A stretch of DNA of 64,000 nt from an uncultured Verrucomicrobiae bacterium (GTDB lineage: Bacteria > Verrucomicrobiota > Verrucomicrobiia > Chthoniobacterales > UBA10450). Where the stretch lies: contig CAVYXA010000001.1 in NCBI GenBank assembly GCA_963772365.1, positions 1,120,001 to 1,184,000 of the forward strand, in the 5' to 3' direction. Numbering within the stretch: position 1 is the stretch's first letter; each line of letters opens with the position of its first letter. The notes under the pieces are model-generated. The model made no database searches. It had not been told where the DNA came from and saw nothing but the letters and a program-made list of their open reading frames with translations. The position numbers and the translations under genes are program-made. Of this stretch, positions 1-64,000 are shown one piece after another.

Positions 1-124
1 CCGCCAATGCATGTTGCTGAGCGCGGCGCATCTTCGACGCCGCAACCATCTGCATCGCTTTGGTTAACTGGCCAATATTGCGGATCGATTTGATCCGGCG
101 CCGTATGTCCTGGGTATTAGCCAT
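1..124 (-). CDS. atpG: ATP synthase F1 gamma subunit, 5' part (runs off window edge)
   Basis: Manual translation from ATG at 124: [36 protein letters not shown], the typical gamma N-terminus; downstream of atpA. Confidence 0.95.
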
Positions 125-710
125 GGGGAGATTTTCGATTCGATCTTGTGCGATAATGCCCTTCGCTTTCGCGAACATGAAATCCGATCTCGCGTTTCTT
201 TGGCGCCTCGGGCGATTCGAGCAATCGCTTCAACGCAGCGAAAAGATCGACAATCGTTTCGTCGTGAGAATCGAGACGGCGTTCCAACTCCTCGAGTTTC
301 GTGGCGAGTTGCGCATTTGCCGCGACCATTTCTCGAAGGCAGACAAATGCCCTGACCACCCGCACGCTTGCTTGCACGGCGATATCGCTATTCAAGATGC
401 TCGCCAGCATTAATGCGCCGTGCTCGGTGAAAACCCAGGGAAGATGGCGGCGTCCGCCGTGCGAACTTGAGGTCGCAAATTGCGACCTCAAGCTGGCAAG
501 CTCTTCGGCCGTAAGCTGAAATGCGAAGTCATCTGGGAATCGAGACAGATTTCTCTTTAGCTGTTCATTGAGACGTTTGGTCGTAGTCACCCCATAAATC
601 ATCGCCAGATCCGAGTCGAGCATGACTCGCTGGCAGCGGATCAAATGGATCGTGCTTTCGATTCTAGCCACTCTGCGTTTCGCAGGCATCGATGGTTCCA
701 ACAAAATCAT
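117..710 (-). CDS. ORF6N-domain (KilA-N-like) DNA-binding protein
   Basis: [71 protein letters not shown] and C-terminal REIGF; ATG at 710 overlaps the atpA stop (alternative start 689). Confidence 0.88.
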
Positions 711-2239
711 CGCCAGGTCGCCTTGAATTCTTCCAACGCGCTCTCCAGTTGCGCTTCGAGTTCTTTGTCGAGCTGTTTTCTTTCCCGGATGGTCTGGAGC
801 AATCCTTCCTTCCGAGTTTGCAAGTAATCCTGGAGCTTGAGTTGAAATTCTTTCACCCGATCGACCGGAACCGAATCGATGTAGCCATTTTGCATCGCCC
901 ACATCACGGCGACCTGCTCCTCGACCGGGATTGGGTTATATTGAATCTGTTTGAAAAGCTCGACAATACGTTGACCGCGATCGAGGCGCGCCTTCGTTGC
1001 AGCATCGAGATCGGATCCGAATTGAGCAAACGCAGCCAGTTCGCGGAACTGCGCGAGATCGAGTTTCACTTTGCCAGCCACCTGTTTAATGGCCTTGATC
1101 TGCGCGGCCGAACCGACTCGACTAACAGATAGACCCACGGAAATCGCCGGACGAACGCCTTGATAAAACAGATCGGTCTCGAGATAAATCTGACCATCGG
1201 TAATTGAGATCACGTTCGTTGGGATGTAAGCCGAAACATCGCCTGCCTGTGTTTCAATGATCGGCAACGCAGTCAGCGAACCGCCGCCGTATTCATCCGA
1301 AACGCGCGCCGCGCGTTCGAGTAACCGCGAATGCAGATAAAACACGTCGCCCGGATAAGCTTCGCGTCCCGACGGTCGTTTCAGCACGAGCGAAACCTGC
1401 CGATACGCCACCGCGTGCTTCGAGAAATCATCGTAAATGATCAGCGCGTCCATGCCGTTATCCATGAACCATTCGCCCATGGCTGCGCCAGCAAACGGCG
1501 CAAGATATTGGTTCGTAGCTGAATCGGAAGCCGGCGCCGAAATGATGGTCGTGTAAGGCATTGCGCCTTCGCGTTCGAGAACGGCGAGCGTGCGCGCGAT
1601 ATTGGAATTTTTCTGGCCGACACCGACGTAGATGCAATAGAGCGGCCGATAATTTTTGTCGCCTGCCTCTTCCGCCGCTTTGTTTAGACGCGCCTGGCTG
1701 ATGATTGTGTCGATTGCAATCGTGGTTTTCCCGGTCGCGCGATCGCCGATAATCAGCTCGCGCTGGCCGCGTCCGATCGGAATCATCGCGTCGATCGCCA
1801 TGATACCGGTCTGCACTGGCTGGCTCACGCTGCGGCGCTTAATCACGCCAGGAGCAATTTTTTCCACCGGATAAAATGTCTCGCTTTTAATTGGTCCTTT
1901 CCCATCCAACGGCTCACCAATTGTGTTAACGACTCGTCCGAGCAACGCTTTGCCGACTGGGACTTGCAGAAGGCGACCGGTGGTTTTGACCTCGTCGCCT
2001 TCGCTAATTTTGGTCGCATCACCCAGCAAAATCGCGCCGACTTCAGTTTCTTCGAGATTCAAGGCGAGCCCGAAAACGCCGTTCGGAAACTCGATCATTT
2101 CATTCAGCATCACGTCGCTCAGTCCTTCGATGCGGGCGACGCCATCTCCGGTCTCGCGCACGACACCGACGTTGCTTTTGGTTGTCGATGTTTTCAGGCC
2201 AGCGATTTTTGTTTCGATTTCTTCAAGTATGGTGCTCAT
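707..2239 (-). CDS. atpA: ATP synthase F1 alpha subunit
   Basis: [47 protein letters not shown]. Confidence 0.99.
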
Positions 2240-2254
2240 AAATTTTTCCAGGCA

Positions 2255-2346
2255 GTCATTCTGAGCAAAGCGAAGAATCTCAAATCATTTCCCCCAAAAC
2301 CCCTGCGAGAAAAAAGTTTGAGATGTTTCGCTTCGCTCAACATGAC
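2255..2346. repeat. GTCA-type REP-like inverted doublet between atpH and atpA
   Basis: GTCATTCTGAGCAAAGCGAAGAATCT ... AGATGTTTCGCTTCGCTCAACATGAC; copies at 28801, 29832, 62711. Confidence 0.85.
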
Positions 2347-2365
2347 AAGATAATTAGCTGATTCG

Positions 2366-2758
2366 TTAAAGTAGTTGTTGCAGTCGTTCCAAACGATTCC
2401 GGACACTGCCATCCCAAACGTCGCTCCCGACGCGAATTCGCATTCCTCCCAAAAGCGCTGGATCGACAACGAATTCGGCGCTCAGATCATCGCCATATTT
2501 CTCTTTCAATTGCTTAGTGATCTTCGCGGAGATTTCCGCGCTCAATTCGCTTGCGCTCTCGATTTTTGCCCGTCGTTTTTCGATTTCGATTCGAAGCAGG
2601 CGCCGGTAATTTTTGAGAACATGGACATAATTGCGCGGTTTTTTTGCGATCAGCGAATCGATCAGAGCTGTAACCTTGCCGTGATCGAGCTGGCCATCGG
2701 TAAAGCTTGCGCGCAACATTTCCCGGGAAAGCCGGCGGATTTCCTTGTTGATCTTCAT
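2366..2758 (-). CDS. atpH: ATP synthase F1 delta subunit (short form)
   Basis: C-terminal VDPALLGGMRIRVGSDVWDGSVRNRL; position between atpF and atpA. Confidence 0.93.
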   Translation of the reverse strand: MKINKEIRRLSREMLRASFTDGQLDHGKVTALIDSLIAKKPRNYVHVLKNYRRLLRIEIEKRRAKIESASELSAEISAKITKQLKEKYGDDLSAEFVVDPALLGGMRIRVGSDVWDGSVRNRLERLQQLL

Positions 2759-3300
2759 CAGGCCAGTTGGCGAGCAGCTTCCTCTTGCAGGCGACGCTGG
2801 TCCTCGGTAGTCAGGACTTTGCCGGTAACTTTGGCGGTAGTATCGACAACCAGACGGCCCAGCTCGCGTTTCAATGATTCCATTGTGCGCTCGTGTTCCA
2901 TCACGCTGGCTTCGCGCGCCTTGGCTAGAATTTGTTCGGCCGCCGCGATTGCTTCCTGTTGCTTGCGCTCCGCAAGGTGCGATGCACTCGCGCGCGCCTC
3001 GTCGATCATCTTCTGGCCCTCGGCGTTCGCTTTCGCCAGGATATCGGAGTATCGCTGCTCCGCTTCGGCTAATTGTTGTTTGATCTTCTCGGCGTTGATC
3101 TGGCCCTCTTCGATCTTGCGTCGCCGCTCTTCCAGTACAGCCAGGATCGGCTTGTAGGCAAAGCGGCGCAGCAGGAAAGCAACGATGGCGAAGCTGATGA
3201 CCTGCGAGAAAAACATCTGCGGAGTCCAGCCGAATGCGTCAGCTGTTTGCTGCACCGTGTCGGTAAACGTTGGAGCCGCTGCCAGTATTATTGCGTTCAT
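2758..3300 (-). CDS. atpF: ATP synthase Fo subunit b
   Basis: N-terminal TM helix then FAYKPILAVLEERRRKI and a long coiled coil. Confidence 0.95.
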   Translation of the reverse strand: MNAIILAAAPTFTDTVQQTADAFGWTPQMFFSQVISFAIVAFLLRRFAYKPILAVLEERRRKIEEGQINAEKIKQQLAEAEQRYSDILAKANAEGQKMIDEARASASHLAERKQQEAIAAAEQILAKAREASVMEHERTMESLKRELGRLVVDTTAKVTGKVLTTEDQRRLQEEAARQLA

Positions 3301-3348
3301 GGGTTCGAGTTCCCGTCGGATTGGTCTTGGCTCGACGGCGATCGAGAA

Positions 3349-3564
3349 TCAGTGCCCGAGAAGGAACAGTGCGTAGAACACAATCGCTTCCGTCAAAGCG
3401 ATTGCCAGAATTCCGTGAACGATTACTGGCGTAAACGCGCCTGGGTTGCGACCAACCGCGGTCGTCATTCCCAGACCCGTGAGACCAATGCCGATGCCGA
3501 CGCCCATGGCGGCGAGACCGACGTGAATGCTTCCAGTCATTTCTGCGAGTAGTGGTAGTATCAT
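3349..3564 (-). CDS. atpE: ATP synthase Fo subunit c
   Basis: 71 aa hydrophobic hairpin, GxGxG, GRNP loop, conserved Glu in ALTEAIVFY. Confidence 0.95.
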   Translation of the reverse strand: MILPLLAEMTGSIHVGLAAMGVGIGIGLTGLGMTTAVGRNPGAFTPVIVHGILAIALTEAIVFYALFLLGH

Positions 3565-3616
3565 ATCTTTTCGTTTGGTTGCTTTGGCGAACTCGTTGGG
3601 AGATCGCCGAAATTAA

Positions 3617-4537
3617 TTATGTATGAGCGTGCTCCGGTCCCGGCCCATGCTGCGCAATCAGAAGAGTGAACACGGCGCATAAAAGCATGAACACCAGCGC
3701 CTGAACAAAGCCCACCAACACTTCCAAAAAATAAAATGGGATCGGGATCAGCCAGGCCAAGGCCGGCATCATTGTCGATAACGTCTCGAGCATGCTTTCG
3801 CCGGCGTAAATGTTTCCGAACAACCGAAAGCTCAGCGCAATCGGCCGGAACAGAATCGATACGATTTCAAGCCAGCCGACCGCAAAGAAGATGAACAGCA
3901 TCAGGATTTTTAAAATCCCGGTGGTCTCTCCCTTCGGCGCAAAGAGATGTTTTAGAAATCCTCCCATGCCTTGAGCTTTAAGTGCCCATATGAACCAGAG
4001 CACAAAGAAAATAGCCGACATGGCTGTGGTCATGTTCAGATCGGCGTTACCGCCGCGCAGCAAAGGGCGATCGATGTGAAAAATTCCGGTGACAGGATTG
4101 CGATGACCCCAGCCGATTGTGCCAACGCCGGGAACCAGCCCAAACCAGTTTACGAACAGAATGAATATGAAAATCGTCGCGAAAAACCAAAACGTCTTGC
4201 CCACCAGATCGCGTCCAACAATTCCTTCGAGAAAATTGTAAAGACTTTCCACCAGCCATTCCCAAAAATTCTGAATCCCGCTCGGGATCGACTTGATGTT
4301 GCGCGTGGCGAGTTGAGCAAAAACAATGATCCCAGCGGCTACAACCCAGGTGACCAACATTGAATTGGTGATCGCAAACCCGCCAATCTGAAACAACGGC
4401 GCCGGTTTTAATGGAACGCCTTCATGTTCCTCGATCGGAGCGGGATTCGCCGGCTCGGCCGCTAATGACGATGACGCGAAAAGGCACCCGCAGCAGAGGG
4501 CGAAGATCGACAATAAAACTAAATAACGGTAGCGCAT
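3617..4537 (-). CDS. atpB: ATP synthase Fo subunit a
   Basis: FRPIALSFRLFGNIYAGE and LEVLVGFVQALVF motifs. Confidence 0.96.
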   Translation of the reverse strand: MRYRYLVLLSIFALCCGCLFASSSLAAEPANPAPIEEHEGVPLKPAPLFQIGGFAITNSMLVTWVVAAGIIVFAQLATRNIKSIPSGIQNFWEWLVESLYNFLEGIVGRDLVGKTFWFFATIFIFILFVNWFGLVPGVGTIGWGHRNPVTGIFHIDRPLLRGGNADLNMTTAMSAIFFVLWFIWALKAQGMGGFLKHLFAPKGETTGILKILMLFIFFAVGWLEIVSILFRPIALSFRLFGNIYAGESMLETLSTMMPALAWLIPIPFYFLEVLVGFVQALVFMLLCAVFTLLIAQHGPGPEHAHT

Positions 4538-4673
4538 TCTGAAGCAGCTGTGGCCGGCATCGGTGATACTGGCTGGTGGGAGTCACCGCGACCAATGGAG
4601 GTCACAATTGACGCGCCATATCAAAGCCTGTTTTGCGCGGATGACAAGCGCGTTTCCTAAAATTTTCGCGGCC

Positions 4674-4936
4674 TTAATGACCCGCCGGAAACGTCACCAG
4701 ATCGTGAATCTGCCCCTCAATCCTACTTGCTGCGAACTGCCGATTGTTTGCTTCGATCCGCATCGGCAAACCAAAGCGAGGAACCCATCGTAACCCGAAT
4801 GGCCCGATCCACGCGGGTCCCCGGGGAGAATGGTAAAACGGAATCGCTGCAACATCATTGCCAGAGAAATCCGGAGCATTTGCATCGCAAACATCGCGCC
4901 GAGGCACGCCCGCGGTCCGGCGCTAAAGGGAAGGAA
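4674..4936 (-). pseudogene. Cytochrome P450 C-terminal remnant
   Basis: Manual translation from 4936: FLPFSAGPRACLGAMFAMQMLRISLAMMLQRFRF (FxxGxRxCxG heme motif); no N-terminal part; frameshifts downstream. Confidence 0.8.
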
Positions 4937-4942
4937 TCGTGA

Positions 4943-6169
4943 TTAATGCCGCGCGGCTACCGGGACACCAATCTGAGCAATCGGCATCATTTCCTCAGCC
5001 TCTACCGCTTCGCGATTTGACCGCATGGCGATTGCTTCCTCGTAGAAGCATTCGAGCAAATTAATTTGCGCGCGTTGCTCAAACTGATTGATTACGGCCT
5101 TCCGCGCTCGAATCCCCATTTCATTTAAGTCATGGGGCGAACGAGCCAGTCGTTGCATTGCGCTGGCCAATCCGGCGTGATCTTCTTCCGGCACCAGCCA
5201 ACCGGTTTTACCATGTTCGACTGCTTCCGGAATGCCGCCGTGATGCGTGCTCATCACCGGCATGCCAGTGGCCATTGCTTCCAACATCGAATTGGGGACG
5301 CCTTCCTGATTCTGATCCGGGGGCGTTTCGCTCGGATGCAAAAACATGTGGGCGCTGGCGAAAAGTTGGTTCAGCTTCGGTTGAGACAGGAAGCCAACAA
5401 AGTGCACATCCCGTGAAATCCCCAACCCGGCAGCAAGCATTTCGAGTTCTGGTTGAAGTGGTCCCTTGCCCGCAATGTAGAACTCGGAATGCGGATTATC
5501 TTTCTTAAAGATTGCAAACGCGCGCAGACTCGTGGCCACTCCCTTTTTCGGTATCAGGCGGCATGCCTGGACGACTCTCCAGCGTCCGTTCTGCGGCGCC
5601 TGTCGAGTCACCAGCGGGAAATCATCCAAGGGCACGCCCGTCCGATTGATTCGCAGCTTTTCCGGCGAGCAGCCGAATTGTATCAGCCGATCGGCCAGAG
5701 ATTGGGACCGGGCCAGCACCAGCGGAACGGCGTTAAACAAACGGCGCAACTTCTCCGGATAATTCGGAATCTCCGGCTTGCGGGCAACATCGGCACCGTG
5801 AAAAGAGACGACGCATGGCTTATTCCATTGTTCGATAAACGGAAGCAAATGCACACCCGTATGCCCGAAATAGATGTGCATGAGATCGCTCCCGCGCCGT
5901 TCCAGCAGTGATGATAAGTTTTGATACTCACCCCGATAGACAACGGGCGGCTTCCGCTTCACAAACTTCAGCCAGCCATGATGCAAAAGATTCAATTGCC
6001 GTTTGGGAATAACCTCGATATCGGCGAAGGGGAACCGTTCCGAGTTCTGCACTTCCTTGGTCATGACGAACGTATCCACTCCGCGCAGCGCAGTGATCTG
6101 CCGATAAATGTGTAACATCTCCGGCTTCAGAAAGCTGGAGCAATAGCTCGCAACGACCCGTTTCCCCAT
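4943..6169 (-). CDS. Glycosyltransferase family 4 (WcaL-like)
   Basis: RLIPKKG, EGVPNSMLEAMATGMPV, HGGIPE; probable start MGKRVV at 6169. Confidence 0.9.
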   Translation of the reverse strand: MGKRVVASYCSSFLKPEMLHIYRQITALRGVDTFVMTKEVQNSERFPFADIEVIPKRQLNLLHHGWLKFVKRKPPVVYRGEYQNLSSLLERRGSDLMHIYFGHTGVHLLPFIEQWNKPCVVSFHGADVARKPEIPNYPEKLRRLFNAVPLVLARSQSLADRLIQFGCSPEKLRINRTGVPLDDFPLVTRQAPQNGRWRVVQACRLIPKKGVATSLRAFAIFKKDNPHSEFYIAGKGPLQPELEMLAAGLGISRDVHFVGFLSQPKLNQLFASAHMFLHPSETPPDQNQEGVPNSMLEAMATGMPVMSTHHGGIPEAVEHGKTGWLVPEEDHAGLASAMQRLARSPHDLNEMGIRARKAVINQFEQRAQINLLECFYEEAIAMRSNREAVEAEEMMPIAQIGVPVAARH

Positions 6170-6327
6170 AAAAAGCAACCCAGTTTTTTCCGAAGCCGCT
6201 GCCTTGTCCAGCGTTTTTTTTGCTAACAAATTTACGAGGGAGGGCTGGATTATTTTCGGTCAACCTTTCCCAAATATCAGGATCAAATAAATTTTTGGAT
6301 GAAATATCGAGTATATTGAAACTCAAA

Positions 6328-6837
6328 ATGCGCCTTCCTCGATTCGTGACCTATTGGATTCCTGTCGTCGGCTGGATCGTTCTGATGTACGTCGGGTCGA
6401 CCGAGATCTTATCTTCGTCACATACGTCAAGGTTTCTCTTTCCCTTTTTGCGCTGGCTCAATCCCAATTTTTCCATCATGACCTTGATAGAGATCCAGTT
6501 GGTCTTGCGAAAGATTGCGCATCTGACCGAGTACGCGATTCTGGCGAGTTTACTCTGGCGCGCCGTCCTGAGAGGAATGGACATGCCTATTCGAAAGTCG
6601 ATTTTGATACTCGCGATTCTGTTGCCGGCGGCAATTTTCGCCGTAAGCGACGAATTTCATCAATCGTTCATGCTGTCACGAACAGGATCACCGCGCGACG
6701 TCATGATCGACATCGTCGGGGCATGCATCGGCATTGCGATTTGTTGGGCTGTGAGTAAACGAAGGTCAACCGCTGCGTTTGCGAAAGGTGCAAATCCGAG
6801 CGAAGATCGACATCCCAAAATGGAGTCGGGGGCATAG
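6328..6837 (+). CDS. VanZ family membrane protein
   Basis: RKIAHLTEYAIL, DEFHQSF..RTGSPRDVMID; the stop codon lies in the first bases of tRNA-Ala. Confidence 0.88.
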   Translation: MRLPRFVTYWIPVVGWIVLMYVGSTEILSSSHTSRFLFPFLRWLNPNFSIMTLIEIQLVLRKIAHLTEYAILASLLWRAVLRGMDMPIRKSILILAILLPAAIFAVSDEFHQSFMLSRTGSPRDVMIDIVGACIGIAICWAVSKRRSTAAFAKGANPSEDRHPKMESGA

Positions 6838-6900
6838 CTCAGTTGGTAGAGCGCCAGCTTTGCAAGCTGGAAGTCAGGGGTTCGAATCCCCTTGCCTCCA
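6828..6900 (+). tRNA. tRNA-Ala(TGC)
   Basis: GGGGGCA/TGCCTCC acceptor stem, CCAGC-TTTGCAA-GCTGG anticodon arm, GTTCGAATC T-loop; CCA not encoded. Confidence 0.97.
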
Positions 6901-7094
6901 TTTTTCGCACGGCGAAAAATGTCCCGCCGTAGCCTTGGCGAAGGCGGACCTTCCCGCCACCAAAGCAGTCACGGCTCATTTTCGATTTGCGATTTGCGAT
7001 TTGCGATCTAAGTAATTGCGCGCTAGGCGTGCCGCGAAATAAATCGAAAATCCGCGGTCGAAATTCGAAAATTAGGTGGCGCAGCCGCCATTGC

Positions 7095-7171
7095 GGGCCT
7101 GTAGCTCAGTTGGTTAGAGCATGCGCTTGATAAGCGCAGGGTCACTGGTTCGAGCCCAGTCAGGCCCACCA
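7095..7171 (+). tRNA. tRNA-Ile(GAT)
   Basis: GGGCCTG/CAGGCCC stem, GCGC-TTGATAA-GCGC anticodon arm, ends ACCA. Confidence 0.97.
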
Positions 7172-7231
7172 TAATCATTGCGCGTTGACACAAGCGCCGC
7201 CGGATTGAACCGTCGGCCTGTCCGATCAGCC

Positions 7232-7940
7232 GTGCCACCGGGAATCCTTCTGCTCAGCACCTCAACCGTCTTCGGCGGGGAGTACTCTGGAATACGCCGA
7301 GACGGAACTGCGCGATTTTTTTGGAAAGGTACGGCACGTCCTATTCGTGCCGTTCGCATTGTACGACTGCAACGCCTACGCAGGGCGCGTCCGAAAAGCA
7401 TTTCGACAGATGGGATACGAACTCGACTCGCTGCATCAGGCAGCGGATCTCCCGCAGGCGATTCAAAGTGCCGAAGCAATCTTCATCGGCGGTGGCAACA
7501 CTTTCCGTCTCTTGAAAGCCCTTTACGATCGCAATTTGCTAGGCGCGATCCGGGAACGGGTTCATACCGGTACGCCTTATCTCGGCTCCAGCGCCGGCTC
7601 GAACGTGGCCGGCCCCACGATCAAGACCACCAACGATATGCCGATTGTCCAGCCGCCTTCGTTCGAAGCGCTTCAGCTGGTTCCATTTCAGATCAATCCC
7701 CATTACCTCGATCCCGACTCCAATTCAAAGCAAATGGGTGAAACGCGCGAAGAACGAATCGAGCAATTCCTGGAAGAAAACGCGACGCCTGTGATTGGGC
7801 TAAGGGAGGGAGCATGGCTGCGGATCGAGAATGGATCGTGTCTATTGAAAGGAACTGGCGGCGCTCGGCTTTTCCGCAAAAAAATTCCACCAATCGAGCT
7901 CGAGAATGGCTCGATCGATCGATTTTTGCCAATGGAGTAG
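7232..7940 (+). CDS. pepE: Dipeptidase E (peptidase S51), with a +1 frameshift near 7286
   Basis: ILLLSTSTVFGGEY in one frame joins LEYAETELRDFF...GGGNTFRLL, GSSAGSN, FQINPHY, GETREERI in the next frame. Confidence 0.85.
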
Positions 7941-8029
7941 CACCTGATCCCTTCGCGTCTCGGCTACATGATTGAGAGGAGTTCGCCGACGCTCCCAAGC
8001 GAATGTGCTACGGCCAGGCCGCAATCCAC

Positions 8030-8072
8030 ATAAACAAAATGCCGGCTCCGAAAGTTTTCGGGAGCCGGCATT
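8030..8072 (-). terminator. Intrinsic terminator downstream of the 16S gene
   Basis: Stem ATGCCGGCTCC...GGAGCCGGCAT followed on the minus strand by TTTGTTTAT. Confidence 0.75.
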
Positions 8073-8305
8073 ACAGTCGATGTGCAGCAAAGACTGAATT
8101 GTGCGTTACCGTCGTTTCTTTGAGCTCTGGTTTCTTTCGATTCCAAAGTCTTCACGGCATATCCGCAGATGATCAATTGATTCACCCGCGGGGTTAGCCG
8201 TCGACCTGTGCTACCGCACCGAGATTCGTAGTTCGAGAATCGAGAATCGGAATTTCTTCCGATGTAACGATTCAACAATTCACGATTTAACGGATGCGAA
8301 GCATC

Positions 8306-9878
<1,573 letters not shown>

Positions 9879-10284
9879 AAACTTGGAGGGCGAACAGGAT
9901 CAGCATCCCGTTCGACCAAAGTTTGAAGCCAGTGCCGCTAAAGCACCGGCCGATCTGACTTTCTTACCCGCGTGCGAATCGATTCCTCGATTCGTTTTAC
10001 GCGGGGTTCGTCGATCTAAATCTCTTATTTCCAAAGAAATTAGCCCAGCCCCTCTCGGGACCGGACAACCCCGAATTGCTTCGGGGCAGACAGATAACGC
10101 ACAATTCAATTTTCGCTGACTTTCACTCCGAAACTTTCGGAGCCATCGTTATCAAAGATCGACAATTCCTTCCCGGTACAAGACAAAACCCGACCCGTTT
10201 ACTTCGACGGAATCGGCTCGACCCTGAGCCACGGAAGAACATCAGCCGCTTCGCACGCGACCGACCCGGTTTCGCGGGACCCTC

Positions 10285-10312
10285 AAAGTAATTGGATTCG
10301 CTCCGCAGTCAA
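10285..10312 (-). promoter_or_regulatory. Putative sigma70 rRNA promoter
   Basis: TTGACT-N16-TACTTT on the minus strand; boxA-like GATCTTTGATAA at ~10149-10160 in the leader. Confidence 0.5.
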
Positions 10313-10383
10313 CCGGAAATCTTCAAATTTTGCACTGGGCCGCGGTCCCCATCTGGCAGACGAAGAAACCGCGAAATTCCGGC

Positions 10384-10950
10384 CTACAGATTTTCCCAGG
10401 AAAATTGGCTGCGGAAAAAGGCCGCCTGCAGTTCTTGGAAATCTGCAGCGCGACAGGTGAGTTGAAATCGGAGCTGCTCCGTGCCGCGGTTGAGAAAGAG
10501 CACGGAACGACTGTAAGCCTGGCCAGCAAGATCGTAATTCAGAATCACGAGAAATGTTTCTTTTCCATCGATGATGATTGGATTGTTTTCCTGCGATAAA
10601 ATCTTAACATTTTGAGCGCTCTGGGGGATGAGCGCAGTTGCTTCTTCGACAAGTTTCTTGATGCTTTCTTGGTCAAAGTGACCCGGTTTTTGTAGGGGAA
10701 GGCTAATGATGGTGGCTTCGGCCTGGGGTTTTTTGGGCGGACGCAGACTTAGTTGAGCCGCGCTCCCGGAGTAACTCCAGCCTGCTGGCGCTTGATACGT
10801 GATCTTGCTATCACCATCTTTGAAGATCAGTTGCTCAATTTTTACTCCGTCGAGAGGCGACGCGACAACTGTCGGTGTCAACTGCAAATCCGCCCGCGCG
10901 GATACAGCCAACAAAGCAATGAGTAAAATCAACCCTAACGGACGGTCCAT
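10384..10950 (-). CDS. Secreted hypothetical protein, last gene of the pilin cluster
   Basis: Signal peptide MDRPLGLILLIALLAVSARA-D; overlaps the end of the PilX-like gene. Confidence 0.75.
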   Translation of the reverse strand: MDRPLGLILLIALLAVSARADLQLTPTVVASPLDGVKIEQLIFKDGDSKITYQAPAGWSYSGSAAQLSLRPPKKPQAEATIISLPLQKPGHFDQESIKKLVEEATALIPQSAQNVKILSQENNPIIIDGKETFLVILNYDLAGQAYSRSVLFLNRGTEQLRFQLTCRAADFQELQAAFFRSQFSWENL

Positions 10951-12891
10951 TGACCTTTCACATCCTTCCAAGCGTAAAGGGATCCCGGCGGCGCGTTTAG
11001 TTTGAAATCCGTATCAAAAAACCAGTTGCGCGTGGGAGGGACATAAACGTTGCCGCTGCCCCAGTTCGCGGTCGCCTGCTGGCTCTTGTAAAGCTCGATC
11101 ATCGAACCGTAGTAGCTGAATGAAACGTTCGTCCAGGTTTCGAGAAAGCGTGGGAAATTCTCCGCACCACCACTGTAATAGCCGTTGCCGCTGGAAACGA
11201 TTCCTGAAATAACCGCGGCATTGATGGTCGTGGGGGTTGCCACGCGCTCGCCCACTGATTTGCCTGAATTGGCGTCATTCCAGTTATTCGAGAGGATGTT
11301 CACGGCGTCCGCAACGATGGAGCACGGCGCGCGATCGTAGCTGGCAGCCTGCGGATCTGGCGGATTGGCTGGGTCCTTATAGGTGCCATCAGCGTTGAGG
11401 TTGGCCGGATTATTCGAGGGAACATTGTTGTAGTTAGGCCCAGTTCCGCCTGTATTGAAATCACCCTGGAGATAAACGGGATTATTGCTGGCCACCGTTA
11501 ACCCGGACGACGGAATGCTGCTGCCGCCAGCCACACGAATGGCCCGTCTTGCCGAGGAGGTCGCGCTCGGGTCGTACATGTAGACGATAGGATTATTGAA
11601 ACTCTTCGTGTAATCCTTACCATTGGACTTCACGATTTTGCTGATATCCAGCGTGGCTACTCGTACCTGTGCGCCTTCACGATTGTCCTGGATTGTTTGA
11701 TTCGTAGTAATTGCGCCAGGCTCGCTGAACATGGTGTATAGATTCTTATCAGCACCTTTGCTTGCACTGGTGATTTCGGCGGTCGCTCCGGTGTTGGAAT
11801 CAGTCACTTTGTAAAGTTTTACGATATCGTGTCCATTAACGCCATCCCACCCCGGCAGGTTGGGATTGGGATTATCGCTGACCTCAACGATGATGCCAGC
11901 GTTGTCCCAGTAACGCTGCCCCGCGAACGGATCTGACTGGCCGACCACGGAAGGTTCGATGAGCTCGTGATAACCATCGTTGTTCGGATTCCCATCGGTC
12001 GTATCAAATACGCTCTTGTCCAGGCCAAAGAGTTCCAGTGGATCATCCCGCGATGCCTGCGGCACGCCAGGGGCAAAGTTTGGAGGCTGAGGAGTTTCAC
12101 CGTTGTGCGAGTTTTCGTCGGGCATAAATCCAATAGTCCAGCCGGACCCATAAGTAACTTTATCACCAAACATGAGACTACTATGTCCAGTGTAGAGACC
12201 CGAATTTGTATGCACCTCACCCGTAACTGTAAATTTTGGACCTGGATGAATTTCAAGCGGATCTTCGTAGAAAATAGCAAATCGCCAGGGTGAAATCTGC
12301 ACTTTTTGAAAGACCTGACGGACCTTGGCCACGACGTTGCTCGCGCCAATGGCGGCCAATGTTACATCGGCTGAGGCAATGTAATTGTACCGTAGTTCCG
12401 GTTGCTGATTGTTTGCATCGCAGAGTGTCGGTTTCGGTACAGTACCGGCTGCAGCAAGCTTGCTGTGTTCAGGGCTAACGGCGACGACTTTATAGTTCGA
12501 GATCGTAAAATTAGCATTGTATTGCGAGTCGTCATCATCCGGATCGAACCAATTTGCGCCGGTTGTTCCGCGCTTTACGAACTTAGCCGGATTGATGCCA
12601 GTAAGCGTAGGAAACTGGCCAGGGCTTGGCGTCGGTATGGCGGTCTTAAAAGCGTTGCTATTTTTTATCGGTACTGCCGGGAGCGATGGATCTCCAATTT
12701 GCAAAAAGAATTTCCATGCAACTGTCCCCGACAACCCGCGCCGTCTCGTAAGTGTTTGTGCGAGAAACTTGCCGGTTTACCGTGGTTGTGTACTCGGTGG
12801 CAACTGTCACAATCGCGATCAGTACCATCAACGTAATAATTACAACTGCCAACGTGCTGCCAGCCTGCCTCTCACTCGGTTTTGTTTTCAT
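10935..12891 (-). CDS. PilX-like minor pilin with a large C-terminal domain; frameshift at the T6 run 12661-12666
   Basis: N-terminus QAG|STLAVVIITLMVLIAIV (no Glu5); deleting one A joins it to the 599-aa ORF (...STDKNSNAFK...) ending GGAENFPRFLETW..PPTRNWFFD. Confidence 0.75.
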
Positions 12892-12899
12892 CTATAGAT

Positions 12900-13715
12900 T
12901 TAATAGTTCCATTTGATCGGGACCTGCCCATTCAGAAGAATATTGCCCGATTTAAAGCCGCGATTGTTGTAGGCTTGGTCCGACGCGGATAAGGCGAATG
13001 CCGCGCCACCCTTGCATGCCGGATTTTTGAGGGTATCTGGAATGTAGAAGGGATTAGAATTTATGATCACTTTGCCATGTGCAATAGCGGCGGAGTTGCC
13101 ACGATAACTTCGAATCAGGGTCTTGTTGGACACCGCATACGAACAGCGATCTGTTATGAGGCAAGTCACGTGCGGGTCATTGGGATCACTGCTCGTGCCC
13201 GTGATTGCGGCTACGTTACTTGTGAATGTGAGCTTTACGTCGCCGGGTGCGTTACCGTTAACGGCCGCAATGTCAGCCTCGATGCCATTGGAGATAATTA
13301 CATGTTGACCAACCGTCGGCCCCACGACTCCGTTCACCTCGATAACGATGTGGCTGGCATCCTGAACATCTTTAATGTTGTATGGTCCGCTGACGTCATA
13401 CTCCTGACCATTTAAAACAACGCGCCCCAATTTTTGAAACGATATCCCGGGCGCAGGCGTTGGTGAGGTCCAGGGCGTCACCCCATCGGAGTTCACCAAC
13501 TGCGGAACCGAGACTGCAGAGTGAATATCCTCAAGCATGTCGAGCACTTCGGTCCGCGCTTGTTGATGCGTTGCGTTAATCACGCTGTTCTTCGCCCCGA
13601 GAGTCGTGCTAGCATTGAGAAGCGAAAAAAGAATTAGCCCAACCACGCCGATCATTGACGCGGCCACCAGCAACTCGATCAGCGTAAAACCGCGATTGCT
13701 TTGAGTTGGCTTCAT
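12900..13715 (-). CDS. Prepilin-type N-terminal cleavage/methylation protein (PilW-like)
   Basis: RG|FTLIELLVAASMIGVVGLIL. Confidence 0.88.
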   Translation of the reverse strand: MKPTQSNRGFTLIELLVAASMIGVVGLILFSLLNASTTLGAKNSVINATHQQARTEVLDMLEDIHSAVSVPQLVNSDGVTPWTSPTPAPGISFQKLGRVVLNGQEYDVSGPYNIKDVQDASHIVIEVNGVVGPTVGQHVIISNGIEADIAAVNGNAPGDVKLTFTSNVAAITGTSSDPNDPHVTCLITDRCSYAVSNKTLIRSYRGNSAAIAHGKVIINSNPFYIPDTLKNPACKGGAAFALSASDQAYNNRGFKSGNILLNGQVPIKWNY

Positions 13716-14248
13716 GGGTCGAAAGTGCGAAGCGCGCTCATCGAAAATGTGTAGGGATTTCCTGTTGCCTGTTTACGACTGTGGTAGTCGTAAGTGAGCG
13801 TGACGACGGCTTGATACGTATTTGGCGCGTAAGTGGCGTCAGATATGTCCGAAACCTGAACCGTGAGCGTGCCCAGGATTGTCATGCCATTTGGATCCTT
13901 GTAGATCGGCCACTTGTCCGAAACGGTGTTCGTAGCAGGATCCAGATAACCGATCGTGTGCGTCCCCACGGTCATGTCATATAGCGGAGGATTATGGGTC
14001 GTATCCTGTGGGATCTCGCCCCTCGATGGGTTGAACGGCCCGATGGATTGGAACAAATCGATTTGATTCATCACAGCGGTGTAGGCACCGGTCATGTTTC
14101 GGCTTGTCGCCGCGATTGAGTTCATCTTGGTCAATGTCCCAATTGCACAGGCCACACCGATACCGAGGACGCCGAGGGCCACGGTAGTTTCGACCATCGT
14201 GAACCCTGCGTTTTGGAGTATGGATTTGCAGCGTAATCGGACGTTCAC
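13712..14248 (-). CDS. Prepilin-type protein (PilV-like)
   Basis: AG|FTMVETTVALGVLGIGV; 4-bp overlap with the next gene. Confidence 0.85.
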   Translation of the reverse strand: MNVRLRCKSILQNAGFTMVETTVALGVLGIGVACAIGTLTKMNSIAATSRNMTGAYTAVMNQIDLFQSIGPFNPSRGEIPQDTTHNPPLYDMTVGTHTIGYLDPATNTVSDKWPIYKDPNGMTILGTLTVQVSDISDATYAPNTYQAVVTLTYDYHSRKQATGNPYTFSMSALRTFDP

Positions 14249-14262
14249 GAATGATCCAAGGA

Positions 14263-14278
14263 AGCAATAAATATGCCG
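14263..14278 (-). promoter_or_regulatory. Putative sigma54 (-24/-12) promoter of the pilin cluster
   Basis: CGGCATATTTATTGCT on the minus strand = GG-N10-GC. Confidence 0.6.
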
Positions 14279-14409
14279 CTCATTCCAGTAAGTATAGAGA
14301 TTCTATTCACTCTGCCCGCGGAAGGGGATCCGTTTTCCACGTTATCCCCCCGTTAACAGAATCCCGCAGCGCTAGGATCTCAGGCGCCGAAACAGTGGCG
14401 ATCCACGCC

Positions 14410-16080
14410 TCAGATCACGTTATCAGATGAATGCCCGTCGCCCTGCTGTTCCGGACGCACGCCGGGACTTTTATCGCCTCTCTCGTGCTCTTTTCCACTG
14501 CTGTCAGTCACGCCATCGTGGAGTTGTCGATCCTGAATTTGCTCATCCGAGGCTTCTTCAGCGTAGCGAATGCGGGGCAAACTTTCGGGGTAATTGCGGA
14601 CGAGGAAATTGATCAGGCCTTCGCGAACGTCGCAGCGAAGATCGAAGGCGTTCCCCGGATTGCTGCTGCTCACCAATGCCCGGACTTCGGTTGTGTTTTG
14701 CTTCGCGTCGGTCACCTGTAGGCCGCACACCTTTCGGTCCCATTTCGGATTGTTCTCGAGGACCCGTTTAAGTTCCTTGCGCAGCTCGCCTAACGGCACT
14801 TGATAATCAAGATAGAACAGCACCGTCCCAAGCAACTCTGGCGAAACGCGGCTCCAGTTCTGAAATGGTTTCTCAATAAAATATGTGATTGGCAGAATGA
14901 CCCGCCGCAGGTCCCATGTCCGCACACTTACGTATGTAAGCGTGATCTCTTCGATCTGACCGAAATCGCCTTCAACCACCACGATATCGTCGATGAGCAA
15001 CGGTTGAGTGAGCGCAATCTGAATCCCAGCGAGCACGTTGCCGAGCGTTTTTTGCGCGGCGAACCCGATCACGATCCCGGCAATGCCGGCCGAAGCCAGA
15101 ATGCTCGTGCCAAATTGCCGGACCGGATCGAACAACATCAGGATCGACCCCGTGGCGAGCATCACGACCGCCGTCACGATGATCTTTCGGATCACGGAGA
15201 CTTGCGTGTAAATTTTTCTCGCAGAAAGATTGTCCGCCACATCCAGGCGATGTCGGCTTAGCAGCGCAGTCTGCACGGCATTGATGCCGCGAATGATCAG
15301 GAACGAAAACGACGCAATCAGCAAGATCCCGAATCCTTTTTGCGTAATCCACGCCCAGCTTTCCGGCAAGTGCAGCAATGGCAGCAAAAGAATGACCCCC
15401 AACAGCGGCACAGACATCCGCAGCGTCTGGCCCAGAATCGGAATGATTACTTTGCCAAGGAGACTGCCAGCGCGATCTGCCCAGTGACGCATCCGTTTTT
15501 CCAACGCCCGGATCGCGCGAAAAACCAGCCACAGCAGGGCGAGAATCCATCCGGCATAGAAAATCGCGGTAAGCAGGCCGACGTAGAAAATTCGAGTCGG
15601 ACGCCCGATGATGCCGGTCGCAATCGGCATCAATGCAAACGCGCCGCCACACATCCACAAAAACAACGCAAACGGTTTGCGAATCGCAGAGGCGGTCAGC
15701 GCCAGCGCAGATTGATGCGGACTGGACTCAATTTCGCCTGCGCGTCGCCGGATGATTCGGAGGGCCAGACCGGCCAGGATCGACAATAGCGCGAGCCCTC
15801 CCATCGATGCGAGCAATCGCATCCAAGTGACGTTATCGAACAAGGAGCGCTGCAAAAATCCGTTACCGGAATTCGTGGCGAGTTGATCGAGCCACTCGCT
15901 GTAACCGCGACCGCCCTTGTAAATCATCCAGCGCCGTGCCTTCGCACGCTGCGCGGAAAATTCCGTGACCGATTGCGCAATGGTCCCGGCGGGAGATTCA
16001 GCCGGCGCTGGCGACGGTGTTGGTATTGGCGTTCCGCTTGGCTGAGCTGCAATCGCGCTCGCGCAGATCAACCCTATCAA
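14410..16080 (-). CDS. MscS family mechanosensitive channel
   Basis: ILASAGIAGIVIGFAAQKTLGNVLAGIQI, GQIEEITLTYV, KPFQNWSR; multiple N-terminal TM helices; start uncertain. Confidence 0.92.
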   Translation of the reverse strand: MIGLICASAIAAQPSGTPIPTPSPAPAESPAGTIAQSVTEFSAQRAKARRWMIYKGGRGYSEWLDQLATNSGNGFLQRSLFDNVTWMRLLASMGGLALLSILAGLALRIIRRRAGEIESSPHQSALALTASAIRKPFALFLWMCGGAFALMPIATGIIGRPTRIFYVGLLTAIFYAGWILALLWLVFRAIRALEKRMRHWADRAGSLLGKVIIPILGQTLRMSVPLLGVILLLPLLHLPESWAWITQKGFGILLIASFSFLIIRGINAVQTALLSRHRLDVADNLSARKIYTQVSVIRKIIVTAVVMLATGSILMLFDPVRQFGTSILASAGIAGIVIGFAAQKTLGNVLAGIQIALTQPLLIDDIVVVEGDFGQIEEITLTYVSVRTWDLRRVILPITYFIEKPFQNWSRVSPELLGTVLFYLDYQVPLGELRKELKRVLENNPKWDRKVCGLQVTDAKQNTTEVRALVSSSNPGNAFDLRCDVREGLINFLVRNYPESLPRIRYAEEASDEQIQDRQLHDGVTDSSGKEHERGDKSPGVRPEQQGDGHSSDNVI

Positions 16081-16192
16081 AACTTACCCGACACGTTTCG
16101 CGATCATCATTCACCATCGCATCGACGACTCGAGTCGCAACGCCGGCAAGAATCAACCAATCTGATTTCTGCCTCTTACGCCTTCTTCTTCT

Positions 16193-16675
16193 TCATTCTT
16201 CGGTGACGCTCACCGAATTCAATTTGTCCCCCTGCTGAATTGCATTTACCACGTCCTGTCCTGATGAAACTTTGCCGAATACGGTGTGTTTGCCATCCAG
16301 CCAGTTAGTGACCACATGAGTGATGAAAAATTGGCTGCCATTCGTGTTCGGTCCCGCGTTCGCCATCGATAAACTGCCGGCCTGATGCTTGTGCGGATTT
16401 CCCTTGAATTCGTCCTCGAAACGATAGCCCGGATCGCCGCGACCCGTGGCAGTCGGGTCGCCACTCTGGATCATGAAATTCGGAATGACACGATGAAACA
16501 CCGTTCCGTCGTAAAATTTGTCCCGGGCCAGAAAAACAAAATTGTTAACCGTTCTTGGCGCCTCCTTGGCAAACAGCTCGCACACAATCTCCCCGCGCGA
16601 CGTCGTCAACGTTGCGGAATAGTTCTTGTTTGGATCAATTGTCATCGCGGGCGGAGCAGAATATTTCTTTTGCAT
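16193..16675 (-). CDS. Cyclophilin-type peptidyl-prolyl cis-trans isomerase
   Basis: FYDGTVFHRVIPNFMIQSGDP, SMANAGPNTNGSQFFIT, WLDGKHTVFG. Confidence 0.97.
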   Translation of the reverse strand: MQKKYSAPPAMTIDPNKNYSATLTTSRGEIVCELFAKEAPRTVNNFVFLARDKFYDGTVFHRVIPNFMIQSGDPTATGRGDPGYRFEDEFKGNPHKHQAGSLSMANAGPNTNGSQFFITHVVTNWLDGKHTVFGKVSSGQDVVNAIQQGDKLNSVSVTEE

Positions 16676-16886
16676 GTTTCAGCTTAGACGCGATTGCTCG
16701 CTTGCAACGCCGAAATCCATAAAGAAGGTGCTCCGGCGTCTTTGTTGAGATTCCGACAGAGCGCAGGAGATTTCTGGGCTCTCCCTTCTTTTCTCGGTCT
16801 TCTCCGTGACCTTTGTGGTGAAAGAATTCCTTAGGCTTTTTCACGGCAGGTGACGATGTACCAGAATGAGATAAGCTCGCCTGATC

Positions 16887-17735
16887 ATGTCGACGATCGC
16901 TGAACGCCGCGAACGTTTTAGAGGACTGCATCAGTCCGGTTGTTTCGCGATTCCGAACCCGTGGGATATAGGGACCGCAAAGTATCTGCAACATCTCGGG
17001 TTCAAAGCGATCGCTACCACGTCTGCGGGGTTCGCGTTCTCTCGCGGCAAATCGGACGGCGCAGTGAGCCGCGACGAGATGATCGCGCACATCCGAGAGC
17101 TGGTCGAAGCGACGGATCTTCCCGTCAACGCCGATTTCGAAAATGGTTATGCCGACGATCCGAACCGATGCGCGGAAAACGCGCGGCTTTGCGCCGAAAC
17201 GGGTGTCGGCGGTTTATCGATCGAAGATAACAGCCGCCGGAAAGATAATCCGATCTACGATGTCGATCTTGCGGTGGAACGAATCCATGCCGCCCGCGAA
17301 GCGCTTCATGGGACTGGCGTGTTGCTCGTTGGACGCGCCGAAGGATTTCTGGTCGACACCGAAACGATCGATCAAGTGATCAAACGTCTCGTGGCCTACT
17401 CGGCGGCCGGCGCCGATTGTCTGTATGCTCCCGGTCCGACAGAGCGCGATCACATCAAAGCGATTGTCGAAGCAGTGGCGCCGAAACCGGTCAACCTCCT
17501 CATCGGCGGACCTGGCAGCCTGACGATGCACGACGCGGCCGAGCTGGGCGCGCGACGCGTCAGTGTCGGCGGCGCATTTGCCCGGGCAGCCTGGGGCGGC
17601 TTTATTCGTTCGGCCAAAGAATTAATGGACAAAGGAACACTTTTCTTAGAACTTTGTCTCCGCAAACCCGTAGTAGCTAGTGGACGGGACCTTTTTCCCT
17701 TAACGCAAGCCGAACAGGAGACACAATGCCGATAG
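16887..17735 (+). CDS. Isocitrate lyase/PEP mutase family protein; C-terminus apparently replaced after ~17640
   Basis: PNPWD.GTA, ATTSAG, LPVNADFENGY, GLSIED, AGADCLYAPG, GARRVSVGG. Confidence 0.9.
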   Translation: MSTIAERRERFRGLHQSGCFAIPNPWDIGTAKYLQHLGFKAIATTSAGFAFSRGKSDGAVSRDEMIAHIRELVEATDLPVNADFENGYADDPNRCAENARLCAETGVGGLSIEDNSRRKDNPIYDVDLAVERIHAAREALHGTGVLLVGRAEGFLVDTETIDQVIKRLVAYSAAGADCLYAPGPTERDHIKAIVEAVAPKPVNLLIGGPGSLTMHDAAELGARRVSVGGAFARAAWGGFIRSAKELMDKGTLFLELCLRKPVVASGRDLFPLTQAEQETQCR

Positions 17736-19024
17736 TAGATTTAATCAAAGGAATGGATCTCGGAGCAGGCGTCGACTTGGGTGGACAACTCTTCGGAGAC
17801 GCCGTCGTCCGCACACCCGGAGACGAGATAGATCATACTGGTGGGCAAACTGAGGACGTCTTCCTTACCCTAGTGGAAACGCAGGACGACCAAAACACGG
17901 CTCTCCATCTATCTACCTCTGTCAGCGCATCCTACGGATTGTTCGGCGGTTCGGGCAAGTTCGACCTCTCAGAGGAAATGCACGTCCATAACTTCTCGAT
18001 CTCGCTCGTCATCCGCGCAACTGTTCTCAATGCCTTCAGACAAATGCGAGACGTACAATTCAAGCCGTCGGCCAGGACTCTGCTCGAAAACGGGCAGGAC
18101 ATCCGCTTCCGCGAGCAGTTCGGCGACATGTTCGTGCGTGGCATTCAAACTGGTGGTGAGCTTTGTGCCATCCTGCAGATCGTCGGCCACGACGAAAGCG
18201 ATCAAACGTCAATCAAAGCTGAGCTGGAGGCGGCAGGCATTATCGGCGGGGTTGCAATTGCCACGAAGGACACCTTTTCTTCCGCCGTGAGCAAAGCAAC
18301 GTCGCATCGCGAAGTCAAGTTGCGTCACTTCCAAGTCGGTGGCAACCCCAAAGCCTCAATCGATCCCGACACCATGATTCAGCACGCGCTCAACTTCGCC
18401 GCCGAAGTCAAGACTCCCGGCCAGGCCGAGGCTTTCCAGGCGCTATTAGTGTCCTATAAGACGCTTGACTTGCCGTTCGCGCCCAACTTCGTGGACCTCG
18501 AGAACGCCAAAGAGACCTTAGCCCTTCTGATGCAAAAACGGCAGGATGCGCTGACGCGTCTGACATCTTTCAATTTCGTAATCGGCCATCCCGATCAGTT
18601 CATCATCCCGCCGGGTATGAGTGTCAACGCCATCGCCGGGCGCTTGGGAACTGCCGTCGCAACGCTGACCTCCGCCGCATCACGTTGCGTCAACAGGCCC
18701 AAGGAAGCCCCGGAAGCTTTGACTAGCATAGGCGCACTAGACATCCCTTTGGACGACCTGCCCCAGCGGCGCGCGGGTAAGCCCCCTACGCCAGACGTGC
18801 CACTTATGCCTGATTGGGTTGGGAAACAATTCGATGACGTGAAAATTCTAACGCAGGCCAAATCGCTGCAACTTGTGATTTCACTTCACCCGTTTGATGT
18901 GACGCCTGGGAAAACTTCCTTTGTTCCCCCAGGGGGGATCACACAAACAAACCCTGCGTCGGGTGTGCAGATTCAACCTGGCACTGCGGTAACTGTCACA
19001 TTCCGCCGGGGGCACACACTGTGA
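17726..19024 (+). CDS. Putative MACPF/CDC-fold pore-forming protein with a C-terminal PASTA-like domain
   Basis: FREQ-FGDMF-VRGIQT-GG fits the spacing of the MACPF signature (Y/W)G(T/S)H(F/Y)-x6-GG; C-terminal MPDWVG...TQTNPASGVQIQPGTAVTVTF is PASTA-like; AGGAG RBS. Confidence 0.65.
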   Translation: MPIVDLIKGMDLGAGVDLGGQLFGDAVVRTPGDEIDHTGGQTEDVFLTLVETQDDQNTALHLSTSVSASYGLFGGSGKFDLSEEMHVHNFSISLVIRATVLNAFRQMRDVQFKPSARTLLENGQDIRFREQFGDMFVRGIQTGGELCAILQIVGHDESDQTSIKAELEAAGIIGGVAIATKDTFSSAVSKATSHREVKLRHFQVGGNPKASIDPDTMIQHALNFAAEVKTPGQAEAFQALLVSYKTLDLPFAPNFVDLENAKETLALLMQKRQDALTRLTSFNFVIGHPDQFIIPPGMSVNAIAGRLGTAVATLTSAASRCVNRPKEAPEALTSIGALDIPLDDLPQRRAGKPPTPDVPLMPDWVGKQFDDVKILTQAKSLQLVISLHPFDVTPGKTSFVPPGGITQTNPASGVQIQPGTAVTVTFRRGHTL

Positions 19025-19209
19025 GTACGTCCTGACTACAAATGATTGTTTTAAAATGAATAAAGGATGCTCGTTAATCCATTGGTGTGCCTCAGTGAGC
19101 AAGCAAAAGTCCCAAGCTCTAAGAAAGATGCGATCGGGAGAAACTATTATCGACAAGGCATTGAAAATTTCGCTAAATCCAGAATTGATTTTCTGAAAAG
19201 AATACTCTG

Positions 19210-19539
19210 ATGCCCTTCCAGGAAGACTTTGCAAACGCACTTAACGATTTCGGTATCACTGTCGATTCATCTGTGATTCCTTCGCAAGATGTGCTGCAAA
19301 ATGGACTCGACAGCCTATCTGAGTGGCTAAGCTCGCTTGAGGACGAAACCCGAGCCGCCGCGGACGAAGTGACCGCGGATTTTCCGGTCAAATTCGGCTT
19401 GGCAGATGCAGAGGTGAATATAGCTCCGGGCCTTTCTGATTTGCTAAAGGCTTTCGATGATCTGCCAGCGAGCCTCTCGATTTCCACCATATTGGACAAC
19501 TGCAAGACGGCTTTCGCAAACATAGATGGAGGTAACTGA
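19210..19539 (+). CDS. Small acidic helical hypothetical protein
   Basis: 109-aa ORF; TGATG coupling to the next gene. Confidence 0.7.
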   Translation: MPFQEDFANALNDFGITVDSSVIPSQDVLQNGLDSLSEWLSSLEDETRAAADEVTADFPVKFGLADAEVNIAPGLSDLLKAFDDLPASLSISTILDNCKTAFANIDGGN

Positions 19540-19874
19540 TGCCAGGCGTAGAGGATTTTGATTCGTTCAAGGAATGTATAAAGACGCAGACTAACCTGGA
19601 CCTTGAAGCGTGGGATGTAATGTTCTTTGAACCGTTGAAGGATTTGGTCGCTTGGTGGAATCGACAGTCCGACGCGACGAAAGCATGGACGGGTTTCCTT
19701 TCTGGCGTCGCAGGCACCGCATTCACGCGTTGGATTGCGCGAGTCGCACAGATAGCGTCCACGGAAGTCGCCGGTCTTTTCGCCGAGGCTCTAGTAGCCG
19801 TGGCCGCAGGCATTGCACTCGGAACGTTCTTTGATGCTGCCGGACGCTGTCTGGCCCAGATTCAGAACGTATAG
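19539..19874 (+). CDS. Small hypothetical protein with Ala/Gly-rich hydrophobic C-terminal helices
   Basis: GGAGG RBS, coupled start, LFAEALVAVAAGIALGTFF hydrophobic stretch. Confidence 0.72.
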   Translation: MPGVEDFDSFKECIKTQTNLDLEAWDVMFFEPLKDLVAWWNRQSDATKAWTGFLSGVAGTAFTRWIARVAQIASTEVAGLFAEALVAVAAGIALGTFFDAAGRCLAQIQNV

Positions 19875-20369
19875 ACAAAACCGAGACCGGCGGCCGTTTC
19901 TGATACATCTGACCCGGCGTTGCGACGAGGCAAGTTGCAACCTCCGCGACGCGGGCATGCAAAGCGAGCCATCACCGTAACTCTGACCGGCGTGGGCAAC
20001 CGAAGTGAGCACGACAGGCCCGAACCCAGTGGCTTGTGGCATCGTGGCGAACAGATCAATCCGGAGAAGTTAAGGTCGTGGACTTCATTAGTTAGAAAGT
20101 CTATGAACCACCGAACCACCAAGCTCACGCTTTTCACTTGGAAGGGCGACTCTTCATGGATGGCTGACGCCCAAATCGGTTACGGAGCGAACAAAGGCCA
20201 TACTGAAGGAACCGCATGCAACTCGAATCTATCAACTTCCGGCTCAATGCTTTTATTCCGAATTCTGCCTGTATAACAGGCCCGCGCTTCAAAGAATCAT
20301 AGGGCGCTTGGAACGTCCGACGGGCATTTTTAAACCAGGAGGCCGAAAGGAAGCCACGAAGAAATTACG

Positions 20370-20432
20370 GATAGGGAAGATAGGGGTCAGGATAGGAAGA
20401 TAGGGGTCATAGGAAGATAGGGGTCAGGCATC
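20370..20432. repeat. Three tandem copies of ATAGGAAGATAGGGGTCA ending in GGGGTCAGGCATCAAATCTTGAC
   Basis: Read directly; related motif GGGGCTCGCATCTATACTTTGAC at ~20482-20504. Confidence 0.75.
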
Positions 20433-20557
20433 AAATCTTGACCGGCGTAAAGCTGCGCCAGCGGTTTGACGGAAAGAATCAGGGGCTCGCATCTATACTT
20501 TGACATTTGATCGATCGGGATCAGCACGGTTACCGAACGCTCCCACGCGATCTAAAT

Positions 20558-21676
20558 TCATTGCACTGCGGCCAATACGGAAGCGGGTTTTTTTAGTGAA
20601 AAAATTTTGCCAACCAGAGTGTTAATCGCCTTTTCGAGAATGATTCCCCAAAGACTGAGCACGGCCAGGACTCCGATTGCAATCAAGAGAAATGCCCAGA
20701 TCGGTACGGCGCGAATCCGGAGTCCGAGCCAGATGACGTACGGCTGATGGATCAGGTAAAGGCCGTAGGAATAAACGCCGACGACTCCGAAAATCTTCGC
20801 CGGCCATTTCATGAGCGTAATGGTCCCTGCGATACCGACGATCACCAGTCCGCAGCAAACGCCGGTGGCTAGATCGACAAACACGTAAGTGAAATTGTCG
20901 TGATAGAGCAAGAGCGCCGCGGGATAAAGAAGAAAGCCGGTAATGAATCCGGGACCGCGAAGAAGGAACGGTTCCACGCGTTGGCTCGACCGTGCATGCC
21001 ACATGGCCAGTGACATTCCCAGCGCAAACTCAGGCAATCGGCAAATAGCGAAACCGCCCAGCACCCAATGCGCGCTCTGCACCCACACCATGAGCAGGAT
21101 GTAGCGCGCGAAGAATCCGAAGCCGCAGGCGATGATCAGGAATTTCCACGGACCGAGCCGGCGCGCGGCCAAAAAGAGGAGAGGAAAAATCAGATAGAGC
21201 TGGATCAACATCGAGAAGTACCACCAGGCGGCGTTTAGGTACATGAAATTGGTGTCGATGTTGATGAAACGCAGTCCGAGCAGGCTCAGGATGATCCGGC
21301 CATCGACCGGTTCGAGCCGCGCCACGAATGGCGACACCAGATAAACCAGATGCGCCACCCAATACATCGGATAAAGCCGGAGAAATCGTGTCCGATACCA
21401 TTCGCCCCAGGCCAGTCCGCCGGAATCGGCTCGGCGCGCCGTCGATTGCATCAGGGTCCATCCGCTCAGGATGATAAAGACACTCACCGCATGGAAGCCG
21501 AGCCCGGAAACATGCAGCCAGCTCGATCGCAGGATCGACATCGCAGCCGCGACGGCATTGCTCCAATCCGGCGGTGGGACTTGGCCGTGCTCGAAGTATG
21601 TTTTTAAAAAATGAAAGTAAGCGACGAACAGAATCGCCAGCCCTTTCGAGATATCGATCCAGACGAGCCGTTTCAT
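20558..21676 (-). CDS. Acyltransferase-3 family (OafA-like) membrane O-acyltransferase
   Basis: WIDISKGLAILFV, VSVFIILSG, RFLRLYPMYW, WWYFS...QLYLIFP, SYGLYLIH. Confidence 0.92.
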   Translation of the reverse strand: MKRLVWIDISKGLAILFVAYFHFLKTYFEHGQVPPPDWSNAVAAAMSILRSSWLHVSGLGFHAVSVFIILSGWTLMQSTARRADSGGLAWGEWYRTRFLRLYPMYWVAHLVYLVSPFVARLEPVDGRIILSLLGLRFINIDTNFMYLNAAWWYFSMLIQLYLIFPLLFLAARRLGPWKFLIIACGFGFFARYILLMVWVQSAHWVLGGFAICRLPEFALGMSLAMWHARSSQRVEPFLLRGPGFITGFLLYPAALLLYHDNFTYVFVDLATGVCCGLVIVGIAGTITLMKWPAKIFGVVGVYSYGLYLIHQPYVIWLGLRIRAVPIWAFLLIAIGVLAVLSLWGIILEKAINTLVGKIFSLKKPASVLAAVQ

Positions 21677-21900
21677 TTCGATGGGCTTACCAGCGCAGAG
21701 CGGCTTCGGTCAAGACGTGCGGAAGCAGGAGGAAGAGTGACGAGTGACGAGTGACGGGTGACGGGCTGACGAGTTACGGGTGATGAGCCAAGGAGAATGG
21801 CGAACGAAAACTGGAGACAGATGACGGAGGACGGAATGAAAGAGGCCGAAGGACAAAAAACTAAAGCTTCCGAGCTCTTCTCCGACGATATTCATTTGGA

Positions 21901-22053
21901 ATGAATTGGATTCTACTTGGGGTCGGGATCGCGCTGTTTGTGATGTGGTTTGTTTTCCACATTTTCTTCGCGGTTTCCGTCGGGGTTTTGAATCTGCTTT
22001 GGATGCTCGCCATTCTGATGGCCGTGCTTTGGGCCGTGCAATGGACTATTTGA
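21901..22053 (+). CDS. Small (50 aa) two-TM membrane protein, below the ORF-track cutoff
   Basis: Manual translation MNWILLGVGIALFVMWFVFHIFFAVSVGVLNLLWMLAILMAVLWAVQWTI*. Confidence 0.65.
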   Translation: MNWILLGVGIALFVMWFVFHIFFAVSVGVLNLLWMLAILMAVLWAVQWTI

Positions 22054-22301
22054 TTTTCTCGCACCCGGCAGCGCGGACGAGCAGTGACCAGCCTTCACCA
22101 CGTTATGGCTCGGCATGCGAGAGGGCGGCTAAGCGCCGATTGAAACACGAAGTCATGGCGTGAGCAAACGCCCGCGGTGTTCACACCAGCTGAACAACCC
22201 TCTTTGGCTCGCCCGGAGCTAAAAACTCTCAACCGTTTAGTCTTTCGTCTCCTGCTTTCCTCGTCCATTATCGATTAGCCGGGGACGAATAAGCCCAACC
22301 A

Positions 22302-24092
22302 ATGAATCAGAAGTTCTCTGCGATTGTAGCATTTTGGGGCTTGTTCTGCCTTAGCGCTGTGCCCTTGTTCGCAAATGGAAGATCGAGCGCGGGTGATCTC
22401 GTTTCTGGCCCGGACATAATCGTGGGAGAGGTCACAGCCGTGAGCCAACGGGGAAGCAGCGGGACCCAGGTCGGTCTGGCGATCGGCATCGCGGCGTGCA
22501 ACAACGGAACCGCAGACTTGGATTTCTTTCACTTGCCGAATCCGGATCACCCCGTGTTGGCGCAGAATCTTTATCGAATGAGCGGAGGCGGGACTAACGA
22601 CGAGCGGTTCGAGCAAGTGGGCCAGTCCTGGCTGAAGCACATGTATTTTGCGCTCGAGCAAAACGGGTGCGGCTTTGGTTGTTCGCCATACGGCGACGGG
22701 ACCCGCTTGGGACCAGGCTGCTCCGATCCCGAAAGTGCGGCTTCGAATGGTGATCAAAACAATCTGGGATCGCGGGCTTGGGTGAATCCGTTTACCGGAG
22801 TTTTTCCCGCAAATCCGAATCCGGACAATCACGCAGGCCATACCCACACCGGCGTTACCCACCGCGTGTTAGTGGAAGACAACGATCTCGAGCCGGCGCT
22901 TAACGAGGGCGCGACTTATTATGCCGAGGCTCAATGCATCACTCCGCACGAGTATGCCTGGTGTCAGACGCATCCCGGGCAGTGCAATATGTTTAATAAT
23001 GTGTCCTATCGCCAGTTCAACGTGACCGGGACAACGAACTACGTTTTCGCGGCGATTGGATCGACGGTGCGGAGCACGGCGGCGATCACGGCCTGGACCG
23101 GCGCGACGATCAACGCGATCGAACCGGCGCCTGGAATCGATGGCCGGACGTTGATTGGCTACAAGGTGACGAACCCATCTGCCGGCGTTTGGCATTATGA
23201 GTACGCGATTTATAACGAGAATCTCGATCGCGCGATTCAATCGTTCCGTGTGCCCATGGGATGCGGCATCACGATCAGCAACATTGTTTTTCACGCGCCC
23301 TTGAATCATCCCGGGATTGCCAACGACGGAACCGTGGGTGACGCAGGATTCAGCAACGTGCCATGGACCTCGAATCAGACCGCGGATGCGCTGACTTGGA
23401 ACACGGAGACGTTTGCCCAAAATCAGAACGCGAACGCGATCCGGTTTGGCACCCTGTATAATTTCCGATTCGACGCCGATCGCCCGCCGCACGCGGCCAA
23501 TGCGACGATCGGCTTCTTCAAAACGGGCAGCCCGATCACCGTCGCAATTGCCGCGCCTACGCCGGATACATGCGTGCCATTGCAGTTGCTGTCGGCGGTT
23601 TCGCGCAAGACGCACGGAGCCGCGGGCGATTTCGATGTCGATCTACCGCTCACCGGTGAACCCGGCGTGGAATGCCGGAACGGCGGCGGCGATTACACCA
23701 TGGTGGTCATGTTCAATAACATGGTGGTCAGCGGGAACGCGACCGTGACCAGCGGCACGGGCAACGTGGCGGGTAGTCCCGGCTTCAGTGGCAACACAAT
23801 GACAGTGGAGTTAACCGGAGTCACCGACGAGCAGAGAATCGCGGTCACTTTGACTGGAGTGACGGACAATTCCGCGCAGGTCCTGCCCGATACGCCGATC
23901 AGCATGAATATGCTTATCGGCGATACTAATGGGAACAAAGCCGTAAACGCCTCCGATGTTGCTCAAACCAAGGCACGATTAGGATCGGTGGCCAGCGCCG
24001 TCACCTTCCGCGCGGACGTTAATGTTAGTGGCACGATCACCGCGTCGGATCTTGCCCAGGTAAAGGCGAGCTTGGGACATGCGGTTCCATGA
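22302..24092 (+). CDS. Secreted Cys/His-containing protein with C-terminal VSRKTHG domain and dockerin-like repeats
   Basis: Signal peptide; C-terminal GDTNGNKAVNASD...FRADVNVSGTITASD duplicated Ca-binding-like motif. Confidence 0.8.
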   Translation: MNQKFSAIVAFWGLFCLSAVPLFANGRSSAGDLVSGPDIIVGEVTAVSQRGSSGTQVGLAIGIAACNNGTADLDFFHLPNPDHPVLAQNLYRMSGGGTNDERFEQVGQSWLKHMYFALEQNGCGFGCSPYGDGTRLGPGCSDPESAASNGDQNNLGSRAWVNPFTGVFPANPNPDNHAGHTHTGVTHRVLVEDNDLEPALNEGATYYAEAQCITPHEYAWCQTHPGQCNMFNNVSYRQFNVTGTTNYVFAAIGSTVRSTAAITAWTGATINAIEPAPGIDGRTLIGYKVTNPSAGVWHYEYAIYNENLDRAIQSFRVPMGCGITISNIVFHAPLNHPGIANDGTVGDAGFSNVPWTSNQTADALTWNTETFAQNQNANAIRFGTLYNFRFDADRPPHAANATIGFFKTGSPITVAIAAPTPDTCVPLQLLSAVSRKTHGAAGDFDVDLPLTGEPGVECRNGGGDYTMVVMFNNMVVSGNATVTSGTGNVAGSPGFSGNTMTVELTGVTDEQRIAVTLTGVTDNSAQVLPDTPISMNMLIGDTNGNKAVNASDVAQTKARLGSVASAVTFRADVNVSGTITASDLAQVKASLGHAVP

Positions 24093-24263
24093 CTAGGGAC
24101 GAGTGATATTGACCATGGTGGGTCGAGCAGTCCTTTGCTCGATGCTATCAATTGCGGCCAGCGGCCGTCTGACATTTTAGCATCGACCGACCCGTTCGAC
24201 TTCGCTCAAGGCAGGCTGAACGGAAGAAGCGGCTTCACGCCGAACGAAAGACGAAGATAGAAC

Positions 24264-25583
24264 GTGGACAGACCCGCCCGCGAATCACACTGGCTGAACA
24301 ACCGGCTTTGGCGGCTCGCTATCGACGAATGGATCGCGCTGACAATTTTGTTCCTGGCCATAGTCCTGATTTTCTGTCTCTTCTTCATTCGCCGGCATTC
24401 ACTCCCTTATCATTTCGAACACACGTTTGGGGTAAGCGACCCGGAATTCATTGGCTCGGCTCTCGGACTGGCCGATCCCGTCCTGATATCAGGCAACAAG
24501 ATCGATTTGCTGCAAAATGGAGACGAATATTTTCCAGCGATGCTGAAAGCGATCAGCAGCGCGAGGGCGACGATCAACTTCGAATCCTACATTCTCTATT
24601 CTGACCCAATCGGCGAACAGTTTCGTGATGCCCTGTGCGAACGGGCACGGGCCGGTACGGAAGTGCGGGTAATTCTCGATGGCATCGGGTCCGGATGGCG
24701 ACTGAACAATTCGGATGTAAAAATGATGCGTGAAGCCGGGTGCAAGTTTGCCTATTATCACCCGACGCATTCCTGGCGAGTCGATCGCACCAATCGGCGT
24801 TCGCACCGCCGTATTCTCGTTGTCGATGGTAAAATTGGGTTCACCGGTTCTGCCGGATTCGCCGAGAACTGGTCCGGTCATGCCCAGGATAAGGACCATT
24901 GGCGGGATGTGCAGGTGCGGATCGAAGGACCGCTGGTCGAGAAATTACAAGCGGTGTTTCAAGAACATTGGGTGAAAACTTTCGGCGAAGCGCTTAGCGG
25001 CGCGGGGCAGTTTCCTCCGCTTAATTCGGCGGGCGACTTGAAAGCGCAACTGGTGGCGTCCCATTCTTTTTCGGTCGCACCGGTGCCGCTTCTCCAAGCC
25101 GTCGCTTTCACAGCCGCAACGAGGCGGATCTGGATTACGAACGCCTATTGCACGCCGACCAGCGACCAGGTCGAACAACTCACCAAAGCAGTAAAGCGAC
25201 ATGTCGATGTTCGCCTGCTTTTGCCCGGACCGAACAACGACCAACCACTCACGAAATCAGCCGGGCGCGGTGCCTACGGCAAAATGCTGGCGGGTGGAGT
25301 GAAAATTTTCGAGTACCAGCCAACCATGCTCCATGAGAAATCGATGGTGATCGACGGTTTATTTTCCATGCTCGGCTCATCCAATCTCGATGCGCGTTCG
25401 TCGGAAATTAACGAGGAGCTCGATGTGGTCGTTTACGATCAGAACTTCGGGCAAAAGATGGAATCGGTCTTCCAAAAAGACCTGGCCCGTGCGCGGCCAT
25501 ACACGCTGGAGGATTTCAAAAAGCGTTCGCTCTGGGAGCGTGTCTCGGAATGGCTCGCGGCACCACTGCGTTCGCAGTTTTAA
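24264..25583 (+). CDS. cls: Cardiolipin synthase (phospholipase D family)
   Basis: RSHRRILVVDG and MLHEKSMVIDG PLD-type motifs, GSSNLD, LLQNGDEYFP. Confidence 0.88.
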   Translation: MDRPARESHWLNNRLWRLAIDEWIALTILFLAIVLIFCLFFIRRHSLPYHFEHTFGVSDPEFIGSALGLADPVLISGNKIDLLQNGDEYFPAMLKAISSARATINFESYILYSDPIGEQFRDALCERARAGTEVRVILDGIGSGWRLNNSDVKMMREAGCKFAYYHPTHSWRVDRTNRRSHRRILVVDGKIGFTGSAGFAENWSGHAQDKDHWRDVQVRIEGPLVEKLQAVFQEHWVKTFGEALSGAGQFPPLNSAGDLKAQLVASHSFSVAPVPLLQAVAFTAATRRIWITNAYCTPTSDQVEQLTKAVKRHVDVRLLLPGPNNDQPLTKSAGRGAYGKMLAGGVKIFEYQPTMLHEKSMVIDGLFSMLGSSNLDARSSEINEELDVVVYDQNFGQKMESVFQKDLARARPYTLEDFKKRSLWERVSEWLAAPLRSQF

Positions 25584-25593
25584 AAAAAATTGA

Positions 25594-25835
25594 CGGCGTT
25601 GATAGGGTGAAATTCTGAGGCTAATATTTCGTTCCGTCGCCAGATAGCCAAACGAAACCAACGAGTCTAATAATGATTAAGTAGCGACAATGTAGTTTCA
25701 CCTTAAGGAAAGGTTTGCTCGATTTTGCGATTCTTGTCGAGCGTTACGGTCAGCGGCTATCATTCGTTTGCAGTTCGTTTCCAGGCCAGCATCATGCCGT
25801 CGCGCACGGTCAGGCAAATGTTCTCAACGCGAGGA
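25594..25835. repeat. Composite direct repeat: copy of ~26867-26924 fused to a copy of ~27506-27688
   Basis: Near-identical strings, e.g. AATATTTCGTTCCGTCGCCAGATAGCCAA and GATTAAGTAGCGACAATGTAGTTTCACCTTAAGGAAAGGTTTGCTCG. Confidence 0.9.
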
Positions 25836-26407
25836 TCGGATTGCACGAGGTTGTCGAAAGCAACGATGCTCCGGGTGTCAATATCTGAGGGAGCGATGAC
25901 TTTGCCGCTCCACAAAACATTGTCCCCCACAATCAAGCCGCCGGGTTTCACCAGGGGAAAACAAACTTCGTAATAATTTGAATAGTTGCCCTTGTCGGCA
26001 TCAATAAAGATCAACTCCAGCGGACCGGACAATGTCTTGATCGTGTTCATAGCCGGTCCCATGCGGATGTCGATCTTGTGCCCATGCGGACTCTCCGCGA
26101 AATATTTTCGCGCGATCGCTTCCGCTTTCGGATCGACTTCGCACGTGATGAGACGGCCGTCATTCGGCAGGGCTTCGGCCATCATTAGCGTGCTGTAACC
26201 GGTGAACATTCCGATCTCCAAAATATTTCGAGCGCCGATCAGTCGGACCAGCATTTGCAGGAAACGTCCTTCTATCAGGCCAACCTGCATCTCGGGCGAT
26301 TGCATTGTGCGATACGTCTCCTCGCGGAGCCGGGCATATAAATCCGTCTCAGGCTCTGTGTGATCCTGGGCGAACTGCTCGACTGCGGTATCAATGAAGC
26401 GAATCAT
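25760..26407 (-). CDS. Class I SAM-dependent O-methyltransferase (CCoAOMT/methyltransf_3 type)
   Basis: ILEIGMFTGYSTL, IFIDADK.NY, GGLIVGDNVLWSG, VRDG. Confidence 0.93.
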   Translation of the reverse strand: MIRFIDTAVEQFAQDHTEPETDLYARLREETYRTMQSPEMQVGLIEGRFLQMLVRLIGARNILEIGMFTGYSTLMMAEALPNDGRLITCEVDPKAEAIARKYFAESPHGHKIDIRMGPAMNTIKTLSGPLELIFIDADKGNYSNYYEVCFPLVKPGGLIVGDNVLWSGKVIAPSDIDTRSIVAFDNLVQSDPRVENICLTVRDGMMLAWKRTANE

Positions 26408-26943
26408 GAAAAACGGCGGCCATTTGAATGTGTTACGCCGCCATTCGTGAAGTCTCGGTACGCTGATTTTGTTTGCCGGCCATGACAACCCTTTTGAATC
26501 GCTCACAACTAATGTGGGAAACAACCTCGGGAAGGCAACTGGCCAAAACCGAGTTGCTAGTTAGCGGACGCTGAGGGGTAGAAGGATCGAAACGTGAAAT
26601 GCTTACGGCCGGATCCAGTCTGAAATACGAAATCCGACAAAACGGGGGAGCGTTGTTATGATCGAACCAACCATAACTCAAAACGGGGCGCTCTATCTTG
26701 CGCAACACAAGGTTCCAACCAGACGTGGCGGAAGATGGCGGTCTTTTGGAAAGCCGGTACGTAGCCAAAACGTCCTTCAAATCCCGCCTTCGAGCATACT
26801 CTTTCTTTACCCGCGCTTGCCGCATCTACACAGCCGCTGACCAGATTTTATCTGATCAGGAAAACGCGGCGTTGATGGGGTGAAATTTTGAGGCGAATAT
26901 TTCGTTCCGTCGCCAGATAGCCAACGCAAACCCGCAGGGCGTT

Positions 26944-27555
26944 TCAGCTCTTATCCTTGAATTTGTCGGTTTTGATGACGCGCGGTTTGCCGTTCGCATC
27001 AAATTCGATCGTGAATAGGTAAGTCGCTTTGATATCTGCTGATTTCGTGCCGGACCAGAACGCTTCCGCGTAAAGAACGGCAGTGCGCGAATCGATCCAG
27101 TTGCGAACTCTCAGAAGGTCGTGGTCCGCTTCCTCCTGACGATTCCGAAGGTTCTTCGGGAGTTTGTTCCCGCCGAGTTGAACCAGTTGGGCAATGTGTG
27201 GATCCGGCAATAGCTCGGGCATCTCAGTCCATTTACCGTCATGGAGCTCGAAAAACGTGACAGTCTCAAAAACGGTATGCGGCGCGTGCGGTGGCGAGTA
27301 ATTGAATGCGAACCGTTGGGAGTCCGGCGACCAAACGACGCTCGCGTTCTGGCAATAGGGAACATCGACAGCGTTCGACAGGTCGAGCGTCATCTTGCCG
27401 GCGGCGGTGCTGACGATCGATGACCACAGCCCATCTTCGCATTTGTATTCCCAATGTTTGTCCGGCGAAATCGGATCCGCCCGTATTGTGCTCACGATGA
27501 ACAGCGCGAAACCAACGAGTCCAATAACGATTAAGTAGCGACAATGTAGTTTCAC
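26944..27555 (-). CDS. Secreted hypothetical protein (beta-rich, WSPDS motif)
   Basis: Signal peptide MKLHCRYLIVIGLVGFALFIVSTIRA-D; 203-aa ORF. Confidence 0.75.
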   Translation of the reverse strand: MKLHCRYLIVIGLVGFALFIVSTIRADPISPDKHWEYKCEDGLWSSIVSTAAGKMTLDLSNAVDVPYCQNASVVWSPDSQRFAFNYSPPHAPHTVFETVTFFELHDGKWTEMPELLPDPHIAQLVQLGGNKLPKNLRNRQEEADHDLLRVRNWIDSRTAVLYAEAFWSGTKSADIKATYLFTIEFDANGKPRVIKTDKFKDKS

Positions 27556-27613
27556 CTTAAGGAAAGGTTTGCTCGATTTTGCGATTCTTGTCGAGCGTTA
27601 CGGTCAGCGGCCA

Positions 27614-27688
27614 TCATTCGTTTGCAGTTCGTTTCCAAGCCAGCATCATGCCGTCGCGCAAGGTCAGGCAGATGTTCTCGACGAGCGG
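27614..27688 (-). pseudogene. 3' remnant of the O-methyltransferase gene
   Basis: Encodes ...VENICLTLRDGMMLAWKRTANE*, almost identical to the end of 25760-26407. Confidence 0.85.
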
Positions 27689-27778
27689 GACGGACGCGTT
27701 CGGCCAAACGGCTATCGGGCCGTTAGGCGAAGAAATCGAGGATGCGTTTGGGAAACTGTCAGCTTCCCCTTACAGCGA

Positions 27779-28236
27779 CTACAGCGATGCCAGGAATGTA
27801 TCCAGGACGCGAAAAGTGTAATCGTGTCCTTCGGCCCAATCGCTTTGGCGCGGCCCGGCGACATTGAGATTGTCGATCTTGTACTCGCGGACGGAATCGC
27901 GAGTCAAAGCCGCCGCGGCGTCGATCGAATGCGCAGATGCTTCAATCAATTGAGATGGTTTTTTTAACTCCGTGCAAAATTGAAAGGTTTGTTCCGTGCC
28001 TCCGGTGAGTTGATCGCGATAGAAAAGGATCGTGCCATCGGAATCTTTCACATTTTGCAGAGTCCGTTTCCAGTAGCCGCCGTATTCCAACTCCTTCACC
28101 GGATATCGATCGGGGATTCGCCCAAACTCATCGAGACGGCGGCCGGACACCAACCGCCGCAATCAATCCCATGCTTGAGCGCGGCATCGAACGCGGCGCG
28201 ATCGACGCCGGTTTGCCCGCCGGAAATGATTTTCAT
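27779..28236 (-). CDS. Putative molybdenum-carrier / SLOG family protein; frameshift near 28140
   Basis: [31 protein letters not shown] in one frame; [34 protein letters not shown] in another. Confidence 0.85.
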
Positions 28237-28374
28237 GGTGGAACGCGATCTCCGAGCGCGTTGGTTATTTTGCTATCGTCTTTTCGCCACGGCGAATCTT
28301 CGACCGGAGAAGCCGATCCACCTGATGTCAAACGCGATTTTCGAAATCGCCGTGCGCTAAAGGTGAGAAATGTT

Positions 28375-28773
28375 TCAACCAGGGACCTGTTTAACGAACA
28401 ACGGGATCGACGCTTCGTGGCGATCGTCGATTGCCAGATCGATCGAATACTCGCCGAACTTCGGCAGCTTCAATTGGTGGATCACCAGAACCAGACTGGA
28501 AGTGATGCTCGATTCGCCCGGCGGAAATTGAATCTGCGTGTTCGCATCCAGCGTGGGCATGATCGCTTTGCCGTCCGAATCGACAAAGGAAATCCGGATC
28601 CGTTTCTGCCCTTCCTCGATTTTGTCATAGCGCAATTTGATGGCCAGGGCGCATTGCGGATGGGTCACGGGCGCTTCCTTGGCTCCGAGACGATCGAACG
28701 AGCCGAGAATGTTGAGTTTGCCACCGGCATCGGTGGTGGCGGCATCGCACAAGGTAAAAATTTCAACTTTCAT
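28375..28773 (-). CDS. Conserved hypothetical protein (DUF6941-like)
   Basis: LCDAA...GKLNILGSFD and P.FGEYSI pattern. Confidence 0.7.
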   Translation of the reverse strand: MKVEIFTLCDAATTDAGGKLNILGSFDRLGAKEAPVTHPQCALAIKLRYDKIEEGQKRIRISFVDSDGKAIMPTLDANTQIQFPPGESSITSSLVLVIHQLKLPKFGEYSIDLAIDDRHEASIPLFVKQVPG

Positions 28774-28800
28774 TGATTGATCACAACCTATCTCACAAAT

Positions 28801-28882
28801 GTCATTCTGAGCGAAGCGAAGAATCTCTGATCATTTTTCCGCAGAGGAATAGAATGAGATGTTTCGCTACGCTCAACATGAC
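28801..28882. repeat. GTCA-type REP-like doublet
   Basis: GTCATTCTGAGCGAAGCGAAGAATCT...AGATGTTTCGCTACGCTCAACATGAC. Confidence 0.85.
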
Positions 28883-28935
28883 AGGTCTGTTCAGGAGATT
28901 GTTCTAGTGAATCATAGACTCGGCAAGGAACGAAA

Positions 28936-29421
28936 TTACTCTTCGCCGTCGTAGTAATCGGTCTCTTTGGCGTTTACGATTATTTCTTCCTCCGCCTCCT
29001 TGATTACGGCGAACTTTCCGCTGTCGGGATAAAAACAAGTATCGCCGCGCGGGTTATCGGCGATCACGTAATAGACGAAATTCTCGTTCCCGGCGTTGGT
29101 GAGCTGATGGGCTTCGCCCGGTCCGAAGAAAAACGAGTCGCCCGCTTCGACTTCTGTCGTGCCGGATTTATCGCGCACCTTTCCGCGGCCGGAAACCACG
29201 AGATAAAGCTCCGTTTCAGACGAATGCGAGTGATACGGGCAATAAACTTTGCCCGCTGGAATGCGCACCAGAGCGAGATCAAACGGCTGACGTTTGGTCA
29301 AATCGAGCGAGTCCGGCTCGCGCCCGAGCGCGATGGAAATGTCCTTCACGAACTTGTGAAATTTTCCGCTGGGCGATTTCCGCTCGTTCTCCGGGATTTT
29401 TTTTATGTTCACTTTGTGCAT
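28936..29421 (-). CDS. Cupin domain protein
   Basis: CPYHSHSSETELYLVVSG...GEAHQLTN; ends DYYDGEE. Confidence 0.88.
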   Translation of the reverse strand: MHKVNIKKIPENERKSPSGKFHKFVKDISIALGREPDSLDLTKRQPFDLALVRIPAGKVYCPYHSHSSETELYLVVSGRGKVRDKSGTTEVEAGDSFFFGPGEAHQLTNAGNENFVYYVIADNPRGDTCFYPDSGKFAVIKEAEEEIIVNAKETDYYDGEE

Positions 29422-29550
29422 ACAACGAAATCTATTATCGCGGTCGGGTTGATCATGGAAGCCATTTCGTGAAGCGATCAACAACGTTCACCGAAACAAT
29501 TGGCGATTCCACAATGCGGCGCGCCAGGCGGTCGCGCCCCACCAATCGTC

Positions 29551-29805
29551 CTAATCGGAGATTGCTCGCCTTCGTCTGGCTATAGAAAAGAGAGCGATGG
29601 CGATCCAAATCATGTTCACGAAGGATGAGGGATACGCTCTGTAAAAGATCGTGTTCGCCGCCAGCAACATGCTGCCGGCGATGTTGAGAAACTGGTAAGT
29701 AATCGAGTCGCCTTCCAATTTCCTGGCGGAAACCATTGCGTAAGCGACAAGCAGAGCCGCTGCTCCGATCCATCCAATTCCATCGAACCACAAATGATTA
29801 TTCAT
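29551..29805 (-). CDS. Small membrane protein (CBU_0592-like)
   Basis: GWIGAAALLVAY...YQFLNIAGS...N.IWI.IA. Confidence 0.75.
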   Translation of the reverse strand: MNNHLWFDGIGWIGAAALLVAYAMVSARKLEGDSITYQFLNIAGSMLLAANTIFYRAYPSSFVNMIWIAIALFSIARRRRAISD

Positions 29806-29831
29806 GTTAATGCTTTGTGCTAAAAGCTTAT

Positions 29832-29915
29832 GTCATTCTGATCCCGCAGTCGCGGGAGAAGAACCTCTGATTATTTTCCGGAGAGCAATAGAATGAGATG
29901 TTTCGCTTCGCTCAA
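29832..29915. repeat. Variant GTCA-type REP-like doublet, right end truncated
   Basis: GTCATTCTGATCCCG...AGATGTTTCGCTTCGCTCAA lacking the final CATGAC. Confidence 0.75.
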
Positions 29916-30026
29916 TTCGCCGCAGCACAAATCCGCCGTGGCGACGTCACAACAATATACGCGCGACTGCCCTTTATAACTTCCACTTTCTCGGCAGTCT
30001 GCTGTTCTGATTTTTGAGGCGGAGTC

Positions 30027-30470
30027 TCATGTCGATTTAACGGGGGATACTCGGAAAGGGTTCAAGACCTTTAGTTCACCAATCGTTTGGCCATGTTGCA
30101 GATCCTCGGAATAAAGAGTGCGGCAACCGGATTGGAGAGCGGCCGCGATAATGAGCGAGTCGTAAAACGAGGAACGAACACTGGTCTGCACCTCGAGAGC
30201 CTGGCGGTAGAGCGCAATCGTGGGAAAGCTTTCGCACAGCGGTGATAAAACGGCATCGAGATAGGCGCGGCTTTCGTCGAGAGTCATGGGTCGCTCGAAC
30301 TTAGCGGTAGCAACATTGAGAAATTCCTGCACGACCTGGGCGCTAATCACCCCCAGATGATCATCAAGCGCTTTTCCGACCAGCGCCTCCGCTATCTTCT
30401 GCTTGCGACGATCACGGCGATCGAAGCAATAGACGAACACGTTTGTGTCCAGAAAATATCTAGCGGGCAT
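30027..30470 (-). CDS. PIN-domain (VapC-like) toxin
   Basis: FLDTNVFVY, QVVQEF, SFYDSLIIAAAL, LYSEDLQHG, NPF. Confidence 0.92.
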   Translation of the reverse strand: MPARYFLDTNVFVYCFDRRDRRKQKIAEALVGKALDDHLGVISAQVVQEFLNVATAKFERPMTLDESRAYLDAVLSPLCESFPTIALYRQALEVQTSVRSSFYDSLIIAAALQSGCRTLYSEDLQHGQTIGELKVLNPFRVSPVKST

Positions 30471-30678
30471 TTAGCTCTTCGCGCGAAAATCGCCGCCCGG
30501 CAGATACGTGTTTCAATTTCCGGGTCAAATCGCGGTATCGAGACGTGCGAGCGCCTTTGCCTACATAGCTGGCAAGCCACTCACGGAACACCATGTTCAA
30601 AGTTTTGCGTTCGCGCTGCGCACGTTCCCGCGCTTGCGCGATCAATCGCTCTTCGGCGCTCAAAGTGATATTCTTCAT
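30460..30678 (-). CDS. Cognate antitoxin (ribbon-helix-helix-like)
   Basis: MKNITLS...LNMVFREWL...FSREELNAR; overlaps the PIN gene. Confidence 0.85.
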   Translation of the reverse strand: MKNITLSAEERLIAQARERAQRERKTLNMVFREWLASYVGKGARTSRYRDLTRKLKHVSAGRRFSREELNAR

Positions 30679-30724
30679 GCCACTGAAATAGTGTGCACAG
30701 ATGTCGTGCTGGCGTCAACTGACC

Positions 30725-31642
30725 CTACACGTTCCACTTCTTGGGCAGCTTTTGTTTCAGTTTTTCGACCGGCTCAAACAGGTCGCCCATTTTTTCGACC
30801 CGGGCCAGCGTTTGATCGGACCGGAATTTTAGCAGCTTCGCTTTTTTCTTTTTCAGACAATTCTCGACCTCGTCCCACGTGACCGGCGTGGACACGGTGG
30901 GTTCTTCCCTGGCCCGCAACGAGTAAACGCAGATCGTTGTCTTGTGTTCGTCGTTCTGGCTCCAATCGACGAAGATTTTTCCTTTGCGCAGCGCCTTCGA
31001 CATTTTCGATACCACAAGATCGACATGTTCCCGCTCGAGATACTCCGCCAGCGCGTGCGAAAGTTCTTTCGTCTGATCGTAAGTGACCGGCGTATTGAGC
31101 GGGATATAGACCTGAAGTCCCTTTGAGCCGCTCGTTTTCGGGAAACTTTTCAATTTCATTTCGCCGAGCAGATCGCGCAGCCAAAGACCGACCTGACAAC
31201 ACTGGACGATGTCGGCCGGCGCACCGGGATCGAGATCGAACACCATCATGGTCGGCCGCTCGATGTTGTTCTTGCGCGAGAGCGAAGTATGCAATTCGAG
31301 ATCGGCCAGGTTCGCCGCCCAAACCAGCGTGGGCAGATCCTGAGCCAGGCAATAATCCATCATCCGATTGTTTCCTTCGCTCCAGACTTTTGCTGTTTTC
31401 ACCCAATTCGGCCGGTGCGACGGGCAATTCTTTTCGTAAAAAAATTCGCCTTCCACACCGTTGGGATAGCGCTTCATGGTGAGCGGGCGATCCTTGAGGT
31501 GCGGCAACAGAACCGGCGCGATGCGGATGTAATAATCGATCAGCTGCGACTTGGTGAAACCGGCCTTCGGATACAAAACCTTGTCGAGGTTCGATACGGA
31601 GAGCTTTTTGCCTTCAACTTCGAGCTGAGCTTTTTGAGCCAT
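30725..31642 (-). CDS. LigD polymerase (primase-like) domain protein, NHEJ
   Basis: SNLDKVLYP, RPLTMKRYPNG, FDLDPG, KTSGSKGLQVY, IFVDWSQN, YSLRA. Confidence 0.93.
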   Translation of the reverse strand: MAQKAQLEVEGKKLSVSNLDKVLYPKAGFTKSQLIDYYIRIAPVLLPHLKDRPLTMKRYPNGVEGEFFYEKNCPSHRPNWVKTAKVWSEGNNRMMDYCLAQDLPTLVWAANLADLELHTSLSRKNNIERPTMMVFDLDPGAPADIVQCCQVGLWLRDLLGEMKLKSFPKTSGSKGLQVYIPLNTPVTYDQTKELSHALAEYLEREHVDLVVSKMSKALRKGKIFVDWSQNDEHKTTICVYSLRAREEPTVSTPVTWDEVENCLKKKKAKLLKFRSDQTLARVEKMGDLFEPVEKLKQKLPKKWNV

Positions 31643-31661
31643 ACGCTGTGTTGCACGATAC

Positions 31662-31718
31662 AGGTAGGGGCGATTGACCTCAATCGCCCGCGGGCGGTTC
31701 GGTGAACCGCCCCTACCT
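31662..31718. repeat. GTAG-type REP-like palindrome
   Basis: AGGTAGGGGCGATTG...CAATCGCCC...CGCCCCTACCT. Confidence 0.75.
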
Positions 31719-31725
31719 CGGCGCG

Positions 31726-32916
31726 TCACGCAAAAAATCGCTCCGGCGAAAGTAATGGCTGCGGTTTGCAGATCCGCGCCACGCAATGTTCCCAGCTTTC
31801 GTGACCGCTCAGGATTTCGATCTCCACTCGCAGAAAATAAATCGGGACCTTAATCTCTGCTGCGGTCAGCCGTGGCATGCGCACGGCGTCCTTCTCGGTG
31901 GTTACGATCATCTCCAGATCGCGCCGGATGCACCGATTGATGAAGCTCTGCAACTCCGGCTCGGTGTAATAGTGATGATCGATGTAGCGCTTGGCCAGAT
32001 CGATGCGCGCGCCTAATTGTTTCAGCGCCTGTTCGAAACTTTCCGGTGCGGCAATTCCGCAAATCGAGCCGATGAATGTGTCGCGCAAACTTTCCAGCGG
32101 CAGTTGTTCGCCTGTGTAGATGTTTTGCAGATAAAGCGGCTGATGCGCGCACTCGATGATCTCCGCGGTGCGATTGTAACGCCGGATCCGTTCGATGAGG
32201 GCAGCGTTCGATTCGCCAGTGTTTTTGGTGATGAAAACATAACTGGCCCGGCGCAGATTCCTGGCCGGCTCGCGTAATGTGCCGCGGGGCAAAAGGAATT
32301 CGTTTCCGAACGGCGCCTGACGATCGACAAGCACGATATCGAGCCGGTGTTTGAGGTGCAGATATTGCAAGCCATCGTCGAGCAGAAGCGTGTCCACTTT
32401 CCAATTGTCGATGGCGAACCGGCCGCTTTTGACCCGGTCTTTGTCCACCAACACCACGACATCCTTCAAATTATGAGCCAGCATGTACGGCTCGTCTCCC
32501 GCCGTGCGCGAATCGAGCAGCAACGATGTCCCATCGGAAACAATTCGCGGAGGATCTACATTTCTCTTCGTGAGCCGATCCAGCCAGTTTCGCTTGCGCG
32601 GCATGCTTTTGTATCCGCGGCTTAAAATGGCGACCCGACGCCCGCCCGCTTGCAATGCCCGCGCGAATTTTTCCACGATCGGCGTCTTCCCAGTACCGCC
32701 CACCGTTAAATTGCCAATGCTGATGACAAGACAGCCGAGAGTCCGCTCGCGAAAAATTCGTTTCCGATAAAGATAAAGCCGGAGCTGAACGATCCGTTCG
32801 TACAAAAAGGAAAGCGCGTAAAGCAAACCTCGCAAAAGCGCGGCCCGGACTCCGCGGCGACGTTCCAGCACGACGTCGATCCCGAACTGCTCCAGATTTT
32901 CAAGGTGGCGACCCAT
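31726..32916 (-). CDS. lpxK: Tetraacyldisaccharide 4'-kinase
   Basis: SIGNLTVGGTGKTP, SRGY, GDEP, LDDGLQ, LLPRGTLRE, TTEKDAVR. Confidence 0.95.
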   Translation of the reverse strand: MGRHLENLEQFGIDVVLERRRGVRAALLRGLLYALSFLYERIVQLRLYLYRKRIFRERTLGCLVISIGNLTVGGTGKTPIVEKFARALQAGGRRVAILSRGYKSMPRKRNWLDRLTKRNVDPPRIVSDGTSLLLDSRTAGDEPYMLAHNLKDVVVLVDKDRVKSGRFAIDNWKVDTLLLDDGLQYLHLKHRLDIVLVDRQAPFGNEFLLPRGTLREPARNLRRASYVFITKNTGESNAALIERIRRYNRTAEIIECAHQPLYLQNIYTGEQLPLESLRDTFIGSICGIAAPESFEQALKQLGARIDLAKRYIDHHYYTEPELQSFINRCIRRDLEMIVTTEKDAVRMPRLTAAEIKVPIYFLRVEIEILSGHESWEHCVARICKPQPLLSPERFFA

Positions 32917-33787
32917 GGGAAAGTTTGAGGTTTGATGTTCGATGTTTGATTTGAGCGCCGCGATTCTCAGCGGTCGTGACAATTGTTTGTGCCGGTGTCG
33001 ATCCTGCAGCGCGTTTCATCGCAGCAGCAACTTCGTCCGGATTCTGCAATGTGATCGCGCAGATTGTCGATCCACTCCCGCTTAAGAAAGCGCCGAGAGC
33101 GCCCGCCTTTTCGGCAGCGGCAATCACTCGCGGCAAAAACGGAATGAGTTTGTGGCGAAACGGCTGGTGAAGATGATCGACAAATGCGCCGCGCAAATTT
33201 TCGTAGTCCCGCGAAGCGAACGCAGCGGTAATAGCGCAAGCATTCCCGCAATTTTCTACTGCGTCCGCTCGAAGTATCTTTCGCGGCAGAATTTTTCTCG
33301 CAGCCGATGTCTTCATTTCAAGCTCCGGGACCAAAAGCACAAAACGCAATTGCGATGCGACATCAAAGCGCTGCACGGTTTGGCAAGAAACGACGGTGAA
33401 TCCGCCGAAGTTCGCCGGCGCGGCATTATCCGGATGGCCTTCCAGTTCCGCGCACAATCGGAAGATCGACAATGGATCGAGCTGTTTACCTGCGAGCTCG
33501 TTCAATCCCTGCAGCACGCCGAGACGAATCGTAGCGCTACCGCCCAGCCCGCGAGCGCGCGGGATTCGTCCCTTGATCGTGCAGGAAAATGGAAGCGAGC
33601 GGCGACCCGTCGATTTGAAGAAAAGATTGGCAGCCTCCGACACGATCCGTGGAAGAGATTGTCGATCCACGGGGCCACGGGTGATGGTTATTTCGTTATA
33701 AATACGGAGGGCCACGCCGAGACAATCGAAGCCCGGTCCCAGATTGGAAGTGCTGGCCGGCACGCGAACAGTAACTTGTTGCAACAT
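32900..33787 (-). CDS. thrB: Homoserine kinase
   Basis: VPASTSNLGPGFDCLG, IPRARGLGGS, EGHPDN, LSGSGST. Confidence 0.95.
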   Translation of the reverse strand: MLQQVTVRVPASTSNLGPGFDCLGVALRIYNEITITRGPVDRQSLPRIVSEAANLFFKSTGRRSLPFSCTIKGRIPRARGLGGSATIRLGVLQGLNELAGKQLDPLSIFRLCAELEGHPDNAAPANFGGFTVVSCQTVQRFDVASQLRFVLLVPELEMKTSAARKILPRKILRADAVENCGNACAITAAFASRDYENLRGAFVDHLHQPFRHKLIPFLPRVIAAAEKAGALGAFLSGSGSTICAITLQNPDEVAAAMKRAAGSTPAQTIVTTAENRGAQIKHRTSNLKLSHGSPP

Positions 33788-33826
33788 TGTCGATGTAAGG
33801 TAGGGCCGAGAGTGTAACGGATTTGG

Positions 33827-34744
33827 ATGAAAAGAAAATCCGAGTGGATCGACGCAACGTTGCTGCGCGATTTCGAGGGGGAAGGAACCAACGCGCATCG
33901 GCTTTGCACCACTGTGGATGGATGGGTCGAGCGCTTCGGTCGCGACATCCTCATCTCCTACAAGTATCCATCGGCCCGGGAACAGTTGATCACGAACTTT
34001 CATTCCTGGGCGGAAGAGATTGGTTTCCAGTTCAACCGCATCTTTGCCCGATTTTTGCCCAAAAAAAATGAGGAACGCGAAACGCCGCGTCTCTTCATCG
34101 GAGATCCCAACGAGAATCTTCAAACGGCCGCGACCGAACGCCGGCTCCAATTTGGGATCGATTTTGGCGCCGGCTATTCTGTTGGTTTGTTTGTCGATCA
34201 ACGAGAAAATCGCAGTTACCTCCGACGGCTCGGCGCGAAGCGGCTGCTCAATTGTTTTGCCTACACCTGCGCCTTTTCTGTCTCGGCAGCCTCAGCCGGA
34301 GCGATCACCCTCAATGTCGATCTTTCAAAAAAATCGCTCCTGCGCGGCCGTGAAAATTTCTCATTGAACAGTCTGGCGACCAGCGGACATCGCTTCATTG
34401 CGGAAGATGTTTTCGCAATTCTGCCTCGACTGGCGCGCCGGGGAGAAAAATTCGATGCCATCATTCTCGATCCGCCCACCTTTTCCCGGTCGTATCGCGG
34501 CGGATCCTTCCGCGTCGAACGAGATTTTGAGAAGCTACTGCTTACCGCTCTGGAGTTAACCGAACGGAACGCGAGCATTCTGATTTCAACCAATTGCTCC
34601 ACATTGAGCGGACGCGCACTCGAGGTGATGGCTCGTTATTGCCTGAAAATAACCCGGCGCGCCGGAAATTTTCGTCGAACACTGCCCCTTTCCGATTTTC
34701 CGCCTGGCGCAGGGGCCAGCTCGGTGTGGTTAACTTTGCGTTAG
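33827..34744 (+). CDS. Class I SAM-dependent methyltransferase (RlmI/RlmK-like)
   Basis: GLFVDQRENR, LNCFAYTCAFS, FDAIILDPPTF. Confidence 0.88.
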   Translation: MKRKSEWIDATLLRDFEGEGTNAHRLCTTVDGWVERFGRDILISYKYPSAREQLITNFHSWAEEIGFQFNRIFARFLPKKNEERETPRLFIGDPNENLQTAATERRLQFGIDFGAGYSVGLFVDQRENRSYLRRLGAKRLLNCFAYTCAFSVSAASAGAITLNVDLSKKSLLRGRENFSLNSLATSGHRFIAEDVFAILPRLARRGEKFDAIILDPPTFSRSYRGGSFRVERDFEKLLLTALELTERNASILISTNCSTLSGRALEVMARYCLKITRRAGNFRRTLPLSDFPPGAGASSVWLTLR

Positions 34745-34784
34745 GTAGTGTTTGTTGATTATCAGTTACCAAGAGTGGCCAAAA

Positions 34785-34847
34785 CAACCCTCACCTGGCG
34801 CTTCGCGTCCTCCTCTCCCTGCCAGGGAGAGGACTGAGGTGAGGGTT
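34785..34847. repeat. CCCTCACC/GGTGAGGG palindromic element
   Basis: AACCCTCACC...CCTCTCCCTGCCAGGGAGAGG...GGTGAGGGTT; related to the insert at ~45879-46020. Confidence 0.7.
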
Positions 34848-34958
34848 CGTGTGACCTGACAATCGACCAACACTACCTTTGCGTTGACGCCGAGAGCGTT
34901 CGGAGTTGACCAAATTGATGCGCGCGGGCAATGATCGGTATTCGAATTCTAAGAGAGT

Positions 34959-35225
34959 ATGGACAAAACCGAGGACTTTGCGCAGCGCGGGATTGAATAT
35001 GCTCGGGGACAGGTCGATGCGGTTCTGAGTCAGACGGAAGATTATGTCCGCGAGCGACCCGGGCAGTCGCTTCTTTATGCATTTCTGGCAGGATTCATTG
35101 TCAATCGGCTGCCGGTGGGGCGAATTCTGGGTGGCCTTTTTCGCCTGGCATTGCTGGCATTGAAACCAGCCATGCTGATATACGGCGCGACCAAGCTCTA
35201 CAAAACGCTGGAAGAAGAGCGTTGA
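34959..35225 (+). CDS. Small ElaB/YqjD (DUF883)-like membrane-anchored protein
   Basis: TEDYVRERPGQSLLYAFLAGF pattern. Confidence 0.65.
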   Translation: MDKTEDFAQRGIEYARGQVDAVLSQTEDYVRERPGQSLLYAFLAGFIVNRLPVGRILGGLFRLALLALKPAMLIYGATKLYKTLEEER

Positions 35226-35273
35226 GGCGTGGCATCGGCTTCCAGCCGATCGTCCATCGACAGGATGTCGATG

Positions 35274-35483
35274 CTACTCGTCGAGCGTGAAGCCGACTTT
35301 CAGCGTCACCTGCCAGTGGGCAATCTTGCCTTCTTCGACGTAGCCGCGCGTTTCGCTCACCTCAAACCAGCGCATGTTGCGAACGGTTTTCCCGGCGCGC
35401 GTCAGCGCGTTTTTCACGGCGTCGTCAAACGAATTCGGCGAAGAACCAACCAGCTCGATTTTTTTGTAAACGTGATCAGCCAT
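35274..35483 (-). CDS. Dodecin (flavin-binding protein)
   Basis: [12 protein letters not shown]...[12 protein letters not shown]...[11 protein letters not shown]. Confidence 0.95.
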
Positions 35484-35784
35484 GATTTGATTCTGACCTG
35501 ATTAGTCGTTGACGCCAGAAAATACGTGATCGCCGTGACCAGCTTGGTTAACTCATACCGTTCTTTGCGAGTTGGGCGCCGAAAAAGCGGTGCGAAGACG
35601 CCCCGCCACTCCGAAAGCTTCGCAAAATGAAGCGATGTCCGTCATCATTTCGCACGAAGTGCTTTCAGAGTGCGTGCGCGTCCTCGCGTCGCTTTCAACC
35701 AGCTGCGCAAAGCCAGGAGTAGCCGTCGCCACGAGAACCAGCGCGCTTGCCCTCCAATGCCATAGCCAAGGATGCGGCGAGAGA

Positions 35785-35858
35785 AATTGTAGGGCAGGCG
35801 TTTCGCCTGCCGACCACATCCCAGATATGCCGGCAAGCGGAGCGCTTGCCCTACAATT
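35785..35858. repeat. GTAG REP doublet of the family flanking the RAYT gene
   Basis: TTGTAGGGCAGGCGTTTCGCCTGCC...GGCAAGCGGAGCGCTTGCCCTACAA. Confidence 0.85.
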
Positions 35859-35882
35859 CGCTTCGCGATATTAAAACTCTGC

Positions 35883-37838
35883 ATGCAGGCGAACATCGAA
35901 TCGCATTTGAAGGAGAAGCGCGTCTTCAGGCCTTCCAAACAATTTGCGGCCAAAGCGAGAATCAAGAGCCTCGCTCATTATCGGCGGATGTATCGAGAGT
36001 CGCTATGGCAGCCAGCAAAATTTTGGTCGCGCGAAGCGCGTGAGCTCGTCTGGCGCGCCCCTTGGAAAAAAGTCCTCCAGTGGAAGGCACCTTTCGCGAA
36101 ATGGTTCATCGGCGGGAAAATCAATGTCTCGGAGAATTGTCTGGATCGACATCTGACCGGTCCGCGACGAAATAAGGCCGCGATTATGTGGGAAGGTGAG
36201 CCTGGTGAGAAACGCACCCTCACTTACCAGCAGCTTCACCATGAGGTTTGCCGGTTCGCCAATGTTTTGAAGCGAAACAAGATCGACAAGGGCGATCGCG
36301 TAATCATTTATCTCCCCACGATCCCGGAGGCGGCGATCGCCATGCTCGCCTGCGCCCGCATCGGCGCAGTGCATTCAGTCGTGTTCGGCGGATTTAGTCC
36401 GGATAGCATTCGGGACCGAATCGCTGATAGCGGCGCGATTGCCGTGATTACAGCCGATGGCGGCTATCGACGAGGCACGATTGTTCCGCTCAAGAAAAAT
36501 GTCGATGATGCACTGCGCGGTCCGGCGGCTGCCGGATCCATCAAGCGCGTGATTGTCTTTCGGCGGGCCGGAAATGAAATCCACATGGAAGAAGGTCGCG
36601 ACGTCTGGTGGCACCGCGAATTGGAGTATGTCGATGCAAACTGCCCGCCGGTTGCGCTCGATTCCGAGCATCCGCTTTATATTCTCTACACCAGCGGTTC
36701 TACGGGTAAACCGAAGGGAATCCTGCACACCACCGGGGGTTACCTGGTCGGGATTTATTGCACGACGAAGTATGTCTTCGATCTCCGCGACGAAGATATT
36801 TTTTGGTGCACGGCGGATGTCGGCTGGGTGACCGGTCATAGCTATGTCGTTTACGGTCCGCTTGCCAATGGCGCGACCACTTTCCTGTACGAAGGCGCAC
36901 CGAACTGGCCTGAGCCGGACCGGTTTTGGAAAATCATTGAAGAGAACCGAATCAACATTCTTTACACGGCGCCGACGGCGATCCGCGCGTTCATTCGCTG
37001 GGGCGATCACTGGGTGAAGAAACACGATCTCTCTTCCCTGCGGTTGCTAGGCACGGTGGGCGAACCGATCAACCCGGAAGCATGGATTTGGTATCAAAAA
37101 CAAATCGGCGGCGACCGTTGCCCGATTGTCGATACGTGGTGGCAGACGGAGACCGGCGCGATCATGATTACGCCATTGCCCGGCGCGATTCCGACAAAAC
37201 CTGGAAGCGCGACGCTGCCGTTTTTTGGCGTCGATGCGGCGATTGTCGATGCAAAAGGCAAACAAGTGGGACCGAACGTCGGCGGCAAGTTGATCATCCG
37301 TCAGCCGTGGCCGTCGATGCTCCGCACCATCTACGGCGACAAGGAGCGCTACCAAAAACAATACTGGAGCGAGTTTAAAGGAAACTATCTGACTGGCGAT
37401 GGGGCCCGGCGAGATGAAGATGGATATTTCTGGATCGTCGGCCGAATCGATGATGTCTTGAATGTCGCAGGGCATCGGTTAGGGACATCGGAGATCGAGA
37501 GTGCGTTGGTGAGTCATCCGCGAGTCGCGGAGGCGGCCGTTGTCGGCAGACCGGATGAGATGAAAGGCCAGGGAGTCGTCGCCTTTGTCACGCTGAAGTC
37601 AGGAATCGACCCGAACCCAATTTTGAAAAGCGAATTACGCCACCACGTCGGCGTGCACATCGGCGCCATCGCCAAACCTGACGAAATCCGTTTCGCCGAG
37701 GCGCTGCCGAAAACGCGCAGCGGAAAAATCATGCGCCGTCTTCTCAAGGAGATCGCCACCGGCGCAAAGGTCACCGGCGACACCACGACGCTGGAAGATT
37801 TCAGCGTGCTGGCGAAATTGGCAGAGACCGACGAATAA
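35883..37838 (+). CDS. acs: Acetyl-CoA synthetase
   Basis: [44 protein letters not shown]. Confidence 0.97.
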
Positions 37839-37844
37839 GATCGT

Positions 37845-38264
37845 CTACCACTCGCGGAATGGCGCCCAGCCGTGCCAGATTTCTGTGATCGGATATTCTC
37901 TTGGCAGAGCCCTGATTACAAAAATGCCCTGCTGACGCTTGCTCTGAATTTCCGCATTCTCGAAATACCTGCGGTAAGCATATTGATCGCCCACATAGAG
38001 CTGTCCGGTCTGAGTGTCGGGATAAAGATAGTAGGTCGCGCCGCCCTGCCTGACGGCGGTAAACGTGTCGGTAGGCATGGTTCGCAGTTGTTCCCTCTGC
38101 ATTGGCGTGTTCGCAGACCTGACCCTAAATCCGGCTGCAACGAGGGCCGGGCCCGGTGAAGCAGTGGCTGTCATGTTTGGTTCCGACGCGCACGCCGAAA
38201 TCAAAATGCCCGCCAACGCGCTGAGCAGCAAACCGCCGAATACTCTGGTCTTTTGGTGTTTCAT
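37845..38264 (-). CDS. Putative lipoprotein
   Basis: Lipobox-like ILISA-C after a hydrophobic signal. Confidence 0.7.
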   Translation of the reverse strand: MKHQKTRVFGGLLLSALAGILISACASEPNMTATASPGPALVAAGFRVRSANTPMQREQLRTMPTDTFTAVRQGGATYYLYPDTQTGQLYVGDQYAYRRYFENAEIQSKRQQGIFVIRALPREYPITEIWHGWAPFREW

Positions 38265-38403
38265 GTTTTCATCTTTCTACGTCGATCCCCCGAAATGGTT
38301 TCGCTTTTCGACACCGGCGTGGCCGTTAGCAACGATTTGTCGAAACCGGTTACGAAATGGCAAATTCGCTTTTTCCGGCTGCCGGTTCGGATAGGATTAC
38401 CCC

Positions 38404-40275
38404 GTGAGTTTCATTCGAACAGGATTGCGCGAAATCGTTCTGAAGGTGCGCCGGCAGCGGACCCGTCTGGCTCTTCGGCATCAGCGGCGGCTTTTGCAAA
38501 GAAGCGAAATCAATCTTGGCCGGGAAGGAACTTCCCAGGCCGCCAATTTCCCCGAGCTGCGCAACGAGATCGTGGCGCTCAAAAAACTCGAACAGGAGCA
38601 GAAAGAAGTCGCGCTGCGGATCAGCCAGATTGAGGAAGGCATCAAAGGCATAGCCGGTGAGCGCGAAGAGAACACTCGCCAGCAGAATGAAGCGATCTCG
38701 AAACTCGAGGCCGACAAAAAACCTCTGCTTCAGCAGCAAAAAGAGGCCCGGAACGCTGTCGAAGTTTGCCAACGCGAACTGTCGGCTGTGGAAAATCGTC
38801 TGGAGGAAAATGATGCTGCCAATCGCGAGCTTTCGAAAAAACTGGCGGATCTGCAAGCAGTCAAACCTCCCCCGGACGATTTAGAAGAACAATCGGCCAA
38901 TATTGCCAGCCGTCGGGCGAGACTTCCAGGTGAACGCGAGGAACTCACTCGAGCGCGGCTCGGCAGCGCGGATGCGGTTCGTCTTGCCAAAGAGAAATTG
39001 GCGGCGGCGGAAGCGGAGGTCGCAGTCGTGGATAAGAAAATCGCGGACGTCCGAGCCGACTTCGAATCGCGCGACCGGGCGTTAAATGAAAATCTCCGAA
39101 CACAGGAGGAAGCGATGCGCGAGGCACGCGCGCATCACCAAGTAGTCGAAGAACGAAAGAACCCGGCTTATCTGAACATTGGGCGTCACCTTGCCTCGCA
39201 GGGAATTGCTCCGCCGAATGCGCCCGAACTACTCACCGAAGTGCAACGGCATCGTGCGGCGGTGGATCGACATCTGGAGCACACCGCCGAGCTCGCCTTG
39301 CTTTCCAGTAAGATCGACAAACAGGAGCTGCGTAAGTTTTACTTTAGTGTGATTTCAATCGTGGCGCTGTTGGCGATCATCCTGCCCTTGATTTTCCAGT
39401 CACCGTCAAGGCGGGAATGGCTGCCACAGGAAACCGACGCCATTCTATCGATCAACACCGATGCGCTGGAACACGATGAGCTCGCCAAGTCCTGGCAAAA
39501 AAGTCAGCCCCAGGAATGGGATCAAATCTGGACCGGGCTTGTTGGCCCTGCAGGAAAAGCTCCAGGGTTAAATCTGTCCAAGGACGCAACGCGAATCACG
39601 CGTGCCGTGACCACAGACCAGGCTGGCAAAACCCGGGAGTTCATTCTGATCGAGGCTCGCGGGGATGTATCCAAGGCAATCGCTGCCATGGATCAGGACA
39701 AGACCTTCGACAAACGCGCGATCAGCGGGCTTCCGGTTTGGGAACGGTCCGATTTCTCTGTATCTCGAGTTGGACCGAACACGTTGGCCGTGGGGGCATC
39801 GAGTGAGGTCAGCGAGCTGGTCCGCGTCCGACTCGGGATGGAATCGGACCTCAAGATTAGCGGGCAACTCTTCGATCGATTTCAAGCGCTCGATCGCGAA
39901 AGCACGCTCCGCCTGATTTCGCGCAACCCGCCAGACCTGGCTCGCCTATTTCAACCAATCTTCACGCCGGAGCTGCTCAATGCTTCACAATTGTTTGGGC
40001 TTGCCCTAAGTTTGCAAAAACCACCGAAGGCCCGGCTATTATTGAAGCTCAATTCACCAGAAGACGCTTCAAGGCTCGCGCGGGAAATACAAATCGATCC
40101 AAAAAAATGGCTGCGTCTCGAGGATTCCGATCTGCTTATTTATTCCCAGGCTCCGGATATTCAAAAGCAAGGAACCAATCTCGAGCTGCGGTTCAGTGTT
40201 GCCGAGGGGACCGCGAGGGCGCTGCTCGAAAGAATCGCGCACACGCCGCCCTCAACTCCGGTCGCTACGGAGTAA
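38404..40275 (+). CDS. Hypothetical protein: long N-terminal coiled coil, one TM helix, extracytoplasmic domain
   Basis: E/Q/R/L heptad-rich ~300 aa, TM FYFSVISIVALLAIILPLIF. Confidence 0.8.
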   Translation: MSFIRTGLREIVLKVRRQRTRLALRHQRRLLQRSEINLGREGTSQAANFPELRNEIVALKKLEQEQKEVALRISQIEEGIKGIAGEREENTRQQNEAISKLEADKKPLLQQQKEARNAVEVCQRELSAVENRLEENDAANRELSKKLADLQAVKPPPDDLEEQSANIASRRARLPGEREELTRARLGSADAVRLAKEKLAAAEAEVAVVDKKIADVRADFESRDRALNENLRTQEEAMREARAHHQVVEERKNPAYLNIGRHLASQGIAPPNAPELLTEVQRHRAAVDRHLEHTAELALLSSKIDKQELRKFYFSVISIVALLAIILPLIFQSPSRREWLPQETDAILSINTDALEHDELAKSWQKSQPQEWDQIWTGLVGPAGKAPGLNLSKDATRITRAVTTDQAGKTREFILIEARGDVSKAIAAMDQDKTFDKRAISGLPVWERSDFSVSRVGPNTLAVGASSEVSELVRVRLGMESDLKISGQLFDRFQALDRESTLRLISRNPPDLARLFQPIFTPELLNASQLFGLALSLQKPPKARLLLKLNSPEDASRLAREIQIDPKKWLRLEDSDLLIYSQAPDIQKQGTNLELRFSVAEGTARALLERIAHTPPSTPVATE

Positions 40276-40300
40276 ACCAATTTCAATAAACGCCTCGCAT

Positions 40301-40963
40301 ATGGTGAAAAAGCAAAAACTCTTCGTCGTGATTGCCACGCTGTTGGCGTCGTTCGTTCCTGCGCACGCGCAGGTGAAATTCCCCCTGGTTGATATCAAGT
40401 CGGTCGATCCTTCCATTGCGGTCAAGCTTCGCTATGCCACTGCCAACAACATCGCCGGTCATGCTTTATATCCGGCAAAAATGCGCGCACTGGTTCGACC
40501 GGAGGTCGCCCAATGCCTCGCCAGAGCGCAGAAATTTCTCAGACCTTATCAGTACTCGCTCATCATTTGGGATGCTTATCGACCGAAATCCGTGCAGCGG
40601 AAACTGTGGCACGCTGTTTCCAGAAATGCTTACGTAGCCGATCCGCATGTCGGGGCGGGATCCATGCACAGTTGGGGCGTCGCTGTCGATGTTACGCTGC
40701 TTGATTCATATGGGCGGCCAGCCAGTATGCCGACCGATTATGATACGTTCACCCCGGCAGCCATGTGGCGTTATCAGGGACGCGACCCGGCGGTCCGCAA
40801 GCATCTGCTTCTATTGCAAACCGCCATGTGCCGCGCCGGCTTTTATGGATTGCCCAGCGAATGGTGGCATTTCACTATCGCGAACTGGGATGAATTATTG
40901 CCGCCGAACGAAGTGAAACGTGCGGCCGAAAATTTTCGGAAAAAACGGGGGCAAAAATCATGA
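40301..40963 (+). CDS. M15 family D-Ala-D-Ala dipeptidase (VanX/DdpX-like) with signal peptide
   Basis: LRYAT.NN, WDAYRP, SMHSWGVAVD (SxHxxGxAxD), EWWHF. Confidence 0.92.
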   Translation: MVKKQKLFVVIATLLASFVPAHAQVKFPLVDIKSVDPSIAVKLRYATANNIAGHALYPAKMRALVRPEVAQCLARAQKFLRPYQYSLIIWDAYRPKSVQRKLWHAVSRNAYVADPHVGAGSMHSWGVAVDVTLLDSYGRPASMPTDYDTFTPAAMWRYQGRDPAVRKHLLLLQTAMCRAGFYGLPSEWWHFTIANWDELLPPNEVKRAAENFRKKRGQKS

Positions 40964-41463
40964 TCGATGCGCTGATGCGCGATCTGCGCCAACCCGAATA
41001 CATTCACGTCCTGCTCAATCCGCTGCCGGTTTATGGATTGTTAATGGGCTGGATCGCATTGCTAGCGGCGATCTTGCTGCGCAGCCGGGCGGCCCATATC
41101 GCTGCTCTCGTGGTCGTATTCATTAGCGCCGCGTCGGCCTGGCCCGTCTACGAATACGGCGAGGAAGGATACGATCGCGTATTGTCGATGACCGACGATC
41201 CCGGTCACGCCTGGCTCGACGAGCATCGAGATCGAGCCGAAGACCTGATCTATTTCTTCTACGCACTTGCTGTTCTGAGCGCCGTTGGCATTGTCGCGCC
41301 TATCAAGTGGCCCAAATCATCGATGCCGCTCGCGGTTGCCGTGCTCCTGATGGGAGCCGTAACGGTGGGAATGGGAGCATATATTGCTCATGCTGGCGGC
41401 AAGATTCGGCACCGGGAATTTCGGAACGAACCGCCGCCGCCTACACACGAGCACGAGTATTGA
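40960..41463 (+). CDS. His-containing four-TM membrane protein (DUF2231-like)
   Basis: HVLLNPLP, DEH, GGKIRHREFR; ATGA overlap with the previous gene. Confidence 0.7.
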   Translation: MIDALMRDLRQPEYIHVLLNPLPVYGLLMGWIALLAAILLRSRAAHIAALVVVFISAASAWPVYEYGEEGYDRVLSMTDDPGHAWLDEHRDRAEDLIYFFYALAVLSAVGIVAPIKWPKSSMPLAVAVLLMGAVTVGMGAYIAHAGGKIRHREFRNEPPPPTHEHEY

Positions 41464-41500
41464 TTGTTTGTGAAACGTTAACCACCACATCGATAGAATG

Positions 41501-41565
41501 ATTGTAGGGCAGGCGCATCGCCTGCCGTTATTTTCGATGGGCAAGCGGAGCGCTTGTCCTACAAT
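41501..41565. repeat. GTAG REP doublet of the RAYT-associated family
   Basis: TTGTAGGGCAGGCGCATCGCCTGCC...GGCAAGCGGAGCGCTTGTCCTACAA. Confidence 0.85.
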
Positions 41566-41577
41566 TGCGATGCTGCC

Positions 41578-42993
41578 GTGAAAACCGATCTCGATCGCGC
41601 CGAGCGCAATGTTGAAGATCACAGCGTTTCTCTCAAAAAACCGCTTGGGCTGCGCGATCTTGTGCTCACTCAGATTGTGTTCGTGGTCGGTTCGAGTTGG
41701 GTTGGGACCGCGGCCAAGCTGGGCACCGCTCATCTGTTTTTCTGGCTGCTGGCGATTCTGCTTTTCTACATTCCGCAAGCCGCCGTCGTAATTTACTTAA
41801 ACGGCCGAATGCCGCTCGAGGGCGGGATTTATCAATGGGCTAAGCTTGGGTTTAACGAGTTTGCAGGATTCATTGCGGCTTGGAACCTCTGGCTGCTCTC
41901 CATCACCGTGATTGCCCTCGGTGGAATGTTCGTGACCACCAATCTCTCCTACGCCTTTGGTCAGGGCGCCGCCTGGATGCCGAACAACAAATGGTGCGTC
42001 TCGCTGATCAGCTGCGCGCTCGTTGCCGGGCTGGCCTGGACAGCGATCCGTGGCCTTTCGTTAGGAAAATGGGTCCATAATGTCGGAGCAGTGGCCATGT
42101 TTCTAGCCTATGGCGCACTCATTCTTCTGCCATTCTTCAGTCTCGCGCGAGGTGAATTGAAAGAATATCACCCGCTACAGATCGCCGCTCCGGCGATGTC
42201 GATCTTCTATTGCATGAATATTTTTACCAAGCTGGCTGTCGGCGCCCTGAGCGGATTTGAATACGTGGCGATTCTCGCCGGCGAAGCCCGCGCCCCGGCT
42301 CGAAACATTGGCCGTTCGGTCATCATCGCGTCCCCCATTATCGCACTGATGTTTATTCTCGGAACCAGCTCGGTCCTGGCATTTGTCGGGAATAATCCGA
42401 TCGATCTCATCGGACCAGTGCCGCAAACCTTGCGGTTAGGTCTCCGATATTTTCCAATCGCAGGCGCGGTCGCATCTTTGGGGATCATCATGATGACAGT
42501 GCGGTCGATTTCTGCCACAAGCGTTCATCTCACCGGAAGCTCGCGTTTACCAATGGTCGCGGGTTGGGACCGACTGCTTCCCGCTTGGTTTTCGCGATTG
42601 CATCCCCGATATAGGACACCGATCAACTCCATTTTCTTCGTCGGTGCGCTCACTTTGTTGATCGCGGTGACCAGTCAGATTGGCACAGGAATTCAGGAGG
42701 CGTTTCAGATCGTCGATAATGCGGCCAACGTTTTCTACGGAATTGTTTACCTGATGCTCTTTGCCATTCCCCTGGCCGGCGCAAGGACAATTCGCTCCGG
42801 CGCCCGATTGTGGCTGCGAATGGCGGCGGGTTGCGGATTTGTAGTTTGCCTGCTGACCATTTTCTTCACGATTTATCCCATTATCGATGTTCCCAACCCG
42901 ATGATGTTCGGCTTGAAAATAATCGCCGTGACCTTAATCGCGAATGCAATCGGAATTGGCGTCTTCGCGCTTCCCAAGACGCGATTACATTGA
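41578..42993 (+). CDS. APC family amino acid permease
   Basis: ~12 TM helices, P.EGGIYQW, SGFEY.A..AGE, LPAWF.RLH..Y.TP. Confidence 0.9.
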   Translation: MKTDLDRAERNVEDHSVSLKKPLGLRDLVLTQIVFVVGSSWVGTAAKLGTAHLFFWLLAILLFYIPQAAVVIYLNGRMPLEGGIYQWAKLGFNEFAGFIAAWNLWLLSITVIALGGMFVTTNLSYAFGQGAAWMPNNKWCVSLISCALVAGLAWTAIRGLSLGKWVHNVGAVAMFLAYGALILLPFFSLARGELKEYHPLQIAAPAMSIFYCMNIFTKLAVGALSGFEYVAILAGEARAPARNIGRSVIIASPIIALMFILGTSSVLAFVGNNPIDLIGPVPQTLRLGLRYFPIAGAVASLGIIMMTVRSISATSVHLTGSSRLPMVAGWDRLLPAWFSRLHPRYRTPINSIFFVGALTLLIAVTSQIGTGIQEAFQIVDNAANVFYGIVYLMLFAIPLAGARTIRSGARLWLRMAAGCGFVVCLLTIFFTIYPIIDVPNPMMFGLKIIAVTLIANAIGIGVFALPKTRLH

Positions 42994-43025
42994 TAAGATG
43001 CGGAACTGCTAGAAAGGGGGGACTG

Positions 43026-45290
43026 ATGGTAAACCAATGGCGATTTGTGATGGGAACTTTTCTCGTCCTCGGTTCACTCCTGCTGGTCGGAGCGGCTATC
43101 GGTTCTTCTCAGAGGAGCGAAACAATTCTGCCTCAAGATTCCGCCACAAGCGGCAAGATCGCATCCTGGGTTCTGGAACATACGGCCGACGGCAAAGAAG
43201 CGGAATTTATTGTCGTGCTCGCGGACCAGGCTTCGCTTGCTCCGGCGTCGGCGCTAACAACCAAAGCGGAAAGAGGCCGATTCGTCCGCGATACTTTGTG
43301 GCAAAAAAGTCAACAAACCCAAGCTCCGATCATTGGCTGGCTCGAAGCTCACAACGTTGAGTATCGCTCATTTTACATCGTCAATGCGCTTTGGGTAAAG
43401 GGCAGCCGAGAAACCGCGGAGGCGCTGGCAGCTCGCGCCGATGTCGCCAGAGTTGAAGGAAATCCCAGAGTTCCACACGTCGTGCAGGCCGCGGCAGTCG
43501 AGTCTGCGACACAGCCGAACGAGCCTGTGACAGTCGAACCCGGCATCAGTTACACGCATGCCCCTCAGGTATGGGCCGAGGGTCATACTGGGCAAGGAAT
43601 TGTGATTGGCGGAGCCGATACCGGGATTCGCTGGACACACCACGCGTTGAAGTCGCACTACCGTGGCTGGAATGGAACAACTGCCAGTCACGACTATAAC
43701 TGGCACGACAGCATCCACTCCGGCGGGGGCGTTTGCGGCCATAATACGAGCGCACCTTGCGACGATGACGGCCACGGCACAAATACAATTGGGGTTGCGG
43801 TTGGCGATGATGGCCAGGGAAATCAAATCGGAATGGCGCCCGGAGCAAAATGGATTGGTTGCAGAAATATGAACCAGGGCGTCGGCACACCAGCCAGTTA
43901 CATGGAGTGCATGGAATTCTTTCTCGCTCCGTATCCCGTGAATGGGAACCCTTCGCAGGGAGATCCGAACAAAGCTCCCGATGTCACAGTTAATTCGTGG
44001 ATCTGTCCAAGTTCGGAAGGTTGTTCCATTAGCACTTTACGAGCAGCTGTCGAAGCGCAGCGCGCGGCCGGGCTAATGATGGTGGCAGCCGCGGGCAACG
44101 ACGGCTCGAATTGTTCTTCTCTCTTTGATCCGCCGGCAATTTACGCCGCCTCATACACTGTCGGTGCGCTAACCACTGGGACCGACGTCGCTGCACCCTC
44201 TAGTAGCCGTGGACCCGTGACAGTGGATGGAAGCAATCGGATCAAGCCCGATATCATGGCGCCCGGAGTGAATATCCGGACGTGCGCCGGCAGTTCTGAC
44301 ACCGGTTACCTGACCAATAGTGGAACGTCTCTCTCTACTCCCTTTATCGCCGGAGCGGTGGCTTTGCTCTGGTCGGCCCGGCCTGCATTGAAAAACAATA
44401 TCGACGCCACCACTGCAGCATTGGATGAGTCTGCCGTCCACATCTCTTCCACCGTATGTGACAATGGCGTGCAACATACGCCTAACAACACTTATGGGTA
44501 TGGGCGAATCGATATTCTCGCCGGCGTAAACGAATCAACACCGAGCGATCCCACCCGCCCGGATTTCAACAGAGACGGACATCCCGATTACCTCCTTTCG
44601 GCAACTCTTCAAACCGCCGTTTGGTACATGGACAACAATGCGTTTCTCTCCGTGGAACACGGACATAATATCCCGAACGGATGGCAACTCATCGACGCAA
44701 ATGATGTCGATCGAGACAACCAACTTGATTACATTTTTTTCAACCCCGGAACTCGCGAGACAGCCATTTGGTATCTATCGGGACTCAGCGTTCGCACCAG
44801 CAAACACGGCCCAAGATTGCCTGGCAACTGGACTCTGGTCGCGGCCAGAGATTTCAACGGCGACAATAAACCGGATTTCGTTCTCTACGACTCAAGCACT
44901 CGTCAGACCGGAATTTGGTACCTGGACGATAATAGATTTGTCGGAAGCGCCTACGGACCGACTTTGCCCGTAGCTTGGAATTTGATCGCGACCGAAGATT
45001 TTAACCGCGACGGGAACCCGGATTACCTTCTTTATAGGCCTTCATCTCATCAATCGGCGATCTGGTACTTATCCGGAGCCCATTACGCGGGCGGAGTTTT
45101 CGGACCGACAGTTGCCGGTGGCTACCAATTAACCGGCGCAGCCGATTTTGATTCGGACAACAGGTTCGATTACCTGCTCTATTCCCCGACGAGCAGGCGA
45201 ACAGCCATTTGGTATTTAAATATTAATGCGTTCGTTAACAGCGCATATGGACCAACTCTGCCTGCTGGCTGGAACCTGGTTACACCATAG
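43026..45290 (+). CDS. Secreted S8 (subtilisin) peptidase with C-terminal FG-GAP/VCBS-like repeats
   Basis: Triad motifs DTG, HGT, GTS; repeated DFNxDGxPDYLL...TAIWYL. Confidence 0.92.
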   Translation: MVNQWRFVMGTFLVLGSLLLVGAAIGSSQRSETILPQDSATSGKIASWVLEHTADGKEAEFIVVLADQASLAPASALTTKAERGRFVRDTLWQKSQQTQAPIIGWLEAHNVEYRSFYIVNALWVKGSRETAEALAARADVARVEGNPRVPHVVQAAAVESATQPNEPVTVEPGISYTHAPQVWAEGHTGQGIVIGGADTGIRWTHHALKSHYRGWNGTTASHDYNWHDSIHSGGGVCGHNTSAPCDDDGHGTNTIGVAVGDDGQGNQIGMAPGAKWIGCRNMNQGVGTPASYMECMEFFLAPYPVNGNPSQGDPNKAPDVTVNSWICPSSEGCSISTLRAAVEAQRAAGLMMVAAAGNDGSNCSSLFDPPAIYAASYTVGALTTGTDVAAPSSSRGPVTVDGSNRIKPDIMAPGVNIRTCAGSSDTGYLTNSGTSLSTPFIAGAVALLWSARPALKNNIDATTAALDESAVHISSTVCDNGVQHTPNNTYGYGRIDILAGVNESTPSDPTRPDFNRDGHPDYLLSATLQTAVWYMDNNAFLSVEHGHNIPNGWQLIDANDVDRDNQLDYIFFNPGTRETAIWYLSGLSVRTSKHGPRLPGNWTLVAARDFNGDNKPDFVLYDSSTRQTGIWYLDDNRFVGSAYGPTLPVAWNLIATEDFNRDGNPDYLLYRPSSHQSAIWYLSGAHYAGGVFGPTVAGGYQLTGAADFDSDNRFDYLLYSPTSRRTAIWYLNINAFVNSAYGPTLPAGWNLVTP

Positions 45291-45302
45291 TCTTGGTGCG
45301 AG

Positions 45303-45632
45303 CTAAGACACTCCGCACGAGTTTTCGCAGATCCAACGCAGATAATCGGGGAGTCCGTTGTCGATTTTGAAAGCGATAATCTCGGGCAGCTCGTAGGGAT
45401 GCAGTGACCGCAGTTTCTCTTGAAATGCGGATTGTCGATCCTCGCTCAATTTGAAGAAGACGAGCGTTTCGCTTCCAGTTTCAATCTTGCCTTTCCATCG
45501 GTAGATCGATTCGATCTGCGGCAAAATGTTCGCGCAGGCCGCGAAGTTTTCGCTGACAAGTTGCTTTGAGATTCGGCGCGCTGTCTCAACGTCTGGAAAT
45601 GTGCTCAATGCGAGCAACGCCCGGCTAGCCAT
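45303..45632 (-). CDS. cutA: Divalent-cation tolerance protein CutA (copy 1)
   Basis: LVSENFAACANI, SIYRWKGKI, LHPYELPEI. Confidence 0.93.
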   Translation of the reverse strand: MASRALLALSTFPDVETARRISKQLVSENFAACANILPQIESIYRWKGKIETGSETLVFFKLSEDRQSAFQEKLRSLHPYELPEIIAFKIDNGLPDYLRWICENSCGVS

Positions 45633-45637
45633 CGCAA

Positions 45638-46394
45638 TCAAGCGAGAACCGCCGACTCGCGCCGGCAAATCCATCCGCCACCGACCACAATGTCGCCAGC
45701 ATACACGACCGCAGCCTGCCCCGGCGTCACCGCGCGCTGGGGATCGTGGAGGGAAATGCGAGCGCGATCATTTTCCAATGGCGTTATCATCGCTTTCGTT
45801 CCGGGATGGCTGTAGCGAATCTTCACCGTGGCCTCGAACGACGAGCCGGGATTATCCCCGCCAAGCGCCGGTGTTCGGTCGCCTCTCCCCTCGAAAGGGA
45901 GAGGGTAGGGTGAGGGTTTGGAACTTCGACCTTCTTGCATTGAAGAAATCCTCACCTCCCGCCTTCGCTCGGCTACGGCGTGGCAGGCAATCCTCTCCCC
46001 TTCATTAAGGGGAGAGGCGGAAACGTGTCCGCTATGGGTCACTTCAACATGCGAATGCCAGTTCACGCGATCAATTTCGAATTCGTCCACAACCAGATCG
46101 TCGGCGTCGCCCACGATGACGCGATTCGTTGCCGGGTCGAGATCTACCACATAGCGCCGCTGCGCGGATCCACCGGGAAGACCTTTGCGTTGGCCGATCG
46201 TGAATAGCTCGAGACCACCATGTTCACCCAGAAATTCTCCTGAGCGGTCGTAGATACCGCCGCGATGAAATTTATCTTCGCCAAGATGCGCGCGCAGAAA
46301 CGCTTTGTAATCGTTGCCGGGCACAAAACAGATTTCCTGACTGTCAACCTTGTCTGCCACTTTTAGCCCTAACGATGCGCGATCTCGCGGGTTT
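45638..46394 (-). pseudogene. mnmA: 5'-truncated mnmA copy with a ~61-codon in-frame palindromic insert
   Basis: DSQEICFV, TIGQRKGL, AVTPGQ, GGGWI present; the N-terminal SGGVDS half is absent. Confidence 0.88.
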
Positions 46395-46492
46395 GCGCAC
46401 GGCAATCATGCCAGAGGCCCGAGACGGGTCGAGCTTTTCAGCGTAATTCACCGCAATGGCGGCCACAGATCGATGGCTACAACGGACCAGCT

Positions 46493-49400
46493 CTAGGGCA
46501 ACCCGGTGCCGAGGTGAGATTTGATGATCGACACGTCCGTCGAGTTGATAGCCCCGTTAGCATTTACATCCGAGCGGAAATTCGTCTCGTCGAGCAGGTG
46601 CCCAACTCGCGATTTGGTCTGCGCGACATCGCTGGAATTCACGGAGCCATTGTCGTTTGTGTCGCCAATCAGGATGTTCATCGGGATGCTGACGTCGGTC
46701 GCGGGTCTATCCGCTGCGCTGTTTACGCCGTTTATCCGGACATTGATCGTCTGGGCATTGGCAATGTTGGTCAGCGGAACGGTAACGATATTGCCGCTGA
46801 CGGTGACATTGCCGCTGCACGCACCGCCAATTCCTACGCAACCCGTGCCACTGATAACTTCGGCCTGCGGGCTGCCGGTCACGCTCACGTTACCGGAGAA
46901 GGTGGCCACCATCGTGTAATCGTTGGTCGCGCCTCCAGTGCGGTCTTCGATTCCCGGTGTGCCGGTAAGCGGCAGATCGATATCGAAATCACCGGCGGCG
47001 CCGTGCGTTTTTCGCGAAACTGCACTGAGCAATTCTGTCGGGCAATCCAGCGTCAGCACCAAGTCGGTCACGGGCGGTGGGATTTGTAGCACGCCTGTCT
47101 CAACTACTCCGTTGCAGCCGTCTTTTTCGGCGCGCACTTTGTAAAACCCGGAGAGTACATCCCAGCCGAAATGGCCGTCGGAGTCAGTCATATCGGGGTT
47201 GTGCCGGTTGCCAGGAGACATGACGGCGCTGCCATCGGGCACGATATCGAACGGACCCATTGGTGTGTCCGAGCGAAAGAGCGTTACAGTCGCGCCTGAG
47301 ACGGGTGCGCCATGATTATCCCGCACTGTGCCGCTCGGATCGATGTACAAATCGAAGCCGATTGTGATGGTGCTGCCGCCGCAATCTATCGTCATCGACA
47401 CTGTAGCAGCGCCATGCGCAGGGAAGAGCGCCGGAACTGATGCTGTAAAAGTGCCGCTCCCTGGCGGTGTCTCCGTCATCGGACCGCTGGCGAAGATTGA
47501 AAATCCGCGAGAGATAATATACGACGCTGTCCCGTTCGGGCAGCCGGTTGTAGTGAGGGTGAGGGGCGATTGCCAGTAGACAGTCGGCACACCGCCGCCG
47601 CCGTTATTGTGCGGCTCGATGTCAGTTCCAGACGGAGGCGGAGCCGGTGCTTGCAACATCAGGTCTTGGTTCGTGAGCGCGCTGCTACAGCTCTGCACCG
47701 AGAGATCAAGAAGTTCCCCCGGCACGGCGACCGACCCTTGCGGCGGGAAGACGGTCAGATCGAAAGGTGTATTGAGCGGCAGGCCGGTAATCTGGTAATT
47801 ACCGGCGGCATCCGTTGTCGCGTTGAAGGAACACGGGCCATTGTTAGGCTCGCAGGCCTGCACGAGCGCGCCTTGGAGTGGGCCTTGCGCGTCTGTGATT
47901 TGCCCAGATATCACCCCGCAAAAATTAGGCGATGGCGATTTGCACTTGCCTGCGATACCAGCGTTGAAGATGGCTTGGACTTCCGATTGCGTCAGCGCGC
48001 GATCAAAGACTTCCACTTCGTCGATCAACCCAATGAACGGCTCAAGCCTCGTGTTCGATTGCAAGTTGCCGATGCTGACTCCGGGGTTCGCGCCCGTGAG
48101 GGTGCCAAACGGCCTGACATTCGTCGTCGTTTGGGCAGCGGAGATGCCGTTGAGATAAAGCGTCATGATGCCCGTGGCGTCATCGAGCGTGCCGGCAACG
48201 TGCACGAATTGGTTCAGCGGCAGTGGCGCTTGGACAGATGCGCTGTTTCCGACGGCGTCGCTGACTTGGAAATAAACATTACTGCCGACCATGCGCAGGG
48301 TGTACGGATCGAGATTAGGGCGGTCGTCGCCGCGGAAAATGATGTCGCCGATGCCATTTGGCGGGGTGGAAGCGGCGTTGACCCAGGCATCGAGTGTCAG
48401 GGAAGCGGTGATGGCGAGGCTGGGAGAATCTGCGATGAACACGCGCTCGGAACCGCCAGTGAACTGGAATGCCTGGTCCACTTCTCCAGGAGCGAAGGTG
48501 GCACCATTCATGAGCGTGCCATTATTGCCGCCTTGAATATCAACTGCGTTGCCATCGCCCGGATACCATCCAACCATGTTCGGTGGCGGCGTGACGCAGC
48601 CCGGCACAATGGTTATCGAGTAAGCTCGCTGCGCTGTCGTGTTGTTCGCGTCTGTGACTTGAACAGTAAAGTTAGAACTACCTGTTGCCTGCGGCGTGCC
48701 GGTAATCATGCCGCCACTCGACAAACTAAGACCTGGCGGTAATGAGCCGTTGCTGACCGTAAAAGTGTATGGGGGGGTTCCTGCCCCAGCAGTAATAGTC
48801 TGCGTGTAAGGCAATCCCATAGCTCCATCGGGCAATGAGGTGGGCTGGATGACAAGTGCAGGTTTGCACTGCCCGGCGCCCCCGGCATTGAAGATGGCTT
48901 GGATCTCTGAGGCGCTGAGGGCCCGGTTGAAGTATTGCGCTTCGTCGATCAGGCCGTTGAAAAAGCGCGTAAGAGTGCCACCGCCCCAGGCCACTCCGAT
49001 ATCCACGCTGCGGGTGTTGTTAGCGGGAGGTGTACTGAAAAACAAGCGTGTTCTGCAATACCCCATCTTCGTAAATCATGATCTCAGTGCCGGTCCAGAC
49101 TCCGGCGAGATGATGCCATTGGCCATCCAAAATGCTGGCCTGGGTGCTGGATCCGTGGAAGTCGTTGCTGCCGCTGCCTCCTGTTCCGTAAAAGAAATAC
49201 GCAGTGCCGTCGGGGTTTGTTTGGATTGCCCAACCTGTGCTGTCCGTGAAGCCATGAGACTTGTCGATAATGAGCGATTGAGCACTCGTTTGCTGTGAAT
49301 TGGCGTTGATCCACACGTCCACACTAAAAGGCCCGGTCGGGTTGAAGTTGTCATTATTTGGTACGGAGACGTAGGCGTCCGTGCCGTTCAAACCAAATGC

Positions 49401-49616
49401 CTCACCTACTTTGCCCGTCGGAAAAGTTACGCCACCATGCGCTGTGCCGTTGTTGTCACCTTGATAGTCAAGGGCGTTTCCGTCGCCCGTCCACCACGCT
49501 ACCAAATCGGAGGGCGGCGGGATGCAGGCCTGCCCGTGCGGCGAGCGCCGGGCGAGTCCAACGCTCGTTAACGTGAGAGTGATGAGGATCAATTTTAGGA
49601 GTTGATTCACTTTCAT
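46493..49616 (-). CDS. Large secreted protein: 2x LamG-like, Ig (He_PIG-like), carboxypeptidase-regulatory-like, VSRKTHG and dockerin-like domains; frameshift in the A-run ~49038-49042
   Basis: Signal peptide at 49616; C.PPP..V.W..GDGNA and WHHLAGV/FVHVAGT..GLIDEV repeats; removing one base joins ORFs 49020-49751 and 46493-49066. Confidence 0.82.
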
Positions 49617-49636
49617 AATTTTGTCTTTCACCGAGT

Positions 49637-49842
49637 AACCGTGCGATCCGGCGGCCAAACTGGACAAAGTTTCCAAAAATACTTCACCTTTCCCCTGTAA
49701 ACGGGTAAGATCGGCGCTCCCAAATGAGCATTGCCCCACCAAAGAGGTCACGCGTGTCCTTGAGGAATGGAATCTGGGCGCCGAAGACGCGCCCGCGCAG
49801 CTTATGCCATTTGTCTATGAAGAGCTGCGCCCTCGCGCGTAA
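49637..49842 (+). pseudogene. Duplicated upstream region plus frameshifted 5' fragment of the ECF sigma gene
   Basis: ~205-bp diverged direct repeat of 50428-50631; C4 instead of C5 after ATGAGCATTG. Confidence 0.88.
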
Positions 49843-49938
49843 TCCTGTTTTTTGTGGTTAAGAGAGATAACAGATGCTAGTCTCTGCCCGCGTAAACACG
49901 ATTGCGAAAATCAAGATCGCAGCTCTAGAACGGATCAG

Positions 49939-50166
49939 GTGAAGACGCTCAAGTTCATCGTAGAGAAACATCGGGACGGTTATGTAGCCTACCCTCTTGG
50001 GCTAAAAGGCGCCGTCGTCGGTCAAGGCGACACGTATGAATCAGCGCTGGCCGATGCTAAATCAGCCGCCGCGTTTCATATCGAAAGCTTCGGAAAAGAA
50101 GTCTTCGAGAGTGAGGACGAGGTGATGGAAGCCTTTGTCGCTGAAGCATCGCTCGGCGCGGGATGA
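49939..50166 (+). CDS. HicB-family antitoxin (short)
   Basis: FIVEKHRDGYVAYP...VGQGDTYESALADAKSA. Confidence 0.85.
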   Translation: MKTLKFIVEKHRDGYVAYPLGLKGAVVGQGDTYESALADAKSAAAFHIESFGKEVFESEDEVMEAFVAEASLGAG

Positions 50167-50399
50167 AGTTTCCGGTTGACGCGCCAAAAGGAAAAGTCAT
50201 CCAGGCGTTGCGCGCGCTCGGTTTCGAAATCGTTCGGGAACGTGAACACATCTCGATGGTCCGAACAAATGCCGATGGCACCCGTAATCCGCTCACCATG
50301 CCAAACCATCCCAGAATAAAAGCTTCAACCCTTCGCACGATCTGCTCGCAATCAGGTATATCACGCAGCGATTTCTTGCGCGCTTTTTACGACCGATGA
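50163..50399 (+). CDS. HicA-family toxin
   Basis: ALRALGFEIVR..HI.M...TMPNH..IK.STLRTI; ATGA overlap with hicB. Confidence 0.87.
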   Translation: MKFPVDAPKGKVIQALRALGFEIVREREHISMVRTNADGTRNPLTMPNHPRIKASTLRTICSQSGISRSDFLRAFYDR

Positions 50400-50513
50400 C
50401 GCACGCGAGACTGCGCGACGACTGTTAACCGTGCGATCCGGGGGCCAAACTGGACAAAGTTTCCAAAAATGCTTCCCCTTTCTCCTGTAAACGGGTAAGA
50501 TCGGCGCTCCCAA

Positions 50514-51095
50514 ATGAGCATTGCCCCCACCGAAGAGGTCACCCGCATTCTTCAAGAGCGGAATCTAGGTGACCAGGGTGCGGCAGCGCGGCTTATGCCA
50601 TTTGTCTATGAAGAGCTGCGCCGGCGCGCGGCGGAATATCTACGGCGTGAACGACCCGACCATACATTACAAGCAACCGCGCTCGTCCATGAAGCTTATT
50701 TGAAACTGGTCGATCAAAGCCGGGCGAGCTGGAAGAACCGGGCGCACTTTGGCAGCGTCGCCGCCCACCTGATGCGGCGCATTCTGGTGCAGCACGCTCG
50801 CAGTCACAATGCGGAAAAGCGCGGCGGGAAATTGGAAAAGCTTTATCTCGATGAAACAAGGGAGCTGTCGTGCGAGCGCCCGCCCGAGCTGCTTGCGTTG
50901 GATGAAGCGCTGGAAAGTTTCACCGCCACTTATCCCCGCGAAGGTCACGTGGTTGAGCTGAAGTTCTTCGGCGGTCTCGAAGCGAATGAAATCGCGGAAG
51001 TACTCAACGTCTCGGCGAAAGCGGTTTCACGGGATTGGCATTTTGCAAAGCTGTGGCTCCGGCGCGAGCTAAGGGAAAGCGCGGCCCATGCCTGA
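50514..51095 (+). CDS. ECF sigma factor of the kinase-associated Planctomycete/Verrucomicrobia type
   Basis: VYEELRR.A...ERPDHTLQATALVHEAYLKL, WKNRAHF, VVELKFFGGL, RDW.FAKLWL. Confidence 0.93.
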   Translation: MSIAPTEEVTRILQERNLGDQGAAARLMPFVYEELRRRAAEYLRRERPDHTLQATALVHEAYLKLVDQSRASWKNRAHFGSVAAHLMRRILVQHARSHNAEKRGGKLEKLYLDETRELSCERPPELLALDEALESFTATYPREGHVVELKFFGGLEANEIAEVLNVSAKAVSRDWHFAKLWLRRELRESAAHA

Positions 51096-51427
51096 CGAGC
51101 AAATTGTAGGGCAGGCGCATCGCCTGCCGTGTATTTAGCTTTGGCAACCGGAGCAGTCGCCCTACAATCGTTCGGTAACAATCATCGCCATGGGTCATCC
51201 ACCGCGAATTCCTGTCTGGCTACAATGGGATCAGCGAGCTTTGGCTCCGGCGCGAGCTAAGGGAAAGCGCGGCCCATGCCTGATGCGCAAATTGTAGGGC
51301 AGGCGCATCGCCTGCCGTGTATTTAGCTTTGGCAACCGGAGCGGTCGCCCTACAATCGTTCGGTAGCAATTATCGCCATGGGTCATCCACCGCGAATTCC
51401 TGTCTGGCTACAATGGGATCAGCGAGC
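51054..51427 (+). repeat. 188-bp tandem duplication (sigma 3' end + REP doublet + RAYT 5' end)
   Basis: 51054-51239 vs 51242-51427; about 5 substitutions. Confidence 0.92.
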
Positions 51428-51812
51428 CGTCTATTTCATCACCTTCTGTGTCGCCCATCGCGCGAAGGTCTTGGACAACGAGGAAACTTTTCGCGCATTT
51501 AAATCTGCCGTTTCGAAACTGCGCGGTTGGTCCGTCGCTGGGGCCATCTTAATGCCAGATCATGTCCATCTTCTTGCCGCACCTCAGGCAGATCGTGAGG
51601 CGAAGGTCGGCGATCTGGTTGGCGCTCTAAAACGCTGGACGCGACAAACGTTAAATGCCCGCTGGCAATGGCAGCCAGGCAGCTTCGATCGTCTTCTGCG
51701 TCGGGACGAATCAGCTTATGAAAAGTGGCTGTATGTTGAAGAGAATCCTGTGAGGGCGGGCTTGGTTAAGCGATCACACGATTGGCCATACCGTATCGGC
51801 TTTGATGAATGA
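51378..51812 (+). mobile_element. REP-associated tyrosine transposase (RAYT, Y1/HUH family)
   Basis: YFITFC, MPDHVHLL (HUH), WQ.GSFDRLLR, YVEENPVRAGL...WPY; flanked by GTAG REPs at 51104-51167, 51292-51355, 51817-51843, 51870-51935. Confidence 0.92.
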
Positions 51813-51944
51813 AAGTTTGGCAACCGGAGCGGTCGCCCTACAATCATTGCCCTCAAGAAGCCACGACATTTGTAGGGCGGGCGCATCGCCTGCCGTCTAA
51901 TTTGGTCTCGGCAACCGGGAGCGTTTGCCCTACAATTGCGACCA

Positions 51945-54446
51945 ATGCGCGAAAGAGCCCAACAGGTCGCGGAACTGGTTAAATCTGCCATTGAACGCAA
52001 ACCCGCAGCGCGATCCGCGTTTCTGGACGAAGAATGCCGATCCGATCCGGCCATGCGCGCGGAAATCGAATCGTTGCTCGACCAACAAGATGGTGCGAGC
52101 CGATTCATCGAAATCCCGGCCCTGCACCTCGCGGCGGAGTCGTTCATCCGCGAGAGCGCATTTCACGCCGGACAAACGATTGGCGATTATGAGATTATCT
52201 CGCTCATCGGCAGTGGCGGCATGGGCGAAGTTTATCTGGCCCACGATTGCGAGCTTGATCGCAAAGTCGCGCTTAAGCTTGTTCGTCGTCCCCTGGCCTC
52301 GGGCGACATGCTGCGCCACTTCAAACGCGAAGAGCATCTCCTGGCCAGCCTGAATCACCCAAACATCGCGCAGCTCTACGGCAGCGGCCTTACTGCGGAT
52401 GGAGTTCCATTTTTTGTCATGGAATATGTCGAGGGCCAACGACTGGATGACTATTGCAATGAGCGCCACTTAGGAACGGAAGAGCGCCTCCAGCTTTTCC
52501 GCAAGGTCTGCTCGGCTGTTGCTTACGCGCACCAGCGCCTGGTTATCCATCGAGACCTTAAACCGGCGAACGTGCGAGTTACTGGTGGAGGCGAGCCTAA
52601 GCTGCTCGATTTCGGCATCGCGAAACTAATCGACGTGGACGAAAGCCAAAGGAGCGGCATGACTCTCACACTGCAAGGTGTTATGACTCCCGAATATGCC
52701 AGCCCTGAACAGGTACGGGGCGAAAGCATGACAACCGCCAGCGACGTTTACAGTCTCGGCGTCGTCCTTTACGAACTGCTCACCAGCCAACGTCCCTATC
52801 GCCTGACAAATCTCAAGCCGCACCAGATCGCGCAGGCCATCACCGACCAGGAACCGACGCGGCCCGGCTTGCTGCGACACGAGCTGGCAGGCGATCTCGA
52901 GACGATTCTCCTAATGGCGTTGCGCAAAGAGCCAGAGCGCCGCTATTCCTCAGTCGGACAATTTTCCGAGGATATCCGGCGTTATCTCGCCGGGCGGCCG
53001 ATCGCGGCGCGTAAGGACACCTGGAGTTATCGGAGCGCGAAGTTCGTCCAACGCCATCGCCTCGGGGTGACCGCCGCGACGCTGGTTTTGCTGACCCTCC
53101 TCAGCGGCATTGTCGCCACTTCATGGGAAGAGCGAACAGCCCGACAGGAGAAAGCGAAAGCCGAGAGCATCAGCGCCTTTCTCGAAAAGATTCTCAACTA
53201 TTCCAATCCATATCTGAATCCTTATGGCTCGGATGGCCGTGTGACGACCATTAGCGAGGTCCTCGATGAAGCAGCCAGGCGTCTGGGAGACGGCGCTTTT
53301 GCGGACGAACCGGAGGTGCGAGCGGAGTTGGAGCGAATTATTGGCGCGAGCTATCTTAGCCAAGGCAAATTGCAATTGGGGCGCAAGCACTTGCAAAAGT
53401 TTGTCCAGTTGGTTGGCAGCAGCTATGGCCCCGACGATCCCAGAAGGGTTCGCGCCTCCGCCATGCAGGCCATGCTCCTTTTTGCCGACGGGAAGATAAT
53501 GGCGGCAGAAAAGCTTTACCGGCAAATGTTACCTCAGATGCGAGTTGAGCGGCGGCGGGGAACGATCACAGCCTACGCGTTATCGGATGCGCTCTGTAAC
53601 CTTGCCTACATCCGTCGAACCGAGGGTGATTCGGGGGAAGCAGAGTCACTCTTTCGCGAAGCTTTGGTTCTTGGTCCGCAATTGCGACCGGAATTGCGCT
53701 ATCTCCTTGGTGTGACTCGAAGCACCCTGGCTTCCACGCTCGCCGATGAGGGAAAATTTGACGAAGCTCTGCACACCGCGCAGCAGGCGGTCACGATGGA
53801 GCGCGCGGAAGGCCAGGTCGGAATGCCGCCCTACGGATTCTCGCTCACTATCCTGGGTGGCTTTCTCGTTGACACACGAGATTTCGCCGCGGGCGACGCG
53901 GCTTTGCGCGAAGGGGAAGCGATCTTCCGCAAGCTACTAAGCCCATCCCATCTTTGGCTGGGCGACAACTTGCGTAACCAGGCGATCTCTTCCTATGAGC
54001 AGGGGAACTTCGTCGACGCGCGAAAGAAGGACGACGAAGCGCTCAAAATCTATCTCGAAAGCTTCGGCCCCAAATACGATAACTATCCCACTGCTTTGAT
54101 TACGGAAGGTTTGATCTTAAACAAGATGGGTCAATCATCCGAGGGCGAGGCGATCTTGCGGAATGCGCTCCAACTGCGGATTGAGTCATTGCCGAGAGAT
54201 CATTTTTGGGTCGCTCTGGCGAAGGACGCGCTCGGTGAGTGTCTAACTACCGAAGGACGCTACGCCGAGGCGGAGCCGTTGCTCTTGACCGGCTACAGCG
54301 ATTTGAAAACACGCTTGGGTAAAAATAACCCGATGTCGTTGACCGCGGCGCACCGGTTGCATGAACTTTACACGGCATGGAACAAGCCCATCGAGGCCGC
54401 AGCCTTCGCCGCGCAAGAAGATCCTCGCGCAAACTACTCGCAATGA
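51945..54446 (+). CDS. Membrane Ser/Thr protein kinase with C-terminal TPR repeats
   Basis: IGSGGMGEVY, VALK, HRDLKPAN, DFGIAK, TPEYASPEQ; TM helix; AEPLL/AESLFREAL TPRs. Confidence 0.95.
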   Translation: MRERAQQVAELVKSAIERKPAARSAFLDEECRSDPAMRAEIESLLDQQDGASRFIEIPALHLAAESFIRESAFHAGQTIGDYEIISLIGSGGMGEVYLAHDCELDRKVALKLVRRPLASGDMLRHFKREEHLLASLNHPNIAQLYGSGLTADGVPFFVMEYVEGQRLDDYCNERHLGTEERLQLFRKVCSAVAYAHQRLVIHRDLKPANVRVTGGGEPKLLDFGIAKLIDVDESQRSGMTLTLQGVMTPEYASPEQVRGESMTTASDVYSLGVVLYELLTSQRPYRLTNLKPHQIAQAITDQEPTRPGLLRHELAGDLETILLMALRKEPERRYSSVGQFSEDIRRYLAGRPIAARKDTWSYRSAKFVQRHRLGVTAATLVLLTLLSGIVATSWEERTARQEKAKAESISAFLEKILNYSNPYLNPYGSDGRVTTISEVLDEAARRLGDGAFADEPEVRAELERIIGASYLSQGKLQLGRKHLQKFVQLVGSSYGPDDPRRVRASAMQAMLLFADGKIMAAEKLYRQMLPQMRVERRRGTITAYALSDALCNLAYIRRTEGDSGEAESLFREALVLGPQLRPELRYLLGVTRSTLASTLADEGKFDEALHTAQQAVTMERAEGQVGMPPYGFSLTILGGFLVDTRDFAAGDAALREGEAIFRKLLSPSHLWLGDNLRNQAISSYEQGNFVDARKKDDEALKIYLESFGPKYDNYPTALITEGLILNKMGQSSEGEAILRNALQLRIESLPRDHFWVALAKDALGECLTTEGRYAEAEPLLLTGYSDLKTRLGKNNPMSLTAAHRLHELYTAWNKPIEAAAFAAQEDPRANYSQ

Positions 54447-54504
54447 TCTTCACCTAAGTCCGATCAAGCGGGATCGGATTTGCCGCCATGCCTGAAGGCT
54501 CCAG

Positions 54505-54605
54505 GGCAGGGCAGTGCCGATGCGGGATTTTTGAACTAGCCAGACATTGTTGGCGTGACCGTGCCGTTGGTGTTTACGTCGGGGCGGAACTTCCCAGAGC
54601 TAATC
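54505..54605 (-). pseudogene. Degenerate 3' remnant of a dockerin-like C-terminus
   Basis: Minus strand reads (with frameshifts) KFRPDVNTNGTVT...KSRIGTALP, cf. NFRSDVNANGAIN...KSHLGTGLP at 46493. Confidence 0.6.
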
Positions 54606-54682
54606 GATAGGCGATCCGCGGCTGCCCAGAGGCATGTGTCATCGGTCGAATGCTACTATCTAGCGGTCTGCCCTCCCAGAAA

Positions 54683-55012
54683 TCACGGTTCGCCGCTGCA
54701 ATTTTCAGTGACCCAACGCAAATAATCAGGGAATCCATTGTCGATCTTGATGAAGATTATTTCCGGGACTTCGCAAGGATGAAGTGAGCGAAGTTTTTCC
54801 TGAAATGCTGATTGTCGATCCTCACTCAGCTTGAAAAAAACAAGTATCTCATTTGCGGTGTCGATCTTTCCTTTCCAACGATAAATCGATTCGATGGTCG
54901 GCAGGATATTTGCGCAGGCGGCAAATTTTTCGGTGACGAGCTGGTGCGCGATCCCGTGTGCGGTTTCCCTATCAGGAAACGTGCTTAGCGCGAGCAGAAT
55001 GTTCTCGGTCAT
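54683..55012 (-). CDS. cutA: Divalent-cation tolerance protein CutA (copy 2)
   Basis: LVTEKFAACANI, SIYRWKGKI, LHPCEVPEI. Confidence 0.92.
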   Translation of the reverse strand: MTENILLALSTFPDRETAHGIAHQLVTEKFAACANILPTIESIYRWKGKIDTANEILVFFKLSEDRQSAFQEKLRSLHPCEVPEIIFIKIDNGFPDYLRWVTENCSGEP

Positions 55013-55077
55013 GCGATGGCGCCTACTGAACTGCTGAACGAGTAGATCAAACTTCGTACTCCGACTTCTGCTACGGT

Positions 55078-56178
55078 CTAGGATGACAGGTGCCGACAAA
55101 TCCATCCGCCTCCCAGAACAACATCTCCAGAATAGATAACCGCGGATTGTCCGGGCGTGACGGCTCGTTGCGGTTCGTGAAGACGAATCAGAGCACAATC
55201 ATCATTTATTGGCGTGACCGTCGCCTTCGTTCCGGGATGGCTGTAGCGAATCTTTACGGTTGCTTCGAAAGGTGAGCCGCTGTCGAAGACTTCGGCGGCA
55301 GGATGCCAGTTCACCCGATCCAGTTCGAATTCATCCACAATCAAATCATCGGCATCGCCGACAATGACGCGATTCGTTGCCGGGTCGAGGTCCACCACAT
55401 AGCGCGGCTGCGCGGATCCACCGGGAAGACCTTTGCGTTGCCCGATCGTGAATAGCTCGAGACCACCATGTTCACCCAGAAATTCTCCTGAGCGGTCGTA
55501 GATACCGCCGCGATGAAATTTATCTTCGCCAAGATGCGAGCGCAGAAACGCTTTGTAATCGTTGCCGGGCACAAAACAAATTTCCTGACTATCCGCTTTG
55601 TCCGCCACTTTCAGGCCTAGCGAGTGCGCGATCTCGCGGATTTCCGTTTTGTGCATTGAGCCGAGCGGCGTCAGCGCGCGTCGCAACTGAGGCTGCCGCA
55701 AGCTGAATAGAAAATACGACTGATCTTTGCGCGGATCGACGCCCTTGCGCAATACGGCACGATCCGGCTGATGTTCGATGATCGCATAATGGCCGGTCGC
55801 GATGTAATCGCACCCCAGCGCTTGCGCTTTTGTCCAAAGATTGCCGAACTTCAATTTCTCGTTGCACATCACACATGGATTCGGCGTTCGCCCCGCTTGA
55901 TATTCACTGGAGAAATAATCGATCACCAAGCGTTCGAACTGGTCGGCTTCGTCGACTACGTAGTGCGCAATGCCGAGCGAATGCGCCACGGCCCGTGCAT
56001 CGGCCACCGCTTGCGGGCCGCAGCATTTATCTTCCGCGCGCGAAATGCAGTCCTGCGGCCAGACCTTCATAGTCACGCCGACGACATCGTAGCCCTGCTC
56101 ACGCAGCAGATAACCGGCGACGCTCGAGTCCACTCCACCGCTCATACCGAGCAAAACTCGCTGTTTGGTTGGATTCAT
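55078..56178 (-). CDS. mnmA: tRNA 2-thiouridine(34) synthase
   Basis: MSGGVDSSV, GRTPNPCVMCN, ATGHY, KDQSYFL, DSQEICF. Confidence 0.98.
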   Translation of the reverse strand: MNPTKQRVLLGMSGGVDSSVAGYLLREQGYDVVGVTMKVWPQDCISRAEDKCCGPQAVADARAVAHSLGIAHYVVDEADQFERLVIDYFSSEYQAGRTPNPCVMCNEKLKFGNLWTKAQALGCDYIATGHYAIIEHQPDRAVLRKGVDPRKDQSYFLFSLRQPQLRRALTPLGSMHKTEIREIAHSLGLKVADKADSQEICFVPGNDYKAFLRSHLGEDKFHRGGIYDRSGEFLGEHGGLELFTIGQRKGLPGGSAQPRYVVDLDPATNRVIVGDADDLIVDEFELDRVNWHPAAEVFDSGSPFEATVKIRYSHPGTKATVTPINDDCALIRLHEPQRAVTPGQSAVIYSGDVVLGGGWICRHLSS

Positions 56179-56269
56179 CGGGAGACAGAAGTTCGATTAT
56201 TAGCCGCTTCAGTCAAACCTGCGGCTCCGGTCGCGCTGTGAAAAGCGAGGCGTTTTCGCATCGCTTTCA

Positions 56270-56839
56270 TCACGCTTTCACCGGCCGGCTAACGAACGGA
56301 CTGCCACGCAGCGTAAATCGCCATGGATGGTGCGCCGAACGGCTAATCCCGATTCGGGCGTCGGCGATAACATCGACATTCGCCACTTCGCGTTCCACGA
56401 AGCAATGCCGAGGATCAACGCACAAATCGAGCTCGTGATGTCGATCGGTTATATCAAGCGCCTGCGTCAGTTTTCCTGGGCCTGAACAAAGCTGGCGAAC
56501 GTCATCAACTCCGCGGCGTTTTTGCATCAGCGCGATTCCTGAACGCGGTTCTAGTGCGCGAATCAAAATGAGACCGTCTCGCGGGCCGCCTTTGATCAAC
56601 ACGTTAAGCATCCAGTGCATTCCGTAATTAAAATAAATATAAGCCGCGCCCGGCTTATTCCGTTTTACAAACTCACGGGCGCTGGGCCGGCTAAAGGTGT
56701 GACAAGCCTCGTCCTCTTCGGTCAGGTATGCCTCAGTTTCCACGATCACTCCTGCGCAACGTCCCCAGATTAGCGTGGTCCCGATCAAATTCGAGGCGCA
56801 GGCCAGCGGATCGCCCTTGAAAAAATTTCTGCTGATCAA
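56270..56839 (-). CDS. DNA-3-methyladenine glycosylase (MPG/Aag type)
   Basis: IVETEAY, YIYFNYGMHWMLN, LIRALEP, CSGPGKL, RIGIS...WRF; start uncertain. Confidence 0.93.
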   Translation of the reverse strand: MISRNFFKGDPLACASNLIGTTLIWGRCAGVIVETEAYLTEEDEACHTFSRPSAREFVKRNKPGAAYIYFNYGMHWMLNVLIKGGPRDGLILIRALEPRSGIALMQKRRGVDDVRQLCSGPGKLTQALDITDRHHELDLCVDPRHCFVEREVANVDVIADARIGISRSAHHPWRFTLRGSPFVSRPVKA

Positions 56840-56852
56840 TTCCGTTGAGTCG

Positions 56853-57620
56853 CTAAGACCCGGATTCTTTTGCGCGATAAAAGACGGGCAATTGGATAGT
56901 ACACTCCACTCGCTTACCATCGCGAAACGCCGGAATGAATTTAGCTCCCGTAAAGTCGGCAATCGCAGCATCGGCGAAGCCGTTGTCCGGCGGATACTCG
57001 TACGTCACTTTCATTTCCTTCACGTTTCCCTCGTCATCAACCTGCAGTGTGAGTTCCGCCAGTCCATTGACCTTCCCATTCGCCTTCTTTGGATAATGGA
57101 AGCCGAGAAATTTCGAATCTCCACCGAAATAAGGCTGTGGACCGATAAAGTCGCTCTCGGCGGCGACCTCATCGAATTGTTGGTTGGAAAAAATGCGCAG
57201 ACGCGGCGTGCCATTTACCATCCTGAACGTTGCCGTGCCGTAGTATACCGCATCGACAATCTTACCATCGTAAACTCCGGGGATAAAAACCGAGCTATCC
57301 ATTCGCCTTCTCAACTCGTGTTCCAAAGCATCCGAGCCGGGCGATGCGCGATAGGTAGAGCTGGAGACGACTTTGCCATTCTTGTTTACGATGCAATAGA
57401 ACATCACTTCCTGATCGCTTGGACTACGCTCGCCAACAGTTTCCCGGTCAATCTTATTAATGAGCGCGTTCGCTTCCTCCCCCATGAGGATTGGACGATA
57501 CTGTGGGAGCGCTTCCGACGATTTAGTGGACGGCGCCGGTGTCGAAGTAGTAACAACCTGCCCCAGAGCAGGGCCAACAATCAGCCCGAGAACGAGCAGC
57601 GCCAATGAAAAATATCGCAT
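56853..57620 (-). CDS. Secreted protein with TonB C-terminal-like domain(s)
   Basis: Signal peptide; YP...V...VDDEGNV...F.PAFRDGK.V and a similar earlier FIPGVYDGK unit. Confidence 0.75.
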   Translation of the reverse strand: MRYFSLALLVLGLIVGPALGQVVTTSTPAPSTKSSEALPQYRPILMGEEANALINKIDRETVGERSPSDQEVMFYCIVNKNGKVVSSSTYRASPGSDALEHELRRRMDSSVFIPGVYDGKIVDAVYYGTATFRMVNGTPRLRIFSNQQFDEVAAESDFIGPQPYFGGDSKFLGFHYPKKANGKVNGLAELTLQVDDEGNVKEMKVTYEYPPDNGFADAAIADFTGAKFIPAFRDGKRVECTIQLPVFYRAKESGS

Positions 57621-57715
57621 GGCTGATTACGCAAGCGGAAGGCGATCAGTTTGCAAGGGCGATTTGCTGAGTCCACGACTTGAGGTTCGCGCATCCACCA
57701 TCCATCGTGCCGATT

Positions 57716-58096
57716 ATGAACCTGGAAGGGATCGATCATGTCGCCATGAGTGTTCGTAATGTCAAACGCGCCGCACAATGGTACATCGACGTCCTCGGAT
57801 TTGAGACACGCTATCAGGGCATGTGGAACGGCGTCCCGACCTTTATCGGGAAAGGCGACACGGCGATTGCCCTGTTCCCTGCGGATGCATCGACACCATC
57901 GACATCGCCCGGCTACCGAGGCATCCAGATGCTTCATTTGGCTTTTCGCGCCGATCGCAAAAACTTTGTGGCCGCGCAGAAGGAACTAAAACGGCGCGGG
58001 ATCGAACTTGAATTCCAGGACCACCAGATTGCGCACTCAATTTACTTCTATGATCCTGATGGACACGCGCTCGAGATTACAACCTACGATATCTGA
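57716..58096 (+). CDS. VOC/glyoxalase family protein
   Basis: IDHVAM.V, WY.DVLGF, HLAF, SIYFYDPDGHALE. Confidence 0.92.
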   Translation: MNLEGIDHVAMSVRNVKRAAQWYIDVLGFETRYQGMWNGVPTFIGKGDTAIALFPADASTPSTSPGYRGIQMLHLAFRADRKNFVAAQKELKRRGIELEFQDHQIAHSIYFYDPDGHALEITTYDI

Positions 58097-58106
58097 TTGA
58101 GATATC

Positions 58107-61100
58107 TTACGCGGTCCTGCCGCAGCAGTTTTTGTATTTCTTCCCGCTGCCACACGGGCACGGCTCGTTGCGTCCGACCTTGGGTAACGCTCGCCGCACA
58201 GGCAGATCAAGTGTCACTTCACTTTCACCATCGCCATTGCCGCCAACGGTGGCCATCGCCCCGACACGTTGCCGTCCGCGCGCAGGAGCATTCGCCGTTG
58301 GCGCCGTTGGTCCTTCTTCGCGCAATAGAAATTGCGGGAGACTGGCCAGGAAATTTTCGAATGCTTGTAGGTTCGACGTGCTGCGGAAGAGATTATGCAA
58401 CACTTCGTTTTTAATGTTCGCCATCAACTCGACGAACATGTCGTAGGCCTCGGTCTTGTACTCGATGAGAGGATCTTTCTGTGCGTAGCCGCGCAGATAC
58501 ACACCCTCCCGCAACGCATCCATGGCATAGAGATGCTCCTGCCATAGCCGATCGATCGCGTTCAAAATGATGTAACGCTCGAGGCTTTTCACCGCCGCCG
58601 GCTCTTCATGGCTCGACTTCCGTTCGTACGATTCCTTGATCTTCTCGCTCAAGAATTGCGAGTTTTCATCGACAGTCCGCGTTTCAAATTCCGCTTTTTC
58701 TTTTGTTAGCCCGAGGGGAAACGTGGTGTTCACCCAGTGCATCAAGCCGCCGTAGTTTGGTTCATCGGCCTCAATGTATTCCTTCACTTTTCCCGGCACC
58801 GCTTCATTGATTACTTCATAAATCAGGGCCCGCGGCTCCTCGGCATCGATCACTTCGTTACGATAACCGTAAACGACTTCGCGTTGCATGTTCATCACGT
58901 CGTCGAAATCGAGCGTGCGTTTACGAATCAAATAATTGCGCTGCTCCACCCGTTTCTGCGCGGTCTCCACCGATTTATTCAGCCATCGATGCTCTAGCTC
59001 CTGGCCTTCCTCGAGTCCAAACCGCTCCATGATCCGCGTCATGCGATCCGCTGCGCCGAAGTTCCGCATCAGATCGTCTTCGAAGCTCACATAGAATCGT
59101 GACGCTCCGGGATCGCCCTGACGCGCGCATCGCCCTCGCAATTGTCGATCGATCCGGCGTGATTCGTGCCGTTCCGTGCCGAGCACCATCAGCCCGCCTA
59201 ACTCCGTCACACCGGGTCCCAGCTTAATATCGGTGCCGCGGCCTGCCATGTTGGTGGAAATCGTCACAGTTCCCGGTTGACCAGCTCGCTGCACGATCTC
59301 CGCTTCCTGCATGTGGAACTTCGCGTTCAATACGTTATGCGGAATTTTTTCTCGCTTGAGCATTCGGCTTAACAACTCCGACGCTTCCACGCTCACCGTC
59401 CCGACGAGCACCGGTTGCTGTTTGTTGTGGCAATCGCGAATCTCGTTGATGACCGCGTTGTATTTCTCCCGGCGTGTCTTGTAGATCCGATCATTGGAAT
59501 CCTTTCTCGCGACCGGGCGATTGGTCGGAATCATATTGACGTCGAGCTTGTAAATGTCGTGAAACTCAGCCGCTTCCGTTTCGGCGGTGCCGGTCATGCC
59601 CGCGAGCTTTTGATAAAGCCGGAAGTAATTTTGGATCGTGATCGTGGCCAGTGTCTGCGTTTCCCGATCGATCTGCACTCCTTCCTTCGCTTCGACTGCC
59701 TGATGCAGCCCATCGCTCCATCGTCGTCCCGGCATTTTGCGTCCCGTGAATTCATCGACAATGATCACCTTATTTTCCTCGATCACGTACTGCACGTCCT
59801 TCTCGAACAGGCAGTAGGCCTTGAGCAACTGCGAGATGTTATGGATCCGCTCGGCTTGCGTGTCGCATAGCTGCTGGCGCTCCGATTTCTTTTTGTCCTT
59901 CTCTTCGTCGGAAAGCGCAGGATCAAGATCGATCTCGGTAAATTCGCTGATCAAATCCGGCAGCACGAACGCATTTGGATCGTCGGGATTTAGAAAAACG
60001 CGGCCCTGCTCGGACAAATCGGCCTCGTTCGTTTTCTCATCGATGGTAAAAAACAATTCCTCCTTGAGCGCGAACAGTTCTTCTTTCCGCGTGTCCTGAT
60101 AAAACGAAAGCTCGGCTTTATCGATGGCGCGGCGCTTGTCCGGATCCTCCATCATGCGCAGCAATTGCTTGTTGCGCGGCTGACCCAGCTTCACTTTGAA
60201 CATCAATCGTCCGCCCGTTTCCACATCACCTTGCTCGAATTTCTCGATCGCCTCACTGGCCAGGCGATTGCACAGCATGTTCTGTTTGCGCACGAGTTGC
60301 TCGATTAAGGGTTTGAACTTGTCGTACTGATGGGTCGAAACCGTGGCAGGCCCGCTAATGATCAACGGCGTCCGGGCCTCATCGATCAGGATCGAATCGA
60401 CTTCATCGACAATCGCGTAATGATACCCGCGCTGGACCTGCTGGTCGCGCGTCGTCGCCATTCCGTTGTCGCGCAGATAATCGAAGCCGAACTCACTGTT
60501 CGTTCCATAACAAATGTCCATCGCGTACTGCTCACGGCGCACATCCGGCTCCTGGTCGTGTTGAATGCAACCGATCGTAAGGCCGAGAAAATTGTAGAGC
60601 GCGCCCATCCATTCCGCATCGCGCCGGGCCAGGTAATCGTTCACCGTCACGAGATGAGCCCCGCGACCGGTGAGTGCGTTCAAGTAAAGCGGCAATGTGG
60701 CAACCAGCGTCTTACCTTCGCCGGTCGCCATTTCCGCGATCCGGCCGCGATGCAAAACGATTCCGCCGAGCAATTGGACGTCGAAGTGGACCATGTCCCA
60801 CGTCATCGGCTGCTCGCACACTGTGAACGTGTGCTGTCGATCCTTCAGCCGCCGGGCTGAATTCTTTACGACCGCGAAAGCCTCCGGCAAAATTTCCTCG
60901 AGCCTCTTCCACTGGTTCTCAATCTCAGGAATTTTCGCCAGCTCCTCTTTCCAGGCCGCCGTCTTGCCGCGCAACTCGTCATCCGATAAGCTCTTGAACT
61001 GCTTGTCGAACTCGTTGATCCGCTGCACAATCGGCCGGAGCCGCTTCAGTTCCCGCTGGTTCTTCGAACCCAAAATCTTCTTTAGAATCCACGTAACCAT
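58107..61100 (-). CDS. secA: Preprotein translocase ATPase SecA
   Basis: [51 protein letters not shown]. Confidence 0.99.
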
Positions 61101-61235
61101 GTGAACAAATAATATTGCCTAGATTCCATCACTATCAATCCGGTAGGAACGCTCGCCGAGTCCTCTGCGTCGCATCCGGCGGTCGCGCCCGAGCATGGCG
61201 TTGTGCCGGTCACATTTACAGCTAGAATCGAGCGC

Positions 61236-61649
61236 ATGAAAAAAATCATTTCCACGTCTGAGGCGCCAGCGGCCATCGGGCCGTATTCGCAGGGTGTGCG
61301 CACAGGATCGACAGTCTATTGCGCCGGCCAAATTCCGCTCGACCCAAAGACCGGGCAGATCGTTGCCGGCGACATTTCCGTTCAGACACGCCGCGTCCTC
61401 GACAACATTGCCGGAATCCTGCGAGCCGACGACTTGAATTTCGAACACATTGTCAAAACGACGATTTTTCTCACTAATCTCGGCGATTTTCAGACCGTAA
61501 ACGAAATTTACGGTAGCTATTTCAAGCAAGCGCCGCCGGCCCGCTCGACGATTCAAGTCGCCGGTCTACCAAAAGGTGCGAACATCGAGATCGAAGTGAT
61601 CGCTGTTGCTGGCGACGGCGAGGAAACTGTGGCGGATACATCGGGCTAG
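61236..61649 (+). CDS. RidA family enamine/imine deaminase
   Basis: APAAIGPYSQG, GQIP, PARS...LPKG..IEIE. Confidence 0.93.
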   Translation: MKKIISTSEAPAAIGPYSQGVRTGSTVYCAGQIPLDPKTGQIVAGDISVQTRRVLDNIAGILRADDLNFEHIVKTTIFLTNLGDFQTVNEIYGSYFKQAPPARSTIQVAGLPKGANIEIEVIAVAGDGEETVADTSG

Positions 61650-61656
61650 ATCCAAC

Positions 61657-61878
61657 TGTAGCGGCGGTCTATGACCGTCGTTCGAAATTTGCGACGCTCA
61701 TACGGCGCCGCGCATTTATCAGCCTGATTAAAATCGAAATGGAGACCTTCGAAGCCGACAAAGTACCCGCCGATCTTGCCCGCACTCCTGCCGTAGAACC
61801 GGGAAGTCTGTAGCGGCGGTCTAAGAGCGTCGCCATTCGACACAAGAAAATTTGCGACGGTCACAGACCGCCGCTACA
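61657..61878. repeat. Two GTAG-type REP-like doublets (GTAGCGGCGGTCT family)
   Basis: TGTAGCGGCGGTCTATGACCGTCG at 61657; TGTAGCGGCGGTCT...AGACCGCCGCTACA at 61809-61878. Confidence 0.8.
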
Positions 61879-61886
61879 AACATAGC

Positions 61887-62651
61887 GTGCTCGCCGATCA
61901 GCAATCCCAACCCAAATCCGCTGCCACACCAACGATTCAGGTTGTTCCGCCGCGCCGACCATTTTTATCGCACTTTTATCAATCTTCGGTCGGCAAAAAA
62001 ATGATCGTCGCTGTGACGGGCATCATTTTGATCCTGTTCGTCATTGGCCATTTGCTCGGCAACCTGCAAATCTTTCTCGGACCGGATTGGATCAACAGTT
62101 ACTCCCAGCATCTTCGCGATCTCGGGCCATTGCTTTGGGCGATCCGGGCGTTTCTCCTGGCAACGGTCATACTTCACATCTTCGTGACCATTCGTCTCGC
62201 CATCGATAACCGCCGGGCTCGCCCCGACGCGTACATCGACAAGCACCACGTGAAGGCCACCTTCGCATCCCGGCACATGGTGATGAGCGGATTGATCGTG
62301 CTCGCCTTCATCATCTATCACCTCGCCCATTTTACCGTTCGCGTAACCGACAAACGCTTTGCGCTGCTGAAGGCTGATTCGCTGGGACATTACGACGTTT
62401 ACTCAATGATGGTTTACGGGTTTCAAAATTATTACGTGTCGGCGTTCTACATTCTCGGGCTTTTCCTGCTTGCGCTGCATTTGAGCCACGGCTCCTCCAG
62501 CTTTTTTCAGTCATTGGGTTTCAACGACAAAAAACTGGCGCCGCGGCTGGCATTGGGCGGGCGGGTCTTCGCATGGCTGCTTTTTATCGGGTACACTTCG
62601 ATCCCGGTCACGATCCTGCTCGGTCTAATCAAACCGGCGCAACAACTCTGA
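61887..62651 (+). CDS. sdhC: Succinate dehydrogenase/fumarate reductase cytochrome b subunit
   Basis: SSVGKKMIVAVTG, His-bearing TMs (GHL, LHI, YHL, LHLSHG); upstream of sdhA. Confidence 0.92.
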   Translation: MLADQQSQPKSAATPTIQVVPPRRPFLSHFYQSSVGKKMIVAVTGIILILFVIGHLLGNLQIFLGPDWINSYSQHLRDLGPLLWAIRAFLLATVILHIFVTIRLAIDNRRARPDAYIDKHHVKATFASRHMVMSGLIVLAFIIYHLAHFTVRVTDKRFALLKADSLGHYDVYSMMVYGFQNYYVSAFYILGLFLLALHLSHGSSSFFQSLGFNDKKLAPRLALGGRVFAWLLFIGYTSIPVTILLGLIKPAQQL

Positions 62652-62710
62652 AAGAAAATCCGAAAGTCGAATGTCGAAATCACGAATGTCCCGGCAAACT
62701 ACTCACAATT

Positions 62711-62801
62711 GTCATTCTGAGCGCAGCGAAGAATCTTCAATCGTTTCTGAATCGACGCCGTCAAGGAATAGATAGAGATGTTTCGCTTCGCTCAACATGA
62801 C
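62711..62801. repeat. GTCA-type REP-like doublet between sdhC and sdhA
   Basis: GTCATTCTGAGCGCAGCGAAGAATCT...AGATGTTTCGCTTCGCTCAACATGAC. Confidence 0.85.
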
Positions 62802-62824
62802 AGCACCCGATTTTCGTTTCAGCC

Positions 62825-64000
62825 ATGATTGGTAACCTGGACTCGAAAACTCCCCCCGGCCCGCTCGACCGAAAATGGCAAAGCCATCGCGACCATTCGC
62901 GGCTTGTTAGTCCGAACAATCGTCGCAAGTTTGAAATTATCATCGTCGGGAGCGGACTGGCCGGCGGTTCGGCAGCGGCCACGCTCGGCGAACTCGGTTA
63001 TCGGGTAAAATGTTTTTGTTACCAGGATTCGCCACGGCGCGCTCACTCGATTGCCGCGCAAGGCGGAATTAATGCGGCGAAGAACTATCAGAATGACGGC
63101 GACAGCGTTTACCGGCTGTTTTACGACACAATTAAAGGTGGCGATTTCCGTTCGCGAGAGGCGAACGTTTATCGCCTCGCGGAAGTTTCGGTAAACATCA
63201 TCGATCAATGCGTCGCCCAAGGCGTGCCCTTCGCCCGTGAATACAGCGGTTATCTGGCGAATCGTTCTTTCGGCGGAGCGCAGGTCTCGCGGACGTTTTA
63301 CGCGCGCGGCCAGACCGGCCAGCAACTCCTGCTTGGTTGCTATCAGGCGCTTTGCCGGCAGATTGCTTTCGGCAGCGTGCAAATGTTTCCGCAAACGGAA
63401 ATGCTCGACCTCGTCGTTGTCGATGGTCATGCCAAGGGAATCATCACTCGCGACCTGAAAACCGGCAGGATCGACAGGTTCGCTGCCGATGCCGTTGTGC
63501 TCGCGACCGGCGGCTACGGAAATGTTTTTTATCTTTCAACGAACGCGCGCGGTTGCAATGTCACGGCCACGTATCGCGCCTATAAGAAAGGCGCGCTTTT
63601 CGCCAATCCCTGTTTCACTCAGATTCATCCCACTTGCATCCCCCACTCCGGCGAATTTCAATCCAAATTGACGTTGATGTCGGAGTCGCTTCGCAACGAT
63701 GGCCGTGTGTGGGTGCCGAAGCGCAAAGAAGATTGCGCGAAGCCGCCAAACCAAATTGCGGAAGCGGATCGCGATTATTATCTCGAACGAAAATATCCGA
63801 GCTTCGGCAATCTGTCGCCGCGCGACATCTCATCTCGCGCCGCGAAGGAAGTTTGCGACGAAGGCCGCGGCGTCGGCCCGGGCGGGCGCGGCGTGTATCT
63901 TGATTTTGCGGACGCCATCAAACGACTCGGCCAGGAAACGATCAGCGAACGTTACGGAAATCTCTTCGAAGTTTACGAAAAAATTACGGGCGAAAATGCC
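62825..64000 (+). CDS. sdhA: Succinate dehydrogenase/fumarate reductase flavoprotein subunit (runs off window edge)
   Basis: Manual translation: [49 protein letters not shown]. Confidence 0.96.

Follow-up and report, generated by a model that had tools for sequence, protein, structure and literature searches.

Does this locus encode a pore-forming system of several components, in which a perforin-like protein acts together with two small partners, or a single pore former that lies beside a separate gene pair? Perforin-type pore formers are central in animal immunity and in many toxins. To our knowledge, few bacterial proteins of this type have been studied, all of which are secreted and originate from gut or pathogenic bacteria. 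The initial annotation of the window, by which we mean the whole stretch of 64,000 nucleotides that was analysed, had proposed the former for three consecutive genes, referred to here as A, B and C. The first of these starts with an ATG that is preceded by AGGAG 8 nt upstream, and shows the following layout:

17726..19024, + strand: gene A, 432 aa, with a predicted MACPF/CDC fold, a helical domain, a Pro-rich hinge and a PASTA domain
17726..18475, + strand: MACPF/CDC core, aa 1-250, predicted fold
17876..17989, + strand: putative membrane-inserting segment TMH1, aa ~51-88, Ser/Gly-rich with alternating residues and a GG turn
18119..18157, + strand: MACPF-signature-like motif FGDMFVRGIQTGG (FGDMF-x6-GG), aa 132-144
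18188..18310, + strand: putative TMH2, aa ~155-195
18482..18766, + strand: helical hairpin or bundle domain, aa 253-347, with model helices at 255-287, 300-323 and 325-334
18758..18802, + strand: Pro-rich hinge, aa 345-359, with PPTPDVP at aa 353-359
18806..19003, + strand: PASTA domain, aa 361-426 (PF03793, 26.8 bits, cut-off 23.2)

The landmarks on which the initial annotation had relied, namely the 432-aa ORF, the FGDMF-x6-GG motif, the Ser/Gly-rich segment (STSVSASYGLFGGSGKF, residues 63-79) and the PPTPDVP hinge, were all located in A, for which an AF2 model with a pLDDT of 78.4 was available. The proposed absence of a signal peptide was borne out by a hydropathy heuristic: over A, no 19-residue Kyte-Doolittle mean exceeds 1.14, and this maximum falls within a core strand.

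With regard to the N-terminal region, structure prediction and Foldseek place a predicted MACPF/CDC fold at residues 1-250, as had been expected. MACPF/CDC proteins were the sole structural matches of this part of the model, the Foldseek TM-scores for the A model being low (0.2-0.3), and the predicted structure has the bent central beta-sheet and the two flanking helical clusters (TMH1 and TMH2). In the model, the putative TMH1 consists of two helices (53-59 and 72-84) joined by a loop of low confidence (64-72), and the putative TMH2 is built likewise (157-169 and 181-192, loop 174-180). By analogy with characterised MACPF proteins, both clusters may insert into a membrane. The MACPF signature is Y/W-G-T/S-H-F/Y-x6-G-G. 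The motif of A, which was aligned to YGDRFIADFIKGG of the fungal protein Aeg-L, retains the G, the F and the GG of this signature and differs at positions 1, 3 and 4, and its glycines G133, G139, G143 and G144 (G-x5-G-x3-GG) are invariant in 16 of 16 relatives. The Pfam MACPF family (PF01823, gathering cut-off 21.5 bits) gave no match to A at E<=1. Its cut-off was passed by two of 105 relatives (P0014 with 23.2 bits and P0051 with 23.1 bits), and a third, P0046, scored slightly below it with 20.0 bits. Given that the PF01823 cut-off is not reached, we regard A as a divergent member of the MACPF/CDC superfamily, outside PF01823 as modelled.

The structural matches to residues 253-347 other than Aeg-L were generic helical bundles. 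The PASTA-like C-terminus of the initial annotation passes the Pfam PF03793 cut-off, and its fold was also matched by structure comparison of the model. Both PASTA and LGFP belong to the wall-associated modules that act outside the cytoplasm. Scans of A against NCBIfam, PADLOC and PHROGs yielded nothing of use.

Far from being an orphan, A has many relatives: at E<=1e-3, the profile search returned 4,242 clusters at 50% identity, 2,309 of which remained at E<=1e-10 and 761 at E<=1e-30. Members were placed at 35 genome loci across many phyla and on 11 plasmid records, whereas phage records contained no relative of A. The family is large, bacterial, uncharacterised and mostly signal-less: an N-terminal hydrophobic leader was found in two of 162 proteins and is absent from the other 160. 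One leader-bearing relative, P0085, combines a lipobox-like LAGC with PASTA. For 72 of 105 relatives, no Pfam family whatsoever was assigned. The N-domain is constant across the family, and the domain content differs beyond the Pro-rich hinge, where PASTA, LGFP, Kelch, crystallin and TIG modules are found. PASTA is present in 18 of the 105 relatives (15 at or above the Pfam cut-off), LGFP in six, crystallin in four, Kelch in two, and TIG and DUF346 in one each. The MACPF-PASTA architecture, which had been taken for undescribed, is consequently not unique to A. In an IQ-TREE phylogeny of the N-domain, where only rows at or above the Pfam cut-off were counted, PASTA requires 8 changes, at least 6 of which are forced by well-supported branches, and its clustering is no greater than with shuffled labels. 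The N-domain of P0002 is 82% identical to that of A and is followed by a different tail. As C-terminal modules are exchangeable behind a constant N-domain, the family follows the pattern of a diversifying toxin.

Two features lie at the edges that the initial annotation had proposed for the block:

17630..17735, + strand: left synteny break, a non-orthologous PEP-mutase tail running into the start of A
20375..20428, + strand: repeat cluster, three tandem 17-nt copies of GGAAGATAGGGGTCAGG

At the left boundary, the claim that the upstream PEP-mutase gene loses its family-like end where the block starts is in agreement with our results. The Pfam domain of this gene is complete (residues 11-246 of 282). 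Its last ~30 residues match no orthologue, the matches listed all ending near residue 250-270 of 282, and its reading frame runs 10 nt into that of A before it stops. DNA similarity ends at 17638 in comparison with a same-genus genome and at 17629 with a same-family genome, and beyond 17638 nothing was found in common with either within 9.6 kb. This comparison gave no defined right edge, so that the proposed island lacks a defined right-hand end. The repeat cluster at which the block was said to end does exist, with three copies against 0.02 expected by chance. Nevertheless, the 17-nt unit is not specific to the block and is not part of the system, since 20 further occurrences are spread over five contigs of the source genome. 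Rfam gave no match in 15000-23000, and no tRNA was found near the block. Elsewhere in the window, positions 8065-9882 correspond to a 16S rRNA according to Rfam.

A and C were found in one of 401 sampled genomes of the phylum, which is the source genome itself, and C in one of 401 sampled genomes of the order. Neither gene was found in the same-genus genome, and the source genome carries a single copy of the A family. Given this sporadic distribution, the suggested horizontal acquisition is plausible; A is an accessory gene here, which probably arrived by this route at the PEP-mutase 3' end.

Downstream of A lie the two small genes:

19210..19539, + strand: gene B, 109 aa, acidic (pI 4.05), soluble, unnamed family
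19539..19874, + strand: gene C, 111 aa, helical, with a membrane-like segment at aa ~72-100 and two invariant cysteines

B and C are real, conserved and coupled genes. B belongs to eight clusters including its own, the other seven being 61-76% identical to it, and the alignment of its family contains 23 invariant columns. For C, there are 19 clusters including its own, the others being 35-82% identical, and C13 and C104 are the invariant cysteines. One base is common to the B stop codon and the ATG with which C starts, and B-like and C-like proteins sit on contigs of equal size (33267, 2456 and 3070). The two ORFs of ~110 aa were therefore correctly described as following A and as coupled to each other; A and B, by contrast, are separated by an AT-rich gap of 185 nt, and the GC content of 19000-19499 is 46.8%. 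The highest 19-residue hydropathy mean of C is 2.06 (residues 77-95). Its model comprises four helices (pLDDT 72.3), and a fold search with it returned no match at E<=1e-3. Pfam, NCBIfam, PADLOC and PHROGs provided no family for B or C, the Pfam matches being below threshold and attributable to chance, and no relative of C was found on plasmids or viral contigs. A search for look-alikes of B and C in the protein atlas gave no score >=0.9. In the same atlas, C scored 0.81 against a circular-bacteriocin cluster, which is a lead only.

Counted from the side of the family members, B and C adjoin one in only one of 70 other family loci, of which 36 had both flanks and 60 at least one. This locus, L012, lies in a Thermomicrobiales genome and carries B and C on the opposite strand. 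Its MACPF protein is 28% identical to A, is separated from it by a branch with 96% support, and has no PASTA domain by Pfam at E<=0.1. B and C are thus not general partners of the family, contrary to the expectation that small ORFs would co-occur with its members. Of the multi-component system that had been proposed, the adjacency of A, B and C stands, and the reading is weakly supported: the small genes are found at one of 70 loci, and they are helical and unrelated to known MACPF partners. These counts could also mean that A acts alone as a toxin and lies beside an unrelated two-gene module, B and C, which has a function of its own, the adjacency reflecting common residence in variable regions. 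The absence of B and C from 69 of the 70 loci, where no gene family was found to recur beside family members, points in this direction, as do the AT-rich spacer, the opposite orientation in L012, and the longest contigs of the B-like and C-like clusters, which match in size none listed for close relatives of A. However, B and C are very rare. In samples of 401, 401 and 391 genomes, C was found in G000 and G792 only, and in none of 390 other genomes of the class of L012, and in both cases the B/C pair touches a family member, although these two MACPF proteins are distant in the tree. As L012 holds a distant member of the family, the link of B and C to it is unlikely to have arisen by chance; we estimate the probability of chance adjacency among 70 loci at ~1e-4, which is a rough figure and not a formal test. 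We regard an unrelated pair as doubtful.

The reading that we favour, while being evenly divided as to its correctness, is that A is a signal-less MACPF pore former targeted by PASTA to walled bacteria, and that B and C are a separate, associated module. A would be made as a soluble protein without a signal peptide. By analogy with other MACPF proteins, the two Ser/Gly-rich helical clusters (residues ~51-88 and ~155-195) would be converted to beta-hairpins, from which an oligomeric beta-barrel pore would be built. The helical domain and the Pro-rich hinge would connect this killing module to the single PASTA domain, the putative targeting part, through which A could attach to the envelope of walled bacteria by binding peptidoglycan-type ligands such as muropeptide or lipid II. 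B and C would constitute a rare two-gene module, tied to the family in two distant genomes. Their likeliest role would be to shield the membrane of the producer, or to control or release A, rather than to serve as a pore subunit. Two observations complicate this reading. The producer appears to be of the Gram-negative type, in which peptidoglycan is not exposed, and this counts against targeting by PASTA. Furthermore, nearly all family proteins lack a leader, and their neighbourhoods show no recurrent secretion system that could bring A to targets outside the cell.

A cytoplasmic protein could also act from within. According to this explanation, which applies the logic of gasdermins to a perforin fold, A would perforate the inner membrane of its own cell once the C-terminal module senses wall precursors or fragments released by phage lysis, and B and C would be regulators. 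The 160 leaderless proteins, the pore domain that starts at residue 1 and the sporadic, accessory distribution are all consistent with this. Some relatives are located among IS elements and resolvases or on plasmids, and one adjoins a type IIG restriction enzyme. In contrast, A, B and C match none of the families of PADLOC-DB 2.0.0, and one of 150 ORFs flanking the relatives is a credible defence gene, the five other PADLOC matches in these flanks being an Era GTPase, UvrA, a kinase, a LuxR protein and an oxidase. Neither an activating protease nor an NTPase sensor recurs near the relatives, and no homologue was found among phage records. In addition, modules of the types seen at the C-terminus (PASTA, LGFP, TIG, crystallin) bind surfaces outside the cytoplasm, and two family members bear export signals. 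The abortive-defence pore suggested at the outset is therefore unsupported by PADLOC and by the neighbourhoods of the relatives, and we consider such a suicide pore unlikely.

A broader proposal, which we hold to be rather improbable, is that of a perforin system new among bacteria, which combines a signal-less MACPF protein with an exchangeable, envelope-reading C-terminal module. In this case, PASTA would read peptidoglycan precursors or fragments, and in a rare form with three genes B and C would gate, export or neutralise the pore, as a holin-like release pair or an inner-membrane immunity pair, and perforins of the Aeg-L and stonustoxin type would be prokaryotic in origin. That the fold is non-lytic here and serves adhesion, envelope remodelling or development is very improbable: such roles have been proposed for some MACPF proteins, sharing a fold does not show function, the signature is partly kept (F-G-D-M-F instead of Y/W-G-T/S-H-F/Y) and many relatives come from filamentous or sporulating bacteria, but both helical clusters are alternating and Ser/Gly-rich with GG turns, as in membrane hairpins, and the nearest solved relative, Aeg-L, was deposited as a pore.

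Returning to the PASTA-targeted pore former, the locus reveals a very large and almost unannotated branch of bacterial perforins that is made without a signal peptide. This branch shuffles wall-binding or surface-binding modules behind a constant, putative killing domain, and its nearest solved relative is a pore-forming fungal allergen. If the pores target peptidoglycan-bearing cells, they would represent a new class of protein antibacterials with exchangeable, built-in targeting; action from within the cell would instead make them the perforin equivalent of the bacterial gasdermins.

Among bacterial proteins, BSAP-type MACPF toxins are secreted by gut Bacteroidales and are antibacterial, with strain-variable targeting; they can be likened to A as bacterial MACPF proteins, by description only. 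The CDCL toxins of Bacteroidota (Abrahamsen et al. 2024, PMC11169675) pair two CDC-like components, whose activation by proteolysis takes place on the surface of the target cell, and come with an immunity lipoprotein. The A locus, by comparison, encodes a single leaderless MACPF protein that ends in PASTA, and lacks a second CDC-like gene. Pyroptolysins are described in a preprint as having a gasdermin fold and a CDC-type sterol-binding domain (bioRxiv 10.64898/2026.10.05.756811). They and the bacterial gasdermins share with A a pore fold that starts from the first residues and an exchangeable C-terminal domain, which in their case is membrane-targeting or inhibitory. The fold of A is nevertheless that of MACPF proteins, and no gasdermin was among the matches listed; moreover, gasdermin systems have an adjacent protease, whereas none recurs beside the A family.

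Pleurotolysin B and OlyA/PlyA (PDB 9do6 and 4oej) form a binary pore of MACPF and aegerolysin, in which the partner is a beta-sandwich aegerolysin, in contrast to C, which is predicted to be all-helical. Neither an aegerolysin nor a second MACPF/CDC partner of A was found, the model of C comprising four helices and the genome holding one copy of the family. Stonustoxin (PDB 4wvm) gave the best structural Z for A (9.7 over 181 aa at 4.7 A, model 1..244 against chain 5..249), and likewise has an N-terminal, signal-less MACPF domain followed by further domains. These downstream domains are a helical FAT-like domain, a thioredoxin domain and PRYSPRY. Stonustoxin is, however, an animal venom heterodimer, and A shares only a helical segment of its downstream part: Pfam gives PASTA only, with no thioredoxin or SPRY domain in A, and the layout is not that of stonustoxin.

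The closest counterpart is Aeg-L of Alternaria alternata (9uj0_A), the only solved protein found by sequence (profile E 3.3e-7, residues 2-209 against 3-202) and the best Foldseek match of the A model (6.2e-8). Aeg-L is described as the large, MACPF-bearing component of a pair that perforates epithelia, the small one being Aeg-S (PMC13341504). It differs from A in being fungal, in having this partner and in lacking PASTA, and the identity between the two is ~15%; unlike the Aeg-L system, the A locus encodes no aegerolysin, and Pfam assigns neither B nor C to a family. Nevertheless, both proteins are leaderless and exhibit a MACPF domain from residue 1 that is followed by a helical region, the model of A aligning over residues 1..349 with residues 2..351 of the Aeg-L chain.

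The initial annotation had read the 432-aa ORF (A) as a MACPF-PASTA protein, and this reading is borne out by the predicted structure and by sequence profiles. A and the two small ORFs downstream, B and C, were found in the window exactly as described:

17726-19024, plus strand, ORF A, 432 aa
19210-19539, plus strand, ORF B, 109 aa
19539-19874, plus strand, ORF C, 111 aa

The ATG of A is preceded by AGGAG at 8 nt and that of C by GGAGG at 8 nt, and the B stop codon overlaps the C start codon by one base. The 185-nt spacer between A and B lies within the most AT-rich stretch of the neighbourhood (GC 46.8% in 19000-19499). The quoted motifs were all located in A: FGDMF-x6-GG occupies aa 132-144, STSVSASYGLFGGSGKF aa 63-79 and PPTPDVP aa 353-359. 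A 118-aa ORF with a TTG start lies at 19920-20276, inside the 683-nt gap 3' of C; nothing in Pfam or PHROGs matched it significantly, and it is unlikely to be a gene.

PASTA was the sole Pfam match in A (aa 361-426, 26.8 bits, cut-off 23.2), and no match to A was found in NCBIfam, PADLOC or PHROGs. The AlphaFold2 model of A, built from 16 relatives, has a mean pLDDT of 78.4, with low-confidence loops located in two helical clusters. When this model was compared with the PDB by Foldseek, 39 matches reached E<=1e-3, and all rows listed were MACPF/CDC proteins, including the pore of the Alternaria alternata protein Aeg-L (6.2e-8), the animal venom protein stonustoxin (1.6e-7), TgPLP1, MPEG-1, Plu-MACPF, C8, C9, pleurotolysin B, perforin, perfringolysin and pneumolysin. 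The following structural matches all span residues 1-252 of the model.

Structural matches of the A model
Stonustoxin: structural Z 9.7, 181 aa, 4.7 Å
PlyB: structural Z 8.6
Aeg-L: structural Z 8.4, 255 aa, 22 Å, pore-state chain
C8-alpha: structural Z 8.3
Streptolysin O: structural Z 8.3
EaCDCL: structural Z 8.1

The MACPF assignment is also backed by sequence, since the profile of the family (the bacterial relatives of the A N-domain) matches the Aeg-L PDB sequence (E 3.3e-7, residues 2-209 on 3-202, motif included) and 2 of 105 relatives reach the Pfam MACPF cut-off, which A itself does not reach. Both helical clusters of A (aa ~51-88 and ~155-195) are rich in Ser and Gly and show residue alternation and GG turns. 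This is the make-up expected of segments that turn into membrane hairpins in the MACPF/CDC superfamily, as the two clusters may do in A.

The family to which A belongs is large and widespread. A word-index search with A gave 16 clusters including its own, the remaining 15 at 28-82% identity. An exhaustive profile search gave 4,242 clusters at E<=1e-3, 2,309 at 1e-10 and 761 at 1e-30, in which the weakest matches may be PASTA-only, as the profile includes some C-terminal positions; the N-domain was aligned in all 150 matches listed. Relatives were found in Actinomycetota, Bacillota, Cyanobacteria, Chloroflexota, Bacteroidota, Planctomycetota, Acidobacteriota and Proteobacteria, and in 11 plasmid records, where they are annotated as 'hypothetical', 'PASTA domain-containing' or 'MAC/perforin domain-containing'. 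The plasmids are large ones of Clostridium sporogenes, C. botulinum, C. beijerinckii, Bacillus, Streptomyces and others; in two plasmid regions viewed, family members lie amid IS66, IS5 and Tn3 transposases and a recombinase.

With regard to the C-terminal modules, Pfam identified PASTA in 18 of the 105 relatives (15 at or above the cut-off), LGFP in six, Crystallin in four, Kelch in two, and TIG and DUF346 in one each, while 72 were without any Pfam family. An IQ-TREE tree of the N-domain was computed with 102 rows from 106 proteins (four were omitted, three N-terminally truncated and one shorter than 330 aa; one MACPF translation, that of locus L012 discussed below, was added). On this tree PASTA requires eight gains or losses, at least six of them forced by well-supported branches, and its clustering is not above that of shuffled labels (240 of 500 shuffles were as low). 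Furthermore, the N-domain of the family protein P0002 shares 82% identity with that of A, and the tail of P0002 is different. The scatter of PASTA and the tail of P0002 together indicate that the C-terminal module has been swapped often. In Neobacillus vireti, a second ORF of 468 aa with a PASTA match (L024 3884-5287) lies ~700 nt upstream of a family member, and the two may be a tandem paralogue pair.

B and C are both real genes. Counting its own, B has eight clusters, with 61-76% identity in the other seven; C has 19 on the same count, its remaining clusters being 35-82% identical and two of its cysteines invariant. B-like and C-like proteins occur on contigs equal in size (33267, 2456 and 3070), and the pair is thus conserved as a pair. 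B is acidic (pI 4.05) and without a hydrophobic segment; C has a membrane-like stretch at aa 77-95 (19-residue hydropathy mean 2.06), and its model comprises four helices (pLDDT 72.3), for which a fold search gave no match.

To examine the proposal that A, B and C form a multi-component system, the neighbourhoods of 70 other family loci (35 genome, 35 metagenome) were searched with phmmer and profile HMMs. Flanks of 1 kb or more upstream and of 1.5 kb or more downstream are both available in 36 of these loci, and one or both of them in 60. B and C were present in one locus, L012 of a Thermomicrobiales genome, and in no other of the 70. In L012 the B and C homologues are transcribed in divergent orientation to the MACPF gene. 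The product of that gene shares only 28% identity with A, comes 65th of 162 when ranked by family score, is separated from A by a branch with 96% support in the N-domain tree and showed no PASTA in a Pfam search. Searches of the window's phylum (401 genomes), its order (401, 71 of them same-family) and the class to which the L012 genome belongs (391) yielded no further genome with C. That the rare B and C should adjoin one family in two distant genomes by chance seems unlikely (~1e-4, a rough estimate rather than a formal test, for a single observation ascertained through A). Blastp clustering of the flanking genes showed no other gene family that recurs next to family members. After removal of five near-duplicate loci, Pfam annotation of 150 of the 162 flanking ORFs revealed housekeeping genes, regulators, IS66, a resolvase and one MmeI-type enzyme. 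The three-gene system is a candidate with one independent co-occurrence behind it.

A is single-copy in its genome and, of 401 sampled phylum genomes, was found in the window's own alone; searches of the sole same-genus genome (95% complete) detected neither A nor C. Orthologues of the upstream PEP-mutase occur in 63 of 81 family genomes (61 of 79 without the unpublished G1183 and G1188), and the matches listed all end near residue 250-270 of 282. The left junction of the block is sharp, given that DNA similarity to the same-genus genome stops at 17638 and that to a same-family genome at 17629, 90-100 nt 5' of A, and that the PEP-mutase stop and the A start overlap by 10 nt. The right end is undefined, as there is no synteny rightward within 9.6 kb. 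The repeat cluster (3 x 17 nt) at which the block had been said to end is not specific to the block: it belongs to a dispersed repeat with 20 further matches on five contigs. The repeat, whose core is GGAAGATAGGGGTCA, lies at 20375-20449 of the window and, elsewhere in the genome, at C1:1726-1729 kb, C3:399-404 kb and 670-672 kb, and on C2, C5 and C6; the matches are on both strands and grouped in few regions, and an exact 15-mer occurs seven times, against none for a reversed control.

Other features of the window were also recorded. On the minus strand, 8315-9879 contains a complete 16S rRNA gene; just past its 3' end but on the plus strand, at 6828-7171, are tRNA-Ala(TGC) and tRNA-Ile(GAT), which are the usual spacer tRNAs. 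Co-transcription is impossible on opposite strands, which suggests that the rRNA arrangement at 6828-9879 is unusual or unlinked. A minus-strand gene cluster with pilin-like N-termini (e.g. FTLIELLVA) at 10935-14248 and a 596-aa protein with a dockerin domain (Pfam 4.9e-9) at 22302-24092 have no relation to the A, B and C finding.

Modules 3' of the pore domain in this family are wall- or surface-binding and extracytoplasmic, PASTA and LGFP being of extracytoplasmic localisation, and in studied MACPF/CDC proteins targeting is by the C-terminal domain. An N-terminal leader is absent from 160 of 162 family proteins, as called by a hydropathy heuristic. The other two, P0085 and P0148, carry a hydrophobic leader at the N-terminus, before the MACPF domain, and P0085 also combines a lipobox-like LAGC with a PASTA tail; to judge from their sequences, they are probably exported versions within an otherwise leaderless family. 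Taken together, the modules, C-terminal targeting and these two members favour a reading of A as a toxin that would act on envelopes from outside, its PASTA domain directing it toward peptidoglycan-type ligands. The export of the leaderless A is left unsolved by this reading, and no secretion genes were seen to recur beside family members. The alternative, a suicide pore, agrees with the leaderless A and with its patchy distribution; neither PADLOC nor the neighbourhoods support it, with one credible defence gene among the 150 flanking ORFs.

The domain layout of stonustoxin, the canonical MACPF motif and the BSAP toxins provide general background for comparison with known systems. Within the library of papers searched, none joined MACPF, a PASTA domain and bacteria, or stonustoxin, MACPF and prokaryotes, and MACPF appeared solely as an analogy in connection with anti-phage or conflict systems. 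Comparison systems in the literature include the two-component CDCL toxins of Bacteroidota (PMC11169675) and the pyroptolysins (10.64898/2026.10.05.756811); 10.1101/2025.11.14.688446 was consulted as well. A also resembles Aeg-L, whose small partner is Aeg-S (PMC13341504), in that the A family profile aligns to the Aeg-L sequence including the motif, and the Aeg-L pore is likewise a Foldseek match.
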